Shown here piece by piece: positions 1 to 64,000 of a DNA stretch of 64,000 bases; the stretch's first letter is position 1, and the number at the start of each line of letters is the position of its first letter. Both the position numbers and the translations under genes were made by a program. This DNA comes from Escherichia coli (GTDB lineage: Bacteria > Pseudomonadota > Gammaproteobacteria > Enterobacterales > Enterobacteriaceae). The notes below the pieces were generated by a model. That model made no database searches and was not told the origin of the DNA. It worked only from the letters and a program-made list of their open reading frames with translations. The stretch is from the NCBI RefSeq assembly GCF_036507355.1, contig NZ_AP027877.1; one strand, given 5' to 3'.

Positions 1-279
1 AACCGGTTGGCCATTGGCATCTGTTTGATACGTTACCAGACGCTTGCCCAGCCAGTTTTCTGCAAAAGCACGGATGTCTTCTTTACTGTTTACAACTTTC
101 ACACCGCCCGCTTTACCGCGGCCACCAGCGTGAACCTGACATTTCACTACCCACGGACCGGCACCGATTTTTGAAGCGGCTTCTTCTGCTTCGCGCGGAG
201 TAGTACAGGCATAACCCACCGGTGCTGGTAAGCCATAGCGGGCAAAAAGTTGTTTTGCCTGATATTCATGTAAGTTCAT
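1..279 (-). CDS. sucC: Succinyl-CoA synthetase beta subunit, 5' part only (gene continues beyond window start)
   Basis: Reverse complement of 241-279 reads ATGAACTTACATGAATATCAGGCAAAACAACTTTTTGCC = [13 protein letters not shown], the SucC N-terminus; no stop inside the window; follows sucB on the same strand. Confidence 0.85.
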
Positions 280-372
280 GTGTTCTGTCCATCCTTCAGT
301 AATCGTTATCTTTTAAACCGTAGACCGACACCCTATCCACGTCGGTCTACAGTGCAGGTGAAACTTAAACTA

Positions 373-1590
373 CTACACGTCCAGCAGCAGACGCGTCGGA
401 TCTTCCAGCAACTCTTTGATCGTTACCAGGAAGCCCACGGATTCGCGACCATCGATCAGACGGTGATCGTAGGACAGCGCCAGGTACATCATCGGCAGGA
501 TCTCAACCTGACCATTCACCGCCATCGGACGATCTTTGATAGCGTGCATACCCAGAATTGCGCTCTGCGGCGGGTTGATGATCGGCGTAGACATCAGGGA
601 ACCGAACACACCACCGTTGGTGATGGTGAAGTTACCACCGGTCAGATCTTCAACCGTCAGCTTGCCATCACGGCCTTTGACTGCCAGCTCTTTGATTTTC
701 TTCTCGATGTCTGCCATGCCGAGGGTATCGACATCACGCAGAACCGGCGTCACCAGGCCGCGCGGCGTAGAAACCGCCATGCTGACGTCGAAATAGTTGT
801 GGTAAACCACGTCATCGCCGTCGATAGAAGCATTCACTTCCGGGTAACGTTTCAGGGCTTCAACCACCGCTTTCACGTAGAAGGACATAAAGCCCAGACG
901 GATGCCGTGGCGTTTTTCAAACGCTTCACCGTACTGCTTACGCAGATCCATAATCGGCTTCATGTTGACTTCGTTGAACGTGGTCAGCATGGCGGTGGAG
1001 TTTTTCGCTTCCAGCAGACGCTCTGCCACACGCTTACGCAGGCGAGTCATCGGGACACGTTTTTCACTACGTGCAGCCAGAGCCGGTTGCGCCGCCGAAG
1101 CAGCCGCTGCCGGAGCAGACTCTTTCGCCGGAGCTTTCGCCAGATGTTTTTCCACATCTTCACGGGTCAGACGACCACCCACACCGGTGCCTTTAATGGC
1201 GCTGGCGTCGAGGTTGTGTTCAGCCAGCAGGCGACGGATCGCCGGGCTTAACGCATCGTTGTTTTGCTCTTCCAGAGACGCCTGCTGGCGTTGCGCCGGA
1301 GTGGACGCTTTCTCTTCAGATTTGGCGCTGGTTTCTTTACCGGCGCTGTTGCCTTCACGCAGGCGACCAAGGATCTGACGAGACGTTACCGTTGTACCTT
1401 CATCTTCCAGAACCGCATCCAGAATGCCGTCTGCTGATGCCGGTACTTCCAGTACCACTTTGTCAGTTTCGATTTCTACCAGCACTTCATCACGTACGAC
1501 TGCGTCGCCGGGTTTTTTATGCCAGGTTGCGACGGTGGCATCGGCTACGGATTCAGGCAGGTCAGGGACCAGAATATCTACGCTACTCAT
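373..1590 (-). CDS. sucB: Dihydrolipoyllysine-residue succinyltransferase (E2 of 2-oxoglutarate dehydrogenase)
   Basis: 405-aa [32 protein letters not shown]..., lipoyl domain plus Ala/Pro linker plus catalytic domain; length matches SucB. Confidence 0.97.
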
Positions 1591-1604
1591 TGTGTATCCT
1601 TTAT

Positions 1605-4406
1605 TTATTCGACGTTCAGCGCGTCATTAACCAGATCTTGTTGCTGTTTCTGGTGAACGGACATATACCCTACCGCCGGAGAGGCGGAGGCCGGGCGGCC
1701 TGCATAACGCAGAGAAGCCCCAAACGGAATCACTTCACGGAAATGATGCTGGCTGCAGTACCATGCGCCCTGGTTGAGCGGCTCTTCCTGGCACCAGACA
1801 AAATCCTTGACGTGAGCAAACTGCTGCAACACTTCCTGCATCGCTTTATGCGGGAACGGGTAGAGTTGCTCGATACGCACAATGGCGACATCGTGTTGAT
1901 TGTTCTTACGACGCTGTTCCAGCAGGTCGTAATAAACCTTACCAGAACACATCACTACGCGCTTCACGCCCTTCGGATCAAGCTCGTCGATTTCACCGAT
2001 GGCTGGCAGGAAGGTGCCGTTCGCCAGTTCTTCGAGGCTGGAAACCGCCAGCGGATGACGCAGCAGGGATTTCGGCGACATCACGACCAGCGGACGACGC
2101 ATCCCGCGCAGCGCCTGACGACGCAGCATGTGGTAAACCTGTGCCGGGGTAGACGGTACGCAAACCTGCATGTTTTGCTCAGCACAAAGTTGCAGATAAC
2201 GTTCCAGACGCGCGGAGGAGTGCTCCGGCCCCTGCCCTTCGTAACCGTGCGGCAGCAACATCACCAGCCCACACATCCGGCCCCATTTCTGTTCGCCAGA
2301 GGAGATGAACTGGTCGATAACCACCTGCGCGCCGTTGGCGAAGTCACCGAACTGCGCTTCCCAGATAGTCAGAGTGCGTGGTTCTGCGGTGGCATAACCG
2401 TATTCAAACGCCAGCACTGCTTCTTCAGAAAGTACGGAGTCCCAGACACGGAACGCGCCCTGGCCGTTATGAATATGTTGCAGCGGCGTGTAAGTAGAAC
2501 CGTTAGACTGATTGTGGATCACCGCGTGGCGGTGGAAGAAGGTACCGCGACCGGAGTCTTCACCCGACAGGCGAACCGGAATGCCTTCATCAACCAGCGT
2601 GGCGTAAGCGAGGTTTTCCGCGCCGCCCCAGTCGAACAGTTTCTCACCGGCAGCCATCGCCTGGCGATCGCCATAAATCTTGGCAACGCGAGACTGCATT
2701 TCAACTGCTTCCGGCACCGTGCTGATGCGTTTCGCCAGCTCCTGCAGGCGCTTCATCTCAACTTTGTTCGGGTACTCTTCGTCCCATTCGTGGTTGAGGT
2801 ACGGCGACCAGGTGAAAGAGTGCATGTTCATCGGACGCCACTCTGCCACTACGCAATCGCCAGCATCCAGCGCATCGCGGTACAGGTTAACCATCTCGGT
2901 GGCATCTTCCAGCGTCGCCACTTTTTCCTGCTCCAGCTTGTCAGCGTAGATTTTGCGCGGTGTCGGATGTTTTTTGATTTTCTGATACATCAGCGGCTGG
3001 GTTGCGCTCGGCTCGTCGGCTTCGTTGTGGCCGTGACGGCGGTAGCACACCAGGTCGATGAAGACATCACGTTTAAAGGTGTTACGGAAATCGAGCGCCA
3101 GACGGGTCACAAAGGCAACGGCTTCCGGATCATCCGCGTTAACGTGGAAAATCGGTGCCTGAACCATCTTACCGATATCAGTACAGTACGGTGTAGAACG
3201 GGCATCCAGCGGGTTAGAGGTGGTGAAGCCAACTTGATTGTTGATAACGATACGTACCGTACCGCCAACTTCATAACCACGCGCTTTCGACATGTTCAGG
3301 GTTTCCTGAACCACGCCCTGCCCGGTCACTGCGGCGTCACCGTGGATGGTGATTGGCAGCACTTTGTTGCTGCTCGGCTCATCAAGTCTGTCCAGACGGG
3401 CACGAACAGAGCCGATAACAACCGGGCTTACAATCTCAAGGTGAGACGGGTTAAACGCCAGCGCCAGGTGTACCAGGCCGCCATCGGTCTGGAAGTCAGA
3501 CGAGAAGCCCATGTGGTATTTCACGTCACCCGTGCCGAGGTGTTCTTTATGTTTACCGGCGAACTCGTCGAACAAGTCTTGCGGTTTTTTACCCAGCACG
3601 TTCACCAGCACGTTCAGACGACCACGGTGCGCCATCCCGAGAACCACTTCCCGGGTGCCGCTGTTGCCAGCGTGGCGGATCATCTCTTTAAGCATCGGGA
3701 TTAACGCGTCACCGCCTTCCAGCGAGAAGCGTTTTGCACCAGGGAATTTTGCACCGAGGTAACGTTCAAGGCCTTCAGCGGCGGTCAGTTCGCTTAAGAA
3801 GCGTTTTTTCTCTTCGCTATTGAAAGTCGCGCGACCAGACTCGATACGCTGTTGGATCCAGCGTTTTTCTTCGGTGCTGGTGATGTGCATATACTCGGCA
3901 CCAATCGGGCCGCAGTAGGTTTGCTTGAGGGCTTCCAGCAGCTCGCCGAGTTTCATGGTTTCTTTGCCGCTGGCAAATGAACCGACGTTGAAGGTCTCCT
4001 GGAAGTCTGCTTCGGTCAGATCGTGGAAAGACGGATCCAGATCGGCCACTTTATCTTGCTGCCACAGTCCCAGCGGATCGAGATTCGCATGCTGGTGACC
4101 ACGGAAGCGGTATGCGTTAATGAGCTGCAGGACTTTAACCTGCTTCACATTGGTGTCAGGGTCGGAGATCGTTGAAGAGTAACGTGAAGCGTCTTTCGCC
4201 AGGCGGCGGAAATATTCACGAGTTTGAGAGTGGAATTGATCCGGTTTGACTCCCGTACCAGGTAACTGCTGGAACGTCGAACGCCAGTTAGCGTCAACCG
4301 AGTCAGGATCGGTTAAGAAGTCTTCATAGAGCTGTTCTATCCAGCTCTGGTTTGCGCCAGAGAGGTAAGAAGAGTCCAACCAGGCTTTCAAAGCGCTGTT
4401 CTGCAT
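1605..4406 (-). CDS. sucA: 2-oxoglutarate dehydrogenase E1 component
   Basis: 933-aa [33 protein letters not shown]...; full-length SucA. Confidence 0.97.
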
Positions 4407-4585
4407 CGTGATCCCTTAAGCATCTTTTTTATGCTTACTTCGCCGTGGATACTACCACGCACAGTGATGTGCGTGCCGGGGTTCACTTGCGAGCTCTTGT
4501 CTACGTAGTGGCTCGCGAAGGAACCTTTAAAAACTGTCTTAGTGTCAGGGGCAGTTTTTAAAGATTTCCTGCATTTCTTTGTTAC

Positions 4586-4704
4586 GCCTGATGCGCTGCG
4601 CTTATCAGGCCTACGGGTAATGACTTGTAGGCCGGATAAGACGTTCACGCCGCATCCGGCACTGGTTGCCTGATGCGACGCTTGCGCGTCTTATCAGGCC
4701 TACG
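4586..4704. repeat. REP/BIME cluster (three REP units) in the sdhB-sucA intergenic region
   Basis: Imperfect palindromic units of the type gcctgatgcg...cttatcaggcctac and gtaggccggataag...gccgcatccggca, repeated in alternating orientation. Confidence 0.6.
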
Positions 4705-4706
4705 GT

Positions 4707-5423
4707 TTACGCATTACGTTGCAACAACATCGACTTGATATGGCCAATGGCGCGCGTCGGGTTCAGCCCCTTCGGACATACACTGACGCAGTTCATGATG
4801 CTGTGACAGCGGAATACACTGAATGCATCGCTCAAACCGTCGAGGCGGCTGTCAGTCTCGGTATCACGGCTATCGATCAGGAAACGATATGCCGCTAACA
4901 AGCCTGCCGGGCCGATAAACTTATCGGGATTCCACCAGAAAGACGGACAAGAGGTTGAACAACATGCGCAGAGAATACATTCATACAGCCCGTCGAGTTT
5001 TTCGCGCTGCTCTGGCATCTGTAAATGCTCACGAGCTGGCGGATTTTGTCCATTATTCAACAGGTAAGGCTTAATTTTCTCATATTGCGCATAGAATTGT
5101 CCCATGTCTACCACCAAATCGCGGATCACCGGTAAACCTGGCAGCGGGCGAATCACAATCTTCTTGCCCGGCTGGTTGAGTGCCGAAATAGGGGTAATAC
5201 AGGCCAGACCATTCTTGCCGTTCATGTTCAGACCGTCGGAACCGCACACACCTTCACGGCAGGAGCGACGGAACGACAGGCTGGGATCTTTCTCTTTTAG
5301 CTGGATAAGCGCATCCAGCAGCATCATGTCGCGACCTTCTTCCGCTTCCAGGGTGTAATCCTGCATACGCGGAGCATCATCAACATCCGGGTTATAGCGA
5401 TAAATTGAAAACTCGAGTCTCAT
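4707..5423 (-). CDS. sdhB: Succinate dehydrogenase iron-sulfur subunit
   Basis: 238-aa ORF MRLEFSIYRYNPDVDDAPRMQDYTLEAEEGRDMMLLDALIQLKEKDPSLSFRRSCREGVCGSDG...; 2Fe-2S and 4Fe-4S cysteine motifs. Confidence 0.97.
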   Translation of the reverse strand: MRLEFSIYRYNPDVDDAPRMQDYTLEAEEGRDMMLLDALIQLKEKDPSLSFRRSCREGVCGSDGLNMNGKNGLACITPISALNQPGKKIVIRPLPGLPVIRDLVVDMGQFYAQYEKIKPYLLNNGQNPPAREHLQMPEQREKLDGLYECILCACCSTSCPSFWWNPDKFIGPAGLLAAYRFLIDSRDTETDSRLDGLSDAFSVFRCHSIMNCVSVCPKGLNPTRAIGHIKSMLLQRNA

Positions 5424-5438
5424 TTTCCTGTCTCCGCA

Positions 5439-7205
5439 TTAGTAAGTACGAATCTTCGGCGGGAATGCCGGGCGCAGTTTCGGTTCCATGTTGACGCTTC
5501 GGCGCGTCATGGATTCCGACTCTGGCAGATACAGGGAGTGGCACAGCCAGTTTTCATCATCACGATCCGGGAAGTCGAAGCGGCTATGTGCGCCACGGCT
5601 TTCGGTACGGAAGTTGGCAGAAACAGCCGTTGCATACGCCGTTTCCATCAGGTTATCCAGTTCCAGGCACTCAACGCGCTGGGTGTTGAACTCGCTGGAA
5701 GTGTCATCCAGACGGGCATTTTTCAGACGCTCGCGGATAACTTTCAACTGCTCAAGCCCTTTCGCCATCGCATCACCTTCACGGAAGACCGAGAAGTTAT
5801 GCTGCATACATTCTTGCAGCGCTTTACGAATCGCCACCGGATCTTCACCGTTACGATTATTGTTCCAGCGGTTCAGACGATCCAGAGACGCTTCAACATC
5901 AGACTCGCTGGCATCGCGCAGTGCGCCCTGCTCGGCGATAGACTCTTGCAGATGCAGACCTGCCGCACGACCAAAGACCACCAGGTCCAGCAGCGAGTTG
6001 CCGCCCAGACGGTTAGCGCCGTGTACCGATACACAAGCGATTTCACCTACCGCGAACAGCCCCGGAACAACCACATCTTCGCCTTTCTCATTCACAGTCA
6101 GCGCCTGACCGGTAACTTTGGTCGGAATACCGCCCATCATGTAGTGACAGGTTGGGATAACCGGAATCGGCTCTTTCACCGGATCAACGTGAGCGAAGGT
6201 ACGGGAAAGCTCCAGGATACCCGGCAGACGGGATTCGAGAACTTCTTTACCCAGGTGATCGAGTTTCAGTTTCGCGTGTGGCCCCCACGGACCATCACAG
6301 CCGCGACCTTCACGGATTTCGATCATGATGGAACGCGCCACCACATCACGGCCCGCCAGGTCTTTGGCGTTCGGCGCATAACGCTCCATAAAGCGTTCGC
6401 CATGTTTGTTCAGCAGATAACCGCCTTCACCACGGCAACCTTCGGTGACCAGTACGCCCGCACCGGCAATGCCGGTCGGGTGGAATTGCCACATTTCCAT
6501 ATCCTGCACCGGTACACCTGCACGGATAGCCATGCCGACGCCGTCGCCAGTGTTAATGTGGGCGTTAGTGGTGGACTGATAAATACGCCCTGCTCCGCCA
6601 GTCGCCAGCACGGTAGCGCGGGCTTTGAAATAAACCACTTCACCGGTTTCGATGCACAGTGCGGTACAACCCACCACCGCGCCATCCTGGTTTTTCACCA
6701 GATCCAGCGCATACCACTCAGAGAAAATGGTGGTGTGGTTTTTCAGGTTCTGCTGATAAAGCGTGTGCAACAGTGCGTGACCGGTACGGTCAGCCGCTGC
6801 CGCAGTACGTGCCGCCTGCTCGCCGCCGAAGTTTTTCGACTGACCGCCAAACGGACGTTGATAGATACGACCATCATCAAGACGCGAGAACGGCAGGCCC
6901 ATGTGTTCGAGTTCCAGAATCGCTTCCGGCCCGGTTTTACACATATATTCAATCGCGTCCTGGTCACCGATATAGTCCGACCCTTTCACGGTGTCGTACA
7001 TATGCCATTCCCAGTTATCTTCATGGGTATTACCCAGCGCAACGGTAATGCCGCCTTGCGCAGAAACGGTATGGGAACGGGTCGGGAAGACTTTAGAGAG
7101 CAGCGCACAGGTCTGGCCGCTCTGGGAAATTTGCAGCGCCGCGCGCATACCTGCGCCGCCGGCACCAATCACAACTGCATCAAATTCTCTGACTGGCAAT
7201 TTCAT
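5439..7205 (-). CDS. sdhA: Succinate dehydrogenase flavoprotein subunit
   Basis: Track ORF 5439..7217 begins [26 protein letters not shown]...; start placed at MKLPVREF, giving 588 aa; FAD-binding GAGGAG motif. Confidence 0.96.
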
Positions 7206-7552
7206 CACACACCCCACACCACAACGAATCCATAAATCACGTAAACCACCAGTGCAACGACAATCACCAGTTGCAGCATCAGGCGCAAGGCCAGCGGTTT
7301 AACGTAGTCGGTCAACACCTGCCACATGCCGATCCAGGCATGGATCAAGATAGAAAACAGCGCCAGCAGGGTGAACACTTTGGTGAACGCAGAGGCGAAG
7401 AAACCGATCCAGACTTCATATGTCAGTTCGCCACTGGTAGCGAAAAAACCGACCATATAAATGATGTAGAGCGTCAGGACGATAGCGGTAGCGCGAACGA
7501 GGATGAAATCATGTACGCCATTGCGTCCTAATGCGGAGGCGTTGCTTACCAT
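7205..7552 (-). CDS. sdhD: Succinate dehydrogenase hydrophobic membrane anchor subunit
   Basis: 115-aa [40 protein letters not shown]...; its stop overlaps the sdhA start by 1 nt (TGATG). Confidence 0.95.
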
Positions 7553-7935
7553 ACGAGGACTCCTGCGAGAAGTGAAAGCACGACAGTAATAACAAAGGAG
7601 ATTTTGGCGGAGCGTTTACCCGCTTCGAATGTTTCTTCCAGATAGCCAAAATCCATCATCATGTGGCGAATACCTACGACGACGTGATACGCCAGAGCGG
7701 TAAGGATGCCCCACATGATAAATTTGACGAAGAAGCTGCCCATAATCGCGGAAGCTTGCTCGAAACCTTCAGGGGAAGAGAGGCTGGTACCCAGAAGCCA
7801 CAGCAGGATGCCCACTGCAACAAAGGTGATCACACCGGAAACGCGATGGAGAATGGACGCTATCGCCGTGATGGGGAACCGGATGGTCTGTAGGTCCAGA
7901 TTAACAGGTCTTTGTTTTTTCACATTTCTTATCAT
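7546..7935 (-). CDS. sdhC: Succinate dehydrogenase cytochrome b556 subunit
   Basis: Track ORF extends to 7950 ([10 protein letters not shown]...); start placed at [34 protein letters not shown], giving 129 aa. Confidence 0.92.
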
Positions 7936-8643
7936 GAATAACGCCCACATGCTGTTCTTATTATTCCCTGGGGACTACGGGCACAGAGGTTAACTTTCTG
8001 TTACCTGGAGACGTCGGGATTTCCTTCCTCCGGTCTGCTTGCGGGTCAGACAGCGTCCTTTCTATAACTGCGCGTCATGCAAAACACTGCTTCCAGATGC
8101 GAAAACGACACGTTACAACGCTGGGTGGCTCGGGATTGCAGGGTGTTCCGGAGACCTGGCGGCAGTATAGGCTGTTCACAAAATCATTACAATTAACCTA
8201 CATATAGTTTGTCGGGTTTTATCCTGAACAGTGATCCAGGTCACGATAACAACATTTATTTAATTTTTAATCATCTAATTTGACAATCATTCAACAAAGT
8301 TGTTACAAACATTACCAGGAAAAGCATATAATGCGTAAAAGTTATGAAGTCGGTATTTCACCTAAGATTAACTTATGTAACAGTGTGGAAGTATTGACCA
8401 ATTCATTCGGGACAGTTATTAGTGGTAGACAAGTTTAATAATTCGGATTGCTAAGTACTTGATTCGCCATTTATTCGTCATCAATGGATCCTTTACCTGC
8501 AAGCGCCCAGAGCTCTGTACCCAGGTTTTCCCCTCTTTCACAGAGTGGCGAGCCAAATAACAAACGGGTAAAGCCAGGTTGATGTGCGAAGGCAAATTTA
8601 AGTTCCGGCAGTCTTACGCAATAAGGCGCTAAGGAGACCTTAA
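7936..8643. promoter_or_regulatory. Divergent gltA / sdhCDAB promoter-regulatory region (about 700 bp, AT-rich)
   Basis: Long non-coding, AT-rich spacer between divergently oriented gltA (+) and sdhC (-). Established knowledge places multiple promoters and global-regulator sites here; individual sites were not mapped. Confidence 0.6.
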
Positions 8644-9927
8644 ATGGCTGATACAAAAGCAAAACTCACCCTCAACGGGGACACAGCTGTTGAACTGGAT
8701 GTGCTGAAAGGCACGCTGGGTCAAGATGTTATTGATATCCGTACTCTCGGTTCAAAAGGTGTGTTCACCTTTGACCCAGGCTTCACTTCAACCGCATCCT
8801 GCGAATCTAAAATTACTTTTATTGATGGTGATGAAGGTATTTTGCTGCACCGCGGTTTCCCGATCGATCAGCTGGCGACCGATTCTAACTACCTGGAAGT
8901 TTGTTACATCCTGCTGAATGGTGAAAAACCGACTCAGGAACAGTATGACGAATTTAAAACTACGGTGACCCGTCATACCATGATCCACGAGCAGATTACC
9001 CGTCTGTTCCACGCTTTCCGTCGCGACTCACATCCAATGGCAGTCATGTGTGGTATTACCGGCGCGCTGGCGGCGTTCTATCACGACTCGCTGGATGTTA
9101 ACAATCCTCGTCACCGTGAAATTGCCGCGTTCCGCCTGCTGTCGAAAATGCCGACCATGGCAGCGATGTGTTACAAGTATTCCATTGGTCAGCCATTTGT
9201 TTATCCGCGCAACGATCTCTCCTATGCCGGTAACTTCCTGAATATGATGTTCTCCACGCCGTGCGAACCGTATGAAGTTAATCCGATTCTGGAACGTGCT
9301 ATGGACCGTATTCTGATCCTGCACGCTGACCATGAACAGAACGCCTCTACCTCCACCGTGCGTACCGCTGGCTCTTCGGGTGCGAACCCGTTTGCCTGTA
9401 TCGCAGCAGGTATTGCTTCACTGTGGGGACCTGCGCACGGTGGTGCTAACGAAGCGGCGCTGAAAATGCTGGAAGAAATCAGCTCCGTTAAACACATTCC
9501 GGAATTTGTTCGTCGTGCGAAAGATAAAAATGATTCTTTCCGCCTGATGGGCTTCGGTCACCGCGTGTACAAAAATTACGACCCGCGCGCCACCGTAATG
9601 CGTGAAACCTGCCATGAAGTTCTGAAAGAGCTGGGCACCAAAGATGACCTGCTGGAAGTGGCTATGGAGCTGGAAAACATCGCGCTGAACGACCCGTACT
9701 TTATCGAGAAGAAACTGTACCCGAACGTCGATTTCTACTCTGGTATCATCCTGAAAGCGATGGGTATTCCGTCTTCCATGTTCACCGTCATTTTCGCAAT
9801 GGCACGTACCGTTGGCTGGATCGCCCACTGGAGCGAAATGCACAGTGACGGCATGAAGATCGCCCGTCCGCGCCAGTTGTACACCGGCTATGAAAAACGA
9901 GACTTTAAATCAGATGTTAAACATTAA
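8644..9927 (+). CDS. gltA: Citrate synthase
   Basis: 427-aa [50 protein letters not shown]...; full-length type II citrate synthase. Confidence 0.97.
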
Positions 9928-9954
9928 TTATCTGATTTGAACCATATATCGTTT

Positions 9955-9986
9955 AGCCCGCCTGAATATCTGGCGGGCTTTTTTTT
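9955..9986 (+). terminator. Rho-independent terminator downstream of gltA
   Basis: agcccgcc-tgaatatct-ggcgggct stem-loop followed by a T8 run, about 28 bp after the gltA stop. Confidence 0.75.
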
Positions 9987-10313
9987 GTTCGTTAGTTATG
10001 TCTATCGACAAAAAAACGTAATCGGACACAAATACATAATTACACGTTACAAGAATACATATCCGATAACTAAATAAAATCCTAATTTTTCATTCACCAC
10101 CACCGTTATCCCGCCAATCGATGTAGAATACATTGGGTAGCACCCACAATTAAATAAACTCGTAATAGGATTAATTCACTTTATTTATGATTCGAGAGCT
10201 TTGAGAAACTCTCAAACATAATGTAGCAACATTAATATTATTACATGAGCAAAAAACCACTATTCTGTCGGAATAATTAGTATACTTTATCATAGCCCAT
10301 GAAGGATTCATGT

Positions 10314-10880
10314 ATGTTTAAAGGACAAAAAACACTGGCCGCCCTGGCCATATCTCTACTATTCGCTTCACCTGTTTTTGCTGCAGATGAAGGATCTGGT
10401 GAAATCCACTTTAAAGGTGAAGTTATTGAAGCACCTTGTGAAATTCACCCTGATGACCTTGATATGAACATTGACCTGGGTGAAGTAACCACATCCCACA
10501 TAAATCGAGAACATCATAGCGAGAAAAAACCTGTCAATATTCGCTTAATCAACTGTGATATTGCAGACTGGGATGATGGCAACGGTGGCGTGGTCTCAAA
10601 GGTAGGCGTGACCTTCGACAGCACAGCTAAAACGACAGGTGCAACGCCGCTCCTTAGTAACATCAGTGCTGGCGAGGCTACCGGCGTTGGCGTACGTCTC
10701 ATGAACAAAGATGAATCATTTGTTGTATTGGGAACAGAAGCGCCAACAATTGACTTATTGGCAAGTTCAACAGAACAAACGTTAAACTTCTTTGCCTGGA
10801 TGGAACAGATGGATAACGCAGTTTCGGTTACCGCGGGGGCCGTTACTGCTAACGCAACTTACGTTCTGGATTACCAATAA
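10314..10880 (+). CDS. ybgD: Fimbrial subunit (type 1 / chaperone-usher family)
   Basis: Track ORF 10299..10880; start chosen at MFKGQKTLAALAISLLFASPVFA (signal peptide) giving 188 aa; C-terminal ...ANATYVLDYQ typical of fimbrial subunits. Confidence 0.85.
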   Translation: MFKGQKTLAALAISLLFASPVFAADEGSGEIHFKGEVIEAPCEIHPDDLDMNIDLGEVTTSHINREHHSEKKPVNIRLINCDIADWDDGNGGVVSKVGVTFDSTAKTTGATPLLSNISAGEATGVGVRLMNKDESFVVLGTEAPTIDLLASSTEQTLNFFAWMEQMDNAVSVTAGAVTANATYVLDYQ

Positions 10881-10888
10881 TCCTTTTT

Positions 10889-10914
10889 AAGGCGGCTGAT
10901 TAGCCGCCTTTTGC
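10889..10914 (+). terminator. Possible intra-operon attenuator hairpin between fimbrial subunit and usher genes
   Basis: aaggcggct-gatt-agccgcctt stem followed by a short T run (tttt). Confidence 0.45.
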
Positions 10915-10929
10915 GAATATTGTTCAGGT

Positions 10930-13389
10930 ATGGATGCCGTGAATATTTATCGACTCTCTGTTCTTTCCTGTCTGGCAATGGTAACCCCTCCTGCGCTGGC
11001 AGCTGAATTTAACCTTAACGTTCTCGATAAGTCGATTCGGGATAGCGTTGATATTTCGTTGCTCAATCAAAAAGGCGTCGTAGCTCCCGGCGATTACTTT
11101 GTTAGTGTTACGGTTAATAATAATAAAATCAGTAATGGGCAACAAATTCGCTGGCAAAAATCTGGCGATAAAATTATTCCTTGTATCAATGAATCGCTGA
11201 TCGAACTCTTCGGACTTAAATCCGACTTTCGTAAAAAATTACCGGCAATAAAAGAATGTGTCGATTTTAGTGTCTTCCCTAAAATCATCTTTACTTTCGA
11301 TCAGGCAAATCAACAGCTCAATATTACAATCCCGCAGGCATGGCTGGCGTGGCATTCAGAAAACTGGACGCCACCCTCAACGTGGAATAACGGTATTCCT
11401 GGCTTCCTGATGGATTACAACCTGTTTGCCAGCACTTATCGCCCACAAAGCGGCAGCAGCAGCAACAACCTGAACGCCTATGGCACCACGGGCCTCAACG
11501 CCGGGGCATGGCGTCTGCGCAGCGATTATCAGCTTAGCCAGTCCGATAGCGGCGACAACCGTGAACAATCCGGGGCGATTTCACGGACCTACCTGTTCCG
11601 CCCGTTACCGCAAATAGGTTCCCGATTAACCCTGGGCGAAACCGATTTTAGCTCTAACATTTTTGATGGTTTCTCCTATACCGGTGCGGCGTTAGCCAGC
11701 GACGATCGAATGCTCCCCTGGGAGTTACGCGGCTACGCGCCGCAAATCAGCGGCATCGCACAGACTAACGCCACGGTCACGATAAGCCATTCTGGTCGCG
11801 TGATTTACCAGAAAAAAGTTCCGCCAGGCCCATTTATTATTGATGACCTGAATCAGTCAGTGCAAGGTACACTGGATGTCAAAGTGAGCGAAGAAGATGG
11901 ACGGGGGAATAACTTCCAGGTTTCAGCGGCCTCTACCCCGTTCCTGACGCGTCAGGGCCAGGTGCGCTATAAACTGGCTGCCGGTCGCCCGCGTTCCTCT
12001 ATGTCGCACCACACCGAGGATGAAACCTTCATTAGCCATGAAGTCTCCTGGGGGATGCTCTCCAACACTTCACTATATGGCGGCATGCTTCTCGCAGGCG
12101 ATGACTATCGTTCCGGCGCGCTGGGTATTGGGAAAAATATGCTCTGGCTGGGGGCGCTGTCGTTTGACGTGACCTGGGCCGACAGCCATTTTGATACTCA
12201 ACAGGATGAGCAGGGTTACAGCTACCGCTTTAACTACAGCAAACAGGTTGATGCGACCAACAGCACCATCTCATTGGCAGCCTATCGCTTCTCCGATCGC
12301 CATTTTCACAGCTACGCTAACTACATTGATCACAAATACAATGACGCCGACGCGCAGGATGAAAAGCAAACCATCAGCCTCTCCTTCGGTCAGCCTATTA
12401 CTCCGCTGAATCTTAATCTCTACGCCAACATCCTGCATCAGAGCTGGTGGAATGCGGATACCTCCACCACGGCCAACATTACCGTCGGTTTTAACGTCGA
12501 CATTGGCGACTGGAAAGATATTTCTGTCTCGACCTCGTTCAACACCACCCATTATGAAGATAAAGATCGCGACAACCAGATTTACTTTTCGATCTCCTTA
12601 CCGATTGGGGAAAGTGGTCGACTGGGTTATGACATGCAGAACAACAGTAATACTACCACCCACCGCATGTCGTGGAACGATACCCTGGATGAACGAAACA
12701 GTTGGGGAATGTCGGCTGGAATACAATCCGATCGCCCGGATAACGGTGCGCAGGTCAGCGGCAATTACCAACACCTCAGTTCGGCGGGGGAATGGGATCT
12801 GACCGGAACCTATGCCGCCAATGATTACACTTCCGCCAGTGCCAGTTGGAGCGGCTCGTTTACCGCGACTCAACATGGCGCGGCATTCCATCGCCGCAGT
12901 TCCACCAATGAACCACGCCTGATGGTCAGCACCGACGGCGTGGGCGATATTCCGATTCAGGGCAATATTGACTACACCAACCGCTTTGGTATTACCGTGG
13001 TACCGTTTGTTTCCAGCTACCAGCCTACGACGGTGGCGGTCAATATGAACGACTTGCCTGACGGCGTTACCGTTTCCGAAAACGTGGTGAAAGAAACCTG
13101 GACCGAAGGCGCCATCGGCTTTAAATCGCTGGCGTCCCGCGCCGGGAAAGATCTCAACGTCATTATCAGCGATGCTAACGGGCATTTCCCGCCGCTCGGT
13201 GCCGATGTTCGCCAGGCTGAAGGCGGTGTCAGCGTCGGGATGGTTGGCGAAAACGGTCACGCATGGCTGAGTGGGGTCGATGAAAATCAACAATTTACCG
13301 TGCACTGGGGCGACCAGAAAACGTGTGCCATTCATCTGCCGGAACATCTGGAAGATGTGACTAAGCGCCTGATTTTACCCTGTCATTAA
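10930..13389 (+). CDS. ybgQ: Outer-membrane fimbrial usher protein
   Basis: 819-aa ORF with N-terminal signal peptide and usher-sized beta-barrel protein; sits between the subunit and chaperone genes. Confidence 0.9.
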   Translation: MDAVNIYRLSVLSCLAMVTPPALAAEFNLNVLDKSIRDSVDISLLNQKGVVAPGDYFVSVTVNNNKISNGQQIRWQKSGDKIIPCINESLIELFGLKSDFRKKLPAIKECVDFSVFPKIIFTFDQANQQLNITIPQAWLAWHSENWTPPSTWNNGIPGFLMDYNLFASTYRPQSGSSSNNLNAYGTTGLNAGAWRLRSDYQLSQSDSGDNREQSGAISRTYLFRPLPQIGSRLTLGETDFSSNIFDGFSYTGAALASDDRMLPWELRGYAPQISGIAQTNATVTISHSGRVIYQKKVPPGPFIIDDLNQSVQGTLDVKVSEEDGRGNNFQVSAASTPFLTRQGQVRYKLAAGRPRSSMSHHTEDETFISHEVSWGMLSNTSLYGGMLLAGDDYRSGALGIGKNMLWLGALSFDVTWADSHFDTQQDEQGYSYRFNYSKQVDATNSTISLAAYRFSDRHFHSYANYIDHKYNDADAQDEKQTISLSFGQPITPLNLNLYANILHQSWWNADTSTTANITVGFNVDIGDWKDISVSTSFNTTHYEDKDRDNQIYFSISLPIGESGRLGYDMQNNSNTTTHRMSWNDTLDERNSWGMSAGIQSDRPDNGAQVSGNYQHLSSAGEWDLTGTYAANDYTSASASWSGSFTATQHGAAFHRRSSTNEPRLMVSTDGVGDIPIQGNIDYTNRFGITVVPFVSSYQPTTVAVNMNDLPDGVTVSENVVKETWTEGAIGFKSLASRAGKDLNVIISDANGHFPPLGADVRQAEGGVSVGMVGENGHAWLSGVDENQQFTVHWGDQKTCAIHLPEHLEDVTKRLILPCH

Positions 13390-13403
13390 TTAAGGAAAAG
13401 ACG

Positions 13404-14135
13404 ATGACATTTGTTAAAGGATTCCCTTTGATTCTTCTGGTTGCCAGTATGTGCAGCCACGGCGCAGTGCAGCCTGACCGCACGCGCATCATCTTTAATA
13501 GCAAAGATAAAGCAACCAGCCTGCGCGTGGAAAACCGCAGCGATAAACTCCCCTACCTCGCCTATTCATGGATAGAAAATGAAAAGGGAGAGAAAAGCGA
13601 TGAATTTCTCGTCGCCCTGCCGCCTATCCAGCGACTGGAGCCAAAAGCGACTTCGCAGGTTCGGATCATGAAACAAGCCGCCACCGCGAAATTACCCACC
13701 GATCGCGAATCTCTCTTTTACTATAACCTGCGTGAAATTCCGCCTGTCCCGGAAGGCAGCGAGGGCCATGCGATCCTGCAAGTCGCCGTCCAAAGTCGCA
13801 TTAAGCTATTCTGGCGGCCCGCCGCATTACGCAAAAAAATGGGCGATCATGTTGAGCAACAGCTACAGGTTAGCCAGCAGAATAACCAGCTTACCCTGAA
13901 AAACCCGACCGGATACTATCTGACTATTGCCTATCTTGGGCGGGATGAGAAAGGCGTGCTGCCTGGCTTTAAAAGCACGATGGTCGCACCGTTCAGTTCG
14001 GTCACCACCAGCACGGGCAGCTATAGCGGCAAGCAGTTTTATATTGGCTACATGGACGACTACGGCGCATTGCGTATGAACACGCTCTCCTGCCAGCGGC
14101 AATGCCGCCTGCAGCCGGTGGAGAATAAAAAATGA
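13404..14135 (+). CDS. ybgP: Periplasmic fimbrial chaperone (PapD-like)
   Basis: 243-aa [65 protein letters not shown]...; chaperone family pattern. Confidence 0.9.
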
Positions 14136-15193
14136 GATTCGCCAAAGGCGTGTTGCTCGCCATCTGTCTGATTTTTTTGCCGCTAAAAGCGGCGCTGGCG
14201 CTGAACTGCTATTTTGGTACCACAAACGGTGCTGTAGAAAAATCGGAAGCTATTATGCCCTTCGCCGTTCCGGCCAATTCCAAACCCGGCGATAAAATCT
14301 GGGAATCTGACGATATAAAAATTCCGGTCTACTGTGACAACAACACAAACGGTAATTTTGAAAGCGAGCACGTCTACGCCTGGGTAAACCCTTACCCCGG
14401 TATTCAGGATCCCTATTATCAATTGGGCGTAACCTATGAAGGCGTGGACTATGACGCAAGCCTTGGGAAAAGCCGCATCGACACGAATCAGTGCATCGAC
14501 AGTAAGAATATTGATATTTACACCCCGGAGCAGATCATTGCGATGGGCTGGCAAAATAAACTTTGCTCCGGCGATCCAACCGTTATGCACAAATCGCGGA
14601 CGTTTGTGGCGCGTATGCGGCTTTACGTTAAAGTTCGCGCCATGCCGCCCCATGATTATCAGAGCAAACTCAGCGATTACATCGTCGTACAGTTTGATGG
14701 CGCAGGCAGCGTGAACGAAGACCCTACCGCGAAGAGTCTGAAATATCACATTACCGGTCTGGAAAATATCCGCGTGCTGGATTGCAGCGTCAACTTTGCT
14801 ATCTCACCTGAAACCCAGGTCGTTGATTTTGGCCGATTTAACGTGCTGGATATTCGTCGCCATACGATGTCGCAGCAATTTAAAATAACTACAACCAAAT
14901 CACAAAACGACCAGTGTACCGACGGTTTTAAAGTCAGCTCTTCGTTTTATACCGATGAAACCCTTATCGACGAAGATAAATCACTGCTCATTGGCAATGG
15001 CCTGAAGCTTCGATTGTTGGATGAAAATGCCTCACCCTATACTTTCAACAAATACAGTGAATATGCCGATTTTACCAGCGACCTGTTAGTGTATGAAAAA
15101 ACCTACACGGCAGAATTGTCATCCACGCCGGGTACGCCCATCGACGTTGGTCCCTTTGATACAGTGGTACTTTTCAAAATTAACTACAACTGA
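14132..15193 (+). CDS. ybgO: Fimbrial adhesin-like protein (putative tip adhesin)
   Basis: 353-aa ORF with signal peptide ([23 protein letters not shown]); start overlaps the chaperone stop (ATGA); last gene of the chaperone-usher cluster. Confidence 0.85.
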
Positions 15194-15341
15194 TTTAGCC
15201 TATTGCCCTTTCCAGCCGGAGAGGGCTTCTTCGGTTAATTGCCAATTTTCCGGCTTTTATTGATTACCGTTATTTTTTCCATGCCCGGCATTCTTTATGC
15301 TGTATCGATACACCAAAGAGTAAATAATGAGGGAGCAAAGG

Positions 15342-16388
15342 ATGCCAGTTTTGCAGTGGGGAATGTTATGTGTGCTATCACTTCTCCTTTCTATTGGTTT
15401 ACTCGCGGTACATCTCCCGGCGGCATTATTACTTGGGCCGATGATCGCCGGGATCATCTTCAGTATGCGCGGGGTTACCCTGCAACTCCCCCGCTCCGCT
15501 TTTCTCGCCGCGCAGGCCATTCTTGGCTGCATGATTGCGCAAAACTTGACCGGTTCGATCCTGACCACGCTGGCGGTTAACTGGCCGATTGTGTTAGCTA
15601 TTTTACTGGTGACGTTGCTTTCCAGCGCTATCGTGGGATGGCTACTGGTGCGCTATAGCTCACTGCCCGGAAATACTGGTGCCTGGGGCTCCTCGCCTGG
15701 CGGCGCGGCGGCAATGGTCGCTATGGCGCAAGATTACGGCGCAGATATTCGCCTGGTGGCGTTTATGCAATATCTGCGAGTGCTGTTCGTCGCGGGGGCC
15801 GCGGTCCTGGTCACCCGCATGATGCTGGGTGATAACGCTGAAGCGGTTAACCAGCAAATCGTCTGGTTCCCGCCAGTGAGCATTAATCTCCTGCTTACGA
15901 TTTTGCTCGCGGTCGTTGCCGGTACGGCGGGATGCCTGCTGCGTCTTCCTTCCGGCACGATGCTCATCCCGATGCTGGCGGGCGCAGTGCTCCAGTCTGG
16001 TCAGCTCATCACCATCGAACTACCAGAATGGCTGCTGGCGATGGCGTATATGGCAATTGGCTGGCGGATTGGTCTTGGTTTCGATAAACAAATCTTACTG
16101 CGGGCACTACGCCCGCTACCGCAAATCCTGCTGTCGATTTTTGCTCTGCTGGCTATTTGTGCGGGTATGGCGTGGGGGCTGACCCGGTTTATGCACATTG
16201 ATTTTATGACTGCCTACCTCGCCACCAGCCCCGGCGGGCTTGATACCGTGGCGGTCATCGCCGCAGGGAGCAATGCCGATATGGCGCTCATTATGGCGAT
16301 GCAAACCCTACGCCTGTTCAGTATTTTGCTGACAGGGCCTGCCATTGCGCGGTTTATTTCAACCTATGCACCGAAGCGATCGGCCTAG
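15342..16388 (+). CDS. abrB: AbrB-family inner-membrane protein (putative regulator of aidB expression)
   Basis: Track ORF 15327..16388; start placed at [37 protein letters not shown]; polytopic membrane protein of 348 aa. Confidence 0.85.
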
Positions 16389-17176
16389 TGCTGGCAGCCA
16401 GGGCACCAGTAAAACGGGCGAGATGACAGCGTGGTTTTCTCAATGATGCCGCCACAACGTTCGCACGGTTCTCCATCACGATGAAAAACCTTAAAGCGGA
16501 ACAGCGCGCCGTGATGTTTTTTCTCATCCACCTGCCCCCGCGTAGCGTAGGAAAATCGAGGAATATCCAGTAACGCGTGTGCGAGTGCATCCAGTTGCGC
16601 CGCATTGAGATCTTTCGCTTTATGATTTCCAGTCACCCCAACCTGCCAGAGGATCTCCACCCGCAAATAATTGCCAAGCCCAGCCAGAAACGCCTGATCG
16701 AGCAGTAATCCAGCAAACTGACGGTTACGAAAGCGCGGCGACAATAACCGTTCTTTCACCACCTCCGGCGTCAGATTCGGATCCAGCACATCGGGACCAA
16801 CGCGTTGTAAAAACGGATGCGTGGTCAGTTGTTCCGGGGTCAACATCTCAATATCCGAGGCGCTATAAAGCAGAATGGTTTTGTCAGCCGTTTGCAGTTT
16901 TACCCGCAATACTCGCGTGGTCTGCGGCTCTTCGCCGGTATCAACCACGCGCCAGACGCCGTAAAGCTGATTATGGCTGTAGAGCGTTAAGTCGTTGGAA
17001 AAATGAGTTAACAGCGCCTTACCACGCGTTTCCACATGGGTAACGTGTTGACCGATAAGTGGTGATTGATAAGATTTTAACTGCGGGAAAGCAAACCAGA
17101 CATCAGTTAGTGGTTTGCCTTTGATCGCCGCCTCCAGGTTATCCGCTGCACGGCGGATCTCCGGGCCTTCAGGCAT
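16385..17176 (-). CDS. nei: Endonuclease VIII (DNA glycosylase/AP lyase)
   Basis: 263-aa [36 protein letters not shown]... with C-terminal zinc finger [26 protein letters not shown]. Confidence 0.96.
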
Positions 17177-17211
17177 GGTGATATCCTTTTTTCATTCTTT
17201 ATTAAACGGGG

Positions 17212-17946
17212 TTATGCTGCGACAACAATCCCCTTTTCGGCAAATGCAGAGCGTAGTCGGCGGGCGAACGCCAGTGCGTGCTCGCCGTCGCCATGCAGGC
17301 AGACCGTTTGCGCCGTGACCGTTGCCCATTCGCCGGTGATACTTTTGACTCTGCCGTGTTGCACCATCTCCAACGTTTGCGCCAGCGCCTGTTCTTCGTT
17401 TTCAATCAACGCGCCTGACTGGCTTCGCGGCACCAGCGAGCCGTCAGCCTGATAACCGCGATCGGCAAACACTTCCTCGCGCGTTGTCAGGCCATATTGC
17501 TTGCCTGCACGAATCAGCTCGCTTCCTGCCAGCCCAACGAGAACCAATGCTGGATCGCAAGCGTATACCGCTCTGGCGATGGCGTCTGCCAGTTGTGCTT
17601 CTTTCGCCGCCTGGTTGTACAACATGCCGTGCGGTTTGACATGACGCATTACGCCGCCTTGCGCACGGGTAATCGTTGCCAGCGCGCCAATTTGATACAG
17701 CGTCTGGGCGTAAACGGTTTCTGGCGGCAGCTGCATAGCGCTGCGACCAAAATTTTCCCTGTCGGGAAAACTCGGATGAGCGCCAATCGCGACACCATTT
17801 TTTATTGCTTCACGCACGCAAGCCTGCATGGTTTGCGCATCGCCTGCATGAAATCCACAGGCAATATTGGCAGAGGAAACCAGCGTTAATAGCTCTGCGT
17901 CGCTGGTGCAGCCTTCGCCCAGATCGGCGTTCAGGTCAATTTTCAT
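17212..17946 (-). CDS. pxpA: 5-oxoprolinase subunit A (LamB/YcsF family)
   Basis: 244-aa [47 protein letters not shown]... Confidence 0.93.
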
Positions 17947-18868
17947 TGTGCAGCCGCCACGCTAATTGTTCGAAATAACGTTGCTGATCTTGCCGCGCTT
18001 TCAGTGCCTCTTCCAGTGAACACTGGACAAAATGAATCGGCTGACCGAGCGGAATTTGCGCCAGATGGTACATATCAGCCTCAATGATACAGGCAATACG
18101 CGGGTAACCACCGGTGGTCTGTGCGTCGTTCATCAACACAATGGGCTGCCCGTTATGCGGCACCTGCACCACGCCCGGTAACAAACCGTGAGATAACAGT
18201 TCGCGATCGGTGGTGCGTTTTAAAATTTGCCCCTGTAAGCGATAGCCCATGCGGTTACTTTGCGAGCTAAGCTGCCAGGGCGAACGCCAGAATGCATCCT
18301 GCGAGGCGCGATCGAACTCATGATATTCCGGGCCCGGCAAGGCGCGAATGCGGTTGCCCCACAGCAGCTGTTTAACGCCCTGCGCTTCCATAAAATCACG
18401 CTTCGATTTGCCAATCGGGAGTCGGTCACCATCCTTCAGTAAACGGCCTTCCAGCCCGCCAATCCCCACTTTGAGATCGGTGCTGCATGACCCCATTACC
18501 GGCGGAACATCAATACCACCCGCGACCGCCAGATAACTGCGCATCCCGTGCTGCGGGCGTTTAAGCGTTAAACGCTGGCCTGCTTTCATCGGCAATCGCC
18601 AGCCGGTCCAGACGGCATTATCATCCAGCAGCGCTTCGCAACCGGCACCCGTCAGAGCAAACCCCCCATCAGTTTCGAACTCAACCGTTAACTGACCGAG
18701 CGTGATCTCCAGCGCGGGGGCATTGGCGTCATTACCCACCAGCAGGTTAGCAATGCGCAGCGCAGGCATATCCAGTGCGCCGCAGTGGCTGATACCCGAC
18801 TGGCGAAAACCGTGACGACCGCCATCTTGCACAGTGGTATACATGCCCGCACGAATAATCTTCAGCAT
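17936..18868 (-). CDS. pxpC: 5-oxoprolinase subunit C
   Basis: 310-aa [50 protein letters not shown]...; overlaps pxpA and pxpB as in a translationally coupled operon. Confidence 0.93.
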
Positions 18869-19518
18869 ACTCCCTCCTTTTGCGGTACAAAGCGCACGCT
18901 GTCTCCCGGACGTAATAAGATGGGTTCGTCACGCGCCGGATCAAACAGGCTGAGTGAGGTATGACCAATCAACTGCCAGCCACCCGGCGTTGCCAGCGGA
19001 TAAACACCAGTCTGCGGCCCGCCGATCCCGACAGAACCTGCCGGAACGAGCAAGCGCGGTTCAGCGCGCCGTGGCGTGTGTAGTTGTTCCGGCAAACTCC
19101 CGAGATACGGGAAGCCCGGTTGAAAACCTAAAAACCAGACCACGTATTCCACGGAGGAGTGCAATTCAACAACCTGTTTTTCGCTCAACCCGCAATGCGC
19201 CGCGACCACCGCCAAATCCGGTCCGCCTGCACCACCGTAAACCACCGGAATTTCAATAAAGCGAGACTCAGGTTCCAGGGCCTCGCTCTCCTCCCACCAG
19301 CGTTGCAAACGCTCTATGGCATCCAGCGCCAGCGACTCAGGATTACGCAAAATCACCGTGATATTGTTCATGCCGGGAATGGCTTCAACCACATTCGGCA
19401 TATCCACCAGACGCTGCGCCAGTCGCCAGATCCGTTTCTGGCTAGCCAGCGTCACCGGCGGTTCCAGTTCCAGCACTACCGCCGTTTCACCTATCAGATA
19501 ACAACGCGCTCGTTGCAC
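18862..19518 (-). CDS. pxpB: 5-oxoprolinase subunit B
   Basis: 218-aa [42 protein letters not shown]... Confidence 0.93.
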
Positions 19519-19540
19519 TTTCGATCCCTCTGATTATTCG

Positions 19541-20284
19541 TTATGCAGGATTAGGAATATCAATAAAGGTCACATCAAGATCGGTATTTTCATTCAGCCA
19601 CTCGCTCAATGCGCGAATACCACCGCGTTCAGTGGCATGGTGACCTGCAGCATAAAAATGCAATCCCTGCTCGCGGGCTGAATGAATGGTCTGTTCAGAA
19701 ACTTCGCCAGTAATAAAAGCATCCACGCCAAAACGCGCGGCGCTATCGATAAAACTTTGCCCGCCGCCCGTGCACCAGGCGACGCGCTGGACCACCTCAG
19801 GTCCGGTATCGCCACACCATAACGGCTTACGTCCCAGACGCGCTTCAATCCAGGAAGCCAGCTCCAGTCCCGGCACAGGCATGGTCAGTTCGCCCCACGG
19901 CACCAACGGCTCAATTTCGCCCATGACCGTAATCCCCAGTAACGCCGCCAGCTGTGCGTTATTGCCCAGCTCAGGATGTGCGTCAAGCGGCAAATGCCAG
20001 CCATACAGGTTGATATCATTCGCCAGCAACGTTTTTAAACGGTTACGCTTCATGCCGCGAATGACCGGAGATTCGCCTTTCCAGAAGTAGCCATGATGCA
20101 CAATGACCGCATCCGCGCCCAGACGCACTGCCTCATCGAGCAAAGCCTGGCTGGCAGTGACACCGGTAACAATTTTTTGCACCGTCTCTTTGCCTTCCAC
20201 CTGCAAACCATTCGGCGCGTAATCACTAATCGCCGCGCTGTTCAGTTTTTCGTTAATCAGTTGTTCCAGTTCGGTGTTTTTCAT
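19541..20284 (-). CDS. ybgI: Nif3-family dinuclear metal-binding protein (GTP cyclohydrolase 1 type 2 homolog)
   Basis: 247-aa ORF MKNTELEQLINEKLNSAAISDYAPNGLQVEGKETVQKIVTGVTASQALLDEAVRLGADAVIVHHGYFW... Confidence 0.93.
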   Translation of the reverse strand: MKNTELEQLINEKLNSAAISDYAPNGLQVEGKETVQKIVTGVTASQALLDEAVRLGADAVIVHHGYFWKGESPVIRGMKRNRLKTLLANDINLYGWHLPLDAHPELGNNAQLAALLGITVMGEIEPLVPWGELTMPVPGLELASWIEARLGRKPLWCGDTGPEVVQRVAWCTGGGQSFIDSAARFGVDAFITGEVSEQTIHSAREQGLHFYAAGHHATERGGIRALSEWLNENTDLDVTFIDIPNPA

Positions 20285-20371
20285 CTTCGCGCCTTCCGTA
20301 TTCTGATAGCTACACCGTTAACATAGCGTTACCTCGCCTGTTCGTCGATAGCCAATCTTTTGACATATTAA

Positions 20372-22036
<1,665 letters not shown>

Positions 22037-22050
22037 CAGGTCAAACCGAT

Positions 22051-22165
22051 GCCTGATGCGACGCTTAACGCGTCTTATCAGGTCTACGTATTTCCTGCAA
22101 TTTATTGAATTTGCACAAATTTGTAGGCTGGATAAGGCGTTTACGCCGCATCCGGCATCTGGGCT
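22051..22165. repeat. REP/BIME units between convergent dtpD and phr
   Basis: gcctgatgcgacgcttaacgcgtcttatcaggtctac and gtaggctggataaggcgtttacgccgcatccggca palindromic units. Confidence 0.6.
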
Positions 22166-22184
22166 CGATTGCCTGACGCGTCTG

Positions 22185-23603
22185 TTATTTCCCCTTCCGC
22201 GCCGCCTCATACGCTGCCAACGTTTGTACTCTCGCCTCTTTGTGATCGACTATCGGTTGCGGATAATCCAGCGTCACACCTGCTTTCTGCGCCCACTTCC
22301 ACGGCTCATGCACCGCTTTCCCCGGTACATTGCGCAGTTCCGGTAGCCACTGGCGGATAAACTCGCCTTCGCGGTCAAATTTCTCGCCCTGGGTTGTCGG
22401 GTTGAAAATACGAAAATACGGCGCTGCATCAGTACCCGTAGAAGCCGCCCACTGCCAGCCACCGTTATTGGCTGCCAAATCACCATCAATCAGCTGCGAC
22501 ATGAAATATCGCTCGCCTTCGCGCCAGTCGATCAACAAATCTTTCACCAGAAAACTGGCTGTAATCATCCGTAGCCTGTTATGCATCCAGCCAGTGCTAT
22601 TAAGCTGACGCATGGCAGCATCGACAATCGGGTATCCCGTTATGCCTTCCTGCCAGGCCTTTAAATGGGCGGGATTGCTTTGCCACTGTACACGATCCGT
22701 CCAGGCAATAAACGGACAATGTTTACACAACGAGGGGTAATATGTCATCAGATGACGGTAAAACTCGCGCCAGATCAGCTCATTAAGCCAGACACTACCG
22801 GCCCCACCGTCCAGCGCCTGCGGCTGTTCCGCCAACAGGCGATGCAAACACTGGCGAGGTGATAACCCGCCCGTTGCCAGGCTGGCGGACAAACGACTGG
22901 TGCCTTCCACTGCCGGAAAATCTCGTTGTTGCTCATATTCTCCGGCACCGTTCTGGCAAAACTGGCGTAATTGCGCAATCGCCGCTTTTTCTTCCACCGG
23001 GAAATGCGCAGTATCGAAAGACTGACGAGGATAATTCAGCGTAATGGATGGCGCGGGCTTTATCGATCCGCTACTACGAACTTTTGGTGCAGCGACGCAC
23101 TCCGGCATCCCTTCCCGCAGCCGTTTCAGCCAGGCATTCTTAAAAGGCGTAAAGACTTTGTACATCTCATGATTGCCGGTCATCACCGCGCCAGGCGGCA
23201 GGATCACGCTGTCATCAAATCCTTCACACACCACGTTACGCAGCGTTCTCTCAACCTGCACATCCCGCGCCCGCTCATTCACCTCATACTGATAGTTATA
23301 AAAAAGATGAGTAACGCTGTTTTCCGCGCACACCTGTTTAACTATTTCGACGCTGGCGGCAAAGTCATCCACTTCACGGAACAATAAAGGAATGCCTTTT
23401 TCCGCCAGCGCGATTTGTAGCCCGTTCAGTTGAGCATTGATAAGTTCAGCCTGACGCGGCGACATATTATGCGCCGCCCACTGGCGTGGTGTAGCGATAT
23501 ACAACGCCAGCACGCGTGCAGACGAATTGCGGCAGGCGGCAGCCAGCGCGAGATTATCGTGCAGACGTAAATCCTGGCGAAACCAGACCAGATGAGTAGT
23601 CAT
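22185..23603 (-). CDS. phr: Deoxyribodipyrimidine photolyase
   Basis: 472-aa ORF MTTHLVWFRQDLRLHDNLALAAACRNSSARVLALYIATPRQW...; full length. Confidence 0.96.
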   Translation of the reverse strand: MTTHLVWFRQDLRLHDNLALAAACRNSSARVLALYIATPRQWAAHNMSPRQAELINAQLNGLQIALAEKGIPLLFREVDDFAASVEIVKQVCAENSVTHLFYNYQYEVNERARDVQVERTLRNVVCEGFDDSVILPPGAVMTGNHEMYKVFTPFKNAWLKRLREGMPECVAAPKVRSSGSIKPAPSITLNYPRQSFDTAHFPVEEKAAIAQLRQFCQNGAGEYEQQRDFPAVEGTSRLSASLATGGLSPRQCLHRLLAEQPQALDGGAGSVWLNELIWREFYRHLMTYYPSLCKHCPFIAWTDRVQWQSNPAHLKAWQEGITGYPIVDAAMRQLNSTGWMHNRLRMITASFLVKDLLIDWREGERYFMSQLIDGDLAANNGGWQWAASTGTDAAPYFRIFNPTTQGEKFDREGEFIRQWLPELRNVPGKAVHEPWKWAQKAGVTLDYPQPIVDHKEARVQTLAAYEAARKGK

Positions 23604-24109
23604 AAAACTCCTGAATGGCGCAAGTTAATCACACGCGGCCAAAGTTCGAAATAACGCTGCCCTGAAAGCCAGGCGTCAGGATAAAGCGCCATATAGTGTT
23701 TGATACGCATCAGCGGCGCAAGAAGTGGTTGCTCGCCACGGCGATAACTGTCGATAAGCGCAGCCAGCTGCTGGCGTTCTGTGGAATCAATATGCGGGCG
23801 AAAATAACCCTGAACGTGCATCAAAACGTTGGTGTGATCGCGCGGGTTGGCGGGATGAGAAAGCAAAACAATTACGCGTTGGCGGTACTGGCTGTAAAAA
23901 TCATCCAGATTTTGCCACTGATGAATATCAGCCACAAACGGGCCAAGTTTGCGGTATTCCGGCTGAGAATGAGCCAGAAAGACGAGTTTATAGCGGCTGT
24001 GATAATCGAGAAGCGCCCCGCGCGTTAAGCCATGTTCTTTCAGTCGATGTAACTCATGAAGGGCGAAGATACGGATTAGGGTGCTGTCATCAAATCGTTG
24101 CTGATTCAT
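23600..24109 (-). CDS. ybgA: DUF1722-family protein, co-transcribed with phr
   Basis: 169-aa ORF MNQQRFDDSTLIRIFALHELHRLKEHGLTRGALLDYHSRYKLVFLAHSQPEYRKLG...; stop overlaps the phr start (ATGA). Confidence 0.9.
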   Translation of the reverse strand: MNQQRFDDSTLIRIFALHELHRLKEHGLTRGALLDYHSRYKLVFLAHSQPEYRKLGPFVADIHQWQNLDDFYSQYRQRVIVLLSHPANPRDHTNVLMHVQGYFRPHIDSTERQQLAALIDSYRRGEQPLLAPLMRIKHYMALYPDAWLSGQRYFELWPRVINLRHSGVL

Positions 24110-24339
24110 TACTGCTCCTGAGATATTAACAGGAGTAAGTGTAGACGTTGGGAAATGATTTTTGTGAAGTTAATCCGCTAGCAGGGCAAGATTACGAAAG
24201 CGCGCTCCCCGCAAGCAACTCATCAAGGTAGTTAATCATGGCTTAACACGATATTACGCCAGAAGTCACCATTTCCAAAACACAGCGCCGCTATAAAGTC
24301 GGCTATGTCAGAGCCCGCCACATAAACAGCAAAACCTAC

Positions 24340-24567
24340 ATGACCACGTACTACTCACGACACCCCTGCCTGAACCTTAAGGGCGACTGGCTGAAAGAGG
24401 CCGGATTTGATACCGGGCGGGGTGTCACGGTGAAGATTTCGGAGGGGTGCCTGACCATTATCGCTGACAGTGACGAGGTGCAGGAGCTGCGGGAGGAACT
24501 TTATCAGGTTAAACAGGTGGTTAAGGGGATACGGAGCGGGATGTTTAGTGTGCTGGACGAGAGTTAA
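24340..24567 (+). CDS. SymE-like small protein (SymE/AbrB-fold type I toxin family); possibly N-terminally truncated
   Basis: 75-aa ORF MTTYYSRHPCLNLKGDWLKEAGFDTGRGVTVKISEGCLTIIADSDEVQELREELYQ... resembles the SymE core (..[33 protein letters not shown]..). The in-frame upstream sequence still looks SymE-like but has no start codon before the stop at 24244. Confidence 0.6.
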   Translation: MTTYYSRHPCLNLKGDWLKEAGFDTGRGVTVKISEGCLTIIADSDEVQELREELYQVKQVVKGIRSGMFSVLDES

Positions 24568-24572
24568 ATAAT

Positions 24573-24612
24573 AAAAAAGCCGGGAAGATGTTATTTTCTT
24601 CCCGGCTTTTTT
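24573..24612. terminator. Bidirectional rho-independent terminator shared by the SymE-like gene (+) and the Rhs immunity gene (-)
   Basis: gccgggaag-(10 nt loop)-cttcccggc stem flanked by an A run on one side and a T run on the other. Confidence 0.75.
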
Positions 24613-24904
24613 AAAGTTTATTTATAGCTTGGTTAATTTCAAATAATAATGAGACAATATCTTTCGCAGAACCATTATAAATGGGGGTATCCCAATCAAA
24701 GTCCTTTATTAAACAAATATAAAAATTCCCATTTAAATTAAAAGATGGTCGCCACCCAACATCCAAAAGATACCCACCAGGATATTCAACTTGGAGCATA
24801 TCTTCCTTAAGTTCATCTCGCTGTTCATTAAGAGGGATGCTTTGTTTCAGGGAGAAGTCATTAAAAATTACATTCCCTTTTTTTCCTAAGAAATCAATGT
24901 TCAT
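24611..24904 (-). CDS. Putative Rhs immunity protein (cognate to the toxin tip immediately upstream)
   Basis: 97-aa AT-rich ORF MNIDFLGKKGNVIFNDFSLKQSIPLNEQRDELKEDMLQVEYPGGYLLDVGW...; its ATG overlaps the toxin stop (ATGA at 24901-24904). Position and composition are typical of rhsI genes; no family assignment was possible. Confidence 0.6.
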   Translation of the reverse strand: MNIDFLGKKGNVIFNDFSLKQSIPLNEQRDELKEDMLQVEYPGGYLLDVGWRPSFNLNGNFYICLIKDFDWDTPIYNGSAKDIVSLLFEINQAINKL

Positions 24905-26151
24905 GGTGTTGTTAGCCTTCGGAATTCATCAAGTGATATGGGATGTCCATGTATTGTCCCACCGCTAAGTTCAACTCGAACCCATTGAGATTCTTTACCC
25001 TCACTGGCCCCAATAACTTTCCCCATATCTTTTACTTTCCATGGTTTACCGTTGGTAACAGGTGTGCCTGTATTAAAAACATCGTATTCCAGCGTTTTAA
25101 TATCAATATCGGGAGAATATTTTGCCGGGCCTGATTTTGTTGATTTAATTATATCCTTCCATGATTTGTTTTTTGGAGGAAAATGTTTGTATCCATGATT
25201 TGTCCATTCAGGTTGCCCACACTTTAAACCTAACGGGTCGATCCACCCCAACGGATTCGGCGCGTATTGGTATAAATTTAATCCACCAAGCAGCCCTATC
25301 GGATCCGTTACCATGAACCGCCCGACATCCGGATCATAGTACCTGTGCAGATTGTAGTGCAGCCCCGTTTCCCTGTCGAGGTACTGTCCCTGGTAGCGCA
25401 GGTTCTGCTCCACCCTGCCGTGGTCCTTCTCCTGTATCGTGTTACCCCAGACCTGATACCCCGTCTCCCACACGATTCTCCCGTCGCTGTCCGTCATCTC
25501 TTCCGGCGCACCGTTCACATCCGTGTGAAAATACAGTATCCGGTTCGGGCCCTCTTTGCCTGCCTTATCCACCCGCGCCAGCGGTTCATAACTCCCCGGG
25601 TCCCTGTAGATGTACAGGCTGCCTGTTCCCTCCGGCCTGCTCTCCTGCGCCAGCCGCATTCCGTCCCATAAAAATTTTGTCCGGTTGTACGGTTTACCGT
25701 CAGGGCTGATGTGCTGTTTTTCCGTCCGCCTCCCCAGTGCATCGTACACATACCGGTATGCCCCCCGCGCTGTCGTCACTTCCACCATCCGGTGTTCCGC
25801 ATCATAACGGTAACTCTGCGTTCCGCTCCGGCCCTCCTTTTCCACCGCACGGCCAAATTCGTCATAACGGTAGTGCACACCACGGTAAGACATCAGCCGG
25901 TTGAACGGCACCACGCTGTTTTCTGCCGTGGCCCTTTCCCCCGCGCGCCTCCCCAGCAGGTTTCCCGCCGCGTCGTACTGCCAGCTCGCCAGATACCCCT
26001 CATCCTCCGAACGGCACGCCGTGATGCGCCCCGTGGGGTCGTAGAAGTAATCCGTTTCCCCCCGCCGGCTGTGCCGCGTCTTCAGCAGTTCATCCTCGCC
26101 ACTGTAGCTGTACTGCCGGTCCGTGAACGTCTCCGGTACCACCCCGCGCAT
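24901..26151 (-). CDS. Rhs protein, C-terminal part: end of YD-repeat core, PxxxxDPxGL motif and a 107-aa toxin tip. Same frame as the upstream fragment, separated from it by an in-frame TAG
   Basis: ORF contains YD repeats (YRYDEFGR, YRYDAEHR, YVYDALGRR) and the hallmark YYDPDVGRFMVTDPIGLLGGLNLYQYAPNPLGWIDPLGL, followed by a low-GC tip KCGQPEWTNHGYKHF...TIHGHPISLDEFRRLTTP. Frame arithmetic: the TAG at 26221-26223 is in frame with this ORF. Confidence 0.85.
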   Translation of the reverse strand: MRGVVPETFTDRQYSYSGEDELLKTRHSRRGETDYFYDPTGRITACRSEDEGYLASWQYDAAGNLLGRRAGERATAENSVVPFNRLMSYRGVHYRYDEFGRAVEKEGRSGTQSYRYDAEHRMVEVTTARGAYRYVYDALGRRTEKQHISPDGKPYNRTKFLWDGMRLAQESRPEGTGSLYIYRDPGSYEPLARVDKAGKEGPNRILYFHTDVNGAPEEMTDSDGRIVWETGYQVWGNTIQEKDHGRVEQNLRYQGQYLDRETGLHYNLHRYYDPDVGRFMVTDPIGLLGGLNLYQYAPNPLGWIDPLGLKCGQPEWTNHGYKHFPPKNKSWKDIIKSTKSGPAKYSPDIDIKTLEYDVFNTGTPVTNGKPWKVKDMGKVIGASEGKESQWVRVELSGGTIHGHPISLDEFRRLTTP

Positions 26152-26220
26152 CCCGCTGTATGTCTCCCTGCGCTTCAGCCGCCCGCCGGGGTCGTAAAGC
26201 TGCCGCGTGCTCAGTCGCCC

Positions 26221-28380
26221 CTAGCTTCTGAGCACCTCACGGTGCAGGTGGTCGCGCGTGAACTCGCTGATGACCTCCCGGTCCAGATTTATCTGCTGGA
26301 GATGGCCGCTGCCGTAGTACAGATGGCGCTGCGTTCTGCCGTCCGGAAAGGTGGTGGCAGTCCGGTTGCCCAGTTCATCGTACTGGTGGGTCAGGATGCC
26401 CTGCGCCGTCTCCTCGCTCAGCATCCGCCCCAGTCTGTCGTAGCTGAAGCAGATAACTTCCGGCGCGTCAGTTTCGTGCCGCTGGCGGCGGATTTCACCG
26501 CCCCGGTCCCCGGTGAACACCACTTCCGTGACCGCGTTCAGCGCGTTGTAGCGGTACGACTGGCGGCAGCCGTCCGGATTTATCTGCTCCGCCAGACGGT
26601 CCAGCACGTCATGGCGGAACCGGTAGCGTTCTCCGTTCTCGTTCGTGAGCGTGACCAGACGCCCGTAAGCGTCGTACCCGAACGCCGTCCTGCGCCCCAT
26701 CGCGTCCGTCCGGCTGCGCACCCGGCCCTGCCCGTCCCGCTGCCAGCGCGTTATCCTCCCCATCGGGCTGGTGTACTTCACCAGACTGCCCGCCGCGTCT
26801 GACTGGTAATTCACCGTGCGGCCGTCCGCCAGTATCACCTCCGTCAGATGACCGCTGTCGTCATACCCGTAGCGCGTGCTGTGGCTCTCCGCATCCGTCA
26901 TTCTGATAAGCCGCGTGCGTTCGTCGTAGAACCACGCCGTCTGCGAGCCGGAGCAGTCCGTGTGCCGCATGAGCTGCCCGTCTTCATTCCACTGGAGGTG
27001 TTTATTCCCCCCGCGCGCATCCGTTATCTGCACCACCTGGCCGTGGTGGTCATACTGATACCGGGTGTTCTGCTGCAGCGGGTCGGTCACGGCAAGAAGG
27101 TTGCCGCGTTCATCGTACACACAGCGCCAGGTGTTTCCCGCCGCGTCCACCTCCGTTTCCGGCTGGTGCCACACCGGGTGCCACTGTGTCTGCGCCACCC
27201 GCCCCAGCGGGTCGTGCGTCTCCGTGATATGCCCCTGCCGGTCATACACATAGCGCCATTTGCCGCCCTGAGGGTCGGTCATCCCCAGCAACAGTCGTTC
27301 TTCGTCGCTCCAGCGGAATGTCGTCACCTGTCCGGCTTCGTCCTGGTACGCCGTCACCTGATTCTGCGCATCCCACTGGTGATAACGTGTGCGCCCCAGT
27401 CCGTCCGTCACGCACAGCCTGCGCTGCGCCAGGTCCCACGCCAGCCGGTACTGTTCACCGCTGTCCGTGTGGTGCCCCGTCACCCGCCATGCCGCGTCAT
27501 CCGGACCGTCATACCAGCCCCACTGGTAATAATACCCTTCGCCGCCCGGCTGGCGGTGCAGCGTCATGCAGTGGTTTTCGTCGTAAGCAAACTCACGCAG
27601 CAGGTGCCCCGTGCTGTCGTACACGCCGTTCAGGTGGCCGGCCTCGTCATAGCTGTAACGACGCAGCAGTAAAGGTGCAGTCTCAGGGAAATGCTGATAA
27701 ATCTGTGTCACCCGCCGGGGATGCGCCGCCAGTTCGTAATACAGACGGATGCACGGACGCTGCTGTTCGCCGCTGATTTCCACAATGCGGCCCCGGTCGT
27801 CGTAGTACAGATTCAGACAGTTGCTGTTACGGTCGCCCAGCATTTTCAGCCGCTGGCGCTGCGGGTGGTGCGGGTCGCCTTCAAACAACCAGTGGATACC
27901 ATCATCGCTGCTGATAAGCCAGTGCCCCTGCTCACCACGCCTTACCGCCAGCCCTTCACCGGGGCTGTAAAACCCGCCCCCCGGCAGTACGGCTTCCATA
28001 TCCAGGCGTCGCCCCATACCCGACACAAAGGTCATGCAGTTTTCGTCTGCGCCACCCGGCAATACAAATGCCACCTGACACTGGTACACCTGCTCGTTAT
28101 CACGGAGAAACTGGCTCTGTATTTCCAGCCCTTGTTCACCGTCATTAATCCCTACCCGTGTTACCTGAACTGGCGTGTAGTGAAGATCCTTTACCTGTTT
28201 CTCCAGTTTTTTCATTTGCTGTTCAATCTGGGAGGCTAATTCGTCTCCTTCCTGCATCTGGCCCCGACTGATAATGAGTGCAGCGTCGGGATCGCTGAGG
28301 CGCAGCATATTAATAGTGCTGTCCTGAATAATATTCCCGGGAAAAGTTACAACAGTTTCATTGAGATAATACTCCGTCAT
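26221..28380 (-). CDS. Rhs protein, N-terminal part: DUF1795-like N-terminal domain plus YD-repeat core, ended by an in-frame amber codon (probable pseudogene or disrupted gene)
   Basis: 719-aa ORF. Core shows classic Rhs repeats (YQYDHHGQVV, YGYDDSGHLTEV, FGYDAYGRLV) and ends ...FTRDHLHREVLRS*, where intact Rhs proteins continue ...TRDRLHRETLRSFG.... Confidence 0.85.
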   Translation of the reverse strand: MTEYYLNETVVTFPGNIIQDSTINMLRLSDPDAALIISRGQMQEGDELASQIEQQMKKLEKQVKDLHYTPVQVTRVGINDGEQGLEIQSQFLRDNEQVYQCQVAFVLPGGADENCMTFVSGMGRRLDMEAVLPGGGFYSPGEGLAVRRGEQGHWLISSDDGIHWLFEGDPHHPQRQRLKMLGDRNSNCLNLYYDDRGRIVEISGEQQRPCIRLYYELAAHPRRVTQIYQHFPETAPLLLRRYSYDEAGHLNGVYDSTGHLLREFAYDENHCMTLHRQPGGEGYYYQWGWYDGPDDAAWRVTGHHTDSGEQYRLAWDLAQRRLCVTDGLGRTRYHQWDAQNQVTAYQDEAGQVTTFRWSDEERLLLGMTDPQGGKWRYVYDRQGHITETHDPLGRVAQTQWHPVWHQPETEVDAAGNTWRCVYDERGNLLAVTDPLQQNTRYQYDHHGQVVQITDARGGNKHLQWNEDGQLMRHTDCSGSQTAWFYDERTRLIRMTDAESHSTRYGYDDSGHLTEVILADGRTVNYQSDAAGSLVKYTSPMGRITRWQRDGQGRVRSRTDAMGRRTAFGYDAYGRLVTLTNENGERYRFRHDVLDRLAEQINPDGCRQSYRYNALNAVTEVVFTGDRGGEIRRQRHETDAPEVICFSYDRLGRMLSEETAQGILTHQYDELGNRTATTFPDGRTQRHLYYGSGHLQQINLDREVISEFTRDHLHREVLRS

Positions 28381-29163
28381 AATGATATGAGTCCTTTTTA
28401 ATTAATAAATTATTTAATGATGGTTTTTGTTTATTTTTAGTCATGAAAATGATACCCATCACTGCTTTACAGCACACTTTATCTTTCCAGCCATAATCAC
28501 TAATAATATTAAGCAATTACCAATATTTACACCGACCAGAGCGGATACATAGTTATGTATTTAACAATCCCAATATATTCACTATGCAAATAAAACCACT
28601 AGTAACAGACACGCTACCGCCTCCATATAAAAATGGACACCTTATAAAATTGTATCTTGCATAGAAAAAGCTGAAATATCGGATGCGTTTTAATTATCCA
28701 CTATAAGTCTATAAGCTTTTTATTAACAACAAAACATCTTATTGGATTAGATATGTTAACAATTAATTATTCTTAATATATCAATAAAGTATATATTACT
28801 CTCTTTACTATCTGCTTTTCTTGCGGTAGCGATACTAATAGCAAAATTCGGAATTTATTTAGATGCTGGAATTAGAAAAAGGGATGGCGGCCTTCTCACC
28901 TTACCCTGAAGTCTCAGGAAAGTGTGTAAGGAAGTATGCAACCTAACTGGAGATTTCTGATGATCTAGCCGCTTAGAGCGACAATGAAGGTGACCGCATC
29001 CTGGGTAGCCCTATGAAAGGATACTATTGAAACTTGATGCTAAAACAGTGATGAAATGAATAACACGATGGAAACGTCTTCCATGTTAATTATCATGGAA
29101 GACGTTGATGTAAAATACCTAAACCAGCCCCCTGATACGAGGCTGGCTTAAGCGCGCAGGCAA

Positions 29164-29370
29164 TCAATAAAAATCACCGGTTGCCTTTTCGGCCTGATCC
29201 ATCCAAACCGGTTTATCGCTGGTTTTCGACCAGACGCGATGCAGGTAGCTGTAAAAGCGGGCGCGGTCTTTCCAGAAAAGCATGAAAGGCAGCGCCAGAA
29301 CGCCCGCTGCAACCGCATAAGTACGGCGTAAAAAGATAAGCCATGCAGGATATTCTCTGTAGAGTTCCAT
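29164..29370 (-). CDS. ybfA: DUF2517-family small protein
   Basis: 68-aa [71 protein letters not shown]. Confidence 0.85.
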
Positions 29371-29579
29371 ACTTTTCTCCCCCTTTTGTATCTACCCGGT
29401 GAATAGCACCGGAAAAATGAATTTGTTTATCTGATGAAAATAGTACCGCTTTTTGTGTAATTTTACTACTCATCCGACCACTTATTTTTGCTTATTGATG
29501 GTTTATTTACATTCACCCTGTAATTAAGTTACACAAAAGTTAAATTAATACTAAACATTAGTTAAATCATGGCTTTTGC

Positions 29580-29682
29580 CATTTTTATACTTTTTTTACA
29601 CCCCGCCCGCAGATTTTTGCGAAATCTTTGCAGCCAGAATTCTACCCTTCCGGTATCACTTTTAGGCCACTGGAGGTGCACT
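29580..29682 (+). promoter_or_regulatory. kdpFABC promoter region with T-rich KdpE-binding sequence
   Basis: atttttatactttttttacaccccgcccg at 29581-29609 matches the KdpE operator as I recall it, lying just upstream of kdpF; exact -35/-10 not assigned. Confidence 0.5.
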
Positions 29683-29772
29683 GTGAGTGCAGGCGTGATA
29701 ACCGGCGTATTGCTGGTGTTTTTATTACTGGGTTATCTGGTTTATGCCCTGATCAATGCGGAGGCGTTCTGA
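29683..29772 (+). CDS. kdpF: K+-transporting ATPase small subunit F
   Basis: In-frame within track ORF 29569..29772: (GTG)[28 protein letters not shown], a 29-aa hydrophobic peptide; stop overlaps the kdpA ATG. Start codon inferred as GTG at 29683. Confidence 0.8.
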
Positions 29773-31445
29773 TGGCTGCGCAAGGGTTCTTACTGATCGC
29801 CACGTTTTTACTGGTGTTAATGGTGCTGGCGCGTCCTTTAGGCAGCGGGCTGGCGCGGCTGATTAATGACATTCCTCTTCCAGGTACAGCGGGCGTTGAA
29901 CGCGTACTCTTTCGTTTACCTGGCGTCTCTGACCATGAGATGAACTGGAAGCAATATCTCTGTGCCATTCTCGGCCTGAACATGCTGGGGCTGGCGGTGC
30001 TTTTTTTTATGTTGCTCGGTCAGCACTATCTGCCGCTTAATCCACAGCAGTTGCCGGGGCTGTCATGGGATCTGGCGCTGAATACCGCCGTCAGCTTTGT
30101 CACGAATACCAACTGGCAATCTTATAGCGGTGAAACCACGTTGAGCTATTTCAGCCAGATGGCGGGCTTAACGGTGCAAAACTTTCTTTCTGCCGCCAGC
30201 GGGATTGCGGTGATTTTTGCCTTCATCCGTGCATTTACTCGCCAGAGCATGAGCACACTCGGGAATGCCTGGGTCGATCTGCTACGCATCACGTTATGGG
30301 TGCTAGTCCCTGTGGCGTTGTTGATCGCACTGTTTTTTATTCAACAAGGTGCGCTGCAAAACTTTCTGCCCTATCAGGCAGTGAATACCGTTGAAGGAGC
30401 GCAACAGCTGTTACCCATGGGTCCGGTGGCTTCTCAGGAAGCGATCAAGATGCTCGGTACTAACGGCGGTGGCTTCTTTAATGCCAACTCGTCGCATCCG
30501 TTTGAAAACCCAACCGCACTGACCAACTTCGTGCAGATGCTGGCGATCTTCTTGATCCCAACAGCGCTGTGCTTTGCCTTTGGTGAAGTGACGGGCGATC
30601 GCCGCCAGGGGCGCATGTTGCTGTGGGCGATGTCAGTGATTTTTGTCATCTGCGTAGGCGTGGTGATGTGGGCAGAAGTTCAGGGTAATCCTCATCTGCT
30701 GGCGCTCGGCGCAGACAGCAGCATCAATATGGAAGGTAAAGAGAGCCGTTTCGGCGTGCTGGTCAGTAGCCTGTTTGCGGTCGTGACTACGGCGGCTTCC
30801 TGTGGCGCGGTGATTGCGATGCATGATTCGTTTACCGCTCTCGGTGGCATGGTGCCGATGTGGCTGATGCAAATTGGTGAAGTGGTATTCGGCGGTGTCG
30901 GTTCTGGTCTTTACGGCGTGATGCTGTTTGTCCTGCTGGCGGTGTTTATTGCCGGGCTGATGATTGGTCGTACACCGGAATATCTGGGTAAAAAAATCGA
31001 CGTACGTGAGATGAAATTGACTGCACTGGCGATTCTGGTTACTCCAACACTGGTGCTGATGGGCGCGGCGCTGGCGATGATGACCGACGCCGGACGTAGC
31101 GCCATGCTCAACCCTGGCCCGCATGGTTTTAGCGAAGTGCTGTACGCCGTGTCATCCGCCGCTAACAACAACGGCAGCGCCTTTGCCGGATTAAGCGCCA
31201 ACTCTCCGTTCTGGAACTGTTTACTGGCGTTCTGCATGTTTGTCGGTCGCTTCGGGGTGATTATCCCGGTGATGGCAATTGCCGGTTCGCTGGTGAGTAA
31301 AAAGAGCCAACCCGCCAGCTCCGGCACGCTGCCAACGCACGGCCCGCTGTTTGTTGGCCTGTTAATCGGCACCGTGTTGCTGGTTGGCGCACTGACCTTT
31401 ATCCCTGCCCTGGCGCTTGGTCCGGTGGCGGAATATCTCTCCTGA
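29772..31445 (+). CDS. kdpA: K+-transporting ATPase subunit A
   Basis: Start placed at [33 protein letters not shown]... (557 aa) inside track ORF 29628..31445. Confidence 0.95.
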
Positions 31446-31467
31446 TGATATTGAGTGAGCACTGAAT

Positions 31468-33516
31468 ATGAGTCGTAAACAACTGGCGCTATTCGAACCA
31501 ACACTTGTCGTTCAGGCGCTGAAAGAAGCGGTGAAAAAATTAAACCCGCAGGCGCAATGGCGCAATCCGGTGATGTTTATCGTCTGGATCGGCAGTCTGC
31601 TGACCACCTGTATTAGCATCGCGATGGCAAGCGGTACGATGCCTGGCAATGCGCTGTTTAGTGCGGCAATTAGCGGTTGGCTGTGGATCACCGTACTGTT
31701 CGCTAATTTCGCCGAGGCGCTGGCAGAAGGCCGCAGTAAAGCGCAGGCCAACAGTCTGAAAGGGGTGAAAAAAACTGCCTTTGCCCGCAAGCTGCGTGAG
31801 CCGAAATATGGCGCTGTGGCAGACAAAGTTCCTGCCGATCAACTGCGTAAAGGCGATATCGTACTGGTAGAAGCTGGCGATATTATCCCCTGCGATGGTG
31901 AAGTTATTGAAGGGGGTGCATCGGTGGATGAAAGCGCCATCACCGGGGAATCGGCACCGGTGATCCGTGAATCCGGCGGCGATTTTGCCTCCGTCACTGG
32001 CGGCACGCGTATTCTTTCTGACTGGCTGGTGATTGAGTGTAGCGTTAACCCCGGCGAGACATTTCTGGATCGGATGATCGCGATGGTGGAAGGCGCACAG
32101 CGACGTAAAACGCCGAACGAGATTGCCCTGACTATTCTGCTGATTGCCCTGACTATCGTCTTTTTACTGGCAACCGCCACGCTGTGGCCGTTTTCCGCGT
32201 GGGGCGGTAATGCAGTCAGTGTAACGGTACTGGTGGCGCTGCTGGTCTGTCTGATCCCAACCACTATTGGCGGCCTGTTGTCAGCGATCGGCGTCGCCGG
32301 GATGAGTCGGATGCTGGGCGCGAATGTGATTGCCACCAGCGGACGTGCAGTTGAAGCGGCAGGTGACGTTGACGTTCTGCTACTGGATAAAACCGGCACC
32401 ATCACACTCGGTAACCGTCAGGCATCGGAGTTTATCCCCGCGCAGGGCGTGGATGAAAAAACGCTGGCTGACGCCGCACAACTGGCTTCGCTGGCTGATG
32501 AAACGCCGGAAGGCCGCAGTATTGTGATCCTCGCCAAGCAACGTTTTAACCTGCGCGAGCGCGATGTGCAGTCGCTCCATGCCACCTTTGTACCGTTTAC
32601 TGCGCAAAGCCGGATGAGCGGGATAAACATCGACAACCGCTTGATCCGTAAAGGTTCTGTCGATGCCATTCGCCGCCATGTTGAGGCTAACGGTGGTCAC
32701 TTCCCTGCCGATGTTGATCAAAAAGTCGATCAGGTTGCGCGTCAGGGAGCCACGCCGCTGGTGGTGGTGGAAGGTTCTCGTGTGCTGGGCGTTATTGCGC
32801 TGAAAGATATCGTCAAAGGCGGTATTAAAGAGCGCTTCGCCCAGCTGCGTAAAATGGGCATTAAAACGGTGATGATTACCGGCGATAACCGTCTGACTGC
32901 CGCCGCGATTGCTGCGGAAGCGGGTGTCGATGATTTTCTCGCCGAAGCGACACCGGAGGCCAAGCTGGCATTGATCCGTCAGTATCAGGCGGAAGGCCGT
33001 TTGGTGGCGATGACCGGCGACGGCACCAACGATGCTCCGGCGCTGGCGCAGGCAGATGTCGCGGTGGCGATGAACTCCGGTACTCAGGCGGCGAAAGAAG
33101 CGGGCAATATGGTGGATCTCGACTCTAACCCGACCAAGTTGATCGAGGTGGTGCACATTGGCAAACAGATGCTGATGACCCGTGGCTCGCTAACCACCTT
33201 CAGCATTGCCAACGATGTGGCGAAATACTTCGCCATTATTCCGGCGGCATTCGCGGCAACGTATCCACAGTTAAATGCGCTGAACATCATGCGCCTGCAT
33301 TCGCCCGACTCAGCCATTCTCAGTGCGGTCATTTTCAACGCCTTGATTATCGTCTTTTTGATTCCCCTGGCGTTAAAAGGCGTGAGTTATAAACCGCTTA
33401 CCGCTTCTGCCATGTTGCGCCGTAACTTATGGATTTACGGTCTGGGTGGGCTGCTGGTGCCGTTTATTGGTATCAAAGTCATTGATTTACTGCTGACCGT
33501 TTGCGGTCTGGTGTGA
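31468..33516 (+). CDS. kdpB: K+-transporting P-type ATPase subunit B
   Basis: 682-aa ORF with P-type ATPase motifs ([23 protein letters not shown]). Confidence 0.97.
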
Positions 33517-33524
33517 GGTTTACC

Positions 33525-34097
33525 ATGAGTGGATTACGTCCGGCATTATCGACATTTATCTTTCTGTTATTGATTACTGGCGGCGTTTACCCGCTGCTGA
33601 CCACTGTGCTGGGGCAATGGTGGTTTCCCTGGCAGGCCAATGGTTCGTTGATTCGTGAAGGTGATACGGTGCGCGGTTCGGCATTAATCGGGCAGAATTT
33701 TACCGGCAACGGCTATTTTCAGGGTCGCCCGTCGGCAACGGCAGAAATGCCCTATAATCCACAGGCTTCTGGCGGGAGCAATCTGGCAGTCAGTAACCCT
33801 GAGCTGAATAAACTAATAGCCGCACGCGTTGCTGCATTACGGGCCACTAACCCGGATGCCAGCGCGAACGTTCCGGTTGAACTGGTGACGGCGTCGGCAA
33901 GCGGGCTGGACAATAACATCACCCCGCAAGCGGCGGCCTGGCAGATCCCACGCGTAGCGAAAGCGCGTAATCTCAGCGTTGAACAGCTCACGCAACTGAT
34001 CGCAAAATACAGCCAACAACCGCTGGTGAAATATATCGGCCAGCCGGTCGTCAACATTGTCGAACTCAATCTGGCGCTGGATAAACTTGATGAATAA
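33525..34097 (+). CDS. kdpC: K+-transporting ATPase subunit C
   Basis: Start placed at [41 protein letters not shown] (190 aa) inside track ORF 33501..34097. Confidence 0.93.
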
Positions 34098-36774
34098 CGA
34101 ACCCTTACGTCCCGACCCCGATCGTCTGCTGGAACAAACTGCCGCGCCGCATCGGGGGAAGCTGAAAGTTTTCTTCGGTGCCTGCGCAGGCGTCGGGAAG
34201 ACCTGGGCGATGCTGGCAGAAGCCCAGCGACTGCGGGCGCAAGGGCTGGATATTGTGGTTGGCGTGGTAGAAACCCACGGGCGGAAAGATACCGCCGCCA
34301 TGCTGGAAGGGCTGGCTGTTCTGCCGCCAAAACGCCTGGCGTACCGTGGGCGGCACATCAGCGAGTTTGATCTCGATGCCGCCCTCGCCCGCCGTCCGGC
34401 GCTGATCTTAATGGACGAACTGGCGCACAGTAATGCGCCAGGTTCTCGTCATCCTAAACGCTGGCAGGATATCGAAGAACTGCTGGAAGCTGGCATTGAT
34501 GTTTTCACAACCGTCAACGTTCAGCATCTGGAAAGTCTGAATGATGTGGTCAGCGGCGTCACCGGAATTCAGGTACGGGAAACCGTGCCCGATCCTTTTT
34601 TCGATGCCGCCGACGACGTGGTGCTGGTGGACTTGCCCCCGGACGATCTGCGCCAGCGGCTGAAAGAAGGCAAAGTCTATATTGCCGGGCAGGCGGAGCG
34701 CGCCATTGAACATTTTTTCCGCAAAGGCAATCTGATCGCCCTGCGCGAACTGGCACTGCGCCGTACTGCCGATCGCGTTGATGAGCAAATGCGCGCCTGG
34801 CGGGGGCATCCTGGCGAAGAGAAAGTGTGGCACACGCGCGACGCGATCCTTTTATGCATCGGGCATAACACCGGCAGTGAGAAACTGGTCCGCGCGGCGG
34901 CGCGGCTGGCGTCGCGGCTGGGTAGCGTCTGGCACGCGGTGTATGTTGAAACCCCTGCCCTGCATCGCTTACCGGAGAAAAAACGTCGGGCAATTCTCAG
35001 CGCCTTACGTCTGGCGCAGGAGCTGGGCGCGGAGACGGCAACACTTTCTGATCCAGCGGAAGAGAAAGCGGTAGTGCGTTATGCCCGTGAACATAATCTC
35101 GGCAAGATTATTCTCGGTCGCCCAGCCTCGCGCCGCTGGTGGCGTCGGGAAACGTTTGCTGACCGACTGGCGCGCATCGCCCCCGATCTCGATCAGGTGC
35201 TGGTCGCGCTTGATGAACCACCCGCCCGCACGATTAACAACGCGCCGGATAGCCGCTCTTTTAAAGACAAGTGGCGGGTACAGATTCAGGGATGCGTGGT
35301 TGCCGCCGCGTTATGCGCCGTTATCACCTTAATTGCCATGCAGTGGCTGATGGCGTTTGATGCCGCCAATCTGGTGATGCTGTATCTGCTTGGCGTGGTG
35401 GTGGTGGCGCTATTTTATGGACGCTGGCCTTCGGTGGTTGCCACCGTCATTAATGTGGTGAGTTTCGATCTCTTTTTTATCGCCCCACGCGGCACGCTCG
35501 CCGTCTCTGATGTGCAATATCTGCTGACCTTCGCGGTGATGTTAACCGTCGGGCTGGTGATCGGGAACCTTACTGCTGGCGTGCGTTATCAGGCGCGGGT
35601 AGCCCGTTACCGCGAACAACGCACACGGCACTTATATGAAATGTCGAAAGCTCTGGCGGTGGGCCGCAGTCCGCAGGACATCGCCGCCACCAGCGAACAA
35701 TTTATTGCCTCCACGTTTCATGCCCGCAGCCAGGTATTGTTACCCGATGACAACGGTAAATTGCAGCCGTTAACGCATCCGCAAGGAATGACGCCGTGGG
35801 ACGATGCCATCGCGCAGTGGAGTTTTGATAAAGGCCTGCCTGCGGGTGCGGGCACCGACACGTTACCCGGCGTGCCATACCAGATTTTGCCGTTAAAAAG
35901 CGGTGAGAAAACTTACGGGCTGGTGGTGGTGGAACCGGGGAATCTGCGCCAGTTGATGATCCCGGAACAGCAGCGCCTGCTGGAGACGTTTACGCTGTTA
36001 GTCGCCAATGCCCTTGAGCGGCTGACGCTGACCGCCAGCGAAGAACAGGCGCGGATGGCAAGTGAACGTGAACAGATCCGCAACGCTCTGCTGGCGGCGC
36101 TTTCGCACGATTTACGCACTCCGCTCACGGTGTTGTTCGGTCAGGCAGAAATCTTAACGCTCGATCTGGCAAGCGAAGGATCGCCCCACGCCCGCCAGGC
36201 CAGCGAGATTCGTCAGCATGTGCTGAACACTACCCGACTGGTGAATAATCTACTGGATATGGCGCGAATTCAGTCCGGCGGCTTTAATTTGAAGAAAGAG
36301 TGGTTAACGCTGGAAGAAGTAGTCGGCAGCGCGCTGCAAATGCTGGAACCGGGTTTATCGTCGCCCATCAATCTTTCTCTGCCAGAACCGCTGACCTTAA
36401 TCCACGTTGACGGGCCACTCTTTGAACGGGTGCTGATTAATCTGCTGGAGAACGCGGTGAAATATGCGGGTGCGCAGGCCGAAATTGGTATCGATGCCCA
36501 CGTTGAGGGCGAAAATCTACAACTGGATGTCTGGGATAACGGCCCCGGCCTTCCGCCAGGCCAGGAGCAGACGATATTTGATAAGTTTGCTCGCGGGAAT
36601 AAAGAGTCGGCAGTACCGGGGGTAGGGCTTGGACTGGCAATTTGTCGGGCGATAGTGGATGTACACGGGGGCACTATTACCGCGTTCAACCGACCGGAAG
36701 GTGGTGCCTGTTTTCGTGTTACACTTCCCCAGCAAACTGCCCCTGAACTTGAAGAATTTCATGAGGATATGTGA
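34090..36774 (+). CDS. kdpD: Sensor histidine kinase KdpD
   Basis: Start placed at [42 protein letters not shown] (894 aa); overlaps kdpC by 8 nt; histidine kinase HDLRTPL motif present. Confidence 0.95.
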
Positions 36775-37448
36775 CAAACGTTCTGATTGTTGAAGATGAA
36801 CAAGCTATTCGTCGCTTTCTGCGCACGGCGCTGGAGGGCGACGGTATGCGCGTCTTTGAGGCCGAAACGCTGCAACGCGGCTTGCTGGAAGCGGCAACCC
36901 GTAAGCCAGATTTGATTATTCTCGATCTCGGCCTGCCCGATGGTGATGGGATTGAGTTTATCCGCGACCTGCGCCAGTGGAGCGCGGTGCCGGTGATAGT
37001 GCTTTCCGCACGCAGCGAAGAGAGCGACAAAATCGCCGCGCTGGATGCCGGAGCGGATGATTATCTGAGTAAGCCGTTTGGCATTGGCGAATTGCAGGCC
37101 CGTCTGCGCGTCGCATTACGCCGCCATTCAGCCACTGCCGCGCCCGATCCGCTGGTGAAATTTTCCGATGTGACCGTCGATTTAGCCGCCCGCGTGATCC
37201 ATCGGGGCGAGGAAGAGGTGCATCTCACGCCGATTGAGTTCCGCCTGCTGGCGGTGCTGCTCAACAATACCGGAAAAGTGCTCACCCAGCGCCAGCTCCT
37301 TAACCAGGTGTGGGGGCCAAACGCGGTCGAACACAGTCATTATTTGCGTATTTATATGGGGCATCTGCGACAAAAACTGGAGCAGGATCCCGCCCGCCCC
37401 CGCCATTTCATTACCGAAACCGGTATTGGGTATCGGTTTATGCTTTAG
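36771..37448 (+). CDS. kdpE: Response regulator KdpE (OmpR family)
   Basis: 225-aa ORF (GTG start overlapping the kdpD stop) [39 protein letters not shown]...ITETGIGYRFML. Confidence 0.95.
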   Translation: MTNVLIVEDEQAIRRFLRTALEGDGMRVFEAETLQRGLLEAATRKPDLIILDLGLPDGDGIEFIRDLRQWSAVPVIVLSARSEESDKIAALDAGADDYLSKPFGIGELQARLRVALRRHSATAAPDPLVKFSDVTVDLAARVIHRGEEEVHLTPIEFRLLAVLLNNTGKVLTQRQLLNQVWGPNAVEHSHYLRIYMGHLRQKLEQDPARPRHFITETGIGYRFML

Positions 37449-37740
37449 GGGTTGAAATGCCGGATGCGGCGTAAACGCCTTATCCAGCCTACTCATCGTC
37501 CCGTAGGCATGATAAGACGCGTCAGCGTCGCATCAGGCATGGCTCTGTGAATAACGTCGGCAAAAACTGGAAAAAGACCCCGCCCTCGCCATTTTATTAC
37601 CGAAACCGGTATTGGGTATCGGTTTATGCTTTAGGGGCTGACTTGCCGGATGCGGCGTGAACGCCTTATCCAGCCTACTCATCGTCCCGTAGGCATGATA
37701 AGACGCGTCAGCGTCGCATCAGGCATTGGCACTCATGGCT
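37449..37740. repeat. REP/BIME cluster containing an imperfect tandem duplication of the kdpE 3' end
   Basis: Segment 37371-37542 recurs at 37561-37728 at roughly 90% identity, including REP units gccggatgcggcgtaaacgccttatccagcctac and gtaggcatgataagacgcgtcagcgtcgcatcaggca. Confidence 0.7.
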
Positions 37741-37747
37741 AAATATT

Positions 37748-38242
37748 TTAATGTGTATTTATCGCTTTCAACTCTTGCTGGCATTTTTCTGACTGGCAGC
37801 GTCGCAACTCAATAATCCCGACATGCATCATCGAGCCAATAAAGCCGCTTTCGCTGACATAATCCTCATTAACTATCGGTCGAGTGCCGGGCTTGCCCTG
37901 GCAAACCAGCATAAAAAATGAGGTGTAGCACTGCCAGCCGGGATTTAAACCGGCTTTTTCTTGTGCTGACATATCGTGAAGATAAATAAGTTCTTTTTCG
38001 TTCCCGCCTGACAACTGCCAGCGGCGGGTATTATCAGGTAAGTTATCGCTACAACAATTTGTCTTACACCGGGAAGGCGCAATATTTACCGCAATGCTAC
38101 CCTTTAACCCTCTGGTTTTATCTTTAGGGGTCAGTAACCAGTCGCCAGCTAATGATGATTGTTCAGGTTGGGCACATGCAGTCAGCAGTAGTGTGGCGGC
38201 AATGAATGTTACTCTTACGACCAGACTCCTTTTGGTCTTCAT
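37748..38242 (-). CDS. ybfP: Putative lipoprotein
   Basis: 164-aa ORF MKTKRSLVVRVTFIAATLLLTACAQPEQSS... with lipobox LLTAC; position next to pgm as in K-12. Confidence 0.75.
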   Translation of the reverse strand: MKTKRSLVVRVTFIAATLLLTACAQPEQSSLAGDWLLTPKDKTRGLKGSIAVNIAPSRCKTNCCSDNLPDNTRRWQLSGGNEKELIYLHDMSAQEKAGLNPGWQCYTSFFMLVCQGKPGTRPIVNEDYVSESGFIGSMMHVGIIELRRCQSEKCQQELKAINTH

Positions 38243-38292
38243 TTTGAATTCCCTTGAGCTATTCAGTTTGTTGGCAAAGTGCGCGTTGTTTT

Positions 38293-38333
<41 letters not shown>

Positions 38334-38371
38334 ATGCAAATTCAATATATTGCACCATCAGGCAGTCATAC

Positions 38372-38406
38372 GTAAAAAAGGGCGATCTTCCGACCGCCCT
38401 TTTTCT
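38372..38406 (-). terminator. Rho-independent terminator downstream of pgm
   Basis: On the minus strand: agggcggtcggaagatcgccct stem followed by a T run; also T-rich on the plus side. Confidence 0.7.
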
Positions 38407-38418
38407 TATTTAATGTGT

Positions 38419-40059
38419 TTACGCGTTTTTCAGAACTTCGCTAACAATCTCAACCGCTTCTTTCTCAATCTGCTTGCGATGTTCTTCACCGAGGAAGCTT
38501 TCGCAGTAGATCTTATATGCGTCTTCCGTGCCTGACGGACGCGCGGCGAACCAGCCGTTGTCAGTCATCACTTTCAGACCGCCAATAGAAGCACCGTTGC
38601 CCGGAGCAGCAGTCAGGCGCGCGGTGATCGGGTCACCTGCCAGGGTGCTGGCGCTCACCATTTCCGGAGACAGCTTAGACAGCGCCGCTTTTTGTGCGGA
38701 AGTCGCAGCTGCCTGCAAACGGTTGTAGCTCGGCGCACCAAAGCGTTTTGCCAGTTCGTTGTAGTGTTCCTGCGGGTTCTTACCGGTGACAGCGGTGATT
38801 TCCGCCGCCAGCAGACACATGATGATGCCGTCTTTGTCGGTGGACCACGGCGTGCCGTCGAAACGCAGGAAGGAAGCCCCTGCGCTCTCTTCGCCGCCAA
38901 AGCCGAAGCTGCCGTCGAACAGACCATCAACAAACCATTTGAAACCTACCGGGACTTCTACCAGCTTACGACCCAAGTCATTGACCACACGGTCGATCAT
39001 CGCAGAAGAAACCAGCGTTTTACCAACGGCAACATCTTTGCCCCACTGCGGACGATGCTGGAACAGGTAATTGATCGCCACCGCCAGGTAGTGGTTCGGA
39101 TTCATCAAACCTGCCGGAGTGACGATACCGTGACGGTCATAATCCGGGTCGTTAGCAAAAGCCAGATCGAACTTATCACGCAGTGCCAGCAGGCCCGCCA
39201 TCGCACACTCGGAGGAGCAGTCCATACGGATCGCGCCGTCTTTATCAAGGTGCATAAAGCGGAAGGTTTGATCGACCTGATTGTTAACGATGGTCAGGTT
39301 GAGGTTGTAATACTCGCCAATACGCTTCCAGTATTCGATACCGGAACCGCCCAGCGGATCAACGCCAAGCGTCAGGCCCGCTTTCTGAATCGCCGCCATA
39401 TCAACGATATCGGCCAGCCCTTCCACGAACGGCTGCACCAGATCCTGCTCTTTCACATGACCGGATGCCATCGCTTCGTCGAGGGAGATACGCTTCACGC
39501 CTTTCAGGCCATCGGCCAGCAGTGCGTTGGCTCTGTCTTCCACCACTTTAGTGACGTTGGTATCTGCCGGGCCACCATTTGGCGGATTGTATTTGATTCC
39601 ACCATCTTCCGGCGGGTTATGGGACGGTGTAATCACGATACCGTCTGCCAGCGGGCCACCTTTTTTATTGTGAACCAGGATGGCATTGGAAACGGCAGGC
39701 GTCGGGGTGAAGCCATTGTTTTCCTGCACAATAACATCTACGCCGTTCGCTGCCAGCACTTCCAGAACGGAAATAAATGCAGGTTCGGACAGGGCGTGAG
39801 TATCTTTACCCACATAGCAAGGGCCAGTGATGCCGTTTTTCGCACGTTCTTCAGCAATTGCCTGAGCGATCGCCAGAATGTGCGGCTCGTTAAAGCTGTG
39901 GCGCGCTGCACTGCCACGGTGACCGGAAGTACCGAATTTCACCGCGTGCTCCGCATTCCCTGCTTCTGGTTTCAGTACATAATATTGCGCCGTCAGTTGG
40001 GCGACGTTAATCAAATCACTCTGTTGTGCAGGTTGGCCTGCACGATTGTGGATTGCCAT
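38419..40059 (-). CDS. pgm: Phosphoglucomutase
   Basis: Start placed at [49 protein letters not shown] (546 aa) inside track ORF 38419..40110; phosphoserine loop TPSHNP present. Confidence 0.96.
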
Positions 40060-40084
40060 TGCTTTGTCCTTTGTCTGCAACGTT

Positions 40085-40630
40085 TTAGATAGTTCCGCAA
40101 ACCTTCTCAATCAATTCCGCCGGGAATTGCATCGACTGCATGATGTGTTCGATCATGCTGCATTTACGGCCGGTGTTGGTGTTGGTGATCACCCAATACG
40201 GCGTGCCTGGCACATGTTTCGGCTTGGTCTGATTACCATTTTTCAGCAGCGTTTGTTCATCTGCCGCAAAGTAAACGCGTGTACGACCGTGCAACGATTC
40301 CGTTGCTTCGGCAAACGCCTGGGCGTCAAGAGAATATAGTGTAGACAACAGCAGCATAAAGCGATTGACCGCTCGCTTTTGCTCTGCGTATTCATCCGAA
40401 AGCAGAAGTTCACGCATTGCGCGAACCTTGTCTTTAATCGTTTTGACCGGCTTCGCTTCGACGATAGCAGGTGACGCAACGCGAACCTCTTTCGTCACCG
40501 GAGCAGCAGGCTGTGATGCGGCGGAAAATTTCAACATACGCCGTAAAATGTCGGATGCGCTCTCGCCGATATGCTTAGTGTGGCTGGCAATATAGCTGTA
40601 GAGTTCATCATCAACTTCAATCGTTTTCAT
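40085..40630 (-). CDS. seqA: Negative modulator of replication initiation, binds hemimethylated GATC
   Basis: Start placed at [35 protein letters not shown] (181 aa) inside track ORF 40085..40765. Confidence 0.95.
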
Positions 40631-40814
40631 CTTAATCCAGTGCAGTGTCTTAGCTGAATACAAGTCGCCAGGAGTATATGAATAAATCCCGGCAGCGGAT
40701 AGCGTCAAGCCTGGCTTGCAGAAAAACTCGGAATAAACCTTATTTGTTGCAGCCCTGTGGCACAATGGTCAACATAATACCCTAACCCGACAACGCGAAA
40801 AAAAGAACTTTGCC

Positions 40815-41579
40815 ATGAAATTGAATATCCGCGCGCAAACTGCACAAAACCAGCACAATAATTCTCCCATCGTTCTTGTCCATGGTCTGTTTGGCAGCCT
40901 CGACAACCTTGGCGTACTGGCTCGCGATCTGGTAAACGATCACAATACCATCCAGGTTGATATGCGTAACCACGGTCTTTCACCGAGAGATCCGGTAATG
41001 AATTACCCGACGATGGCGCAGGATCTTGTTGATACCCTGGATGCACTGCAGATCGACAAAGCAACATTTATCGGTCACTCCATGGGCGGTAAAGCGGTAA
41101 TGGCACTTACTGCACTGGCCCCCGATCGCATCGATAAACTGGTGGCGATCGATATCGCACCGGTCGACTATCACGTACGCCGTCATGATGAGATTTTCGC
41201 GGCTATCAACGCGGTCAGTGAATCGGACGCACAAACTCGCCAGCAAGCAGCAGCAATAATGCGCCAGCATCTTAATGAAGAAGGGGTGATTCAGTTTCTG
41301 TTGAAATCTTTTGTTGACGGGGAGTGGCGCTTTAACGTGCCGGTATTGTGGGATCAGTATCCGCATATTGTGGGTTGGGAGAAAATCCCGGCATGGGATC
41401 ACCCTGCCCTGTTTATCCCTGGTAGTAATTCTCCGTATGTTAGCGAGCAGTACCGTGATGATTTACTGGCACAATTTCCACAGGCACGGGCGCATGTGAT
41501 TGCAGGCGCGGGTCACTGGGTCCATGCTGAAAAACCGGATGCGGTATTACGCGCTATCCGTCGCTATCTCAATGATTAA
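40815..41579 (+). CDS. ybfF: Alpha/beta-hydrolase esterase
   Basis: 254-aa ORF MKLNIRAQTAQNQHNNSPIVLVHGLFGSLDNLGVLARDL... with GHSMGG nucleophile elbow. Confidence 0.93.
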   Translation: MKLNIRAQTAQNQHNNSPIVLVHGLFGSLDNLGVLARDLVNDHNTIQVDMRNHGLSPRDPVMNYPTMAQDLVDTLDALQIDKATFIGHSMGGKAVMALTALAPDRIDKLVAIDIAPVDYHVRRHDEIFAAINAVSESDAQTRQQAAAIMRQHLNEEGVIQFLLKSFVDGEWRFNVPVLWDQYPHIVGWEKIPAWDHPALFIPGSNSPYVSEQYRDDLLAQFPQARAHVIAGAGHWVHAEKPDAVLRAIRRYLND

Positions 41580-41582
41580 CGC

Positions 41583-41602
41583 AACTGATTAAAAACCCAG
41601 CG
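41583..41602 (+). promoter_or_regulatory. Candidate LexA box upstream of ybfE
   Basis: aaCTGattaaaaacCCAGcg fits the CTG-N10-CAG spacing with an AT-rich centre; ybfE is reported as SOS-regulated. Assignment is tentative. Confidence 0.4.
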
Positions 41603-41718
41603 TCCGCGTCGCTTTCCGCGCGTGGGCGTTGGCGTGACTCATCGCGCTGATGTATTATGGCGCGCTATCCATCCGGGCAGAGGCCTGGCTGATTGTTTCC
41701 CCCGAAGTCACCAAGATC

Positions 41719-42012
41719 ATGGCCAAAGAACAAACGGACCGTACGACATTAGATCTGTTCGCGCACGAGCGTCGACCGGGACGACCGAAAACAAATCCGC
41801 TTTCGCGCGATGAACAGCTGCGTATTAATAAACGCAACCAGCTAAAACGCGACAAAGTACGTGGCCTTAAGCGTGTCGAACTGAAGCTGAACGCGGAAGC
41901 TGTCGAGGCGCTGAACGAGCTGGCGGAATCGCGCAATATGAGCCGTAGCGAACTGATCGAAGAGATGTTAATGCAGCAACTGGCGGCGCTGCGTAGTCAG
42001 GGCATCGTTTAA
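41719..42012 (+). CDS. ybfE: LexA-regulated small protein (CopG/ribbon-helix-helix-like)
   Basis: Start placed at [47 protein letters not shown] (97 aa) inside track ORF 41650..42012. Confidence 0.8.
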
Positions 42013-42151
42013 ATTTCCACTTTCATGTAGCACAGTGTGCAGTCCTGCTCGTTTGCTGATTCCGCAAGACTGCCTGTTCTGCTATGATTGCCTTTATCCG
42101 TGGGCAATTTTCCACCCCCATTTCAATAAGTTTCAAGAGGTTATTTCACTC

Positions 42152-42682
42152 ATGGCTATCACTGGCATCTTTTTCGGCAGCGACACCGGTAATACCGAAA
42201 ATATCGCAAAAATGATTCAAAAACAGCTTGGTAAAGACGTTGCCGATGTCCATGACATTGCAAAAAGCAGCAAAGAAGATCTGGAAGCTTATGACATTCT
42301 GCTGCTGGGCATCCCAACCTGGTATTACGGCGAAGCGCAGTGTGACTGGGATGACTTCTTCCCGACTCTCGAAGAGATTGATTTCAATGGCAAACTGGTT
42401 GCGCTGTTTGGTTGTGGTGACCAGGAAGATTACGCCGAATATTTCTGCGACGCATTGGGCACCATCCGCGACATCATTGAACCGCGCGGTGCAACCATCG
42501 TTGGTCACTGGCCAACTGCGGGCTATCATTTCGAAGCATCAAAAGGTCTGGCAGATGACGACCACTTTGTCGGTCTGGCTATCGACGAAGACCGTCAGCC
42601 GGAACTGACCGCTGAACGTGTAGAAAAATGGGTTAAACAGATTTCTGAAGAGTTGCATCTCGACGAAATTCTCAATGCCTGA
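42152..42682 (+). CDS. fldA: Flavodoxin 1
   Basis: Start placed at [48 protein letters not shown] (176 aa) inside track ORF 42035..42682. Confidence 0.96.
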
Positions 42683-42887
42683 TGTGATGCGGCGTAGACT
42701 CATGTCTACGCCGTATTAATAGATAATGCCAATCAAAATAATTGCTACAAATTTGTAACTTTTGCTGTTGTACCTGTACAATGTTCCGGTGTTCAAGTGG
42801 CCTTGCCGTTGTAAATGTAAGCTGTGCCACGTTTTTATTAACAATATTTGCCAGGGACTTGTGGTTTTCATTTAGGCGTGGCAATTC

Positions 42888-42906
42888 TATAATGATACGC
42901 ATTATC
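42888..42906 (+). promoter_or_regulatory. Fur box (autoregulatory iron box) in the fur promoter region
   Basis: tATAATGATAcgCATTATC matches the GATAATGATAATCATTATC consensus at about 15 of 19 positions and overlaps a TATAAT hexamer. Confidence 0.65.
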
Positions 42907-42978
42907 TCAAGAGCAAATTCTGTCACTTCTTCTAATGAAGTGAACCGCTTAGTAACAGGACAGATTCCGCATGACTGA
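42892..42978 (+). CDS. uof: uof leader peptide (28 codons), translationally coupled to fur
   Basis: ATG at 42892 gives MIRIISRANSVTSSNEVNRLVTGQIPHD; its stop overlaps the fur start (ATGACTGA). Length matches the reported 28-codon uof. Confidence 0.6.
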   Translation: MIRIISRANSVTSSNEVNRLVTGQIPHD

Positions 42979-43417
42979 TAACAATACCGCCCTAAAGAAA
43001 GCTGGCCTGAAAGTAACGCTTCCACGTTTAAAAATCCTGGAAGTTCTTCAGGAGCCGGACAACCATCACGTCAGTGCGGAAGATTTATACAAACGTCTGA
43101 TCGATATGGGTGAAGAAATTGGTCTGGCTACGGTATATCGCGTACTGAACCAGTTTGACGACGCTGGTATCGTCACCCGCCACAATTTTGAAGGCGGTAA
43201 ATCCGTATTTGAACTGACACAGCAACATCACCACGATCACCTGATCTGCCTCGACTGCGGCAAGGTTATCGAATTTAGTGATGATTCCATCGAAGCGCGT
43301 CAGCGTGAAATTGCCGCAAAACATGGCATTCGCCTGACTAACCACAGTCTCTATCTTTACGGTCACTGTGCCGAAGGCGATTGCCGCGAAGATGAGCACG
43401 CGCACGAAGGCAAATAA
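42971..43417 (+). CDS. fur: Ferric uptake regulator
   Basis: 148-aa ORF MTDNNTALKKAGLKVTLPRLKILEVLQEPDNHHVSAEDLYKRLIDMGEEIGLATVYRVLNQFDDAGIVTRHNFEGG... Confidence 0.97.
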   Translation: MTDNNTALKKAGLKVTLPRLKILEVLQEPDNHHVSAEDLYKRLIDMGEEIGLATVYRVLNQFDDAGIVTRHNFEGGKSVFELTQQHHHDHLICLDCGKVIEFSDDSIEARQREIAAKHGIRLTNHSLYLYGHCAEGDCREDEHAHEGK

Positions 43418-43435
43418 GCCAGTCTGAACGAGAAA

Positions 43436-43461
43436 AGCCAACCTGCGGGTTGGCTTTTTTA
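43436..43461 (+). terminator. Rho-independent terminator downstream of fur
   Basis: agccaacc-tgcg-ggttggct stem followed by tttttt. Confidence 0.75.
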
Positions 43462-43500
43462 TGCAAGGGAAATAAGAAAAGCGAGAGTTACAGCTCTCAC

Positions 43501-43827
43501 TTATTTGTTATTACTGCGAATTTCCTGCCAGACCTTATCACAATCGGCTTTCACCGCCTGATCATTTCCGGTTTGCGTTGCACGCAGACACTGCTGATAA
43601 TCCAGTACGCGTACACTTTCCTGGTCGGCAAACTGCTGATGTTGTTTCTCTTTCTTCAGCACGTTTAACACGCTCTGGCAGGCTTCAATTTTTTCTGGCG
43701 AACCTTGTGCGGTGTTGATACAGGCGCTGTATGCCTCTTTCAGACGGCTGTCTTCCTGTGGCGCGGTTGATTGCGCACAAGCCACCAGCCCCGATGCCAT
43801 CATGGCGATGAGAATCAGTTTTTTCAT
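43501..43827 (-). CDS. chiQ: Lipoprotein encoded downstream of the chitoporin gene
   Basis: 108-aa ORF MKKLILIAMMASGLVACAQSTAPQEDSRLKEAYSACINTAQGSPEKIEACQ... with lipobox LVAC. Confidence 0.85.
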   Translation of the reverse strand: MKKLILIAMMASGLVACAQSTAPQEDSRLKEAYSACINTAQGSPEKIEACQSVLNVLKKEKQHQQFADQESVRVLDYQQCLRATQTGNDQAVKADCDKVWQEIRSNNK

Positions 43828-43876
43828 AGCAAATTCCTCAAACGTGCGGCAGGCACAAAACCTGCCGCGTCGGGCA

Positions 43877-45283
43877 TCAGAAGATGGTGAATGGTGCGAT
43901 TACCATAAATTTCACGTCACGCTCATCCTGGAAGATGTTGCCGTAACCACCGCCCCAGCTTGGGATGTCGGAGTGGTTGTCGTATTCGGTGAAATGCAGT
44001 TTGAACATCGTGCCTTTGGCGCGGCCGTCCTGAATGGTGTAGACCGCATCCAGGCTGTATGCAGACTCTTCAATAGTCCGGTTTTTGTCGTAGTACGCAT
44101 CCGGATTGCTCTGCCAGGTCGCAGGTTTAGCATCCCATGCGTAAACGTAGGAAGCGCCGATGGCGAAGCCTGGAAGATTCCAGTTTTTCAGGTCATACAT
44201 CGCACCGAAGAAGACCGCTTTTTCGCCGTTGGCGTTGAAGTCAGAACGGTTATCCCACCAGATATCCAGGCGACCGTTCGAGGAAGCGTAGGTTGGAGTC
44301 ATACGTTGCAGGAAGTATCCCTGCTGACCGTCAGCTTTAACCCAGGTGCCTTCGAGGCGCAAATCCACTACGTCAGCCGCCCGGTAACCAAAGGTCAACG
44401 CTTGCAGCCAGGCGGTGCCGTCATAAAGATCGTTGACGCTGCGATCGTCAACTTTATCGCGCGTACCGTAGAACTGGTAGCTGGTGGTTAACGGGCTACC
44501 GGCGATATCAAATTTGTAGCTGGCTTTGGCAAAGTATTGATCGATATACCCTTCCGCCTGACCAAATGCCGCTTCCAGTACGAAGTTATTTTTGAAGTCG
44601 TATTTCGCACCGATGGAGTGCAGATAATCAACTTTGGTAGTTTTATCGTTCTGATAAAACTCATCCATTTCCAGATGCCACGGTGCTTTGTATTCGTTGG
44701 TCCACATGTAGGAGAAACTCAACGCACCGGCATCGCCGTAATCAAAATTCGCTCCGGCTTCCGCACCCTGATAGGTACCTGGCATAAAGCTCCAGTGCGG
44801 CGCTAACAGCGTCTGACCGGTTGGCTGAATATAACCTGCCCTCGCCCAAACCGGACCGTATTTAAATTTGGCCGCAGCTTTATACAGGCTTATACCGCTT
44901 TTGTCGCCGGACCAGTCTTCGTCATAGGCTTTATTACTTTTTGAAAACGCGATTTCGTTCGGGTGAGAGCTGTCGCCGTTTTCCGCCATTTCAATCGCCG
45001 TAAACGCAGCAATATCAAGGCCGAACATATCAGCAGCATAACCGGACTGAAAATCGAGGTTGGCATTCCAGGTGGAGTGAGAAAGGTTGGTTTTGTATTT
45101 GTCGCCGTCGGTAACATCTTTACGGTCGCGTTCACGCTGCCAGTAATATATACCGCCGGTTAAGGTTGAATCGTCGATGAATCCTTCGGCGCGAGCCTCC
45201 GGCATTGCCATAAAGCCCGACATTGCTGTAACACCGGCGATAGCCAGCGCCAGCGTACTACGTTTGCCACTAAACGTACGCAT
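43877..45283 (-). CDS. chiP: Chitoporin (OprD-family outer-membrane porin)
   Basis: 468-aa [56 protein letters not shown]... ending in aromatic C-terminal ...VIAPFTIF. Confidence 0.95.
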
Positions 45284-45684
45284 GGGTTAATCCTCTTTGA
45301 CGTATAAATTGCTGCACCAAAGGTGAACAGCGAAAAAAAATAAAAATTAAAAAAGTAGCGTTGAGAAAAGTCTCGCTGACTACAGGAACAGACTATTTTT
45401 CGCGACGCGAATTATCAATCTCTTTCTGTAACCAGAATGTAAGAACATGAGCAACCGCACATATTTTGATGATTTTTGTTACAAGGCTTAAGTTTGCGGT
45501 TGAAAGGCTTGCAGAAGAATAAAAGCGTGAATTTCCAGCAAGATGAAAGCGGTTACATTTTATTTAATTATGTTTTGTTATTTTAAATTTATTTTATGGA
45601 TAAATTGCGAAGCGGAATTAATTCGCGAAGAAAAGCAGAAAAAACGCCGCTGAACGCGGCGTTTTGGATTGTTTGCATATTTCT

Positions 45685-45850
45685 TGCCGGATGCGGCGTG
45701 AACGCCTTATCCGGCCTACAAAAGCACGCAAACTCAATATATTGCAGAGATCATGTAGGCCTGATAAGCGTAGCGCATCAGGCAATTTAGCGTTTGAAAC
45801 TGTTTGTCTGTTCCTTGCCGGATGTGGCGTAAATGCCTCACCCGGCCTGG
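45685..45850. repeat. REP/BIME cluster between glnS and the chiP upstream region
   Basis: ttgccggatgcggcgtgaacgccttatccggcctac, gtaggcctgataagcgtagcgcatcaggca and ttgccggatgtggcgtaaatgcctcacccggcct units. Confidence 0.6.
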
Positions 45851-45862
45851 TAGAACTTAAAA

Positions 45863-47527
45863 TTACTCGCCTACTTTCGCCCAGGTATCACGCAGCCCAA
45901 CGGTGCGGTTAAATACCGGTTTTTCCGCCGTGGAATGGCGACTGTCGAGGCAGAAGTAACCTTCACGCTCAAACTGGAATGCTTTACCCGCTACCGCATC
46001 TTTCAGCGACGGTTCAGCAAAGCCCTGTTTGATCACCAGCGATTCAGGGTTAATCACCGACAGGAAATCATCCGCAGCACCTGGGTTCGGCACGCTGAAC
46101 AGACGGTCATACAAACGGATTTCAACCGGCAGCGCATGTGCCGCGCTCACCCAGTGAATAACGCCTTTCACTTTACGACCATCAGCCGGATCTTTGCTTA
46201 AGGTGTCGGCGTCATAAGTACAGAAGATGGTGGTGATATTACCTTCGGCATCTTTCTCGACGCGTTCTGCCTTAATCACATAAGCATTACGCAGACGCAC
46301 TTCTTTACCGAGCACCAGACGTTTGTACTGCTTGTTAGCTTCTTCGCGGAAATCGGCGCGATCGATCCAAATCTCACCGCTAAACGGCACCTGACGGCTC
46401 CCCATTTCCGGTTTGTTCGGATGGTTCGGCATGGTAACCATTTCGCCTTCGCCCTGATAGTTTTCGATAACCAGTTTCACCGGATCGATAACCGCCATTG
46501 CGCGCGGGGCGTTTTCGTTGAGATCTTCACGGATGCAGGATTCCAGCGACGCCATCTCAATGGTGTTGTCCTGCTTGGTCACGCCGATGCGTTTGCAGAA
46601 CTCACGAATAGAAGCCGCAGTGTAACCACGACGACGCAGACCGGAAATGGTCGGCATACGCGGGTCATCCCAGCCTTCAACGTGCTTATCGGTCACCAGC
46701 AGGTTCAGCTTACGCTTGGACATCACAGTGTATTCCAGATTCAGGCGCGAGAATTCGTATTGGCGCGGGTGAACAGGAATGGTGATGTTGTCCAGTACCC
46801 AGTCGTACAGACGACGGTTATCCTGGAACTCAAGCGTACACAGAGAGTGCGTAATACCTTCCAGGGCATCGCTGATGCAGTGGGTGAAGTCGTACATCGG
46901 GTAGATGCACCACTTGTTGCCAGTCTGGTGGTGTTCAGCAAATTTAATGCGGTACAGCACCGGATCGCGCATCACGATAAACGGTGAAGCCATGTCGATT
47001 TTCGCACGCAGGCAGGCTTTACCTTCTTCAAAACCGCCGGTACGCATTTTCTCGAACAGCGCCAGGTTCTCTTCAACGCTACGGTCGCGGTACGGGCTGT
47101 TTTTACCCGGCTGCGTCAGGGTGCCGCGGTATTCGCGGATCTGTTCCGGCGTCAGTTCATCAACGTACGCCAGGCCTTTATTGATCAGTTCGATCGCATA
47201 GGCGTGGAGCTGATCAAAATAATCGGAGGAGTAACGGACGTTACCAGACCAGTGAAAACCTAACCACTCTACGTCGTTTTTGATCGAATCGACATACTCG
47301 ATATCTTCTTTTACCGGGTTAGTGTCGTCGAAACGCAGGTTGCACTGGCCTTTATAGTCCTGGGCGATCCCGAAGTTCAGGCAGATAGATTTCGCATGGC
47401 CAATATGCAGATAGCCATTCGGCTCCGGCGGGAAACGGGTGTGTACTGTGGTGTGCTTACCACTGGCCAGATCTTCATCGATGATCTGACGGATAAAGTT
47501 AGTCGGGCGGGCTTCTGCCTCACTCAT
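45863..47527 (-). CDS. glnS: Glutaminyl-tRNA synthetase
   Basis: 554-aa [51 protein letters not shown]... with HIGH and VMSKR class I motifs. Confidence 0.97.
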
Positions 47528-47647
47528 CGTGGATTCCTCAAAGCGTAAACAACGTATAACGGCGTATGATCTTATAAGCGGGACAGGCTGACAACTGTTA
47601 GTTAGCGAAAATCGAAAATCTCACTGAGATTATGGGGATGATTGACG

Positions 47648-47682
47648 AAAAAAAAAGCGGCAGAGAAGATCTCCACCGCTTT
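47648..47682 (-). terminator. Rho-independent terminator downstream of nagE
   Basis: On the minus strand: aagcggtggagatcttctctgccgctt stem followed by a T9 run. Confidence 0.7.
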
Positions 47683-47739
47683 TGCCAGTCCCGCGTCATT
47701 GTTGGATGCGCGTCTTATCCAACCAGGACTGAGCTTTTG

Positions 47740-47778
47740 TAGGCCTGATAAGACGCGTCAAGCGTCGCATCAGGCATA
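47740..47778. repeat. REP unit downstream of nagE
   Basis: gtaggcctgataagacgcgtcaagcgtcgcatcaggca. Confidence 0.55.
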
Positions 47779-47785
47779 AAGCAGA

Positions 47786-49732
47786 TTACTTTTTGATTTC
47801 ATACAGCGGCGTTTGACCCGCCACAACATGCCCCTGAGCTTTAATGATAAGGCCACTGAAATCGTCGATATTGCTGCAAACCACCGGGCTAATCATCGAA
47901 CGGGCGTTAGCGTTCAGGTAATCCAGATCCATTTCCAGAATCGGTTGCCCTGCGCTTACCTGCGCGCCCTCTTCCACCAGACGTTTAAAGCCTTTACCTT
48001 CCAGCGCTACGGTGTCGATACCCATGTGGACGACAATCTCCGCGCCTTTTTCGGTTTCCAGGCAGAACGCGTGGTTGGTGTTGAAGATTTTCACGATTGT
48101 CCCTGCGGCTGGTGATACGACGATTTTATCTGTCGGTTTCACCGCCACACCGTCACCCACCGCTTTGCTGGCGAATGCTTCGTCAGGAACCTGATCCAGT
48201 GCCACGACATCACCGGTAATCGGCGATACCAGCTCCGCGATAGATACCGCGTTTGGTACAGCCTGCGGTTTTGCTACAGGAGCGGCAGTTGCCGGAGTTG
48301 CTTCAGCAGAGGCAGCTGCTACCGGGCCACGGGCAACGACTTTCTTCATCGCATCGCCGATGGATTCTGCTTTCGCGCCAACAATCACCTGAATAGTCTG
48401 TTTGTTCAGTTTTACTACCCCAGAAGCCCCCAGACGTTTACACATCGTATCGTTAACGCGGGCAGAGTCAGCCACTGTAAGGCGCAGACGGGTGATACAG
48501 GCGTCAATTGCTTTCAGGTTGTCAGTGCCGCCAACCGCAGCAATATAGTTGGTCGCCAGTTGATTGAGGCCTTCTTCAGTGTTGCTGTTGGCTTCTTCAG
48601 TAACGATCTCATCTTCTTTATCTTCACGACCCGGCGTTTTCAGGTTGAACATGCGGATAACCAAACTGAACACCACGAAGTAGATAGCGAAGAAGACAAC
48701 ACCCATCACCAGCAGCATCCAGACGTTCTGGCTGGCGGCCGGCAGGTTATACATCAACGCGTAGTCGATAGCCCCCGCAGAGAAAGAGAAGCCGGCATGG
48801 ATACCCAGCAGCGTTGCCACAAACAGGCTGATACCGGTCAGCAGTGCGTGCAGGAGGTACAGCAGCGGAGCAAGGAACATGAACAGGAATTCCAGCGGCT
48901 CAGTCACACCGGTCAGGAACGCAGTAACAGCAACAGAAAGCAGCATCCCGCCAACCATCGGACGACGCTCTTTCGGTGCTGCGAAGTACATCGCCAGCGC
49001 CGCACCCGGCAGACCGAACATCATGATCGGGAAGAAGCCGGACATGAACATCCCCGCGGTGCCGTCACCAGCGTAGAAACGGTTGATGTCGCCGTGGAAA
49101 ACCGTACCCGCCGCGTTGGTGAATTCACCAATCTGGAACCAGGCGATGGTGTTCAGCACCTGATGCAGACCGGTTGGGATCAGCAGACGGTTGATGAAAC
49201 CAAAGATACCGGAACCCAGCGCGCCCGCAGAAACGATCCACTCGCCGCCTGCATGGATAGCGTGCTGTACCGGCGGCCAGACATAACCAAAAATGGCCGC
49301 CAGCACCAGGCAGAAGAAGCCGGTGGCGATCGGCACAAAGCGTTTGCCGCCAAAGAAGCTCAGGAAGTCCGGCAGTTTAATATCGGACCAACGGTTATAG
49401 GCTGCGCCACCAACCAGACCGGTAATGATACCCGCCAGTACACCCATGTTAATTTCTGGGTTGATGGTCACCATCGCTTTGGTTAACACAAAGTAACCTA
49501 CCGCACCCGCCAGCGCCGCCGCACCTGCGCTGTCTTTCGACCAGCTGGATGCCACACCGATGGCGAAGATTAATGCGAGGTTATCAAAAATCGCACCGCC
49601 CGCCTGGGCAATAAACGCAACGTTAAGTAAATCTGGCTGACCGAATCGCAGCAACAGTGCCGCCACCGGCAGCACCGCGATAGGGAGCTGTAACGCCCTA
49701 CCGAGTCGCTGGAAAAAACCTAAAATATTCAT
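47786..49732 (-). CDS. nagE: PTS N-acetylglucosamine-specific EIICBA component
   Basis: 648-aa ORF MNILGFFQRLGRALQLPIAVLPVAALLLRFGQPDLLNVAFIAQAGGAIFDN...; membrane EIIC followed by EIIB and EIIA domains. Confidence 0.96.
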   Translation of the reverse strand: MNILGFFQRLGRALQLPIAVLPVAALLLRFGQPDLLNVAFIAQAGGAIFDNLALIFAIGVASSWSKDSAGAAALAGAVGYFVLTKAMVTINPEINMGVLAGIITGLVGGAAYNRWSDIKLPDFLSFFGGKRFVPIATGFFCLVLAAIFGYVWPPVQHAIHAGGEWIVSAGALGSGIFGFINRLLIPTGLHQVLNTIAWFQIGEFTNAAGTVFHGDINRFYAGDGTAGMFMSGFFPIMMFGLPGAALAMYFAAPKERRPMVGGMLLSVAVTAFLTGVTEPLEFLFMFLAPLLYLLHALLTGISLFVATLLGIHAGFSFSAGAIDYALMYNLPAASQNVWMLLVMGVVFFAIYFVVFSLVIRMFNLKTPGREDKEDEIVTEEANSNTEEGLNQLATNYIAAVGGTDNLKAIDACITRLRLTVADSARVNDTMCKRLGASGVVKLNKQTIQVIVGAKAESIGDAMKKVVARGPVAAASAEATPATAAPVAKPQAVPNAVSIAELVSPITGDVVALDQVPDEAFASKAVGDGVAVKPTDKIVVSPAAGTIVKIFNTNHAFCLETEKGAEIVVHMGIDTVALEGKGFKRLVEEGAQVSAGQPILEMDLDYLNANARSMISPVVCSNIDDFSGLIIKAQGHVVAGQTPLYEIKK

Positions 49733-50064
49733 CTTATTCCCCCTACGAGAACCCTATTTGGCTCGTTTAAAGCCGTATTTTTATTGTGCTGCAAATTGTA
49801 CTGCCGATGTTCTGTAATCAGATTGTTAGATCATCTGCCACAGAGTGTGTGAAAATTTAATTCGTATCGCAAATTAAACGCGTGTCTTTTGTGAGTTTTG
49901 TCACCAAATATCGTTATCATCACTCCCTTTTACTGGCTAAATCAGAAAACTTATTTTATCATTCAAAAAATCAGGTCGGATTGACGCCTGTCTGCGCAAA
50001 TCCAAGTTACGCTTAAAGATGCCTAATCCGCCAACGGCTTACATTTTACTTATTGAGGTGAATA
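49733..50064. promoter_or_regulatory. Divergent nagE / nagBACD promoter-operator region
   Basis: Non-coding spacer between divergent nagE (-) and nagB (+). Established knowledge places NagC operators and a CRP site here; not mapped base-by-base. Confidence 0.6.
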
Positions 50065-52073
<2,009 letters not shown>

Positions 52074-52081
52074 GAGAAAGT

Positions 52082-53302
52082 ATGACACCAGGCGGACAAG
52101 CTCAGATAGGTAATGTTGATCTCGTAAAACAGCTTAACAGCGCGGCGGTTTATCGCCTGATTGACCAGTACGGGCCAATCTCGCGGATTCAGATTGCCGA
52201 GCAAAGCCAGCTTGCCCCCGCCAGCGTAACCAAAATTACGCGTCAGCTTATCGAACGCGGGCTGATCAAAGAAGTTGATCAGCAGGCCTCCACCGGGGGC
52301 CGCCGCGCTATCTCTATCGTCACCGAAACCCGCAATTTCCACGCAATCGGCGTACGGCTTGGTCGTCACGACGCCACCATCACCCTGTTTGATCTCAGCA
52401 GCAAAGTGCTGGCAGAAGAACATTACCCGCTGCCGGAACGTACCCAGCAGACGCTGGAACATGCCCTGCTGAATGCCATTGCTCAGTTTATTGATAGCTA
52501 CCAGCGCAAACTGCGCGAGCTGATCGCCATTTCCGTTATCCTGCCAGGGCTTGTTGACCCGGACAGCGGCAAAATTCATTACATGCCGCATATTCAGGTA
52601 GAAAACTGGGGGCTGGTAGAAGCACTGGAAGAGCGTTTTAAAGTGACCTGTTTCGTTGGTCACGATATCCGTAGTCTGGCGCTGGCGGAGCACTACTTCG
52701 GTGCAAGTCAGGATTGCGAAGACTCCATTCTGGTGCGTGTCCATCGCGGAACCGGGGCCGGGATTATCTCTAACGGGCGCATTTTTATTGGCCGCAACGG
52801 TAACGTCGGTGAAATTGGCCATATTCAGGTCGAACCGCTGGGTGAACGCTGCCACTGCGGCAACTTTGGCTGCCTGGAAACTATCGCTGCCAACGCCGCT
52901 ATTGAACAACGGGTGTTGAATCTGTTAAAGCAGGGCTACCAGAGCCGCGTGCCGCTGGACGACTGCACCATCAAAACTATCTGCAAAGCCGCGAACAAAG
53001 GCGATAGCCTGGCCTCGGAAGTGATTGAGTATGTCGGTCGTCATCTGGGCAAAACCATCGCCATTGCCATCAACCTGTTTAACCCGCAAAAAATTGTTAT
53101 TGCCGGAGAAATCACGGAAGCCGATAAAGTGCTGCTCCCTGCTATTGAAAGCTGCATTAATACTCAGGCGCTGAAGGCGTTTCGTACTAATCTGCCGGTG
53201 GTACGTTCTGAGCTGGATCACCGCTCGGCAATCGGCGCTTTTGCGCTGGTAAAACGCGCCATGCTCAACGGTATTTTGCTCCAGCATTTGCTGGAAAATT
53301 AA
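52082..53302 (+). CDS. nagC: ROK-family transcriptional repressor of the nag regulon
   Basis: 406-aa ORF MTPGGQAQIGNVDLVKQLNSAAVYRLIDQYGPISRIQIAEQSQLAPASVTKITRQLIERGLI... with N-terminal HTH and ROK sugar-kinase-like domain. Confidence 0.96.
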   Translation: MTPGGQAQIGNVDLVKQLNSAAVYRLIDQYGPISRIQIAEQSQLAPASVTKITRQLIERGLIKEVDQQASTGGRRAISIVTETRNFHAIGVRLGRHDATITLFDLSSKVLAEEHYPLPERTQQTLEHALLNAIAQFIDSYQRKLRELIAISVILPGLVDPDSGKIHYMPHIQVENWGLVEALEERFKVTCFVGHDIRSLALAEHYFGASQDCEDSILVRVHRGTGAGIISNGRIFIGRNGNVGEIGHIQVEPLGERCHCGNFGCLETIAANAAIEQRVLNLLKQGYQSRVPLDDCTIKTICKAANKGDSLASEVIEYVGRHLGKTIAIAINLFNPQKIVIAGEITEADKVLLPAIESCINTQALKAFRTNLPVVRSELDHRSAIGAFALVKRAMLNGILLQHLLEN

Positions 53303-53349
53303 TGTGCTTTTATAGTGGCGCTTATTGTTGTCAATATTCTGGGTAGTCC

Positions 53350-54102
53350 ATGACCATTAAAAATGTAATTTGCGATATCGACGGCGTGCTGATGCACGAT
53401 AACGTCGCCGTACCGGGTGCAGCGGAATTTTTGCACGGGATTATGGATAAAGGCCTGCCGCTGGTGTTGCTGACCAACTATCCTTCGCAGACCGGGCAAG
53501 ATCTGGCGAACCGCTTTGCCACTGCCGGTGTCGATGTACCTGACAGCGTGTTTTATACCTCTGCGATGGCGACCGCCGATTTCCTGCGTCGCCAGGAAGG
53601 CAAGAAAGCGTATGTGGTGGGCGAAGGCGCGCTGATTCATGAGCTGTACAAAGCCGGTTTCACTATTACCGATGTGAACCCTGATTTTGTGATTGTTGGC
53701 GAAACTCGTTCCTACAACTGGGACATGATGCATAAAGCAGCTTATTTCGTCGCTAACGGTGCACGCTTTATCGCCACCAACCCGGACACCCACGGGCGCG
53801 GTTTTTATCCGGCCTGTGGCGCGTTGTGTGCAGGGATTGAGAAAATCTCCGGGCGCAAACCATTCTATGTGGGTAAGCCGAGTCCGTGGATCATCCGCGC
53901 GGCATTAAACAAAATGCAGGCCCACTCGGAAGAAACGGTGATTGTCGGCGATAACCTGCGTACCGACATTCTGGCGGGCTTCCAGGCGGGTCTGGAGACG
54001 ATTCTGGTGCTTTCTGGTGTTTCATCGCTCGACGATATCGACAGTATGCCTTTCCGCCCAAGCTGGATTTACCCGTCAGTCGCTGAAATCGACGTTATCT
54101 GA
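53350..54102 (+). CDS. nagD: UMP phosphatase (HAD superfamily)
   Basis: 250-aa ORF MTIKNVICDIDGVLMHDNVAVPGAAEFLHGIMDKGLPLVLLTNYPSQTG... with DxDG HAD motif. Confidence 0.95.
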   Translation: MTIKNVICDIDGVLMHDNVAVPGAAEFLHGIMDKGLPLVLLTNYPSQTGQDLANRFATAGVDVPDSVFYTSAMATADFLRRQEGKKAYVVGEGALIHELYKAGFTITDVNPDFVIVGETRSYNWDMMHKAAYFVANGARFIATNPDTHGRGFYPACGALCAGIEKISGRKPFYVGKPSPWIIRAALNKMQAHSEETVIVGDNLRTDILAGFQAGLETILVLSGVSSLDDIDSMPFRPSWIYPSVAEIDVI

Positions 54103-54107
54103 ATAGC

Positions 54108-54140
54108 AACCACGTCTCAGGACGTGGTTTCTTATTTTTA
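54108..54140 (+). terminator. Rho-independent terminator downstream of nagD
   Basis: aaccacgtc-tcag-gacgtggtt stem followed by a T-rich run. Confidence 0.7.
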
Positions 54141-54358
54141 CCCATCATTAAAATCATTCCATTCAATAAAACCCGCCAAAAATTATCGATCCATCAATAA
54201 ATACATCACCGCACCCTCCCCTTTTTCACAAATCAGCAATCACCATTACGTTTTTTATTTTTTCACCGCCAAATCGCTTGCGCACAGTGCTGCTTTGCGG
54301 CATTTTTTTAAACAAGCAAACACAACAAGCAACAAATACCAGGTTAACGGAGAAGGTT

Positions 54359-56023
54359 ATGTGTTCAATTTTTGGCGTATTCGATATCAAAACAGACGCA
54401 GTTGAGCTGCGGAAGAAAGCACTCGAGCTGTCACGCCTGATGCGTCATCGTGGCCCGGACTGGTCCGGTATTTATGCCAGCGATAACGCCATTCTCGCCC
54501 ACGAACGTCTGTCAATTGTTGACGTTAACGCGGGGGCGCAACCTCTCTATAACCAACAAAAAACTCATGTACTGGCGGTAAACGGTGAAATCTACAACCA
54601 CCAGGCATTGCGCGCTGAATATGGCGATCGTTATCAGTTCCAGACAGGGTCTGACTGTGAAGTGATCCTCGCGCTGTATCAGGAAAAAGGGCCGGAATTT
54701 CTCGACGACTTGCAGGGCATGTTTGCCTTTGCCCTGTACGACAGCGAAAAAGATGCCTACCTGATTGGTCGCGACCATCTGGGGATCATCCCACTGTATA
54801 TGGGCTATGACGAACACGGTCAGCTGTATGTGGCCTCAGAAATGAAAGCGCTGGTGCCAGTTTGCCGCACGATTAAAGAGTTCCCGGCGGGGAGCTATTT
54901 GTGGAGCCAGGACGGCGAAATCCGTTCTTACTATCATCGCGACTGGTTCGACTACGATGCGGTGAAAGATAACGTGACCGACAAAAACGAGCTGCGTCAG
55001 GCTCTGGAAGATTCCGTTAAAAGCCATCTGATGTCTGATGTGCCTTACGGTGTGCTGCTTTCTGGTGGTCTGGATTCCTCAATTATTTCCGCTATCACCA
55101 AGAAATACGCAGCCCGTCGCGTGGAAGATCAGGAACGCTCTGAAGCCTGGTGGCCGCAGTTACACTCCTTTGCTGTAGGCCTGCCGGGTTCACCGGATCT
55201 GAAAGCAGCCCAGGAAGTGGCAAACCATCTGGGCACGGTGCATCACGAAATTCACTTCACTGTACAGGAAGGTCTGGATGCCATCCGCGACGTGATTTAC
55301 CACATCGAAACCTATGATGTGACCACTATTCGCGCTTCAACACCGATGTATTTAATGTCGCGTAAGATCAAAGCGATGGGCATTAAAATGGTGCTGTCCG
55401 GTGAAGGTTCTGATGAAGTGTTTGGCGGTTATCTTTACTTCCACAAAGCGCCGAACGCTAAAGAACTGCATGAAGAGACGGTGCGTAAATTGCTAGCCCT
55501 GCATATGTATGACTGCGCCCGTGCCAACAAAGCGATGTCCGCCTGGGGCGTGGAAGCACGCGTTCCGTTCCTCGATAAGAAATTCCTTGATGTGGCGATG
55601 CGTATTAACCCACAGGATAAAATGTGCGGTAACGGCAAGATGGAAAAACACATCCTGCGTGAATGTTTTGAGTCGTACCTGCCTGCAAGTGTTGCCTGGC
55701 GGCAGAAAGAGCAGTTCTCCGATGGCGTCGGTTACAGTTGGATCGACACCCTGAAAGAAGTGGCGGCGCAGCAGGTTTCTGATCAGCAACTGGAAACTGC
55801 CCGCTTCCGCTTCCCGTACAACACGCCGACCTCAAAAGAAGCGTATCTGTACCGGGAGATCTTTGAAGAACTGTTCCCGCTTCCAAGCGCCGCTGAGTGC
55901 GTGCCGGGCGGTCCTTCCGTCGCGTGTTCTTCCGCTAAAGCGATCGAATGGGATGAAGCGTTCAAGAAAATGGACGATCCGTCTGGTCGTGCGGTTGGTG
56001 TTCACCAGTCGCCGTATAAGTAA
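54359..56023 (+). CDS. asnB: Asparagine synthetase B (glutamine-hydrolysing)
   Basis: Start placed at MCSIFGVFDIKTDAVELRKKALELSRLMRHRGPDWSGIYASD (554 aa; the catalytic Cys follows the initiator Met) inside track ORF 54278..56023. Confidence 0.96.
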   Translation: MCSIFGVFDIKTDAVELRKKALELSRLMRHRGPDWSGIYASDNAILAHERLSIVDVNAGAQPLYNQQKTHVLAVNGEIYNHQALRAEYGDRYQFQTGSDCEVILALYQEKGPEFLDDLQGMFAFALYDSEKDAYLIGRDHLGIIPLYMGYDEHGQLYVASEMKALVPVCRTIKEFPAGSYLWSQDGEIRSYYHRDWFDYDAVKDNVTDKNELRQALEDSVKSHLMSDVPYGVLLSGGLDSSIISAITKKYAARRVEDQERSEAWWPQLHSFAVGLPGSPDLKAAQEVANHLGTVHHEIHFTVQEGLDAIRDVIYHIETYDVTTIRASTPMYLMSRKIKAMGIKMVLSGEGSDEVFGGYLYFHKAPNAKELHEETVRKLLALHMYDCARANKAMSAWGVEARVPFLDKKFLDVAMRINPQDKMCGNGKMEKHILRECFESYLPASVAWRQKEQFSDGVGYSWIDTLKEVAAQQVSDQQLETARFRFPYNTPTSKEAYLYREIFEELFPLPSAAECVPGGPSVACSSAKAIEWDEAFKKMDDPSGRAVGVHQSPYK

Positions 56024-56032
56024 GAAATGCGA

Positions 56033-56066
56033 AACAGCCCCGGTGAAATCCGGGGCTGTTTCAGTT
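56033..56066 (+). terminator. Rho-independent terminator downstream of asnB
   Basis: aacagccccgg-tgaaat-ccggggctgtt stem with a weak T tract. Confidence 0.65.
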
Positions 56067-56333
56067 ATTGAGGTGCTTGTTGATTCTGATATGCAGTAAG
56101 GAAATGTTCCGGGTTTGCCACATCACTGTTTGACAACTCATCACTGTAGGCCAGTATTTCATAGATTAATTTCCCACCACTATTGTTTAATTCCGAATTT
56201 CATCCTGTATGACAAAAGAATGGCTGTAGGGTGGGAAAAAACACAAAGTAAACAATAATTGACGAATATAGCGCCACGCTGTTCGCAACCTAACCAAACA
56301 GTCACTTTCGAGCAATTTTCCTTGAAAAAGAGG

Positions 56334-56362
56334 TTGACGCTGCAAGGCTCTATACGCATAAT
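56334..56362 (+). promoter_or_regulatory. Promoter of the metT tRNA operon (sigma70 type, GC-rich discriminator)
   Basis: TTGACG, 17-bp spacer, CATAAT, followed by gcgccccgc; typical stable-RNA promoter architecture about 40 bp upstream of the first tRNA. Confidence 0.55.
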
Positions 56363-56402
56363 GCGCCCCGCAACGCCGATAAGGTATCGCGAAAAAAAAG
56401 AT

Positions 56403-56479
56403 GGCTACGTAGCTCAGTTGGTTAGAGCACATCACTCATAATGATGGGGTCACAGGTTCGAATCCCGTCGTAGCCACCA
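56403..56479 (+). tRNA. metT: tRNA-Met (elongator, anticodon CAU)
   Basis: ggctacgtagctcagttggttagagcacatcactcataatgatggggtcacaggttcgaatcccgtcgtagccacca; cloverleaf with CAT anticodon and encoded CCA. Confidence 0.95.
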
Positions 56480-56487
56480 TCTTTTTT

Positions 56488-56572
56488 GCGGGAGTGGCGA
56501 AATTGGTAGACGCACCAGATTTAGGTTCTGGCGCCGCAAGGTGTGCGAGTTCAAGTCTCGCCTCCCGCACCA
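56488..56572 (+). tRNA. leuW: tRNA-Leu (anticodon UAG, long variable arm)
   Basis: gcgggagtggcgaaattggtagacgcaccagatttaggttctggcgccgcaaggtgtgcgagttcaagtctcgcctcccgcacca. Confidence 0.93.
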
Positions 56573-56595
56573 TTCACCAGAAAGCGTTGTACGGA

Positions 56596-56670
56596 TGGGG
56601 TATCGCCAAGCGGTAAGGCACCGGTTTTTGATACCGGCATTCCCTGGTTCGAATCCAGGTACCCCAGCCA
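56596..56670 (+). tRNA. glnU: tRNA-Gln (anticodon UUG)
   Basis: tggggtatcgccaagcggtaaggcaccggtttttgataccggcattccctggttcgaatccaggtaccccagcca; anticodon loop ttTTGat. Confidence 0.93.
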
Positions 56671-56704
56671 TCTTCTTCGAGTAAGCGGTTCACCGCCCGG
56701 TTAT

Positions 56705-56779
56705 TGGGGTATCGCCAAGCGGTAAGGCACCGGTTTTTGATACCGGCATTCCCTGGTTCGAATCCAGGTACCCCAGCCA
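56705..56779 (+). tRNA. glnW: tRNA-Gln (anticodon UUG), second copy
   Basis: Identical to the preceding tRNA-Gln(UUG) sequence. Confidence 0.93.
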
Positions 56780-56794
56780 TCGAAGAAACAATCT

Positions 56795-56871
56795 GGCTAC
56801 GTAGCTCAGTTGGTTAGAGCACATCACTCATAATGATGGGGTCACAGGTTCGAATCCCGTCGTAGCCACCA
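56795..56871 (+). tRNA. metU: tRNA-Met (elongator), second copy
   Basis: Identical to the metT sequence. Confidence 0.93.
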
Positions 56872-56919
56872 AATTCTGAATGTGTCGAATATGTTCGGCA
56901 AATTCAAAAACCAATTTGT

Positions 56920-56994
56920 TGGGGTATCGCCAAGCGGTAAGGCACCGGATTCTGATTCCGGCATTCCGAGGTTCGAATCCTCGTACCCCAGCCA
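56920..56994 (+). tRNA. glnV: tRNA-Gln (anticodon CUG; wild-type, not the supE amber-suppressor allele)
   Basis: tggggtatcgccaagcggtaaggcaccggattctgattccggcattccgaggttcgaatcctcgtaccccagcca; anticodon loop ttCTGat. Confidence 0.93.
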
Positions 56995-57031
56995 ATTTAT
57001 TCAAGACGCTTACCTTGTAAGTGCACCCAGT

Positions 57032-57106
57032 TGGGGTATCGCCAAGCGGTAAGGCACCGGATTCTGATTCCGGCATTCCGAGGTTCGAATCCTCGTACCC
57101 CAGCCA
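57032..57106 (+). tRNA. glnX: tRNA-Gln (anticodon CUG), second copy
   Basis: Identical to the glnV sequence. Confidence 0.93.
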
Positions 57107-57113
57107 CATTAAA

Positions 57114-57146
57114 AAAGCTCGCTTCGGCGAGCTTTTTGCTTTTCTG
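57114..57146 (+). terminator. Rho-independent terminator of the tRNA operon
   Basis: aagctcgc-ttcg-gcgagctt stem followed by tttttgcttttct. Confidence 0.75.
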
Positions 57147-57189
57147 CGTTCATTCAATGTCGAATGCGATGTTGACACGTCTTATCCTT

Positions 57190-57250
57190 CAATGTCGGAT
57201 GCGACGCTGCCGCGTCTTATCCGACCTACGGTTGGCACGCATCCGGCAAT
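57190..57250. repeat. REP-like palindromic units between the tRNA operon and ubiF
   Basis: atgtcggatgcgacgctgccgcgtcttatccgacctac and ggcacgcatccggca. Confidence 0.5.
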
Positions 57251-57259
57251 GTTGTAAGG

Positions 57260-58435
57260 CTACAACCCTAACGCATATTTCAGCGCCTGACGTTTCAACA
57301 CGCCAGCACGCTCCGCCGCCATCAAACCAAGATTACGCACAAAACGCAGCGGCGGCAGATTATTACTGAATCCGGCATAAAACAGATCCATACCGCTCTG
57401 CATAATGAAGTTATCCGCCATGCGCCGCATCTGGTAGCGCTTGAGGACAGGATAACTGGCCCACGCTTCGCCGTAGCTGCGGGCATTCACCAGAACATCA
57501 ATCAGGGCATCGACATCACGATAACCAAGATTCACCCCCTGCCCCGCCAGCGGATGGATGGTATGCGCGGCATCGCCCACCAGCGCAAGCCCTGGCTGCA
57601 CATACTGCAACGCATGGCGACGCGTCAGCGGAAACGCACCAGCGGCAAGCGGTGTAACGTAACCCAGACGCGACGGGAAATGCTTCGCGATTTCCGCCTG
57701 TAACTGCGCCATGTTCATATTCTGCAACTGGCGAATACGCGCCGGAGAGTCATACCACACCAGCGATGCCCAGTTATCAAACAACGGCAGAAACGCACGC
57801 GGTCCGTCCGGAGTAAATTGCTGCCAGGTGCTATCGCCGGGATCGTTCTCGCACTGGACGCTAATCAACATGCACGACTGCGCATACTGCCATGCATGAA
57901 CGCCAATTCCCGCCATCTGCCGCACCTGCGAATTTGCGCCGTCGGCACCAATCACCAGCTTCGCGCGAATCACTTCACCGCCTTTCAGCTCCAGCTCCTG
58001 AAGATCATTATCTCGATGTAATGCAATCAGCGAGGTTGGCACACGTAACGTTACTTTCGGATGCGCTTCCAGCGCCTGCCACAATGCCTGTTGCAGGACA
58101 GTGTTTTCTACCATATAGCCAAGCAACGGCAACTTTAATTCGGCTGCGTCAAATACCACATGCGCCGTTTCCCACTCCCACGTTTCCAGTCTGCGGTAAG
58201 GATGGCAACGCATAGCCTGTACTGCATCCCAGACCCCTAACCCTTTAAGCAATGATACCGAAGCCGCGCTGATCGCCGAGATCCGCACGTCCGGTTGGCT
58301 ATCAGCGACAAACGGTGCAGGTTCTGCGTGCTCGATCACCGTTACCGTAAATCCGTGCTGTGCCAGCCCCAGCGCCAGTGCGCCGCCGACCATTCCTCCG
58401 CCGACAATGGCAATTTCCGTTGGTTGATTTGTCAT
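57260..58435 (-). CDS. ubiF: 3-demethoxyubiquinol 3-hydroxylase (FAD-dependent monooxygenase)
   Basis: Start placed at MTNQPTEIAIVGGGMVGGALALGLAQHGF (391 aa; the track ORF begins two codons earlier at MTMTNQ); Rossmann GxGxxG motif. Confidence 0.93.
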   Translation of the reverse strand: MTNQPTEIAIVGGGMVGGALALGLAQHGFTVTVIEHAEPAPFVADSQPDVRISAISAASVSLLKGLGVWDAVQAMRCHPYRRLETWEWETAHVVFDAAELKLPLLGYMVENTVLQQALWQALEAHPKVTLRVPTSLIALHRDNDLQELELKGGEVIRAKLVIGADGANSQVRQMAGIGVHAWQYAQSCMLISVQCENDPGDSTWQQFTPDGPRAFLPLFDNWASLVWYDSPARIRQLQNMNMAQLQAEIAKHFPSRLGYVTPLAAGAFPLTRRHALQYVQPGLALVGDAAHTIHPLAGQGVNLGYRDVDALIDVLVNARSYGEAWASYPVLKRYQMRRMADNFIMQSGMDLFYAGFSNNLPPLRFVRNLGLMAAERAGVLKRQALKYALGL

Positions 58436-58580
58436 GGTCAATCATCCTGTTAGCAATATGCTTTAAGTTTACAGGATTTTTACCCCCAAGGGCTGATAAC
58501 GCTCATACTGGTCACAACGGCAGCAAAGCATTACACTATGCGCCCTGCATTCCTGGCTACTATTTCGCAAGAGCAAGTCG

Positions 58581-60005
58581 ATGACCAAAAAACTCCATAT
58601 TAAAACCTGGGGCTGTCAGATGAACGAGTACGATTCATCGAAGATGGCCGATCTGCTGGATGCCACCCACGGCTATCAACTGACCGACGTGGCGGAAGAA
58701 GCGGATGTGCTGCTGCTGAACACCTGCTCAATCCGCGAGAAGGCTCAGGAAAAAGTCTTCCATCAGTTGGGTCGCTGGAAACTGTTAAAAGAGAAGAATC
58801 CAGACCTGATTATCGGCGTCGGTGGCTGCGTGGCATCGCAAGAAGGCGAGCACATTCGCCAGCGCGCCCACTATGTCGATATTATTTTTGGGCCGCAAAC
58901 GCTGCACCGTCTGCCGGAGATGATCAACTCCGTGCGCGGCGACCGCAGCCCGGTTGTAGATATCAGCTTCCCGGAAATCGAGAAGTTTGACCGTCTACCG
59001 GAACCGCGCGCCGAAGGGCCGACCGCGTTTGTCTCCATCATGGAAGGCTGCAATAAATATTGCACCTACTGCGTGGTGCCTTACACCCGTGGTGAAGAGG
59101 TAAGCCGTCCGTCTGACGATATTCTGTTTGAGATTGCCCAGCTTGCGGCTCAGGGCGTGCGTGAAGTCAACCTGCTCGGTCAGAACGTGAACGCCTGGCG
59201 TGGTGAAAACTACGACGGCACCACCGGATCGTTTGCCGATCTGTTGCGTCTGGTTGCTGCGATCGACGGGATCGATCGTATTCGCTTTACCACCAGCCAT
59301 CCGATCGAATTCACCGACGATATCATCGAAGTGTATCGCGACACGCCGGAGCTGGTGAGCTTCCTGCACCTGCCGGTACAGAGCGGTTCCGATCGTATTC
59401 TGAACCTGATGGGACGTACCCATACGGCGCTGGAGTACAAAGCGATCATCCGTAAACTGCGTGCGGCGCGTCCGGATATTCAGATCAGTTCTGACTTCAT
59501 CGTTGGCTTCCCTGGCGAAACCACCGAAGACTTCGAGAAAACGATGAAGCTGATTGCCGACGTCAATTTCGACATGAGCTACAGCTTTATCTTCTCTGCA
59601 CGTCCAGGAACGCCTGCCGCTGATATGGTTGATGATGTTCCGGAAGAAGAGAAGAAGCAGCGTCTGTATATTCTGCAAGAACGTATCAATCAGCAAGCGA
59701 TGGCATGGAGCCGTCGGATGCTCGGCACCACCCAGCGTATTCTGGTAGAAGGGACTTCACGTAAGAGCATCATGGAGCTTTCCGGGCGTACCGAAAATAA
59801 TCGTGTGGTCAACTTCGAGGGCACACCGGATATGATCGGTAAATTCGTCGATGTAGAAATTACCGACGTCTACCCGAACTCTCTGCGCGGTAAAGTGGTG
59901 CGAACTGAAGATGAAATGGGTCTGCGCGTGGCAGAAACACCGGAATCGGTGATTGCCCGTACTCGCAAAGAAAACGACCTTGGTGTGGGTTATTATCAGC
60001 CGTAA
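58581..60005 (+). CDS. miaB: tRNA-2-methylthio-N6-dimethylallyladenosine synthase (radical SAM methylthiotransferase)
   Basis: 474-aa [61 protein letters not shown]... with CxxxCxxC radical-SAM motif (CNKYCTYC). Confidence 0.96.
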
Positions 60006-60157
60006 TTCTCAGGCCCGCCGTTCCGGTGGGCCTTGTTTTTTCTCTCTTTATCCCCATCTTTATCGCAATGCTTGCGCCTTTTTCCTGTGGCGTGAATAAT
60101 TTCCTTATAGGCCGGTGAATGTTCAGCTTCCGGCGGCATACAGATAAGAGGAACGGT

Positions 60158-61198
60158 TTGAACATAGACACTCGCGAAATCACCCTGGAGCCAGCAGACA
60201 ATGCGCGTCTGTTGAGCCTGTGCGGCCCGTTTGATGACAACATCAAGCAGCTCGAACGCCGTCTCGGCATCGAGATCAATCGCCGCGATAACCACTTTAA
60301 ACTGACCGGCCGTCCGATTTGCGTCACCGCTGCGGCAGACATTCTGCGTAGCCTGTATGTCGATACTGCCCCGATGCGCGGTCAGATTCAGGATATCGAA
60401 CCGGAACAGATCCACCTTGCGATTAAAGAAGCGCGGGTATTGGAGCAAAGTGCGGAGAGCGTGCCGGAGTACGGCAAAGCGGTCAATATCAAAACCAAAC
60501 GCGGCGTAATTAAGCCGCGCACGCCAAACCAGGCGCAGTACATCGCCAATATTCTCGACCATGACATTACCTTCGGCGTTGGCCCGGCGGGTACGGGTAA
60601 AACCTACCTGGCAGTGGCTGCAGCAGTTGATGCCCTGGAGCGTCAGGAAATTCGCCGTATTCTGCTGACTCGTCCGGCGGTCGAAGCCGGTGAGAAACTG
60701 GGCTTCCTGCCTGGCGATTTAAGCCAGAAAGTAGCCCCGTATCTGCGCCCACTGTACGACGCGCTGTTTGAAATGCTGGGCTTTGAGAAAGTCGAGAAAC
60801 TGATTGAGCGCAACGTTATTGAAGTCGCGCCGCTGGCCTATATGCGTGGTCGTACGCTGAATGACGCCTTTATCATTCTCGATGAGAGCCAGAACACCAC
60901 CATCGAACAGATGAAGATGTTCCTGACCCGTATCGGTTTTAACTCAAAAGCGGTTATCACCGGCGACGTCACACAGATCGACCTGCCGCGTAATACTAAA
61001 TCAGGCTTACGTCATGCCATCGACGTGCTGGCCGATGTCGAAGAGATCAGCTTTAACTTCTTCCACAGCGAAGACGTGGTTCGTCACCCGGTGGTGGCGC
61101 GTATCGTTAACGCCTATGAAGCCTGGGAAGAAGCCGAACAAAAACGTAAAGCGGCGCTGGCGGCAGAACGCAAGCGCGAAGAACAGGAACAAAAATGA
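60158..61198 (+). CDS. ybeZ: PhoH-like ATPase
   Basis: Track ORF 60119..61198 (359 aa from ATG). Start chosen at the in-frame TTG at 60158 giving (M)[23 protein letters not shown]... of 346 aa, my recollection of the annotated protein; the ATG at 60119 is the alternative. Walker A GPAGTGKT present. Confidence 0.88.
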
Positions 61199-61662
61199 GT
61201 CAGGTGATCCTCGATTTACAACTGGCATGTGAAGATAACTCCGGATTGCCGGAAGAGAGCCAGTTTCAAACATGGCTGAATGCGGTGATCCCGCAGTTTC
61301 AGGAAGAGTCGGAAGTGACGATTCGCGTGGTCGATACCGCCGAAAGCCACAGTCTCAATCTGACCTATCGCGGTAAGGATAAGCCAACCAACGTGCTCTC
61401 CTTCCCGTTTGAAGTGCCGCCCGGCATGGAGATGTCGCTACTGGGCGATCTGGTTATCTGCCGTCAGGTGGTTGAGAAGGAAGCACAGGAGCAAGGCAAA
61501 CCACTGGAGGCGCACTGGGCGCATATGGTGGTGCACGGCAGTCTGCATTTGTTAGGTTACGATCACATCGAAGATGACGAAGCAGAAGAAATGGAAGCCC
61601 TCGAAACAGAGATTATGCTTGCTCTGGGCTATGAGGATCCGTACATTGCCGAGAAAGAATAA
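61195..61662 (+). CDS. ybeY: Endoribonuclease YbeY (rRNA maturation factor)
   Basis: 155-aa [58 protein letters not shown]... with HxxxH..H zinc motif ([11 protein letters not shown]); start overlaps the ybeZ stop. Confidence 0.95.
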
Positions 61663-61751
61663 TTTGCCAGGCATTTGACTGGCAGACGTCCCCGCCGTTG
61701 GTGATTAACGACGGCGTTTTGATTAACTAACATGAGAACCCATACGACGCC

Positions 61752-62630
61752 ATGAGCGACGACAATTCACACAGTAGTGACACGATAAGCAACAAGAAGG
61801 GATTTTTCTCCCTGTTACTCAGCCAACTTTTCCACGGTGAACCGAAAAACCGTGACGAACTGCTGGCGCTGATCCGTGATTCCGGGCAGAACGACCTTAT
61901 CGACGAAGATACGCGCGATATGCTCGAAGGGGTGATGGACATCGCAGACCAACGCGTCCGCGACATCATGATCCCCCGCTCCCAGATGATTACCCTGAAA
62001 CGCAACCAGACGCTGGACGAATGCCTTGATGTCATCATCGAGTCCGCCCACTCACGTTTCCCGGTGATTAGCGAAGACAAAGATCACATTGAAGGGATTC
62101 TGATGGCGAAAGACTTGCTGCCGTTTATGCGCAGCGATGCTGAAGCCTTCAGCATGGACAAAGTGTTACGTCAGGCGGTTGTCGTTCCTGAAAGTAAGCG
62201 CGTAGACCGAATGCTGAAAGAGTTTCGCTCTCAGCGTTACCACATGGCGATCGTCATTGACGAATTCGGTGGGGTTTCCGGTCTGGTGACCATTGAAGAC
62301 ATCCTGGAACTGATTGTTGGTGAGATTGAAGACGAGTATGACGAAGAAGATGATATCGACTTCCGTCAGCTGAGTCGTCATACCTGGACCGTGCGCGCAC
62401 TGGCTTCCATTGAAGACTTCAACGAAGCGTTCGGCACCCACTTTAGCGATGAAGAAGTCGACACTATCGGTGGTCTGGTGATGCAGGCATTCGGGCATCT
62501 TCCAGCGCGTGGTGAAACCATCGACATCGACGGTTACCAGTTCAAAGTGGCGATGGCTGACAGTCGGCGTATTATTCAGGTTCATGTCAAAATCCCGGAT
62601 GACTCACCCCAGCCGAAGCTGGATGAATAA
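61752..62630 (+). CDS. corC: CBS-domain Mg2+/Co2+ efflux-associated protein CorC
   Basis: 292-aa [82 protein letters not shown]... Confidence 0.93.
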
Positions 62631-62654
62631 AACCGAAACTGGATAGATAACTAC

Positions 62655-64000
62655 ATGGCTTTTGCCTCATTAATTGAACGCCAGCGCATTCGCCTGCTGC
62701 TGGCGTTATTATTCGGTGCCTGCGGAACGCTGGCCTTCTCTCCTTACGACGTCTGGCCTGCGGCGATTATTTCGCTGATGGGGCTTCAGGCGCTGACCTT
62801 TAATCGCCGTCCACTCCAGTCTGCCGCTATTGGCTTTTGCTGGGGATTTGGCCTCTTTGGCAGCGGTATTAACTGGGTCTATGTCAGCATCGCGACCTTT
62901 GGCGGAATGCCTGGCCCGGTTAACATCTTCCTGGTGGTACTGCTGGCGGCGTATTTGTCGCTGTATACCGGACTGTTTGCTGGCGTGCTGTCGCGCCTGT
63001 GGCCGAAAACCACCTGGCTGCGCGTGGCGATTGCCGCTCCTGCTCTCTGGCAAGTGACCGAGTTTCTGCGCGGTTGGGTACTGACAGGCTTCCCGTGGTT
63101 ACAGTTCGGCTATAGCCAGATTGACGGCCCGTTAAAAGGGCTGGCACCGATAATGGGCGTGGAAGCCATTAACTTCCTGCTGATGATGGTTAGTGGCCTG
63201 CTGGCACTGGCGTTGGTCAAACGCAACTGGCGTCCGCTGGTAGTGGCCGTCGTGCTGTTTGCCCTACCCTTCCCGCTGCGTTACATCCAATGGTTTACCC
63301 CGCAACCGGAGAAAACCATTCAGGTTTCGATGGTTCAGGGCGATATTCCGCAATCGCTGAAATGGGACGAAGGCCAGCTTCTTAATACGCTGAAGATTTA
63401 CTACAACGCAACGGCACCGCTGATGGGCAAATCATCGTTGATTATCTGGCCGGAGTCGGCGATAACCGATCTGGAAATTAATCAGCAACCGTTCCTCAAA
63501 GCACTGGACGGTGAGTTGCGTGATAAAGGGAGTACGCTGGTGACCGGGATTGTTGACGCGCGTCTTAATAAGCAGAACCGTTACGATACCTACAACACCA
63601 TCATCACACTGGGTAAAGGTGCACCGTACAGCTACGAATCAGCCGATCGCTATAACAAAAACCATCTGGTGCCGTTTGGCGAGTTTGTCCCGCTGGAGTC
63701 GATTCTGCGTCCGTTAGCACCGTTCTTTGATCTGCCGATGTCGTCGTTCAGCCGTGGGCCATATATCCAGCCGCCGCTGTCGGCAAATGGTATTGAGCTT
63801 ACTGCGGCTATTTGCTACGAGATCATTCTCGGCGAGCAAGTGCGCGATAACTTCCGCCCGGATACCGACTATCTGCTGACTATCTCCAACGATGCGTGGT
63901 TTGGTAAGTCTATTGGTCCATGGCAGCACTTCCAGATGGCGCGAATGCGTGCGCTGGAGCTGGCGCGCCCACTGTTGCGCAGCACCAACAACGGCATTAC
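62655..64000 (+). CDS. lnt: Apolipoprotein N-acyltransferase, 5' part (gene continues past window end)
   Basis: ATG at 62655 opens [49 protein letters not shown]...; reading frame open to the window end, which is why it is missing from the stop-delimited ORF track. Confidence 0.9.

Follow-up and report, generated by a model that had tools for sequence, protein, structure and literature searches.

A decayed Rhs gene at the Escherichia coli rhsC locus carries an intact RNase-like toxin tip and its immunity gene

We examined a 64,000-nucleotide stretch of Escherichia coli DNA (referred to here as the window) and found that positions 24611-25224 on the minus strand are the 3'-terminal variable cassette, toxin tip plus immunity gene, of an Rhs gene in the ybfA–ybgA (rhsC) locus. 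In our preferred explanation, to which we give a probability of roughly 0.8, a widespread RNase-like Rhs tip and its cognate immunity gene sit in a decayed Rhs gene whose toxin is undeliverable, and the immunity gene is the part most likely to remain useful. The pair is the orthologue of a toxin/immunity pair that has already been described, and the arrangement is that of an ordinary decayed Rhs-CT/RhsI cassette. The segment lies between ybgA-phrB-dtpD and ybfA-kdpFABC and contains the following features:

24238-24567, plus strand: remnant of a type I toxin gene (SymE family) that converges on the immunity gene and has a nonsense codon at position 3 (GAA to TAA)
24309-24437, minus strand: isrA-family sRNA (RF01385, 112.9 bits against a gathering score of 51)
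24572-24613, both strands: bidirectional intrinsic-terminator-like hairpin, 17 pairs, 7 of them GC, with T-runs on either strand
24611-24904, minus strand: immunity gene rhsI, 97 aa, acidic (pI 4.5), product identical to WP_032280515.1
24901-25224, minus strand: C-terminal toxin tip of Rhs (107 aa and a stop codon; pI 9.4), a predicted RNase with a BECR / RNase A-like fold
25225-25305, minus strand: DPIG-x18-DPLGL, the autoproteolysis motif that closes the Rhs-associated core domain
25225-26220, minus strand: C-terminal stretch of the YD-repeat core of Rhs, following the amber codon; next in-frame ATG at 26151
25351-25379, minus strand: candidate sigma-70-like promoter match TCGACA-17-TACAAT (10/12), inside the core and 37 nt upstream of the in-frame ATG at 25314
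26221-26223, minus strand: amber TAG inside the Rhs core, CAG in relatives
26224-28053, minus strand: Rhs YD-repeat core from about residue 455 of the intact 1,544-aa protein, with a 39-codon internal deletion near 26460-26475
28054-28380, minus strand: first 109 codons of a chaperone gene (DcrB-related/DUF1795, EagR-type), joined in frame to the Rhs core

The original prediction had described an Rhs toxin tip with an overlapping immunity gene, and its outline of the region agrees closely with what we found. The open reading frame at 24901-26151 (minus strand, 416 aa) encodes a YD-repeat/Rhs-associated core running to ...VTDPIGLLGGLNLYQYAPNPLGWIDPLGL and then directly the 107-aa tip that the prediction had quoted, which comes straight after the DPxG-x18-DPxGL motif. 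YD repeats (TIGR01643, E = 7e-60) and RHS_core matches were found in both pieces of the reading frame, and the Rhs-associated core domain (NCBIfam TIGR03696, E = 8e-29) stops exactly at DPLGL, residue 309 of the 416-aa product, which bears out the assignment of the tip as an Rhs-CT. Cleavage is predicted after the leucine of DPLGL, directly before K1 of the tip. The proposed switch to AT-rich DNA was evident at this boundary: the two parts of the core have GC/GC3 values of 0.597/0.735 and 0.633/0.788 (60–63% GC), compared with 0.395/0.259 for the tip (39.5% GC) and 0.320/0.276 for the immunity gene (32% GC), in a window with an overall GC of 0.524. The immunity ATG (24904-24902) overlaps the toxin TGA (24903-24901) as ATGA, in agreement with the prediction that the 97-aa reading frame begins on the toxin stop codon. 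The bidirectional terminator could also be located, as the hairpin with a 17-bp stem at 24572-24613, which is flanked by A- and T-runs and is common to the immunity gene and the convergent SymE-like gene. The isrA-family sRNA is antisense to the SymE-like gene.

Among 5,426 complete E. coli genomes, 15 contain the tip and immunity pair. The flanks alone (the end of the Rhs core and the SymE-family gene) were matched in approximately 210 further E. coli genomes, which have other tips at this position. Tip and immunity gene are therefore a replaceable cassette between conserved flanks. Strain 14EC033 has the same locus at 99.1% identity, with ybfA, chaperone, Rhs, immunity gene, symE and ybgA; there, a 150-aa DcrB-related (DUF1795/EagR-type) chaperone and an intact 1,544-aa Rhs protein are encoded together with WP_032280515.1, the immunity protein of strains with intact Rhs, and an intact symE. 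In strain SCU-111, an intact copy adjoins a VgrG gene. The tip protein was identical in all four E. coli relatives that were checked, with zero to two synonymous differences.

Protein and DNA comparisons with 14EC033 revealed how the Rhs gene of the window has decayed. Its reading frame begins with chaperone residues 1–109 (99% identity to the 150-aa protein of 14EC033) and continues in frame into Rhs at about residue 455. A deletion of approximately 1.5 kb fuses the chaperone gene to Rhs, and Rhs residues 1 to about 454 and the last 41 chaperone residues are gone. The truncation of the Rhs N terminus and its fusion to a chaperone gene fragment had been missed by the original prediction. The deleted N terminus carries the prePAAR motif (AARQGDALLH), hydrophobic (TM) segments and a PAAR-like region, which are the parts needed for VgrG loading; the window thus lacks the intact prePAAR/TM/PAAR delivery region and chaperone. 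The Rhs core has a further gap of 39 residues relative to 14EC033, and the amber codon that had been predicted upstream of the tip is present (TAG at 26223-26221). Because this codon is CAG in both related E. coli loci that were compared (L001 and L002), the amber is a point mutation private to this lineage. With the chaperone fused, 39 codons missing and an amber codon in the core, the delivery machinery is gone, and with it any means of delivering the toxin. No weapon can be assembled from this Rhs gene; having lost its delivery domains, it is a decayed remnant rather than an armed orphan.

A serious alternative, although one that we consider unlikely, is that the cassette as a whole is a neutral pseudogene remnant, inactivated recently, in which neither gene is functional. 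Four independent lesions fit such a history, namely the 1.5-kb deletion, the 39-codon deletion, the amber codon and the nonsense change at codon 3 (GAA to TAA) of the neighbouring symE. The equivalent gene of strain TB06052 has likewise been marked as a pseudogene by PGAP. In addition, a search of 5,426 complete E. coli genomes gave no copy of the exact deletion junction, and the decay looks recent; the intact tip and immunity genes may therefore reflect too little time rather than selection. However, all of the lesions fall outside the AT-rich tip and immunity reading frames (together 615 bp), and every one of the two to three differences that separate the immunity reading frame from those of its close relatives L001 and L083 is synonymous. 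Compared with L002 and L082, it has four nonsynonymous codon differences. Retention of orphan immunity genes is also a well-documented strategy. We favour the explanation in which the immunity gene has kept a use: left intact in the window, it may protect its host against relatives that carry an armed allele.

The original prediction had proposed that the 97-aa product is the cognate immunity protein and that it should be conserved together with this tip elsewhere. Scanning one genome per species for the tip domain gave 79 loci from Enterobacterales, Pseudomonas, Neisseriaceae, Bacteroidota, Clostridia, Paenibacillus, Dependentiae/Babeliales and Myxococcota, which cover the phyla Proteobacteria, Bacteroidota, Firmicutes, Dependentiae and Myxococcota. 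At every one of these 79 loci, a homologue of the 97-aa protein was encoded immediately downstream of the tip on the same strand (tblastn E = 1e-40 to 2e-5), usually with an intergenic gap of −4 to +20 nt. The immunity protein had no match in Pfam, NCBIfam or PADLOC and a sequence search found no solved structure for it; its conserved motifs are L-K-E-D-M-L-Q and D-x-G-W. We also folded a paired alignment of 43 toxin–linker–immunity fusions with AF2. The fused model had a pTM of 0.81, which in a linker fusion is an indirect measure of the interface, and both domains had a pLDDT above 90, with only the linker disordered. A pTM this high would hardly be expected if the two domains were not confidently placed relative to each other. 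The charges of the two proteins are complementary (pI 9.4 for the toxin versus pI 4.5 for the immunity protein). These results strongly support the 97-aa protein as the cognate immunity protein of the tip, which it probably binds 1:1 over the basic RNA-binding face of the toxin.

The claim that the tip belongs to an unassigned family was correct for Pfam, NCBIfam and PADLOC, none of which gave a match, in the case of Pfam even at E ≤ 10. It did not hold in the wider sense, because a domain with approximately 88% identity has already been discussed for Salmonella bongori (8QJC, which comprises the PAAR-Rhs core and the toxin). This was the single solid entry returned by a PDB sequence search with the tip (E = 2e-62), and tip residues 3–106 align to its residues 1426–1529, the last 104 residues of the entry. 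Two S. bongori fragments (P0001 and P0002) are likewise 88% identical to the tip. A lead to the anti-Thoeris protein Tad2, obtained with the tip sequence at E = 0.09, was gone when the family profile was used and was treated as chance.

To describe the family, we collected 94 tip homologues and aligned 60 of them for conservation. R83, E85, I91, G93, H94 and P95 are invariant in this alignment, and at least 90% of the 60 sequences share W7, K13, H14, K35, Y36, N58, K63 and H92. An exhaustive profile search returned 597 clusters at 50% identity, of which 331 had E ≤ 1e-10. Among the best 150 of the 597, the domain is located at or within a few residues of the C terminus, and the proteins that contain it reach 3,340 aa. 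Scanning 64 long members with Pfam identified carriers with RHS, PT-HINT, S-type pyocin (Pyocin_S), PAAR, PT-TG, SpvB/TcdB and eCIS core domains, as well as CdiA-type carriers with TPS and haemagglutinin repeats, and Foldseek searches against AFDB added Hcp fusions, colicin-labelled proteins and LXG effectors of Bacillus subtilis. This variety of carriers, together with the C-terminal position, is the signature of a polymorphic toxin module. Metagenome contigs also yielded free-standing pairs of a 107-aa toxin and a 110-aa immunity protein, without a carrier, and in one case the pair follows an HTH gene; these pairs look like toxin–antitoxin modules. Current annotation of family members is limited to 'hypothetical' or 'RHS repeat-associated core'.

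In the fold comparison, the tip scored 8.9 against MafB2-CT of Neisseria meningitidis (8HHJ) and 8.3 against YxiD-CTD of B. subtilis (9V8I), followed by CdiA-CT Ykris (5E3E) at 5.9 and by RelE/HigB/ParE, colicins D and E5, and RNase A members at 3–4.6. MafB2-CT and YxiD-CTD have the same fold as the tip, and several BECR (Barnase/EndoU/Colicin/RelE) members are also similar. The RNase activity of MafB2-CT depends on H335, H402 and H409 (PMC9970974), and YxiD-CTD, assigned to Pfam Ntox50, is a tRNase whose activity requires H447, H521 and H528 as well as K446 and K524 (PMC12700104). An N-terminal K-H pair (K13-H14 in the tip) and a histidine-bearing C-terminal hairpin are common to the tip and the Ntox50 toxins. 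The C-terminal histidines of the tip, H92 and H94, are spaced as H-G-H, with R83 and E85 on the opposite strand, whereas those of MafB2 and YxiD are seven residues apart; the catalytic assignment is therefore uncertain. The likely catalytic residues would be His14 of the K13-H14 pair and H92 and H94 of the IHGHP hairpin, perhaps helped by K35, R83 and E85.

No link to Ntox50 was apparent at the level of sequence. Searching Pfam with the tip gave no hit to Ntox50 (PF15542) at E ≤ 10, this family is annotated in none of the 94 homologues, and the profile of the tip family did not match chains 8hhj_B or 9v8i_B at E ≤ 10. Given this result and the different histidine spacing, we treat the tip as representing a sequence family of its own that has the BECR / RNase A-like toxin fold; it would work like Ntox50 but is not demonstrably a member. 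A bolder view is that the family is a separate RNase toxin clade with its own K-H...R-x-E...I-H-G-H-P arrangement, moving between secreted polymorphic toxins and free-standing toxin–antitoxin-like pairs, and that its copy in the window is perhaps an internally expressed immunity/addiction cassette, a combination that we regard as quite unlikely.

Considering its BECR / RNase A-like fold, the tip most likely acts as a toxin through cleavage of RNA, with tRNA the probable substrate. The same fold lends support, in the form of a predicted RNase, to the nuclease that the original prediction had offered as a guess. Our analysis shows the anatomy, homology, fold, toxin–immunity linkage and decay, and from these we infer RNA cleavage, the catalytic residues, the mode of immunity binding and the role that the immunity gene has today. 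It seems unlikely that the tip is a toxin of another type, for example a DNase or an enzyme with some other substrate.

Intact alleles correspond to a standard T6SS Rhs effector, in which we propose that the toxin is enclosed by the YD-repeat shell and cut off after DPLGL. The prePAAR/TM/PAAR N terminus and the EagR chaperone would load it onto VgrG, and the type VI secretion system would fire it into a target cell, where it would cleave RNA; the immunity protein would provide self-protection. In the window, the tip might instead still be made from an internal promoter and start codon, in line with the orphan expression suggested by the original prediction, and be checked by the immunity protein, as a toxin–antitoxin-like addiction or stress module. 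The 416-aa reading frame does start at 26151, past the amber codon, and the 10/12 promoter-like site at 25379-25351 is followed by the in-frame ATG at 25314, 30 codons before the tip. The existence of carrier-free pairs in metagenome contigs and the fold that the tip has in common with RelE/ParE toxins are consistent with a module of this kind. However, promoter-like sites were not enriched in this region (5 versus 3.9 expected in shuffled sequence), no clear Shine–Dalgarno sequence precedes the ATG at 25314, and a protein initiated at this ATG would retain 30 residues of the core, with no way of being released or secreted. In a Salmonella study, moreover, selected orphan expression reportedly still relied on an intact main Rhs protein for delivery. 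Such internal expression is accordingly hard to credit. A RelE-like type II toxin–antitoxin module was rejected, as the tip in the window is the 3' end of an Rhs reading frame and not part of a free-standing, autoregulated two-gene operon with a labile antitoxin.

Under the preferred explanation, an undeliverable Rhs toxin beside a probably useful immunity gene, the locus is a snapshot of an Rhs weapon that is decaying with its immunity gene intact, which fits the idea of immunity outliving the weapon. The toxin/immunity family comprises approximately 600 clusters at 50% identity, is attached to at least eight kinds of delivery protein and has members in several phyla; it deserves its own Pfam/InterPro entry, and work on activity and RNA targets could readily begin with the pairs from E. 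coli and S. bongori.

The described orthologue is the PAAR-Rhs toxin A464_2174 of S. bongori N268-08 with its immunity protein A464_2173 (PDB 8QJC; Kielkopf et al., bioRxiv 10.1101/2024.02.26.582050), and this preprint was the only publication that a literature search on the S. bongori locus tags returned. In that work, the toxin was cleaved off by autocleavage, could be produced only together with A464_2173 and was without ordered density in the 8QJC crystal. It had no CDD, Pfam or InterPro assignment, an RNase fold was predicted for it and H1437, K1458, H1515 and H1517 were put forward as putative catalytic residues (bioRxiv 10.1101/2024.02.26.582050). In the 8QJC alignment, these residues map to H14, K35, H92 and H94 of the tip. 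A464_2174 resembles the tip in having the same DPLGL boundary, in lacking a Pfam match and in being a predicted RNase, and A464_2173, as judged from the published primers, has the same ends (MNIDF... and ...AINKL) as the immunity product of the window. The two loci differ in that the S. bongori gene is intact and has PAAR, whereas the window copy is N-terminally truncated, fused to the chaperone and interrupted by the amber codon; their core sequences also differ.

More distant systems resemble the tip mainly in fold. The Ntox50 (PF15542) toxins MafB2-CT (8HHJ) and YxiD-CTD (9V8I) are 16–20% identical to the tip and have a different immunity fold. Their two C-terminal histidines seven residues apart contrast with the R-x-E...I-H-G-H-P arrangement of the tip, and their carriers are Maf and LXG/T7SS proteins, whereas that of the tip is Rhs/T6SS. 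The CdiA-CT of Yersinia kristensenii (5E3E), an RNase A-superfamily toxin, is a more distant match than the Ntox50 toxins and has catalytic His/Arg/Thr/Tyr residues, CdiA/CdiB delivery and an unrelated, all-helical immunity protein. In its gene architecture, the window agrees with the Rhs-CT/RhsI cassettes of E. coli and Salmonella (Poole 2011; Koskiniemi 2013, 2014), which likewise have a GC-rich core, DPxGx18DPxGL, an AT-rich tip and a small downstream immunity gene. The orphan modules of these species lie downstream and have a short core stub, whereas the copy in the window is the main gene of its locus, decayed in place.

Close relatives of this Rhs locus have decayed by different routes. 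Among relatives in which the locus is degraded, the nearest is E. coli TB06052 (L001); its copy lacks the amber codon that interrupts the Rhs core in the window, and at the junction of the chaperone gene with that core it is missing a further approximately 111 nt (L001 11656-11662 versus window 28051-28161); the two loci have therefore degenerated along separate paths. Upstream of the chaperone gene start lies the following feature:

Window 28350-28950: very AT-rich stretch (GC 0.28-0.32).

Two weak promoter-like matches were found inside this stretch, which is presumably the promoter or regulatory region of the Rhs operon.

Beyond Rhs proteins, the toxin was found paired with an immunity homologue on three metagenome contigs:

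L085 3549-4201: toxin and immunity-homologue pair.
L086 6001-6653: toxin and immunity-homologue pair.
L087 75-727: toxin and immunity-homologue pair.

Each pair consists of a 107-aa toxin and a 110-aa immunity homologue overlapping by 4 nt, is free-standing without a carrier protein and is surrounded by housekeeping genes; in L086, an HTH_3 gene precedes the pair. These pairs look like toxin–antitoxin modules. A Pedobacter locus (L054) has two immunity homologues downstream of one toxin:

L054 6380-6640: immunity homologue.
L054 7744-8004: immunity homologue.

One of them may be an extra orphan immunity gene. A Foldseek search of AFDB with the predicted structure of the tip returned A0A0C2JZ13, a 108-aa protein with 41% identity to the tip model; it is annotated to the myxozoan Thelohanellus kitauei and is probably bacterial contamination in a eukaryotic assembly.

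Two genetic elements were identified beside the immunity gene:

Window 24238-24567 (+): SymE-family gene whose codon 3 carries a nonsense change (ATG GCT TAA).
Window 24309-24437 (-): isrA Hfq-binding sRNA, a strong Rfam match (112.9 bits versus a gathering score of 51).

Elsewhere, the window contains other RNA features:

56403-57103 (+): cluster of seven tRNA genes.
4630-4700 (+): naRNA4, Rfam match.
22080-22122 (-): ES036/CssrF, Rfam match.

The codon 3 nonsense change is also present in TB06052, and the SymE-family gene is intact in E. coli strains 14EC033 and SCU-111. In SCU-111 and A36, each Rhs-CT/immunity module is followed by a SymE gene, with XerC and CHC2-primase genes alongside. 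Because the isrA match is antisense to the SymE-like gene, which adjoins the immunity gene, it resembles the antisense component that partners the toxin in a type I locus, one that looks to be travelling with Rhs cassettes.

Follow-up and report, generated by a model that had tools for sequence, protein, structure and literature searches.

A probably lineage-fixed, decaying rhs pseudogene between ybfA and ybgA of Escherichia coli, with an eagR'-'rhs fusion and an internal amber codon

In the 64-kb stretch of Escherichia coli DNA analysed here (the window), the gene for an Rhs protein is interrupted by an in-frame TAG. Is this codon an error, a stop that the cell reads through, a recent mutation in an otherwise intact gene or one lesion among several, and is the toxin encoded beyond it still in use? 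Comparison with orthologous loci makes it very probable that the locus is a decaying rhs pseudogene, fixed in its lineage and carrying at least two shared inactivating lesions. As a decaying pseudogene it would be an ordinary one.

The minus strand reads ...CTC AGA AGC TAG GGG CGA CTG..., with the TAG at 26223..26221. The open reading frame on its 5' side (28380..26221, minus strand) is 2160 nt long, or 719 codons plus the TAG, and the same frame continues on the 3' side for 1320 nt, or 439 codons plus TGA (26220..24901, minus strand). The first ATG after the TAG, at 26151, opens a 416-amino-acid reading frame, and the 23 codons in between encode GRLSTRQLYDPGGRLKRRETYSG. Recomputing the frame gave the same relationship as had been described in the initial annotation, these 23 codons included. 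A tblastn search with the intact Rhs protein of E. coli CUWW06 (1544 residues) returned one high-scoring pair across the stop, spanning residues 448–1544 at 94% identity. The two reading frames are parts of one gene and not chance neighbours.

Table 1. Coordinates of the rhs remnant, its lesions and neighbouring features in the window.
Feature	Position	Strand	Basis or remark
symE-like type I toxin gene	24238..24567	+	TAA at codon 3 (24244..24246), GAA in the intact orthologue
isrA sRNA gene, full length, antisense to symE-like gene	24309..24437	-	Rfam RF01385
Putative immunity gene, intact, 97 aa	24611..24904	-	overlaps rhs stop codon
Rhs C-terminal part, 439 codons + stop: shell end, RHS core/plug, PxxxxDPxGL motif, toxin	24901..26220	-	
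C-terminal toxin domain, 107 aa	24904..25224	-	phmmer against PDB
Sigma-70-like site TCGACA-17-TACAAT, inside rhs, 3' of TAG	25351..25379	-	predicted, sequence scan
Premature amber stop TAG	26221..26223	-	from CAG (Gln), codon 1105 of intact Rhs
Rhs YD-repeat shell fragment	26224..28056	-	residues ~455-1104 of intact protein minus 38 codons
Junction of 105-bp (35-codon) in-frame deletion	26489..26496	-	between GAAATCCG direct repeats (8 bp)
Junction of 1,512-bp (504-codon) in-frame deletion	28050..28059	-	blastn against L001
EagR/DcrB-family (DUF1795) T6SS chaperone gene, 5' remnant, codons 1-108	28057..28380	-	Pfam, collinearity
glnV and glnX, tRNA-Gln, wild-type CUG anticodon	56920..56994, 57032..57106	+	ARAGORN

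At the intact orthologous locus L001, the codon corresponding to the TAG is CAG, for Gln. With paired 30-mers, one for each allele and chosen such that every match must include the codon, the CAG version was found at 217 places in 118 of 5,426 complete E. coli genomes and the TAG version in none of the 5,426. Judged by this distribution, TAG is the derived allele and Gln the ancestral residue. The change is a C-to-T transition, CAG to TAG, fixed in one E. coli lineage. The residue replaced is not Phe, as had been supposed: Gln is encoded in the 118 genomes and is present in Photorhabdus Rhs1, and the RhsC-type paralogue of K-12, with 29% identity, is alone in having Phe where the stop lies. 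Looking for TTY or TAY at 26221–26223 of orthologous loci, as had been proposed, would have misled, as the orthologues show CAG. On the 3' side of the TAG, 14 synonymous and three non-synonymous differences separate the window from the intact orthologue. This supports the earlier view that the nonsense mutation is recent and the split not an ancient one, and points to purifying selection on this segment until recently; together with the perfectly conserved toxin and immunity region, the ratio would also fit a 3' end that is still under selection.

It had also been considered that the organism has a continuous gene and that the TAG arose as an error of sequencing or assembly. A single base separates the TAG from the orthologues, and the exact 719-residue product is unmatched in the assembly collection, as such an error would predict. 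However, an identical 61-mer containing the TAG is present in seven assemblies from seven different samples or runs (one from NCBI, six from Logan), so the stop, at a position where orthologues have a sense codon, is reproduced in independent sequencing and this cause is ruled out as an explanation of the TAG. The 719-residue product is unmatched because of the 105-bp deletion and an R532S change, both private to this genome, and not because of the TAG; for the 416-residue reading frame, an exact product match was found. All 20 flanking core genes, which serve as a control, are full length and free of stops and frameshifts, and the core genes of the window are about 99% identical to those of complete E. 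coli genomes. We regard an error as scarcely credible.

The TAG is not the only lesion in an otherwise intact Rhs gene, contrary to what the initial annotation had assumed. Of the 719 codons, the first 108 are not rhs sequence but come from the chaperone gene next to it. Residues 18–108 match Pfam DcrB (PF08786, E=2.7e-13), and the remnant is collinear with the 150-residue 'DcrB-related protein' encoded in E. coli CUWW06 as far as ...VAFVLPG; it now provides the start codon of the 719-codon frame. The transition into rhs is the junction of a 1,512-bp deletion, at which eagR codon 108 is followed by approximately rhs codon 455, with CCGGGT as the microhomology. In a blastn alignment to L001, the matching pieces stop at position 4453 and resume at 5955 with a 10-nt overlap, and CCGGGT is located at 4443 and 5955. 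A 51-mer across the junction is present in all six related assemblies that are long enough to span it, while no genome of the 5,426 complete E. coli genomes matches across it. An ISEc1/H-repeat insertion carried by some strains at this locus was considered as a marker of the breakpoint and rejected, as it sits upstream of eagR and not at the junction.

In the orthologue, the deleted N-terminus matches PAAR_motif (E=1.9e-5) and DUF6531 (E=2.7e-17), and shows a weak prePAAR_I match with a visible AARQGDxLLH motif. The deletion removes prePAAR, the transmembrane helices, PAAR and DUF6531, and the window thus has none of the N-terminal arrangement (prePAAR, transmembrane helices, PAAR) of a class I prePAAR effector of a type VI secretion system (T6SS). 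Nor is there a separate, complete Eag chaperone gene upstream, 108 of its 150 codons being left and fused in frame to rhs, or a single uninterrupted frame from delivery domain to toxin, given the TAG and the 1,512-bp and 105-bp deletions. Eag chaperones and the prePAAR/PAAR region are needed for loading such effectors onto the T6SS (PMC7773334, PMC8636562). No T6SS genes were found within the 64-kb window. The 1,512-bp deletion and the TAG occur in every relative found (for the junction, the six assemblies long enough), which is compatible with either order of the two events.

What remains of the Rhs protein is readily recognizable. Pfam RHS_repeat (PF05593) has multiple matches between residues 336 and 683, and at least 12 matches with E<=0.001 were obtained on the conceptual translation, as expected for a YD-repeat shell; the shell fragment is 96–98% identical in DNA to the CUWW06 rhs gene. 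The RHS core or plug is located at about 25429..25539 (Pfam RHS, PF03527, residues 948–984, E=5.6e-14), and both a DPIGL... and a ...DPLGL motif are seen in the translation, such that core, cleavage motif and C-terminal toxin follow each other in the usual way. A phmmer search against the PDB matched the toxin domain to residues 1400–1529 of 8qjc_A (E=2e-76, over 127 residues). Neither the toxin domain nor the immunity protein matches a Pfam or NCBIfam family; the toxin was identified by the PDB sequence search alone. The small putative immunity gene lies directly 3' of the toxin domain, and its product is 100% identical to the one encoded downstream of the intact rhs in CUWW06. The same protein (WP_032280515.1) is also kept in E. 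coli TB06052, in which rhs is broken as well.

Within the lineage, further lesions have accumulated. The 105-bp deletion is private to the window, the ...HRLARDAAGRLTAKETADSRTEYVHDAADQLLEIR... segment being retained in seven of seven related assemblies and in L001; it is a slippage loss of about one YD repeat. The deletion and R532S are known from one assembly, and for both an error of assembly or consensus is in principle conceivable, although direct repeats of 8 bp are not long enough to make an assembly collapse. Two sister assemblies (L004 and L007) carry an additional nonsense change, W336*. In total, the point changes within the lineage comprise three non-synonymous, one nonsense and one synonymous change; across the eight genomes, such events are too few for SNP density in the toxin-immunity part to be set informatively against that of the other parts of the remnant. 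Two deletions, the extra stop and this spectrum of changes are the pattern of relaxed constraint, and the decay of the rhs remnant is still going on.

Translation through the TAG, by near-cognate tRNA-Gln(CUG) or by a suppressor encoded elsewhere in the genome, would give a full-length protein, and the ancestral CAG means that Gln inserted at UAG would be exactly the original residue. ARAGORN assigns the anticodon ctg to both glnV and glnX, which are wild type as had been stated, such that no supE-type suppressor comes from them; glnU and glnW are tRNA-Gln(ttg), also with wild-type anticodons, and no tRNA-Gln with a CUA anticodon is found among the tRNA-Gln genes in the window. A full-length product would moreover still be an EagR'-'Rhs fusion without prePAAR, transmembrane domain, PAAR and DUF6531, which would make its attachment to VgrG impossible, and in the sister genomes the second stop, W336*, has been gained upstream of the first. 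A functional protein made by readthrough is a very remote prospect. A different proposal is that the part 3' of the TAG is alive, as an internally expressed toxin-immunity pair similar to a type II toxin-antitoxin (TA) system or as an 'orphan' cassette available for re-arming a different rhs copy through recombination; neither the TAG nor the loss of the N-terminus would then bear on its current role. The toxin and immunity coding sequences are unbroken, the immunity protein is fully conserved and the 14:3 ratio suits selection, although this ratio may predate the inactivation. Genomes with this type of rhs usually have at least two copies, which are possible recombination partners, and orphan Rhs toxins are recruited through recombination (PMC3967940); the window itself, however, has no second rhs copy.

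The promoter required for such internal expression has a candidate in the sigma-70-like site, the best of a 5-kb scan with 10 of 12 matches. In S. Typhimurium rhs, an internal P2 promoter (TTGACG-17-TACAAT) has been verified experimentally and TA-like expression has been described (PMC7043789), and the predicted site is at the homologous position with its hexamers kept. Over 102 bp it shares 75% identity with the P2 segment, whereas the defining paper (PMC7043789) sets the cut-off for P2-like promoters at 80% or more over at least 95 bp. Both hexamers are also codons of the near-universal YLDRETGLHYN motif, which may explain their conservation without a promoter, and promoter-like sites show no excess (six observed versus 4.9 expected after shuffling). 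It is thus unlikely, if clearly less so than an error or readthrough, that selection keeps promoter-like site, toxin and immunity gene as a TA-like module for addiction or growth control, or as a recombination reservoir.

The intact orthologous cassette, also between ybfA and ybgA, consists of eagR, the prePAAR/PAAR-Rhs toxin gene, the immunity gene and a symE/isrA module. In the window, the symE-like gene is 99% identical in DNA to CUWW06 symE and is inactivated by a GAA to TAA change at codon 3, and NCBIfam SymE (NF010128) matches its C-terminal 75-residue reading frame only. The TAA allele is common to L002–L007 and TB06052. The antisense isrA gene scores 112.9 bits with RF01385 (gathering score 51), over model positions 1–129 of 129. 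The ybfA–ybgA locus of TB06052 (NZ_CM129848.1) has the same cassette, immunity protein and symE allele, and likewise suffered an eagR-rhs deletion that ends at almost the same rhs position. It departs from the window in its left breakpoint, at eagR codon 73, and in an out-of-frame fusion; where the window has the TAG it reads CAG, and its symE carries a 1-bp deletion in addition. PGAP annotates partial DcrB-related and partial RHS pseudogenes. The two eagR-rhs deletions are probably independent events.

Class I prePAAR Rhs proteins with an Eag chaperone include Photorhabdus laumondii Rhs1, Salmonella Typhimurium Rhs-main with EagR, and RhsA of Enterobacter and Serratia. The window shares with them the RHS core and DPxGL motif, a polymorphic toxin at the C-terminus and an immunity gene downstream of it, and its intact orthologue also has the upstream eagR and the prePAAR/PAAR N-terminus. 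The window differs in that eagR breaks off at codon 108 and continues as shell sequence, prePAAR, transmembrane domain, PAAR and DUF6531 are gone, one YD repeat is missing and the reading frame ends at the TAG. Photorhabdus laumondii Rhs1 (PDB 7Q97) belongs to the same YD-repeat shell family, with the region of the stop about 60% similar and a Gln aligned to the stop. The C-terminal toxin of PAAR-Rhs A464_2174 of Salmonella bongori N268-08 (PDB 8QJB, 8QJC and 8QJD) is nearly the same protein as that of the window, and the S. bongori immunity gene likewise begins MNIDF..., according to a published primer sequence. An RNase fold was predicted for this toxin by the authors, who found no Pfam or CDD family (bioRxiv 10.1101/2024.02.26.582050). 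In S. bongori, the protein is intact and cleaves itself, whereas the toxin in the window is a sequence match in a broken carrier gene.

E. coli K-12 rhsC (b0700) occupies the same insertion site, between ybfA and ybgA/phr, but its product, with 29% protein identity, belongs to a different Rhs subfamily. It contains the LHRETLRSFG motif from which the residue at the stop had been deduced, with Phe in place of Gln, and the element has no eagR, and H-repeat/ISAs1 and orphan fragments downstream. The Salmonella orphan rhs-CT/immunity modules and internal Rhs TA pairs (PMC3967940; PMC7043789) are likewise delivery-incompetent 3' fragments with intact toxin and immunity genes, and the promoter-like site in the window lies at the position of P2. 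A classical orphan lacks its 5' part and has a full-length rhs upstream of it, whereas in the window decay has affected the main gene in situ.

In the pseudogene reading, which we prefer, the ybfA–ybgA locus would be the remnant of a T6SS Rhs effector cassette. A microhomology-mediated deletion of 1,512 bp would have fused eagR codons 1–108 in frame to about rhs codon 455, a C-to-T transition would have turned the Gln codon into the amber codon, and in this genome the 105-bp slippage deletion and R532S would have been added. Expression of an 83-kDa EagR'-'Rhs fragment from the promoter and start codon of eagR probably continues; the fragment is predicted to have an open shell and to lack both a spike-binding domain and a toxin. 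Loading and delivery by the T6SS would be impossible because spike-binding domain, closed shell and toxin are all missing from this putative fragment. The TAG would then be a real yet secondary lesion in a neutrally drifting gene, and the intact immunity gene would still protect against relatives firing the same toxin.

For annotation, the 719- and 416-residue reading frames should be merged into a single pseudogene (an eagR'-'rhs fusion interrupted by a stop) instead of being listed as separate Rhs proteins; the locus is no candidate for stop-codon readthrough. The TAG and the fusion junction are usable as lineage markers because both are absent from the 5,426 complete E. coli genomes. Beyond correct annotation, the locus has little importance. 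Should the 3' end be a TA-like element after all, the recurrent loss of the delivery half, here and, at an almost identical rhs breakpoint, in TB06052, would represent a route from T6SS Rhs effector to intracellular TA-like element. As a pseudogene, the cassette would be a case of 'lose the weapon, keep the shield': both toxins of the island, Rhs and SymE, are disabled, and what stays intact is the gene for immunity and that for the antisense RNA.

Read directly on the minus strand, the stop lies in the context ...CGT GAG GTG CTC AGA AGC TAG GGG CGA CTG AGC..., ending a run of 719 codons; the same frame then continues for 439 codons. In a tblastn comparison, residues 448-1544 of the intact orthologous Rhs align with the window in a single high-scoring segment pair that crosses the TAG (94% identity), so the two open reading frames belong to a single gene that has been interrupted and do not adjoin by chance. 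The split of an Rhs gene by an in-frame TAG, and the arithmetic behind it, are therefore as proposed in the initial annotation, which had also placed a phenylalanine at the stop position. The orthologous codon in E. coli CUWW06 (Rhs codon 1105, in identical surrounding context) is instead CAG, and glutamine is also present at the aligned position of the solved structure of Photorhabdus Rhs1 (7Q97, ...LHREVLRTQGQIST...). Paired 30-mers containing either version were searched by megablast against 5,426 complete E. coli genomes, a match having to include the codon; the CAG version was found at 217 places in 118 genomes with 100% identity, and the TAG version had no match. Orthologues thus do have a sense codon, as had been suggested, but CAG and not TTY or TAY. 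The mutation is a C-to-T transition from CAG to TAG, changing glutamine to amber. The phenylalanine of the LHRET(L/V)RSFG motif is real in K-12 RhsC, but that paralogue is only 29% identical.

The window spans the chromosome from sucAB-sdh-gltA via kdp to the tRNA cluster holding glnV and glnX, with around 99% identity to complete E. coli genomes and no record that is identical. Two Rfam matches, naRNA4/CssrE and ES036/CssrF, resemble the REP-type elements that commonly lie between E. coli genes. The nearest intact version of the locus, that of CUWW06, has the order ybfA, eagR, rhs, immunity gene, symE-family gene, ybgA and phrB. Its eagR encodes a DcrB-related (DUF1795, Eag-type) chaperone of 150 amino acids, its rhs an "RHS repeat-associated core domain" protein of 1,544 amino acids and the following gene a hypothetical, putative immunity protein of 97 amino acids; the symE-family toxin gene is on the opposite strand. 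At its N-terminus this Rhs has a prePAAR-like motif, AARQGDxLLH, and hydrophobic helices, as well as DUF6531 (E=2.7e-17) and a PAAR motif (E=1.9e-5). These features place it among the class I prePAAR effectors of the T6SS that have an Eag chaperone, a family described before (PMC7773334, PMC8636562). At this position of the chromosome, E. coli K-12 has an rhsC element, which is unrelated. In some strains, such as E. coli L725, an ISAs1-like ISEc1 (H-repeat) transposase gene is located between ybfA and eagR, and the eagR-rhs pair downstream of it in L725 is intact. Lying upstream of eagR, this insertion is unrelated to the deletion breakpoints of the window and was rejected as a marker of them.

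The TAG is not the single lesion it had been taken for. Aligned to the CUWW06 locus, the window falls into three collinear pieces, with 1,512 bp (504 codons) absent between the first two. At the junction, eagR codon 108 (...VAFVLPG) is joined in frame, through a CCGGGT microhomology, to approximately rhs codon 455 (...ADENCMTFVSG). Pfam assigns residues 1-108 of the supposed 719-codon Rhs part to a DcrB domain (E=2.7e-13), supporting fusion of eagR and rhs by deletion. The chaperone C-terminus and the entire prePAAR-TMD-PAAR-DUF6531 region of Rhs have been lost, which is everything known to be required for loading onto VgrG. Each of the six related assemblies that extend over this junction has it, and it has no spanning match in complete E. 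coli genomes. A second in-frame deletion, of 105 bp (35 codons, about one YD repeat), lies between 8-bp GAAATCCG direct repeats. It is private to the window, the segment being kept in 7/7 relatives, and so is R532S when compared with seven near-identical assemblies; the two could have arisen by slippage in this strain or as an artefact of the consensus. The three lesions, the genomes that carry them and the ancestral states are direct observations.

The exact 416-residue product encoded downstream of the TAG matched eight contigs, seven of which were retrieved as loci (L002-L008): six come from Logan assemblies, each of a different run, and one from an NCBI assembly (GCA_905398585.1). An identical 61-mer containing the TAG is present in all seven. 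As a test of assembly quality, core genes were checked over the first 24.5 kb of the window, and none of the 20 is shortened or carries an internal stop. Together these results exclude the sequencing error that had been considered. The other reading, a recent nonsense mutation, holds: orthologues have CAG, and beyond the TAG the window differs from CUWW06 at 14 synonymous and 3 non-synonymous sites, a pattern probably inherited from the time when the gene was functional. The TAG is a genuine nonsense mutation, fixed in its lineage, and the T6SS Rhs effector gene that carries it is crippled by other lesions as well. Among the relatives, further point changes include Q229L (L002), E3G (L006) and a second nonsense mutation, W336*, shared by L004 and L007; only one is synonymous, and the spectrum is that which would be expected for a gene no longer under selection. 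Readthrough or suppression of the TAG would give a full-length product, and insertion of glutamine would restore the ancestral residue. However, the anticodons of glnV and glnX are wild-type CUG, as originally reported, a readthrough product would still be without the delivery domain, and a further stop upstream of the TAG has arisen in sister genomes.

Over its last 107 residues, the rhs product matches the toxin domain in a Salmonella bongori PAAR-Rhs (8QJC, E=2e-76), a domain that has no family assignment and a predicted RNase fold (bioRxiv 10.1101/2024.02.26.582050); neither Pfam nor NCBIfam gave a match for these residues. Residual function of the rhs 3' end, in the form of toxin-antitoxin-like internal toxin expression, is improbable. 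A near-consensus sigma-70-like site, TCGACA-17-TACAAT, the best in a 5-kb scan, falls within the part of rhs that encodes the core. Its position is homologous to that of the experimentally verified P2 promoter (TTGACG-17-TACAAT), which drives such expression from inside Salmonella rhs genes (PMC7043789). Identity to the P2 segment is, however, 75%, below the 80% criterion of that study, both hexamers double as codons of the conserved YLDRETGLHYN motif, and promoter-like sites overall occur at chance level.

Parallel decay is seen in E. coli TB06052, where a different, out-of-frame eagR-rhs deletion starts at eagR codon 73, 108 bp from the corresponding end in the window. Its codon at the TAG position is CAG. 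On the rhs side, the two breakpoints are only a few bp apart, immediately ahead of GACGAAAACTG (...ADENCMTF), where the DUF6531 region ends; this near-coincidence may be chance, or may point to a hot spot or a secondary deletion. TB06052 has the same, intact immunity gene as the window.

In the window, the immunity protein is 100% identical to that of the intact CUWW06 locus, fitting a common pattern in which protection is retained after the weapon is lost. Codon 3 of the symE-like gene, a symE-family type I toxin gene adjoining the rhs cassette, is TAA, compared with GAA in the intact orthologue. The TAA allele is common to the six sister assemblies covering the site and to TB06052, which has an additional 1-bp deletion in this gene. 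With rhs broken as well, both toxins of the small island are knocked out. The gene for the Hfq-binding sRNA isrA (Rfam RF01385) is full length and lies antisense to the disrupted symE-like gene; of antidote RNA and toxin target, only the former is intact. The same arrangement of rhs, symE-like gene and isrA is known from Salmonella SPI-6.

Coordinates of features in the window and in two comparison loci
Feature	Sequence	Position	Strand	Remark
naRNA4/CssrE	window	4630-4700	+	82 bits; sdhB-sucA intergenic region
ES036/CssrF	window	22080-22122	-	70 bits; between dtpD and phrB
symE-like gene	window	24238..24567	+	
symE-like codon 3	window	24244-24246		TAA
isrA	window	24309-24437	-	112.9 bits
Immunity gene	window	24611..24904		
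End of 439-codon part	window	24903..24901	-	TGA
Sigma-70-like site	window	25379..25351	-	
Start of 416-aa ORF	window	26151	-	first ATG after TAG
In-frame stop	window	26223..26221	-	TAG
719-codon ORF	window	28380..26221	-	including TAG
105-bp deletion	window	26489-26496		
R532S	window	26785		
1,512-bp deletion junction	window	28050-28059		
rhs-side breakpoint	TB06052 (L011)	1837-1840		
ISEc1 transposase	L725 (L012)	2515-3651		

If transcribed and translated from the eagR start, the gene would yield an EagR'-'Rhs fragment with a calculated mass of 83 kDa, presumably an open shell with neither spike-binding domain nor toxin, so that the locus would be unable to arm a T6SS. The TAG would then be one of several lesions in a recently inactivated gene, and the locus is an ordinary pseudogene of a kind already known.

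What the first reader, a model, noticed from the sequence alone, without database searches (positions are those of the whole stretch)
28021..28380. The Rhs protein begins with a DUF1795 (EagR-type chaperone)-like domain instead of a PAAR domain
The first ~120 residues (MTEYYLNETVVTFPGNIIQDSTINMLRLSDPDAALIISRGQMQEGDELASQIEQQMKKLEKQ...QVYQCQVAFVLPGGADENCMTFVS) follow the pattern I associate with DUF1795 chaperones of type VI effectors (N-E-x...P...QD.S.N....... ISR....EG.EL....EQQ...L, ending ...L.PGG..L.F). The PAAR-like GKPAARQGD N-terminus of K-12 RhsA-D is absent. The frame runs without a stop straight into the Rhs region that corresponds to roughly residue 130 of classical RhsC (..LPGGGFYSPGEGLAVRRG..). 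Two readings are possible: a genuine chaperone-domain-Rhs fusion, or a deletion that fused a separate upstream eagR gene to a 5'-truncated rhs. No vgrG or PAAR gene is present nearby.
Basis: partly seen in the sequence, partly recalled or inferred. Interest (0 to 1): 0.75.

Follow-up and report, generated by a model that had tools for sequence, protein, structure and literature searches.

The report
Deletion-fused eagR–rhs toxin gene remnant
The odd "chaperone-domain Rhs protein" is the wreck of an ordinary E. coli type VI secretion toxin locus, where a 1.5-kb deletion welded the chaperone gene onto a beheaded toxin gene that also carries a premature stop, so it is a pseudogene and not a new protein architecture.

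Summary
The 719-codon ORF (window 28380..26224, minus strand) starts with a partial DcrB/DUF1795 domain (Pfam E=1.4e-13), has no PAAR domain and runs straight into Rhs repeats.

In 208 of 212 complete E. coli genomes that carry this eagR, a separate 150-aa eagR lies 18 nt upstream of a 1544-1554-aa Rhs. That Rhs has the order prePAAR (AARQGDALLH), TMD, PAAR, DUF6531, YD shell. Strain 100416 has an intact copy at the same ybfA-ybgA site with the identical toxin tip and immunity protein.

Against these references the window carries four lesions:
- A 1512-nt in-frame deletion at a CCGGGT microhomology. It joins eagR codon 109/110 to rhs codon 457/458 and removes the chaperone's conserved last strand and helix, plus the prePAAR, TMD, PAAR and most of DUF6531.
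- A 105-nt slippage deletion.
- A CAG→TAG stop at codon 720, upstream of the Rhs core and toxin.
- A nonsense codon in the neighbouring symE-like gene.

Only the immunity gene is intact. The junction was found nowhere else, but two other, independent eagR::rhs deletion fusions occur in E. coli. The finding is a pseudogene relic of a known system and of low interest.

The parts
28053..28380 (-). eagR-derived part of the fused ORF: codons 1-109 plus the first base of codon 110. It is a truncated DcrB/DUF1795 chaperone lacking residues 111-150.
   Evidence: Pfam DcrB E=1.4e-13, model 10-99/127. 96.7-97.4% nucleotide identity to the eagR genes and upstream DNA of RM8082 and TB06052. The protein alignment shows that the conserved 111-142 segment is missing.
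28053..28059 (-). Deletion junction: the microhomology CCGGGT(G), shared by eagR codons 108-110 and rhs codons 455-457. 1512 nt are missing relative to intact loci.
   Evidence: Three-way DNA comparison. The deletion measures exactly 1512 nt against L001, L008 and L010. The MAFFT gap block is 1512 nt.
26224..28052 (-). Rhs-derived part of the fused ORF. It corresponds to Rhs residue 458 onward of the intact protein: the tail of DUF6531 followed by the YD-repeat shell.
   Evidence: RHS_repeat hits. 96.3-98.1% nucleotide identity to rhs of L010, L001 and L008, starting at rhs nucleotide ~1363.
26487..26496 (-). Scar of a second, 105-nt in-frame deletion (35 codons). It is the single remaining copy of the 10-nt direct repeat GAAATCCGCC.
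   Evidence: L001, L008, L010 and L002 all keep both repeat copies and the intervening sequence.
26221..26223 (-). Premature stop codon TAG (codon 720), which cuts the Rhs shell off from its core and toxin.
   Evidence: Translation. All five references have CAG (Gln) at this codon.
24904..26220 (-). Continuation of the rhs reading frame after the stop. It holds the remaining YD repeats, the RHS core domain with the DPxGL motifs, and a ~110-aa C-terminal toxin tip of unknown family. The rhs stop codon is at 24901-24903.
   Evidence: Same frame. Pfam RHS PF03527 E=1.6e-14. TIGR03696. The last 110 aa are identical to the intact Rhs of strain 100416.
24611..24904 (-). Cognate immunity gene (97 aa), intact. 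Its start overlaps the rhs stop (ATGA).
   Evidence: ORF. 100% identical to the protein encoded downstream of the intact rhs in strain 100416, WP_032280515.1. The immunity role is inferred from position only.
24238..24567 (+). symE-like gene of the island, inactivated by GAA to TAA at codon 3 (24244-24246).
   Evidence: Alignment to the intact gene of strain 100416. NCBIfam SymE E=3e-12 for the residual 75-aa ORF.
28381..29163 (-). Upstream non-coding region between ybfA (29164..29370, minus strand) and the fused ORF. It is retained as in intact loci, so whatever promoter eagR uses is presumably still present.
   Evidence: Contiguous 96.7% alignment from ybfA into eagR. The promoter scan is uninformative: 3 sites found against 3.9 expected.

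Best explanation
The ORF is a pseudogene relic of a standard eagR-rhs-rhsI island inserted between ybfA and ybgA of an E. coli chromosome. That island encodes a class I prePAAR Rhs effector of the type VI secretion system and its Eag chaperone. A microhomology-mediated deletion of 1512 nt joined eagR codon 109/110 in frame to rhs codon 457/458, by slippage or illegitimate recombination at CCGGGT. It removed the last beta-strand and C-terminal helix of the chaperone, the 18-nt spacer, and the effector's prePAAR motif, transmembrane region, PAAR domain and most of DUF6531. The chaperone fragment therefore has nothing left to bind, and the Rhs body has lost the parts that mount it on VgrG. A 105-nt slippage deletion, a nonsense codon at position 720 and a nonsense codon in the adjacent symE-like gene show continuing decay. 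The only part kept perfectly is the immunity gene, which may still protect against relatives that carry the intact toxin. The deletions, the stop codons and the ancestral layout are shown directly. Loss of function, the deletion mechanism and a protective role for the immunity gene are inferred.
For: The separate eagR + prePAAR-Rhs layout occurs in 208 of 212 complete E. coli genomes holding this eagR. An intact orthologue sits at the same ybfA-ybgA site, with identical toxin tip and immunity protein, in strain 100416. The intact Rhs N-terminus has AARQGDALLH at residues 7-16, a hydrophobic stretch at about residues 18-77, PAAR (Pfam E=2.2e-5) and DUF6531 (E=6e-19). The deletion is exactly 1512 nt at CCGGGT(G). 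The 105-nt deletion lies between 10-nt direct repeats, and CAG became TAG. The symE-like gene has a nonsense codon. EagR residues 111-142 are nearly invariant across Escherichia, Salmonella and other homologues and are all lost. In the AF2 model of the intact EagR they form strand 112-120 and helix 126-137, and the 10-residue blocks over 101-140 have the highest confidence in the model, pLDDT 82-91. Published experiments: RhsA lacking its N-terminus no longer binds EagR1, and prePAAR plus PAAR are necessary and sufficient for VgrG binding (Ahmad et al. 2020, PMC7773334). The junction is absent from 5,426 complete E. coli genomes, from the 15-billion-protein collection, from GTDB species representatives and from JGI metagenome contigs. 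Independent eagR::rhs deletion fusions exist in TB06052 and in the P0017 contigs. At the same locus the rhs gene is annotated as a pseudogene in RM8082 and A31.
Against: Both deletions are in frame, which leaves a long translatable ORF behind an apparently intact upstream region, so a protein product is not excluded. Isolated window-private substitutions in the rhs part are 7 synonymous to 4 non-synonymous by my hand count, after dropping a clustered patch at codons 162-168 and columns next to the 105-nt gap. That gives no signal of long neutral drift, so the inactivation is probably recent. No reads are available, so an assembly or sequencing error cannot be formally excluded for the single-base stop codons.
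Confidence: 0.93

Rival explanations
1. A genuine, functional chaperone-domain-Rhs fusion protein: a new Rhs architecture in which a cis DUF1795 domain replaces PAAR as the N-terminal delivery or stabilising module.
For: The fusion is in frame, the DcrB hit is significant, and the upstream region is retained. The Rhs-derived 'CMTFVS' loosely resembles the lost EagR strand 'MAFTYA'.
Against: The DcrB domain is cut at model position 99 of 127 and lacks the conserved strand and helix. Its known ligand, the prePAAR-TMD segment, is deleted. The stop at codon 720 detaches the toxin. No junction-spanning protein was found among 5.8 billion clusters, with maximum query coverage 57%. No junction match was found in any DNA collection searched. 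The other two fusions of this kind are out of frame.
Confidence: 0.02
2. A silent reservoir: the remnant is non-functional as it stands, but the rhs fragment with its toxin tip and immunity gene is kept as an orphan cassette. It could be reactivated or exchanged by homologous recombination with a full-length rhs elsewhere in the genome, while the immunity gene protects now.
For: The toxin tip and immunity gene are 100% identical to those of an intact locus. E. coli genomes hold several rhs paralogues that share the core sequence: the first query, whose rhs part begins just past the junction, found a median of 4 places per genome. A paralogous vgrG-eagR-rhs locus exists near ansP. Recombinational activation of orphan rhs modules in Salmonella is, as I recall it, established knowledge (Koskiniemi et al. 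2014); I did not check that paper here.
Against: There is no evidence that this genome has a full-length rhs or a T6SS, because only 64 kb are visible. Perfect conservation of the toxin tip and immunity gene is equally expected if the decay is recent. This reading adds to the pseudogene explanation and does not replace it.
Confidence: 0.25
3. An assembly or sequencing artefact: the deletions or stop codons are not present in the real chromosome.
For: Rhs genes are repetitive and are often misassembled from short reads. The genome of origin is not among the complete E. coli genomes searched.
Against: The junctions lie at 6-10-nt microhomologies, not at long repeats. They are clean and in frame. 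Comparable deletions are seen in independent assemblies. Four separate lesions in one 4-kb island fit decay better than error.
Confidence: 0.04

Closest known systems
Class I prePAAR Rhs effectors with cognate EagR (DUF1795) chaperones: Salmonella Typhimurium Rhs1-SciW, Pseudomonas protegens RhsA-EagR1, Serratia marcescens Rhs-EagR (Ahmad et al. 2020, PMC7773334; Alcoforado Diniz & Coulthurst 2015, PMC4524185)
   Same: The ancestral locus has the same parts. A 150-aa DUF1795 gene lies directly upstream of an Rhs that starts with AARxxDxxxH, a hydrophobic TMD stretch and PAAR, followed by the YD shell, RHS core, toxin tip and immunity gene. SciW is the closest solved structure to this EagR, E about 1e-3.
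   Different: In the window the chaperone lacks its C-terminal 40 residues and is fused to an Rhs that lacks prePAAR, TMD and PAAR and is interrupted by a stop. No vgrG lies at this site, even in intact versions.
The intact eagR-rhs-rhsI-symE island at ybfA-ybgA of E. coli strain 100416 (NZ_CM128593.1; WP_032280514.1, WP_251301338.1, WP_032280515.1)
   Same: Same chromosomal site. The toxin tip (last 110 aa) and the immunity protein are identical. The distal rhs-to-ybgA stretch is 98.4% identical in nucleotides; the proximal rhs core is 96.3% and the eagR/upstream stretch 95.3%.
   Different: The window has the 1512-nt and 105-nt deletions, the rhs nonsense codon and the symE nonsense codon.
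Other eagR::rhs deletion pseudogenes in E. coli: strain TB06052 at ybfA-ybgA, and the P0017 contigs at the ansP vgrG-eagR-rhs locus
   Same: Each is a microhomology deletion joining the eagR interior to the rhs interior. P0017 uses the same eagR breakpoint (GCCGGGTG). TB06052 uses the same rhs breakpoint (GGGTA).
   Different: Both are out of frame and give short truncated products. PGAP labels the TB06052 pieces as partial pseudogenes. Only the window's deletion happens to be in frame.
Classical E. coli K-12 RhsC at the same ybfA-ybgA interval (from my own knowledge, not fetched here)
   Same: An rhs element occupies the same variable interval. The YD-repeat core is homologous: the NCBIfam RHS_core profile aligns from just before the junction.
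   Different: K-12 RhsA-D begin with a PAAR-like MSGKPAARQGD N-terminus and have no eagR. The window's element descends from the prePAAR/EagR lineage, not from the K-12 type.

Membership tests
Eag chaperone / DUF1795 (Pfam PF08786 DcrB) | Significant match to the PF08786 profile | tested here: met
   E=1.4e-13 at residues 18-108. 97% identity to stand-alone E. coli EagR over residues 1-109.
Eag chaperone / DUF1795 (Pfam PF08786 DcrB) | Complete domain: a ~150-aa protein with the terminal beta-strand and C-terminal helix | tested here: not met
   The match stops at model position 99 of 127. Residues 111-150 are deleted, including the nearly invariant M113, A115, Y118, A119, R120, R131, W132 and the segment I135-R142. 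In the AF2 model this region forms strand 112-120 and helix 126-137.
Eag chaperone / DUF1795 (Pfam PF08786 DcrB) | Encoded as a separate gene next to a prePAAR-TMD effector whose N-terminus it binds | tested here: not met
   In the window it is fused, and the effector N-terminus is absent. The feature is met in the ancestral layout.
Eag chaperone / DUF1795 (Pfam PF08786 DcrB) | Binds and stabilises effector transmembrane helices | not testable with these tools
   Needs co-purification. There is no candidate ligand in the window.
Class I prePAAR Rhs effector | prePAAR motif AARxxDxxxH at the N-terminus | tested here: not met
   Absent from the window ORF. Present as AARQGDALLH at residues 7-16 of the intact orthologue.
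Class I prePAAR Rhs effector | One N-terminal TMD region followed by a PAAR domain | tested here: not met
   No PAAR hit in the 719-aa ORF. In the intact orthologue there are hydrophobic windows over residues 18-77 and a PAAR hit at 291-321. All of this lies inside the 1512-nt deletion.
Class I prePAAR Rhs effector | YD/Rhs repeat shell | tested here: met
   Ten RHS_repeat hits at E<=1e-3.
Class I prePAAR Rhs effector | RHS core with cleavage motif and C-terminal toxin in one polypeptide with the shell | tested here: not met
   The core (PF03527 E=1.6e-14, TIGR03696) and the toxin tip are present, but they lie downstream of the TAG at codon 720.
Class I prePAAR Rhs effector | Cognate immunity gene immediately downstream | tested here: met
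   An intact 97-aa ORF overlaps the rhs stop and is identical to that of the intact locus. The immunity function itself was not tested.
Hypothetical natural DUF1795-Rhs fusion architecture | Recurrence of the same fused architecture in other genomes | tested here: not met
   No junction-spanning protein. The exact protein is not on record. The junction is absent from complete E. coli genomes, GTDB representatives and JGI metagenomes.

The most novel reading that the evidence does not exclude
The short GC-rich patch CCGGGT(G/A), present in both eagR (codons 108-110) and rhs, may act as a recurrent deletion hot spot. Such a hot spot would repeatedly convert armed eagR-rhs loci into 'immunity-only' loci: three independent junctions use one or both of these sites. 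That would be a semi-predictable route by which E. coli lineages disarm a T6SS effector while keeping protection. In this strain the in-frame product might additionally persist as a stable, non-secreted Rhs shell.
Probability: 0.1. Interest if true: 0.3.

Novelty: already known. Interest (0 to 1): 0.1.

Why it matters
It matters little for biology and is useful for annotation. A gene caller will report a 719-aa 'DcrB/RHS repeat protein', which could be taken for a new domain architecture of T6SS effectors. Comparison with intact loci shows it should be annotated as two fused pseudogene fragments (eagR' and 'rhs) followed by an intact orphan immunity gene. The locus is also a clean small example of effector loss with immunity retention. 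It shows that the ybfA-ybgA interval of E. coli can be empty, can hold an intact eagR-rhs island, or can hold the island in various stages of decay.

Tried and rejected
1. I looked for the fused protein elsewhere. An exact look-up and a junction-spanning 217-aa query against 5.8 billion clusters found only hits to one half or the other.

2. I looked for the junction DNA in GTDB species representatives and JGI metagenome contigs. There were no matches.

3. I counted window-private substitutions to test for relaxed selection. There are 24 private changes in the rhs part. Many sit in one clustered patch at codons 162-168, probably gene conversion, or next to the 105-nt gap. The isolated ones are 7 synonymous to 4 non-synonymous by my hand count. 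That is too few to conclude anything, and it argues only that the decay is recent.

4. The promoter and terminator scan upstream of the ORF was no better than shuffled sequence, so it says nothing about expression.

5. I searched for a family for the toxin tip and the immunity protein in Pfam and NCBIfam. Nothing was found beyond the RHS core.

6. I considered whether TB06052 descends from a window-like fusion by a second deletion. The rhs-side breakpoint is the same, but the bases after it differ (ACTGCT against GGCGCA), and TB06052 keeps the 105 nt that the window lacks. I treat the two events as independent, without proof.

7. I did not run a structure search or model the fused N-terminus, because the comparative evidence was already decisive.

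Full report
**What is in the sequence**

On the minus strand an ORF runs from the ATG at window 28380 to codon 719 (26224) and ends at a TAG (26223-26221). The same frame then continues without further stops to 24904. That stretch encodes more YD repeats, the RHS core and a ~110-aa C-terminal tip. A 97-aa ORF follows, whose ATG overlaps the rhs stop (24904..24611).

Pfam on the 719 aa gives DcrB/DUF1795 (PF08786) at residues 18-108 with E=1.4e-13, covering only model positions 10-99 of 127. It also gives ten RHS_repeat hits and no PAAR. Two points need correcting. Only residues 1-109 come from the chaperone.

**Genomic setting**

The window is an E. coli chromosomal segment, collinear with strain RM8082 from odhB (sucB) through gltA, the ybgD-type fimbrial operon, nei, pxpABC, dtpD, phrB, ybgA | ybfA, kdpFABCDE, pgm ... 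to miaB. It contains no T6SS, vgrG or PAAR genes.

The element lies between ybgA (23600..24109) and ybfA (29164..29370). This interval is variable:
- It is empty (~100 nt) in the two complete genomes most similar to the window at kdpE-pgm, GPT24-02 and A30.
- It holds an eagR-rhs-imm-symE island in others.

**The ancestral layout**

A 2-kb probe spanning eagR and the first 1.5 kb of rhs finds 212 complete E. coli genomes. In 208 of them the probe is covered at 80% or more, meaning the two genes are separate and complete in this part.

EagR is a 150-aa 'DcrB-related protein' seen on more than 1000 contigs. Eighteen nucleotides downstream starts an Rhs of 1544-1554 aa. The Rhs N-terminus has these parts:
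- MEEAFWAARQGDALLH, an exact AARxxDxxxH prePAAR motif at residues 7-16.
- A hydrophobic stretch over residues ~18-77.
- A PAAR motif (Pfam E=2.2e-5, residues 291-321).
- DUF6531 (E=6e-19, residues 395-473).

This is the class I prePAAR Rhs effector plus Eag chaperone arrangement described by Ahmad et al. 2020 (PMC7773334). SciW, the Salmonella EagR, is the closest solved structure. A paralogous copy near ansP has the full vgrG-eagR-rhs-imm-symE module.

Strain 100416 carries, at ybfA-ybgA, intact eagR and rhs genes. Its toxin tip (last 110 aa) and immunity protein are identical to those of the window.

**The lesions**

Compared with L001, L008 and L010, the window lacks exactly 1512 nt. The sequences at the join are:
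- eagR reads ...GTATTGCCGGGTGAGCGG...
- rhs reads ...GCACACCGGGTAGCGCAGACGAAAAC...
- the window reads ...GTATTGCCGGGTGGCGCAGACGAAAAC....

The join lies in a 6-7-nt microhomology (window 28059-28053) and happens to be in frame. EagR residues 1-109, a hybrid Gly codon and Rhs residue 458 onward are joined.

Three further lesions follow:
- A 105-nt in-frame deletion removes 35 codons between two copies of GAAATCCGCC. One copy is left at 26496-26487.
- Codon 720 is TAG where all five references have CAG.
- The symE-like gene on the other strand (24238-24567) has TAA at codon 3 where strain 100416 has GAA.

The immunity gene is untouched.

**Consequences for function (inferred)**

The deleted EagR segment 111-150 is the most conserved part of the family in the Escherichia, Salmonella and other homologues I aligned. 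In an AlphaFold model of the intact protein (mean pLDDT 74, pTM 0.72) it forms strand 112-120 and helix 126-137. The 10-residue blocks over 101-140 have the highest confidence in that model.

The chaperone's ligand is the prePAAR-TMD segment. RhsA lacking its N-terminus no longer binds EagR1, and prePAAR plus PAAR are necessary and sufficient for VgrG binding (PMC7773334). All of that is deleted here. Even without the stop codon, the product could not be chaperoned in the normal way or mounted on a spike. With the stop codon, the shell fragment has no toxin.

**Is the fusion found elsewhere?**

No. The following searches found nothing:
- The exact protein is not in the 15-billion-sequence collection.
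- A 217-aa query centred on the junction finds only hits covering one half, with a maximum of 57% of the query.
- Only one of 5,426 complete E. coli genomes covers the junction region, and it (TB06052) has a different deletion.
- The 29-nt junction string is absent from GTDB species representatives and from JGI metagenome contigs.

Similar accidents do recur, however. TB06052 joins eagR codon 73 to the same rhs site through GGTA. That deletion is 1621 nt and out of frame, and PGAP annotates the pieces as partial pseudogenes. P0017 is found on 18 contigs at the ansP locus. It joins the same eagR site, GCCGGGTG, to rhs at about codon 899, out of frame, next to a vgrG with an internal deletion. 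At ybfA-ybgA the rhs of RM8082 has an internal stop and that of A31 a frameshift. Decay of this island is therefore common.

**Verdict**

The 'genuine fusion' reading is not supported. The feature is a strain-private pseudogene of a well-described system.

The age of the decay could not be resolved: the private substitutions are too few, which suggests it is recent. Whether the ORF is still transcribed is also unknown, because the promoter scan was uninformative. The sharing of breakpoints among three independent deletions is noted. It probably reflects the scarcity of GC-rich microhomology in eagR, but I did not test that statistically.

Noticed in passing
window 24238-24567 (+): The symE-like type I toxin gene of the island has a nonsense codon at codon 3: TAA at 24244-24246, where strain 100416 has GAA. 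A 75-aa ORF is left, starting at an internal Met (24340).
   Followed up: yes
window 24611-24904 (-) and 24904-25230 (-): The Rhs C-terminal tip (~110 aa, KCGQPEWTNHGYKHFPP...) and the 97-aa putative immunity protein have no Pfam or NCBIfam family. Both are 100% identical to those of E. coli strain 100416. This is an uncharacterised toxin/immunity pair.
   Followed up: partly
window 28053-28059; L002 ~9536-9545; L012 6320-6328: Three independent eagR::rhs deletions share breakpoints. The window and the P0017 contigs use the same eagR site (G)CCGGGTG. The window and TB06052 use the same rhs site CCGGGTA. This may be a microhomology hot spot; I did not test it statistically.
   Followed up: partly
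window 37444-38371: speFL-speF-potE, which lie between kdpE and pgm in RM8082 (~4.2 kb), are absent. About 0.93 kb takes their place, holding a 164-aa ORF (37748..38242, minus strand) with no NCBIfam hit plus repeat sequence that matches at a median of 32 places per genome. The same layout occurs in 246 complete E. coli genomes.
   Followed up: partly
window 10313-22082: The stretch from the ybgD-type fimbrial operon through nei and pxpABC to dtpD is only 89% identical to RM8082, while the flanks are 98-99% identical. This looks like a divergent, probably recombined, segment.
   Followed up: no
L015 8622-8723 and L016 8816-8917: In E. coli GPT24-02 and A30 the ybgA-ybfA interval is ~100 nt with no rhs element at all. 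The eagR-rhs island is therefore an accessory insertion at a variable site.
   Followed up: yes
L010 4990-6360 (intact Rhs N-terminus of strain 100416): The intact Rhs is unusually long before its shell. About 215 residues, including a second 'PAAR' string at residue 113 and an acidic low-complexity linker, separate the TMD stretch (ending ~77) from the PAAR motif hit (291-321). A further hydrophobic segment follows PAAR, at roughly residues 345-385 by eye, though it fell below my KD>=1.6 cutoff. This is not the compact class I layout described for RhsA and Rhs1.
   Followed up: no
L012 4703-5950: In the P0017 contigs the vgrG upstream of the fused eagR is also internally deleted: ~743 nt are missing relative to E371, leaving a 415-aa product.
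   Followed up: partly

What the first reader, a model, noticed from the sequence alone, without database searches (positions are those of the whole stretch)
37371..37740. Imperfect tandem duplication of the kdpE 3' end plus REP units downstream of kdpE
A roughly 170-bp segment covering the last ~75 bp of kdpE and two REP units (37371-37542) recurs 190 bp downstream (37561-37728) at about 90% identity with a small indel. The second copy retains a frameshifted kdpE tail (QKLEKDPALAILLPKPVLGIGLCFRG). This is a footprint of REP-associated rearrangement at the junction.
Basis: seen in the sequence. Interest (0 to 1): 0.45.

Follow-up and report, generated by a model that had tools for sequence, protein, structure and literature searches.

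The report
Duplicated kdpE tail with REP pair
In a rare E. coli lineage, the last 80 bases of the regulator gene kdpE plus a pair of REP palindromes are repeated head to tail; this is a real but ordinary, probably neutral rearrangement scar, at a chromosomal junction that exists in at least six structural versions across E. coli.

Summary
Window 37368-37543 (the last 78 nt of kdpE, its stop codon and a REP pair) recurs at 37558-37730. Identity is 160 of 176 aligned columns (90.9%), with a 4-nt deletion that frameshifts the second kdpE tail. The kdpE-derived part alone matches at E = 4e-23, so the similarity is not just REP consensus.

The two copies are separated by a 14-nt spacer of unknown origin.

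The structure is identical in seven independent assemblies but occurs in only 2 of 5,426 complete E. coli genomes. Sister strains with the same ybfP allele carry a single copy.

The junction is a structural hot spot:
- About 95% of E. coli carry speFL-speF-potE here; the window lacks it.
- About a third also carry ybfI, K-12's annotated kdpE-tail pseudogene.

Copy 2 shares neither join nor derived substitutions with ybfI, so it is an independent event.

The best reading is an in-situ tandem duplication whose join lies at the outer edge of a BIME. It has been kept in one lineage and sometimes collapses by recombination. It is non-coding and probably neutral. The REP role is plausible but unproven. 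Interest is low to moderate.

The parts
36771..37448 (+). kdpE, intact (225 aa, response regulator); its last 78 nt plus the stop codon form the left part of repeat copy 1
   Evidence: ORF. Annotated as kdpE in near-identical records. The tail translates to QKLEQDPARPRHFITETGIGYRFML*.
37368..37543 (+). Repeat copy 1: kdpE tail (37368-37448), 6-nt linker and a REP pair
   Evidence: 160 of 176 columns identical to copy 2.
37459..37538 (.). BIME 1: REP 37459-37492 (GCCGGATGCGGCG... type) and inverted REP 37503-37538 (GCCTGATGCGACG... type on the minus strand), with a 10-nt linker
   Evidence: The REP core recurs 6 times in the window against 0 expected. naRNA4 (REP-derived) Rfam hits. About 29 megablast places per E. 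coli genome. The typing as Z2 + Y (BIME-2-like) is from my own knowledge of Bachellier/Gilson nomenclature.
37544..37557 (+). 14-nt spacer TCTGTGAATAACGT at the join between the copies; origin unknown
   Evidence: No match with up to 4 errors in the window or in seven fetched loci representing states A, B and C. blastn of the spacer plus its flanks hits only the two genomes that carry the duplication, out of 5,426.
37558..37634 (+). Repeat copy 2, kdpE-derived fragment (77 nt): a 5'-truncated kdpE tail, frameshifted by loss of one CCCG unit (about 37578-37585), ending at the stop-equivalent TAG 37632-37634
   Evidence: (E = 4e-23). The allele table shows that the 3' 52 nt equal the EC1515/L016 kdpE allele and that K-12 ybfI-specific changes are absent.
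37645..37724 (.). BIME 2: REP 37645-37678 and inverted REP 37689-37724. These differ from BIME 1 at one base (A/G, 37474 vs 37660) and share the lineage-specific CCAGCCTACTC
37748..38242 (-). ybfP-type lipoprotein gene (164 aa), convergent with kdpE; a hypervariable accessory gene that bounds the repeat on the right
   Evidence: ORF. 91% aa identity to K-12 YbfP. Alleles are 86-96% identical in DNA, against 97-99% for pgm.
38293..38327 (+). Third REP locus, between ybfP and the pgm terminator; it is the partner of the kdpE-proximal REP in the ybfP deletion seen in ETEC6335

Best explanation
This is a lineage-specific tandem duplication that arose once, in situ, in an E. coli chromosome of the minority 'kdpE-BIME-ybfP-pgm' type, which lacks speFL-speF-potE. 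The duplicated unit of 186-190 bp runs from codon 199 of kdpE to the outer edge of the REP pair (BIME) downstream of kdpE. The new join (BIME edge | 14-nt filler | kdpE position -81) was made by illegitimate recombination, meaning without homology or with microhomology only. This was probably at a break or stalled fork at the BIME, a known gyrase, Pol I and recombination site. Copy 1 remains the working end of kdpE. Copy 2 is a dead fragment: it has no 5' part and has since lost one CCCG unit by slippage. The functional copy 1 was later overwritten in part by allelic recombination, which accounts for most differences between the copies. The two copies are themselves substrates for homologous recombination, which collapses the duplication back to a single copy in some strains. 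The element most likely has no function beyond adding a second BIME between two convergent genes. Shown: the anatomy, the single origin, the rarity, the independence from ybfI, and the existence of collapsed relatives. Inferred: the direction (duplication first, collapse later), the illegitimate-join mechanism, the role of the BIME, and neutrality.
For: The copies are head to tail, in the same orientation, and adjacent with one join. The join, spacer and copy 2 are identical in 7 assemblies whose kdp operons differ by 1.3-2.2%, so the structure has a single origin and is not an artefact. Only 2 of 5,426 complete genomes carry the join. Both BIMEs share the lineage-specific CCAGCCTACTC, which the other single-copy haplotypes (L003, L014) lack; this points to an origin within this haplotype rather than import. 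Copy 1 varies among carriers while copy 2 does not, and the flanking kdp genes are highly mosaic, so allelic replacement of copy 1 is plausible. Strains L007 and L009 have a ybfP gene 100% identical in DNA but a single unit made of the copy-1 left part plus the copy-2 right flank. L007 is closest to duplication carriers on both flanks, while L009 is not close to any one carrier. This is compatible with collapse by crossover in the 66-nt identical REP stretch, but the flanks are too mosaic to give a direction. Copy 2 shares neither join, nor downstream sequence, nor the ybfI-specific substitutions (CCGGCCCGGCC) with K-12 ybfI. The 4-nt indel sits in a CCCG CCCG repeat, and independent frameshifted KdpE proteins in the database break in the same tract. 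A REP x REP deletion in ETEC6335 and a review stating that BIMEs bind and are cleaved by gyrase and are associated with recombination (PMC3184786) support a BIME role.
Against: A plain tandem duplication does not predict a 14-nt filler of unknown source. The first 33 nt of copy 2 carry 5 substitutions plus the indel. Four of the 5 substitutions in the first nine codons are at third positions (p = 0.045), which looks like divergence of a working gene rather than decay; the crowding itself is only marginal (p = 0.055). The left end of the unit is not at a REP. The direction of change (duplication then collapse, or the reverse order of alleles) cannot be proven, because the flanks are scrambled by recombination. 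No experiment bears on function.
Confidence: 0.6

Rival explanations
1. Import scar (homology-facilitated illegitimate recombination). A DNA fragment from another strain, beginning 81 nt before the end of its kdpE and continuing through its BIME, ybfP and pgm, was integrated. Integration used a homologous crossover on the pgm side and an illegitimate join just after the recipient's own BIME. Copy 2 would then be a passenger piece of the donor's kdpE.
For: Copy 2's 3' part is identical to a kdpE allele found in other strains (EC1515/L016), not to copy 1. The first nine codons of copy 2 differ from kdpE mostly at third positions, as between orthologues. ybfP is a deeply diverged, horizontally shuffled allele (86-96% identity against 97-99% for pgm). 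The kdp side is highly mosaic. The architecture of K-12's ybfI (a kdpE tail joined to a REP, far from kdpE) shows that such passenger fragments exist at this locus.
Against: Both BIMEs carry the same lineage-specific variant, which the EC1515-type haplotype lacks. No donor kdpE with the zone-1 sequence was found in 5,426 E. coli genomes or in JGI metagenomes; the only hits were unrelated OmpR-family genes. The filler is not explained by this model either.
Confidence: 0.22
2. Relic of the loss of speFL-speF-potE. Copy 2 would be the orthologue of K-12's ybfI pseudogene, and the window would be what remains after the operon and ybfG were deleted from a K-12-like arrangement.
For: In K-12-type strains the operon is flanked by kdpE-tail direct repeats (kdpE and ybfI). 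Recombination between them does delete the operon in 3 genomes. Salmonella and C. koseri show that the operon is ancestral at this position.
Against: Real kdpE x ybfI deletions leave kdpE-ybfG-ybfP with one tail, not two. Copy 2 starts 63 nt further into kdpE than ybfI, has a different left join and a different downstream sequence (BIME, not ybfG), and lacks ybfI's diagnostic substitutions. No 'potE-ybfI-BIME-ybfP' intermediate exists in 5,426 genomes.
Confidence: 0.07
3. A selected functional element: the extra BIME and fragment act as a transcription terminator or mRNA stabiliser between the convergent genes kdpE and ybfP, or encode a small RNA or peptide.
For: The region folds strongly (z = -5.8), as any REP pair does. 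REPs are known to stabilise upstream mRNA (PMC3184786). The structure is conserved without change across carriers.
Against: The conservation reflects recent common descent: ybfP is also 100% identical in these strains. Sister strains do without the second copy. There is no Rfam family above threshold and no promoter or terminator excess. The only ORFs are short and out of frame.
Confidence: 0.05
4. REPIN/RAYT-mediated transposition of the REP pair that carried flanking DNA along with it.
For: The REP pair has the inverted-doublet (REPIN-like) form.
Against: The copy includes 77 nt of non-REP coding sequence, lies immediately adjacent to its source, and has no second flank. This is the signature of duplication, not transposition.
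Confidence: 0.02

Closest known systems
ybfI (b4636), the annotated kdpE-tail pseudogene of E. coli K-12
   Same: It is a 5'-truncated copy of the 3' end of kdpE, in the same orientation as kdpE and lying between kdpE and ybfP. Its 5' end is joined to a REP, and it acts as a direct repeat that can recombine with kdpE.
   Different: ybfI is 142-150 nt rather than 77 nt. It lies 4 kb away, beyond speFL-speF-potE, and is followed by ybfG (DUF2625) rather than a BIME. It has its own diagnostic substitutions and is present in about 1,850 of 5,426 genomes rather than 2. The window's copy 2 is an independent event, not an orthologue.
BIME clusters and REP-associated tandem duplication join points (Shyamala, Schneider & Ames 1990, cited from memory; gyrase cleavage of BIME-2, Espeli & Boccard 1997, via PMC3184786)
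   Same: A Z2/Y REP pair between convergent genes. The copy number of the REP unit varies among strains. A duplication endpoint lies at the edge of a REP. A REP x REP deletion occurs at the same locus in another strain.
   Different: In classical cases both endpoints lie in REPs and the unit is either kilobases long or just the REP motifs. Here one endpoint is inside a coding sequence, the unit is 186-190 bp, and the join carries a 14-nt filler.
Gene-3'-end direct repeats flanking integrated islands (attL/attR of integrase-borne islands in tRNA, tmRNA or protein genes)
   Same: A gene keeps an intact 3' end while a displaced copy of that end lies downstream. In K-12-type strains the two kdpE tails bracket a 4-kb operon that can be lost by recombination between them.
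   Different: There is no integrase and no mobile element. The bracketed operon is ancestral at this position in Salmonella and Citrobacter. In the window nothing but a BIME lies between the copies.

Membership tests
REP / BIME (repetitive extragenic palindromes) | An imperfect palindrome of about 35 nt with the GCCGGATGCGGCG...CGCCTTATCCGGCCTAC consensus, present in many copies per genome | tested here: met
   The 28-nt core occurs 6 times in the window with at most 1 mismatch, against 0 expected. There are about 29 megablast places per E. coli genome for a query containing the REPs. REP-derived naRNA4 gives hits on all four units.
REP / BIME (repetitive extragenic palindromes) | Extragenic location, typically between convergent genes, as inverted pairs of two REP types | tested here: met
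   Both pairs lie between the kdpE stop (37448) and the ybfP stop (37748), each with two REPs in opposite orientation. The Y/Z2 typing is from memory, not tested against a curated set.
Tandem duplication | Two adjacent copies in the same orientation with a single novel join, and a single-copy allele in relatives | tested here: met
   for the copies. Single-copy alleles occur in L003, L014 and L016, and in L007 and L009, which share the same ybfP haplotype.
Tandem duplication | A join explained by the ends of the unit alone (no foreign sequence) | tested here: not met
   A 14-nt spacer at 37544-37557 has no counterpart at the right end of copy 2 or anywhere else searched.
ybfI pseudogene (orthology with K-12 b4636) | The same 5' join and the same flanking sequence | tested here: not met
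   ybfI begins 63 nt further upstream in kdpE coordinates, is preceded by a truncated REP plus the X1 segment, and is followed by ybfG. Copy 2 is preceded by BIME 1 plus the spacer and followed by BIME 2.
ybfI pseudogene (orthology with K-12 b4636) | Shared derived substitutions relative to kdpE | tested here: not met
   ybfI-specific G92 and G98 (CCGGCCCGGCC): G98 is absent from copy 2, and position 92 falls within copy 2's 4-nt deletion and cannot be scored. The sites that copy 2 does share with ybfI (CTCGCC, ATTTTATT, GGGTATCGG) are ordinary kdpE polymorphisms, also seen in the kdpE of EC1515 or ST131.
Transposon or IS target-site duplication | Short direct repeats (2-14 bp) flanking a mobile element that has a transposase or terminal inverted repeats | tested here: not met
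   The repeat is 172-176 nt, and only a BIME and a 14-nt spacer lie between the kdpE-derived parts. There is no transposase ORF in 37000-38300.
Integrase-type island att repeats | An integrase gene and an island between the repeats | tested here: not met
   There is no such ORF between the copies. In K-12-type strains the bracketed genes are speFL-speF-potE, which are ancestral at this position.

The most novel reading that the evidence does not exclude
The 3' end of kdpE and the neighbouring BIMEs may form a recurrent, mechanistically specific illegitimate-recombination pair. Two independent 'REP | 5'-truncated kdpE tail' joins exist: the window's copy 2 and K-12's ybfI. In K-12 the ybfI-ybfG-ybfP module is bracketed by diverged copies of the same 43-nt segment plus a REP, as if it were one unit of an older and larger tandem duplication. 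The window's allele would then be a living small-scale example of the intermediate that built the K-12 arrangement. The resulting kdpE-tail repeats would be what makes the acid-inducible ornithine decarboxylase operon speFL-speF-potE deletable in a third of E. coli.
Probability: 0.15. Interest if true: 0.45.

Novelty: new member of a known kind. Interest (0 to 1): 0.25.

Why it matters
On its own the duplication matters little. It is a non-coding scar with no sign of function, in about 0.04% of complete E. coli genomes. Its value is as a marker and an example. It tags one ybfP haplotype. It shows that gene-end fragments next to REP pairs, like K-12's unexplained pseudogene ybfI, can arise repeatedly at the same junction. 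It also draws attention to a compact hot spot (kdpE to pgm) with at least six structural alleles. In that hot spot, short kdpE-tail repeats and REPs demonstrably mediate loss of the speFL-speF-potE operon and of ybfP. For annotation, copy 2 should be labelled a kdpE pseudogene fragment, not a gene.

Tried and rejected
1. The genome-contig scan with YbfP peptide patterns returned only a 1.9-kb 'Collinsella' MAG contig that is really E. coli DNA. Outgroups were obtained instead through KdpE homologues.

2. I first thought that the shared sites CTCGCCATTTTATTAC and GGGTATCGG proved that copy 2 and ybfI derive from the same 'operon-less' haplotype. The wider allele table shows these are ordinary kdpE polymorphisms (ST131 kdpE has two of them), so I withdrew the argument.

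3. I searched for a 'potE-ybfI-BIME-ybfP' intermediate with a synthetic query. None exists in 5,426 genomes.

4. I searched for the source of the spacer and of copy 2's diverged first 33 nt in four places: the window and seven representative fetched loci, megablast, blastn with word size 11 in E. coli genomes, and an exact 24-mer scan of JGI metagenomes. The metagenome scan hit only two unrelated OmpR-family regulators that encode the same LRQKLEKDPA motif. No source was found.

5. The two-zone divergence pattern looked striking by eye but is only marginal statistically (p = 0.055), so I do not build on it.

6. The literature search for E. coli ybfI found only the unrelated B. subtilis gene of that name. 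Searches for loss of speF/potE by phylogroup gave nothing relevant.

7. YbfP homologue look-ups gave only more E. coli alleles, so ybfP appears restricted to Escherichia.

Full report
**What is in the sequence**

The window carries kdpD (to 36774) and kdpE (36771-37448, 225 aa) on the plus strand. A ybfP-type lipoprotein gene (37748-38242) and pgm (38419-40110) lie on the minus strand.

Between the convergent kdpE and ybfP lie 299 nt. A unit made of the last 78 nt of kdpE, its stop codon, a 6-nt linker and an inverted pair of REP palindromes occurs twice, head to tail. The first copy begins inside kdpE; the second lies wholly in this interval.

- The repeat finder reports 37393-37540 vs 37579-37726 (148 nt, 96%, spacing 186) and 37368-37400 vs 37558-37590 (33 nt, 79%, spacing 190).
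- A global alignment of 37368-37543 with 37558-37729 has 160 of 176 columns identical (90.9%), with four gap columns.
- The kdpE-derived part alone (71 of 81 columns) is the only significant match of the kdpE tail elsewhere in the window (E = 4e-23). The similarity is therefore not merely REP consensus.
- The four REP units are typical. Their 28-nt core occurs six times in the window against none expected. Rfam's REP-derived naRNA4 model touches all of them below threshold.
- The frameshift is the loss of one CCCG unit of CCCGCCCG.
- A 14-nt spacer, TCTGTGAATAACGT (37544-37557), separates the copies and has no counterpart at the right end of copy 2.

**It is real, has a single origin, and is rare**

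The exact YbfP protein of the window is encoded in many public assemblies. Of the eight loci fetched, six have the 300-nt kdpE-ybfP spacing (duplication) and two have the 114-nt spacing (single copy).

Across the window and six other assemblies that carry the duplication, everything from 37455 to 37800 is identical apart from one SNP in one of them. This covers BIME 1, the spacer, copy 2, BIME 2 and the ybfP end. The kdpE part of copy 1 varies.

Among 5,426 complete E. coli genomes, only strain A30 (baboon, 100%) and isolate GPT24-02 carry the join.

The carriers' kdp operons differ from each other by 1.3-2.2%, their right flanks by 0.1-0.7%, and their ybfP genes not at all. The allele is thus one haplotype block that has been moved among backgrounds by recombination.

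The two single-copy strains of the same haplotype (L007, L009) have the left part of copy 1 fused to the right flank of copy 2. L007 is closest to duplication carriers on both flanks; L009 is not close to any one carrier. This is compatible with collapse by a crossover inside the 66 nt of identical REP sequence, but the direction cannot be proven because the flanks are mosaic.

**The junction is a structural hot spot**

Comparison with annotated genomes shows at least six states of the kdpE-pgm interval.

| State | Gene order | Where seen |
|---|---|---|
| A0 | kdpE-speFL-speF-potE-pgm | ST131, O157:H7; also Citrobacter koseri (Salmonella has the same order with one extra gene before pgm), so the operon is ancestral here |
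| A | kdpE-speFL-speF-potE-[truncated REP]-ybfI-ybfG-ybfP-pgm | K-12, where ybfI (b4636) is an annotated pseudogene made of the last ~142 nt of kdpE |
| C | kdpE-BIME-ybfP-pgm | Several strains |
| B | State C plus the tandem copy | The window |
| D | kdpE-REP-pgm, with ybfP removed by fusion of the kdpE-proximal REP with the REP next to the pgm terminator | ETEC6335 |
| E | kdpE-ybfG-ybfP-pgm, with the operon removed by recombination between the kdpE tail and ybfI | CUWW10, GF4-3, KL53 |

Approximate frequencies among complete genomes:

- B plus C: 246.
- E: 3.
- A: about 1,850. This is inferred from 1,854-1,859 extra kdpE-tail places.
- A0: most of the rest, about 3,300.

The window contains no speF, potE, speFL or ybfG anywhere in its 64 kb.

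**Copy 2 is not ybfI**

I first suspected that copy 2 is the orthologue of ybfI, left behind when the operon was lost. The evidence is against this.

- ybfI starts 63 nt further upstream in kdpE coordinates.
- ybfI is preceded by a truncated REP and a different flank, and is followed by ybfG rather than a BIME.
- Of ybfI's two diagnostic substitutions (CCGGCCCGGCC), one is absent from copy 2 and the other falls in copy 2's 4-nt deletion. The sites that copy 2 shares with ybfI are ordinary kdpE polymorphisms.
- Genuine kdpE x ybfI deletions leave one tail and keep ybfG.
- No 'potE-ybfI-BIME-ybfP' intermediate exists.

The window therefore shows a second, independent duplication of the kdpE tail at the same junction.

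**How it most likely arose**

The 3' 52 nt of copy 2's kdpE part equal a kdpE allele seen in other strains (EC1515, L016). Both BIMEs carry a variant (CCAGCCTACTC) that is specific to this haplotype and absent from the EC1515-type haplotype.

The simplest reading has four steps:

1. An in-situ tandem duplication of a 186-190-bp unit took place in an ancestor whose kdpE had that tail.
2. The new join lay at the outer edge of the BIME.
3. The working copy was later partly overwritten by allelic recombination. The kdp region is visibly mosaic.
4. One CCCG unit in the dead copy was lost by slippage. Independent frameshifted KdpE proteins in the database break in the same tract.

BIMEs bind and are cut by DNA gyrase and have been linked to recombination (review PMC3184786). 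REP-located join points of tandem duplications were described in Salmonella (Shyamala et al. 1990, cited from memory). A REP role is therefore plausible, and the REP x REP deletion in ETEC6335 supports activity at this very site. It is not demonstrated for this event, because the other endpoint lies inside kdpE.

**What remains unexplained**

- **The spacer.** The 14-nt spacer has no source in the window or in seven representative fetched loci, in 5,426 E. coli genomes or, together with the next 24 nt, in JGI metagenomes. In the metagenomes the only hits were unrelated OmpR-family genes encoding the same motif.
- **The first 33 nt of copy 2.** This stretch holds 5 substitutions and the indel, against 7 differences in the next 139 nt (p = 0.055). 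Four of the five substitutions in the first nine codons are at third positions (p = 0.045). This hints that the stretch diverged as part of a working gene. That would favour the rival model in which copy 2 is a passenger piece of a donor's kdpE, brought in by homology-facilitated illegitimate recombination. I give that model about 0.2.

**Function**

Nothing suggests a function.

- Copy 2 lacks a 5' part and is frameshifted.
- No RNA family reaches threshold.
- Promoter and terminator scans are at background.
- The strong predicted fold (z = -5.8) is what REP pairs always give.
- Sister strains lack the second copy.

The only demonstrable activity of such repeats at this locus is as recombination substrates: collapse of B to C, and loss of speFL-speF-potE in state E.

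**Verdict**

The element is a new, independent member of a known kind: a REP/BIME-adjacent tandem duplication that leaves a gene-end pseudogene fragment, like K-12's ybfI. It is of low to moderate interest in itself and somewhat more as part of a compact, well-resolved structural hot spot.

Noticed in passing
window 37449-37747 (compare L013 = K-12 712000-722500, L021, L022): The window lacks the acid-inducible ornithine decarboxylase/antiporter operon speFL-speF-potE and ybfG, which about 95% of complete E. coli genomes carry between kdpE and pgm. tblastn finds none of them anywhere in the 64 kb.
   Followed up: yes
L027 (CUWW10) 2223-3674; L028 (GF4-3); hit H99 (KL53): Three complete genomes have kdpE fused directly to the sequence downstream of ybfI (kdpE-ybfG-ybfP-pgm). 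The 4-kb operon was excised by recombination between the 142-nt kdpE-tail repeats. In CUWW10 the crossover lies in the last ~16 nt.
   Followed up: yes
L018 (ETEC6335) 6294-6470: ybfP is missing. The REP just after kdpE is fused to the REP that normally lies between ybfP and the pgm terminator, which is a clean REP x REP deletion at the same junction.
   Followed up: yes
L001 6931-7001 vs 8473-8654 (same in K-12, L013): In K-12-type strains, ybfI is preceded by a truncated REP and a 43-nt, 81%-identical copy (E = 7e-8) of the segment upstream of ybfP. The potE terminator also resembles the pgm terminator. The ybfI-ybfG-ybfP module therefore looks like one unit of an older, larger duplication whose join was likewise REP | kdpE tail.
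   Followed up: partly
window 37748-38242 and ybfP in L001, L003, L014, L016, L023: ybfP alleles are only 86-96% identical in DNA, while the adjacent pgm is 97-99% identical. ybfP is a hypervariable accessory lipoprotein gene, apparently restricted to Escherichia, with at least five deep allele classes.
   Followed up: partly
window 31800-37360 vs L005-L012: Strains sharing a 100% identical ybfP and join differ by 27-123 substitutions (median about 95, or 1.7%) over 5.5 kb of kdpB-kdpE, in mosaic blocks. The kdp operon is a strong recombination mosaic.
   Followed up: partly
proteins P0106, P0115, P0123; window 37388-37404: Several database KdpE proteins are frameshifted in or near the CCCGCCCGCCCCCGCC tract near the 3' end of kdpE. 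They read on into ...LLKPVLGIGLC..., the same alternative frame as copy 2. The tract seems to be a slippage hot spot, or a sequencing-error hot spot.
   Followed up: no
L004 (JAIJJM010000630.1, 1,899 nt): A contig of a MAG labelled Collinsella sp. carries ybfP and the end of pgm, with ybfP 100% identical to E. coli K-12. This is almost certainly binning contamination.
   Followed up: partly
L024 9002-9025, L025 185-208: Two unrelated environmental OmpR-family regulator genes contain the exact 24-mer CAAAAACTGGAAAAAGACCCCGCC, encoding LRQKLEKDPA. This is convergent coding of a conserved winged-helix motif, not homology to the window's fragment.
   Followed up: yes
L023 (FDAARGOS_1287) 3214-5124; hits H68, H101-H108: Further variants of the same interval carry IS200C between ybfP and pgm, IS200/IS605 or IS1 insertions beside ybfI/ybfG, and differently decayed ybfI and ybfG pseudogenes.
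   Followed up: no

Follow-up and report, generated by a model that had tools for sequence, protein, structure and literature searches.

An Escherichia coli kdpE-pgm junction without the speFL-speF-potE cassette

The 64-kb stretch of DNA analyzed here (the window) very probably represents an ordinary Escherichia coli with a cassette-free haplotype of the kdpE-pgm locus, which was either inherited or recombined in and is not the product of a recent deletion. The missing cassette consists of speFL, encoding an ornithine-sensing leader peptide, speF, encoding the acid-inducible ornithine decarboxylase, and potE, encoding the putrescine-ornithine antiporter. The original prediction that speF-potE is missing between kdpE and ybfP is borne out both by the alignment with K-12 and by tblastn of the entire window, and this absence is a real sequence feature, not a matter of chance.

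Gene content of the locus and comparison with K-12

The locus opens with kdpD (34090..36774, + strand), an intact sensor kinase gene from the list of open reading frames (ORFs), which forms the left flank common to all haplotypes and has the same layout as in the annotation of strain A30. It is followed by kdpE (36771..37448, + strand), an intact response regulator gene (225 aa, stop codon TAG), and the right flank is formed by pgm (38419..40059, − strand), an intact phosphoglucomutase gene from the same list. Between them lies ybfP (37748..38242, − strand), which is intact and encodes a 164-aa lipoprotein of unknown function with the lipobox LLLTAC. Both kdpE and ybfP were found in the ORF list and by tblastn, their products showing 99% and 91% amino acid identity to K-12 KdpE and YbfP, respectively; no NCBIfam model matched YbfP.

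At the nucleotide level, blastn gave 97.9% identity to K-12 over ybfA-kdpE and 99.1% over the segment from pgm to fur. Judging by the latter value, we assign the window to E. coli proper, and a cryptic Escherichia clade as its source was dropped on the same grounds. The best 20-kb matches of the window are merely 96.5–98.5% identical, a low average that is due to the divergence of the kdp and ybg/rhs segments. The first of two such segments outside the locus (10302-24233, ybgD to ybgA) comprises the fimbrial genes ybgDQPO, abrB, nei, pxpABC, ybgI, dtpD, phr and ybgA, and aligns with K-12 over 14 kb in one piece at 90.3% identity, with neighbouring segments at 98–99%; as far as sequence can tell, this suggests a divergent, recombined allele block. 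The second (24233-29160) has no K-12 counterpart, the rhsC-ybfD region (about 9.5 kb) occupying this place in K-12. It contains YD-repeat/Rhs-like ORFs of 719 aa (26221-28380, − strand) and 416 aa (24901-26151, − strand), followed by a 97-aa ORF (24611-24904, − strand) that could encode an immunity protein, and represents another variant of the Rhs element at the K-12 rhsC-ybfD site.

In the annotation of K-12 MG1655 the gene order is pgm, ybfP, ybfG (a pseudogene), ybfI (a kdpE-like pseudogene), potE, speF, speFL and kdpE, just as the original prediction had stated it. The K-12 ybfP-kdpE interval (715907-721055), put at about 5 kb in that prediction, amounts to 5,149 bp and holds speFL, speF, potE, ybfI and ybfG. 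The two chromosomes have the same flanking genes, retain ybfP and have a remnant of the 3' end of kdpE in the kdpE-ybfP interval, but the spacer of the window (37449-37747) is only 299 bp long, in agreement with the earlier estimate of about 300 bp, and contains nothing except REP units and a decayed tandem copy. A scan of this spacer for promoters and terminators returned counts not above those for shuffled sequence.

By blastn, the similarity to K-12 extends up to 37446 (the kdpE stop codon) and is resumed at 37744 (ybfP) to continue through pgm, and nothing in the window has nucleotide similarity to K-12 positions 716946-720822. A tblastn search of the whole 64-kb window (E≤1e-3) with K-12 SpeF (about 732 aa) produced no match, nor was there any in the 64 kb to K-12 PotE (439 aa) or to the SpeFL leader (34 aa); the KdpE and YbfP queries matched as expected. 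For YbfG the intact protein of strain PSS-12 was used as a query, because the K-12 copy is a pseudogene, and it found no match anywhere in the 64-kb window. Besides the cassette, ybfI and ybfG are thus missing from the window as well. Most E. coli, E. albertii and many Enterobacteriaceae have the speFL-speF-potE operon at this site, but none of the three genes of the operon (0/3) is found in the window.

On the other side of ybfP, the interval between its start and the pgm stop contains one REP unit (38293..38327), which has the same orientation as the REPs at 37458 and 37644, and a GC-rich hairpin terminator 3' of pgm (38374..38404, AAAAAAGGGCGATCTTCCGACCGCCCTTTTT). This interval is alignable with strains 042, Combat11I9 and A30.

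REP units and a tandem duplication next to kdpE

The spacer had been predicted to consist of REP units and a duplication, and indeed four REP units and a 186-bp tandem copy could be located in it by a repeat search, the unit coordinates being set by regular expression. The first, BIME-like REP pair (37458-37492 and 37504-37539) adjoins kdpE; the second (37644-37678 and 37690-37725) forms the right half of the tandem duplication. The 35-nt unit occurs in three copies that are 97–100% identical, with a fourth at 45685. It has the hallmarks of REP/BIME elements, namely an imperfect palindrome of ~35 nt, a match to the consensus, many occurrences per genome and pairing; a query containing these REPs matched E. 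coli genomes in a median of 31 places each, and the units gave sub-threshold Rfam matches to naRNA4, a REP-derived RNA.

The two copies of the duplication (37368-37540 and 37558-37726) align over 173 nt with 91.3% identity and one 4-nt gap, at a spacing of 186 nt. This two-copy repeat was revealed by the repeat search and blastn, while Tandem Repeats Finder reported nothing in 37200-38500. The divergence of the second copy is uneven, its kdpE part being 79% identical over the first 33 nt (plus a 4-nt deletion) and its REP part 96%. The kdpE part, a non-coding relic recognized by the repeat search and tblastn (kdpE', 37558..37635, + strand), corresponds to the last 78 nt of kdpE including the TAG, carries the 4-nt deletion and has no start codon; 17 amino acids identical to the KdpE C-terminus were detected by tblastn. 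It is 91% identical to the end of the window's own kdpE, 93.6% to that of E. whittamii and 88.5% to K-12 ybfI. The junction between the copies (37541..37557, TGGCTCTGTGAATAACG plus T), as defined by alignment with 042 and Combat11I9, partly resembles the sequence after the second copy. Certain substitutions (CCAGCC, TACTCATC) are common to both copies of the REP pair and are not seen in 042 or Combat11I9.

The superficial likeness of kdpE' to K-12 ybfI might suggest a scar from a K-12-like ancestor, which would have undergone a recent, strain-specific loss of speFL-speF-potE-ybfI-ybfG (e.g. by recombination between the kdpE and ybfI repeats) with kdpE' as the remnant of ybfI. In K-12-type loci, 150 nt from the 3' end of kdpE do recur as a direct repeat (ybfI) beyond the cassette, and kdpE' and ybfI have the CCTCGCCATTTTATTAC motif in common. 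Moreover, this route can be seen operating in five genomes (hits H186-H190), where the cassette is gone and kdpE is joined directly to ybfG (DUF2625). The fusion is clean in CUWW10 and GF4-3, which is consistent with kdpE/ybfI repeat recombination, and has an IS1 at the junction in ET846, MB10 and KL53, of which MB10 keeps a 70-nt remnant overlapping speFL; all five descend from the K-12-type locus by separate recent losses.

However, the product of this route is kdpE-ybfG-ybfP, and the window, where no YbfG homolog was detected in 64 kb, has no such fusion. The flanks differ, too: ybfI (150 nt) is preceded by a potE-terminator-like sequence and ends in TGA followed by the ybfG leader, whereas kdpE' (78 nt) has a REP pair before it and, exactly like the window's own kdpE, a TAG and a REP pair after it. 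No cassette or ybfI-flank sequence is left at 37541-37557, and 250 other genomes share the junction but not the extra copy, with an alignable form in E. whittamii. On these flanks, the reading of kdpE' as a K-12 ybfI left behind by a deletion was rejected, and it does not qualify as a ybfI ortholog. Together with the TAG end and the substitutions shared by the two REP pairs, they point instead to a tandem duplication that took place locally, in the cassette-free haplotype. The recent-deletion reading is thus largely refuted, and we regard it as highly improbable.

An additional observation concerns the segment between potE and ybfI in K-12-type loci. The pgm terminator recurs there in altered form, the sequence normally adjoining ybfP on its upstream side (CTGTTTGTTGGCAAA...) is found again, and part of a REP lies in inverted orientation (6872-6946 and 5908-5947 in the K-12 locus, L001; 7164-7260 in locus L010). 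Taken by their sequence, these features look like a scar of the insertion of a kdpE'-ybfG-ybfP module beside the cassette.

Distribution and age of the cassette-free haplotype

In the sample surveyed (5,426 complete RefSeq E. coli genomes), kdpE and pgm without the cassette between them were found in 354 genomes (6.5%, about one in fifteen). The contiguous arrangement kdpE-REP-ybfP-pgm accounts for 252 of the 5,426, counted as genomes covering at least 80% of window positions 36771-38420 in one place, and these include the reference strain 042; the difference (354 vs 252) leaves ~102 genomes with neither cassette nor ybfP, such as TB06052 and GDSC2227PM. At least 80% of speFL-speF-potE is present in 5,038 of the 5,426 genomes, 388 fall below this threshold and 293 have no match at all. 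In 81 genomes the best cassette match is only 60–80% identical, which, given the speF-core query, is irrelevant to the count of empty loci.

The cassette and ybfP occur together (the K-12 type) in roughly 2,200 genomes, as estimated from two-place counts with a chimeric query. The remaining genomes have the cassette without ybfP, as in B2, O157 and O104 strains, with one terminator shared by potE and pgm. The order kdpE-speFL-speF-potE-pgm is carried by E. coli strains of B2, E and B1 and by E. albertii. The kdpE-pgm interval thus takes four common forms, in addition to the rare kdpE-ybfG fusions. The cassette itself is variable: the K-12 speF-potE allele (L001) and those of B1, B2 and E strains (L007, L008, L009) differ by 5–6%, and the 90–95% identity band comprises 2,526 genomes. 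In most genomes of this band, the first ~222 nt after kdpE (speFL region included) are left unaligned to K-12 by megablast, with speFL annotated there.

Overall, the cassette-free haplotype is ordinary and widely shared, being already represented in hundreds of public genomes. The original prediction had proposed a strain-level difference; this holds for the absence relative to K-12 and fails insofar as it would make the absence private to the strain, as 6.5% of the complete E. coli genomes have the haplotype, which extends to further Escherichia species. Our literature search found no paper describing the polymorphism of the kdpE-pgm locus itself. Of its individual genes, speF is among the metabolic genes with the highest pseudogene frequency in a pangenome of 2,377 E. 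coli genomes (PMC13322260), which implies that it is often dispensable, and for ybfP, an accessory gene, enrichment in phylogroup A has been described (PMC5422975).

The closest relatives of the window at this locus are A30 (NZ_CP028745.1, from baboon faeces) and NZ_OZ282453.1, which are 98.8% identical to it over 13.6 kb and 98.5% over the 1,650-nt query (36771-38420). Their arrangement equals that of the window, including the 186-bp duplication, which no other genome among the 5,426 has. From about 37460 on, through the spacer and ybfP, the alignment with A30 shows no differences. On the other hand, the kdpE allele and the first bases past its stop codon are not the same as in A30 and OZ282453, and the flank is therefore a recombinant mosaic. 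The ybfP gene is 100% identical in nucleotide sequence to that of A30 and OZ282453 and 98% to that of Combat11I9. It is unusually diverse for E. coli (92.5% identity to K-12 and about 94% to 042, with the adjacent pgm at 99%).

Strains 042 (NC_017626.1) and Combat11I9 likewise have kdpE, a REP pair, ybfP and pgm without speFL, speF, potE, ybfI and ybfG, and share with the window the breakpoints, one at the stop codon of kdpE and the other at the terminator of pgm. The window conforms to this 042 type (kdpE stop, REP pair and convergent ybfP, with no ybfG or ybfI). The differences are that the two strains have just one REP pair after kdpE, lacking the 186-bp tandem copy (window 37541-37726), that the ybfP allele of 042 is about 6% apart at the nucleotide level, and that Combat11I9 has TGA followed by G where the kdpE stop of the window is TAG.

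These comparisons bear on two further explanations. The junction is rich in repeats (REPs and the kdpE 3' duplicate), the collapse of which during assembly might have cost the 5-kb segment. However, an identical arrangement is shared by two independent complete genomes (A30 and OZ282453), and 250 further genomes, the finished reference 042 among them, have the arrangement without the 186-bp repeat; the chance of an assembly artefact is practically negligible.

Alternatively, the cassette might have moved elsewhere in the genome (to another chromosomal site or a plasmid), in which case there would be no metabolic difference at all. The part of this genome that is visible is the 64 kb, and plasmid-borne cassette matches do exist, albeit only two in the whole collection. 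This possibility was probed with a chimeric query composed of the window ybfP and a 480-nt core of speF. K-12 strains gave two places with this query, whereas the five genomes with the closest ybfP alleles (A30, OZ282453, Combat11I9, L26 and 23CRST011) gave one place each, namely ybfP, their chromosomes being devoid of the speF core. Neither ybfP nor the speF core was found in 111 genomes, which agrees with the ~102 genomes of the kdpE-REP pair-pgm form. Furthermore, the genomes contain a median of 1 cassette match each, and the 354 empty loci and five fusions nearly account for the 388 genomes without an 80%-complete cassette, which fits loss. Since the relatives lack the speF core, the counts fit loss and plasmid-borne matches number only two, we see very little room for relocation.

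The breakpoints of the two locus states are sharp and coincide in all the sequences that were aligned. In the cassette-free sequences compared, kdpE ends in TAG and GG followed directly by a REP (except in Combat11I9, with TGA and GGGG), while in the cassette-bearing ones it ends in TGA and A, followed by the AT-rich speFL leader region. The window and the cassette-bearing genomes cease to be similar at the kdpE stop codon, and similarity comes back at the pgm terminator (blastn breakpoints 38365-38374), and the loci of B2, O157 and O104 strains, which bear the cassette without ybfP, have the same hairpin terminator between potE and pgm. Thus, either a REP pair of ~125 nt or a REP pair, ybfP and a REP occupy the place of 4.3 kb.

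The smaller of these two forms was found in TB06052, GDSC2227PM, E. whittamii and SCPM-O-B-8794, the latter being a species representative that is labelled E. coli but belongs to a divergent lineage (94–95% identical to the window). The succession of TAG, REP, linker, REP and terminator is alignable base for base among the four. Like the window, they have no cassette, a junction of TAG and REP and the same pgm terminator; unlike it, they lack ybfP, the REP on the kdpE side running straight into the sequence past the REP upstream of ybfP. This minimal form would fit either the removal of ybfP by REP-REP recombination or a REP-associated gain of ybfP. Because the same junction occurs in E. whittamii, the cassette-free haplotype must be old in Escherichia.

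The comparison also covered 80 species representatives of Enterobacterales, anchored on KdpE. The cassette adjoins kdpE in 29 of them, and in 39 kdpE and pgm are adjacent without it. Both states are present within Escherichia, Citrobacter, Enterobacter and Phytobacter; Serratia, Pantoea, Dickeya and Yersinia showed the empty one only. None of the 80 representatives yielded a YbfP or a YbfG. Pseudocitrobacter faecalis DSM 27453 has a SpeF-like gene (81% amino acid identity; L030, 2981-5476) between kdpE and pgm, with PotE and SpeFL undetected at this locus; its cassette may be partly eroded or an alternative one.

Origin of the locus states and their meaning

Our preferred scenario is that the kdpE-pgm junction of E. 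coli segregates two independent modules, speFL-speF-potE and ybfP, the latter sometimes accompanied by ybfG and the kdpE-like relic ybfI. Of the second module the window carries ybfP only, and it lacks the first, the REP pair after the TAG standing in place of the cassette. This cassette-free haplotype could have been inherited, or gained when the flanking core genes kdpDE and pgm recombined with homologous DNA. A segment of 186 bp (the last ~80 nt of kdpE and the REP pair) would subsequently have been duplicated in the sublineage of A30 and OZ282453, and the kdpE part of its second copy would have decayed after the duplication. As to its ultimate origin, the cassette-free haplotype may derive from a deletion in an Escherichia ancestor, from import or from a retained pre-insertion state.

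A more ambitious and rather speculative extension is that the kdpE-pgm junction is a long-lived presence/absence polymorphism, with a cassette-free haplotype older than the split of E. coli and E. whittamii that persists next to the speFL-speF-potE haplotype in several enterobacterial genera, kept by balancing or niche-dependent selection on inducible ornithine decarboxylation or by repeated exchange through the conserved flanks. If this is true, the K-12 pseudogene ybfI would be a scar left when the two haplotypes fused.

From the established roles of SpeFL, SpeF and PotE, the strain represented by the window is predicted to lack the low-pH, ornithine-induced decarboxylation of ornithine and the PotE-mediated exchange of putrescine and ornithine. 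It would presumably rely on constitutive routes and on transporters encoded beyond the window. The predicted loss concerns a minor acid-response and polyamine route and is of little import beyond the description of the strain, with a modest value for E. coli pangenome annotation or for the use of speF/potE as markers. What the locus offers to annotators is a set of exact breakpoints, REP pairs at every junction and a pattern of presence and absence that recurs across genera, and the comparative picture would account for the odd K-12 pseudogene ybfI.

Follow-up and report, generated by a model that had tools for sequence, protein, structure and literature searches.

A previously published weak LexA box downstream of ybfF in Escherichia coli: a predicted, lineage-restricted site outside the ybfE core promoter

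The ybfF-ybfE intergenic region was analysed within a 64,000-nt stretch of Escherichia coli DNA, referred to here in its entirety as the window, which is 100% identical to K-12 MG1655 over positions 41540-41730. Of the neighbouring genes, pgm and seqA are encoded by the minus strand; ybfF, ybfE, fldA, and fur are encoded by the plus strand. A 701-bp query from this locus finds a match in 5424 of 5426 complete E. coli genomes, with the flanking genes annotated as "ybfF: esterase" and "ybfE: LexA regulated protein"; RefSeq/PGAP and NCBIfam family NF008671 likewise assign the product name "LexA regulated protein" to ybfE. Conway et al. describe an operon ybfE-fldA-uof-fur with three promoters (PMC4161252). 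The features relevant to the analysis are as follows.

40815-41579, plus strand: ybfF, an esterase of the alpha/beta hydrolase type, with stop codon TAA at 41577-41579
41583-41602, strand not assigned: 20-bp LexA-box-like palindrome
41595-41635, plus strand: GC-rich hairpin in the transcript, predicted from its fold (-29.5 kcal/mol, z = -2.9) and from covariation
41629-41658, plus strand: sigma-70 promoter of ybfE, with -35 TTGGCG at 41629-41634, an 18-nt spacer, and -10 TATTAT at 41653-41658, assigned from a scan, the literature, and conservation
41719-42012, plus strand: ybfE (K-12 b0685), encoding a 97-aa ribbon-helix-helix protein named "LexA regulated protein" (NF008671, 169 bits; Pfam RHH_1)

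The palindrome, AACTGATTAAAAACCCAGCG, begins 4 nt past the ybfF stop, and its end and start lie 117 and 136 nt, respectively, 5' of the ybfE ATG. The left half-site CTG (41585-41587) and the right half-site CAG (41598-41600) enclose a 10-nt centre, ATTAAAAACC, in which 8 of 10 bases are A or T. A preliminary description had pointed to a CTG-N10-CAG element with an AT-rich centre at this position, directly after the ybfF stop and about 115 bp from the ybfE start, and these particulars agree with the coordinates determined here. In K-12 the box occupies 712015-712034 (K-12 coordinate = 753617 - window position p). Its core, CTGATTAAAAACCCAG, has been given as the ybfE LexA site in a paper that credits Fernandez de Henestrosa et al. 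2000 (PMC2585105), and a later study, taking a heterology index (HI) of 11 from Courcelle et al. 2001, terms it a predicted weak LexA box (PMC11228462). As relayed in these accounts, the box of Fernandez de Henestrosa et al. 2000 (Mol Microbiol 35:1560; HI ~11) shows no difference from the present one in core, gene, or post-ybfF position. The element at 41583-41602 is the previously published weak ybfE LexA box and is already known. By the same accounts its publication dates back to 2000, and automatic annotation now names the gene after it.

Two inverted CTG motifs at an exact spacing of 10 bp are the stated requirement of specific LexA binding (PMC5999292), and the box has this architecture. 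The bare CTG-N10-CAG pattern is without diagnostic value, with 28 occurrences in the window where shuffled sequence gives 13.8 +/- 3.8; only two of the 28 copies have a centre in which A+T makes up 8 or more of the 10 bases. The sole other copy in the window with an AT-rich centre, CTGCATTAATACTCAG, has an HI above 14.8. Scoring against a matrix, which the preliminary description had proposed as a check, employed the 18 LexA boxes tabulated in PMC3009722, from which both the HI and a symmetrised position weight matrix were derived. The box has an HI of 10.8 (10.83) and 13.6 bits, ranking first by HI and second by the symmetrised matrix among the ~128,000 strand-positions of the 64-kb window, and the matrix scan of the window found no better LexA-like site near ybfE. 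This top site of the window is intergenic. In similarity to the consensus TACTG(TA)5CAGTA, validated sites fall below an HI of about 13-15, and the box lies within this range at its weak end, close to the published value and bearing out the moderate consensus match noted earlier. Its main penalties come from A6 (3.4), the A in place of T after CTG, from the final G20 (2.1), and from T7 (1.8). For comparison, the weakest boxes of the training set have leave-one-out HI values of 11.4 (ftsK), 11.8 (dinB), 12.6 (polB), and 12.8 (dinG).

The number of sites with HI <= 10.83 expected per 64 kb is 0.53 under an independent-base model and 0.18 in a first-order Markov simulation, in which 13% of simulated windows contain at least one; roughly 13-38 sites of equal quality would be expected by chance per genome. 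Although the resemblance is genuine and unsurpassed in the window, the score by itself carries no compelling statistical weight. The other weak LexA-like sequences of the window, at 53152-53167, 25519-25538, 20425-20444, and 21726-21745, comprise CTGCATTAATACTCAG and three 20-mers with HI values of 12.2-12.5 that each miss one half-site; judged by their sequences, none of these looks like a real box.

The promoter scan detected a single sigma-70-like plus-strand promoter between ybfF and ybfE, TTGGCG-18-TATTAT, and exactly this element in the ybfF-ybfE spacer has been reported by Shimada et al. as the constitutive RpoD-holoenzyme promoter of ybfE (PMC3946193). Among 59 distinct Enterobacteriaceae sequences the -35 region, CGTTGGCG, is invariant and the -10 hexamer is conserved as TATGAT or TATTAT, the latter in Escherichia, Klebsiella, and some Citrobacter and the former in others. 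From the position of the -10 element we infer a transcription start site (TSS) near 41665, corresponding to K-12 711952. The end of the box (41602) is separated from the start of the -35 hexamer (41629) by 26 bp, and its centre falls at about -73 relative to this start; the box lies upstream and neither overlaps nor abuts the core promoter or TSS of ybfE. LexA operators usually lie across the core promoter or the TSS of the genes that they control, and a location near -73 is atypical for a repressor that occludes RNA polymerase. The scan found no promoter overlapping the box itself, and two hexamers within it, TAAAAA and GATTAA, were rejected by eye as -10 candidates because neither ends in the conserved T or is paired with a usable -35. 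In Salmonella, the boxes of LexA-dependent genes lie 21.6 +/- 5.8 bp from the start codon, over the TSS, and more distant boxes (58.8 +/- 11.6 bp) with HI values of about 10 are associated with LexA-independent behaviour (PMC8072944). Compared with these distant Salmonella boxes, the ybfE box is farther still from its start codon, at 117 bp, and has an HI of about 11.

The promoter assignment also bears on the start of ybfE. A longer, 120-aa ybfE open reading frame (41650-42012, plus strand) would begin at an ATG (41650) upstream of the inferred TSS and would contain the -10 hexamer, so that it could not be translated from a transcript of the TTGGCG-18-TATTAT promoter; this favours the start at 41719, which gives the 97-aa protein of the current K-12 annotation and is the credible one. 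Conservation around the -10 element (41636-41670, plus strand) reaches well past the hexamer, with CTGATGTATGATGGCGCGCT nearly invariant across genera. This segment may be the operator of another regulator, possibly of YbfE itself, a proposal made because YbfE is a ribbon-helix-helix protein. Farther downstream, the 5' leader of ybfE contains a small hairpin, CCGGGCAGAGGCCTGG (41673-41688, plus strand), followed by a T-rich stretch, CTGATTGTTT, which is terminator-like according to the scan. Orthologues retain a hairpin at this place whose stems differ in sequence (CCCGGGCGGCAGCCCGA and CCCGGGCATTAGCAGGG are examples), suggesting that the leader contains a conserved structure or an attenuator.

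Some evidence for constraint on the box comes from within Escherichia. Seven sequences from E. coli lineages, an Escherichia sp., and E. albertii were compared over the 139-bp intergenic region, which contains 17 variable sites, none of them in the box (P = 0.06). The invariant run coincides exactly with 41583-41602, its nearest variable neighbours being 41581, 41582, and 41603. The comparison is suggestive only, but it hints that something constrains the box in this genus.

Beyond Escherichia the half-sites are not generally conserved upstream of orthologous genes. A single YbfE scan of a species-representative genome collection returned 80 loci from about 25 genera, of which 59 distinct orthologous sequences were compared. 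One of the loci comes from a contig of 606 bp (NZ_JAAGWF010000077.1) that is assigned to the actinobacterium Geodermatophilus sabuli and encodes an enterobacterial YbfE (87% identical), probably through contamination of that assembly. Both half-sites are intact in 15 of the 59 sequences, confined to Escherichia (3/3), Citrobacter (11/12; HI of the aligned boxes 13.5), and Yokenella (1/1); in none of the more than 20 other genera examined, which retain the same promoter, are both intact, and HI values there are 14-28. At the aligned position the pair is incomplete in Salmonella (CTG...CAT), in Klebsiella, in Enterobacter (TTG...CAG), in Kluyvera (ATG...CAT), and in Kosakonia. Others have similarly found no LexA box for ybfE of S. 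Typhimurium. The columns that are invariant or nearly so across the 59 sequences are T4, G5, T8, A9-A12, C19, and G20, whereas those critical for LexA are less conserved: C3 in 35/59, C16 in 46/59, A17 in 39/59, and G18 in 40/59. The T and G of the left half-site are invariant with its C retained in 35 sequences, and the right half-site CAG is intact in 22.

The columns that do persist coincide with features unrelated to LexA. TGA at box positions 4-6 (41586-41588) terminates ybfF in 52 of the 80 sequences, usually preceded by the Asn codon AAC, and TAA at positions 8-10, overlapping it in another frame, serves as the stop in 9 more. In Escherichia, ybfF instead stops 9 nt upstream (TAA or TAG), yielding a YbfF protein shorter by three residues (...YLND* versus ...YLNDxxN*), and AACTGA is no longer coding. 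The sequence comparison indicates that the conserved box columns are explained by the ancestral ybfF Asn-stop AAC-TGA, the TTAAAAA run, and the 5' base of the neighbouring hairpin.

That hairpin contains box positions 13-20 on its 5' side and the whole -35 hexamer TTGGCG in its 3' arm; in E. coli the CCAG at the box end pairs with the TTGG of the -35. The minus strand of the E. coli sequence folds poorly (z = -0.09, against -2.9 for the plus strand), since G.U pairs of E. coli and Citrobacter become A.C mismatches there. With the hairpin specified by hand and evaluated over the 59 Enterobacteriaceae sequences, 77.6% of cells are paired across genera, compared with 34-54% in slid controls, and compensatory changes occur at three core pairs; RNAalifold found no consensus structure in an ungapped alignment of 58 columns. 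The abundance of G.U pairs, together with the weak fold of the E. coli minus strand, points to a plus-strand RNA structure. Two terminator assignments were rejected. A Rho-independent terminator on the plus strand would need a U-tract after the stem-loop, where GUGACUCAUCG is found instead, and the terminator scan made no call; an intrinsic terminator on the minus strand (hairpin plus T5 run, TTTTTAAT) was set aside as the main reading on account of the z-score and of the 5 nt between the core stem and the T-run. No Rfam family matches within 41300-42300, and a literature search on ybfF and terminators gave nothing relevant. A 3'-end or stability element of ybfF and insulation of the ybfE promoter are possibilities for its role.

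These observations raise the question of whether the box resembles a LexA site only by accident and plays no part in LexA control, its sequence retained as a remnant of the ybfF stop region, an A-run, and a hairpin base. The pattern of column conservation, with T4, G5, T8-A12, C19, and G20 kept in preference to C3, C16, A17, and G18, is what such an origin would leave, and the use of TGA (52/80) or TAA (9/80) as ybfF stop, the CCAG-TTGG pairing, the chance expectation of 0.2-0.5 per window, and the LexA-independent expression of ybfE (PMC11228462) all fit with it. Nonetheless, AACTGA is non-coding in Escherichia, yet the whole 20-mer alone is invariant there between variable flanks, and older genetic data, as cited by others, report LexA dependence. 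On balance, the absence of any LexA role is unlikely.

Reports on ybfE expression diverge. Reviews count ybfE among the LexA-regulated SOS genes, and Northern and microarray studies from 2000/2001, as cited by others, put it in the LexA-regulated class. A ybfE promoter-GFP fusion is UV-responsive, though Culyba et al. excluded it as a kinetic outlier for which use of an alternative sigma factor was suspected (PMC5999292). A UV tiling-array study makes no mention of the gene. RNA-seq analysis of cells treated with AZT shows 4.0-fold induction of ybfE that is not reduced in a lexA3 background (0.74-fold lexA dependence) and a 2.9-fold dependence on SspA, leading the authors to state that ybfE expression "is not lexA-dependent" (PMC11228462). 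Ciprofloxacin does not induce ybfE in K-12 (PMC11002266). The effect in EHEC is only marginal, and in Salmonella nalidixic acid induces ybfE and MX does not. Our literature search for E. coli LexA ChIP-seq retrieved studies in other species only.

Whether the box is a fully functional, classical SOS operator, from which LexA substantially represses the ybfE promoter as in any bona fide member of the regulon, can be judged against this record. The standing of ybfE in reviews and databases, the UV induction of its promoter fusion (PMC5999292), and the invariance of the 20-mer in Escherichia speak for such an operator, but induction that is independent of lexA3 (PMC11228462), the failure of ciprofloxacin to induce (PMC11002266), the exclusion of the gene by Culyba et al. 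(PMC5999292), the low match quality (HI about 11), and the position of the box 26 bp 5' of the -35 without overlap make it distinctly unlikely.

The weak validated E. coli boxes of polB, dinG, dinB, and ftsK resemble the ybfE box in having CTG-N10-CAG or nearly so, and their leave-one-out HI values (11.4-12.8, versus 10.8 for ybfE) are of comparable size. They sit within or beside their core promoters, unlike the ybfE box, which is centred near -73 relative to the inferred TSS. Expression of these four genes shows a 1.7- to 6.9-fold lexA dependence, compared with 0.74-fold for ybfE (PMC11228462). The validated symE (yjiW) box, CTGATGATATATACAG, shares with the ybfE box an unusual A that produces CTGA in place of CTGT; it is a better match overall (HI 7.9) and, unlike ybfE, symE has LexA-dependent expression (2.5-fold; PMC11228462).

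One further alternative, that LexA bound 4 nt past the end of ybfF blocks transcription reading through from ybfF into ybfE-fldA-uof-fur and does not repress the ybfE promoter, would account for a box placed directly after ybfF and upstream of the promoter, followed by a hairpin without a U-tract through which ybfF transcripts may continue, but it is purely inferential, a weak site would make an ineffective roadblock, and the operon begins at ybfE according to Conway et al. (PMC4161252), making this proposal very improbable.

The reading we favour, with moderate confidence, is that 41583-41602 is a predicted weak, lineage-restricted LexA-binding site whose effect on ybfE is small or conditional. 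At LexA operators generally, a LexA dimer contacts both CTG/CAG half-sites spaced 10 bp apart. By analogy, a dimer would occupy the two half-sites of the ybfE box, and DNA damage would empty the site through RecA-stimulated self-cleavage of LexA. Binding here would be weak and its effect on ybfE at most modest or condition-dependent, with much of the DNA-damage induction of the gene likely LexA-independent. The box would have been built on pre-existing sequence (AAC-TGA, TTAAAAA, and the 5' hairpin base) outside the core promoter. The preliminary description had called the site the likely LexA operator of ybfE. Its identity stands, inasmuch as the core is that of the published site; its function as an effective repressor site is not secure, because the box lies outside the core promoter, is unconserved beyond Escherichia and Citrobacter (Yokenella 1/1), and accompanies lexA3-independent induction. 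The allied claim that ybfE is LexA-regulated has a similarly divided outcome, supported by the 2000/2001 studies as others cite them and by the annotation name, and opposed by the lexA3 RNA-seq result of LexA-independent induction. That older classification, as it is transmitted in later papers, would argue for a stronger role than the one assigned here.

A more far-reaching formulation, tentative and somewhat doubtful, is that the ybfE "LexA box" does not work as an operator and is an Escherichia/Citrobacter-specific by-product of three older constraints, with damage induction that is LexA-independent and partly SspA-dependent. If this were true, ybfE would have to be removed from the direct LexA regulon. 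The comparative analysis fits the 2024 RNA-seq result, in which induction of ybfE has no need for LexA cleavage. Its value is modest and corrective, lying in the attribution of the conserved box bases to non-LexA features and in the placement of the box outside the conserved promoter. Together, the results suggest that the name "LexA regulated protein", carried by thousands of Enterobacteriaceae genomes, overstates what is established outside Escherichia.
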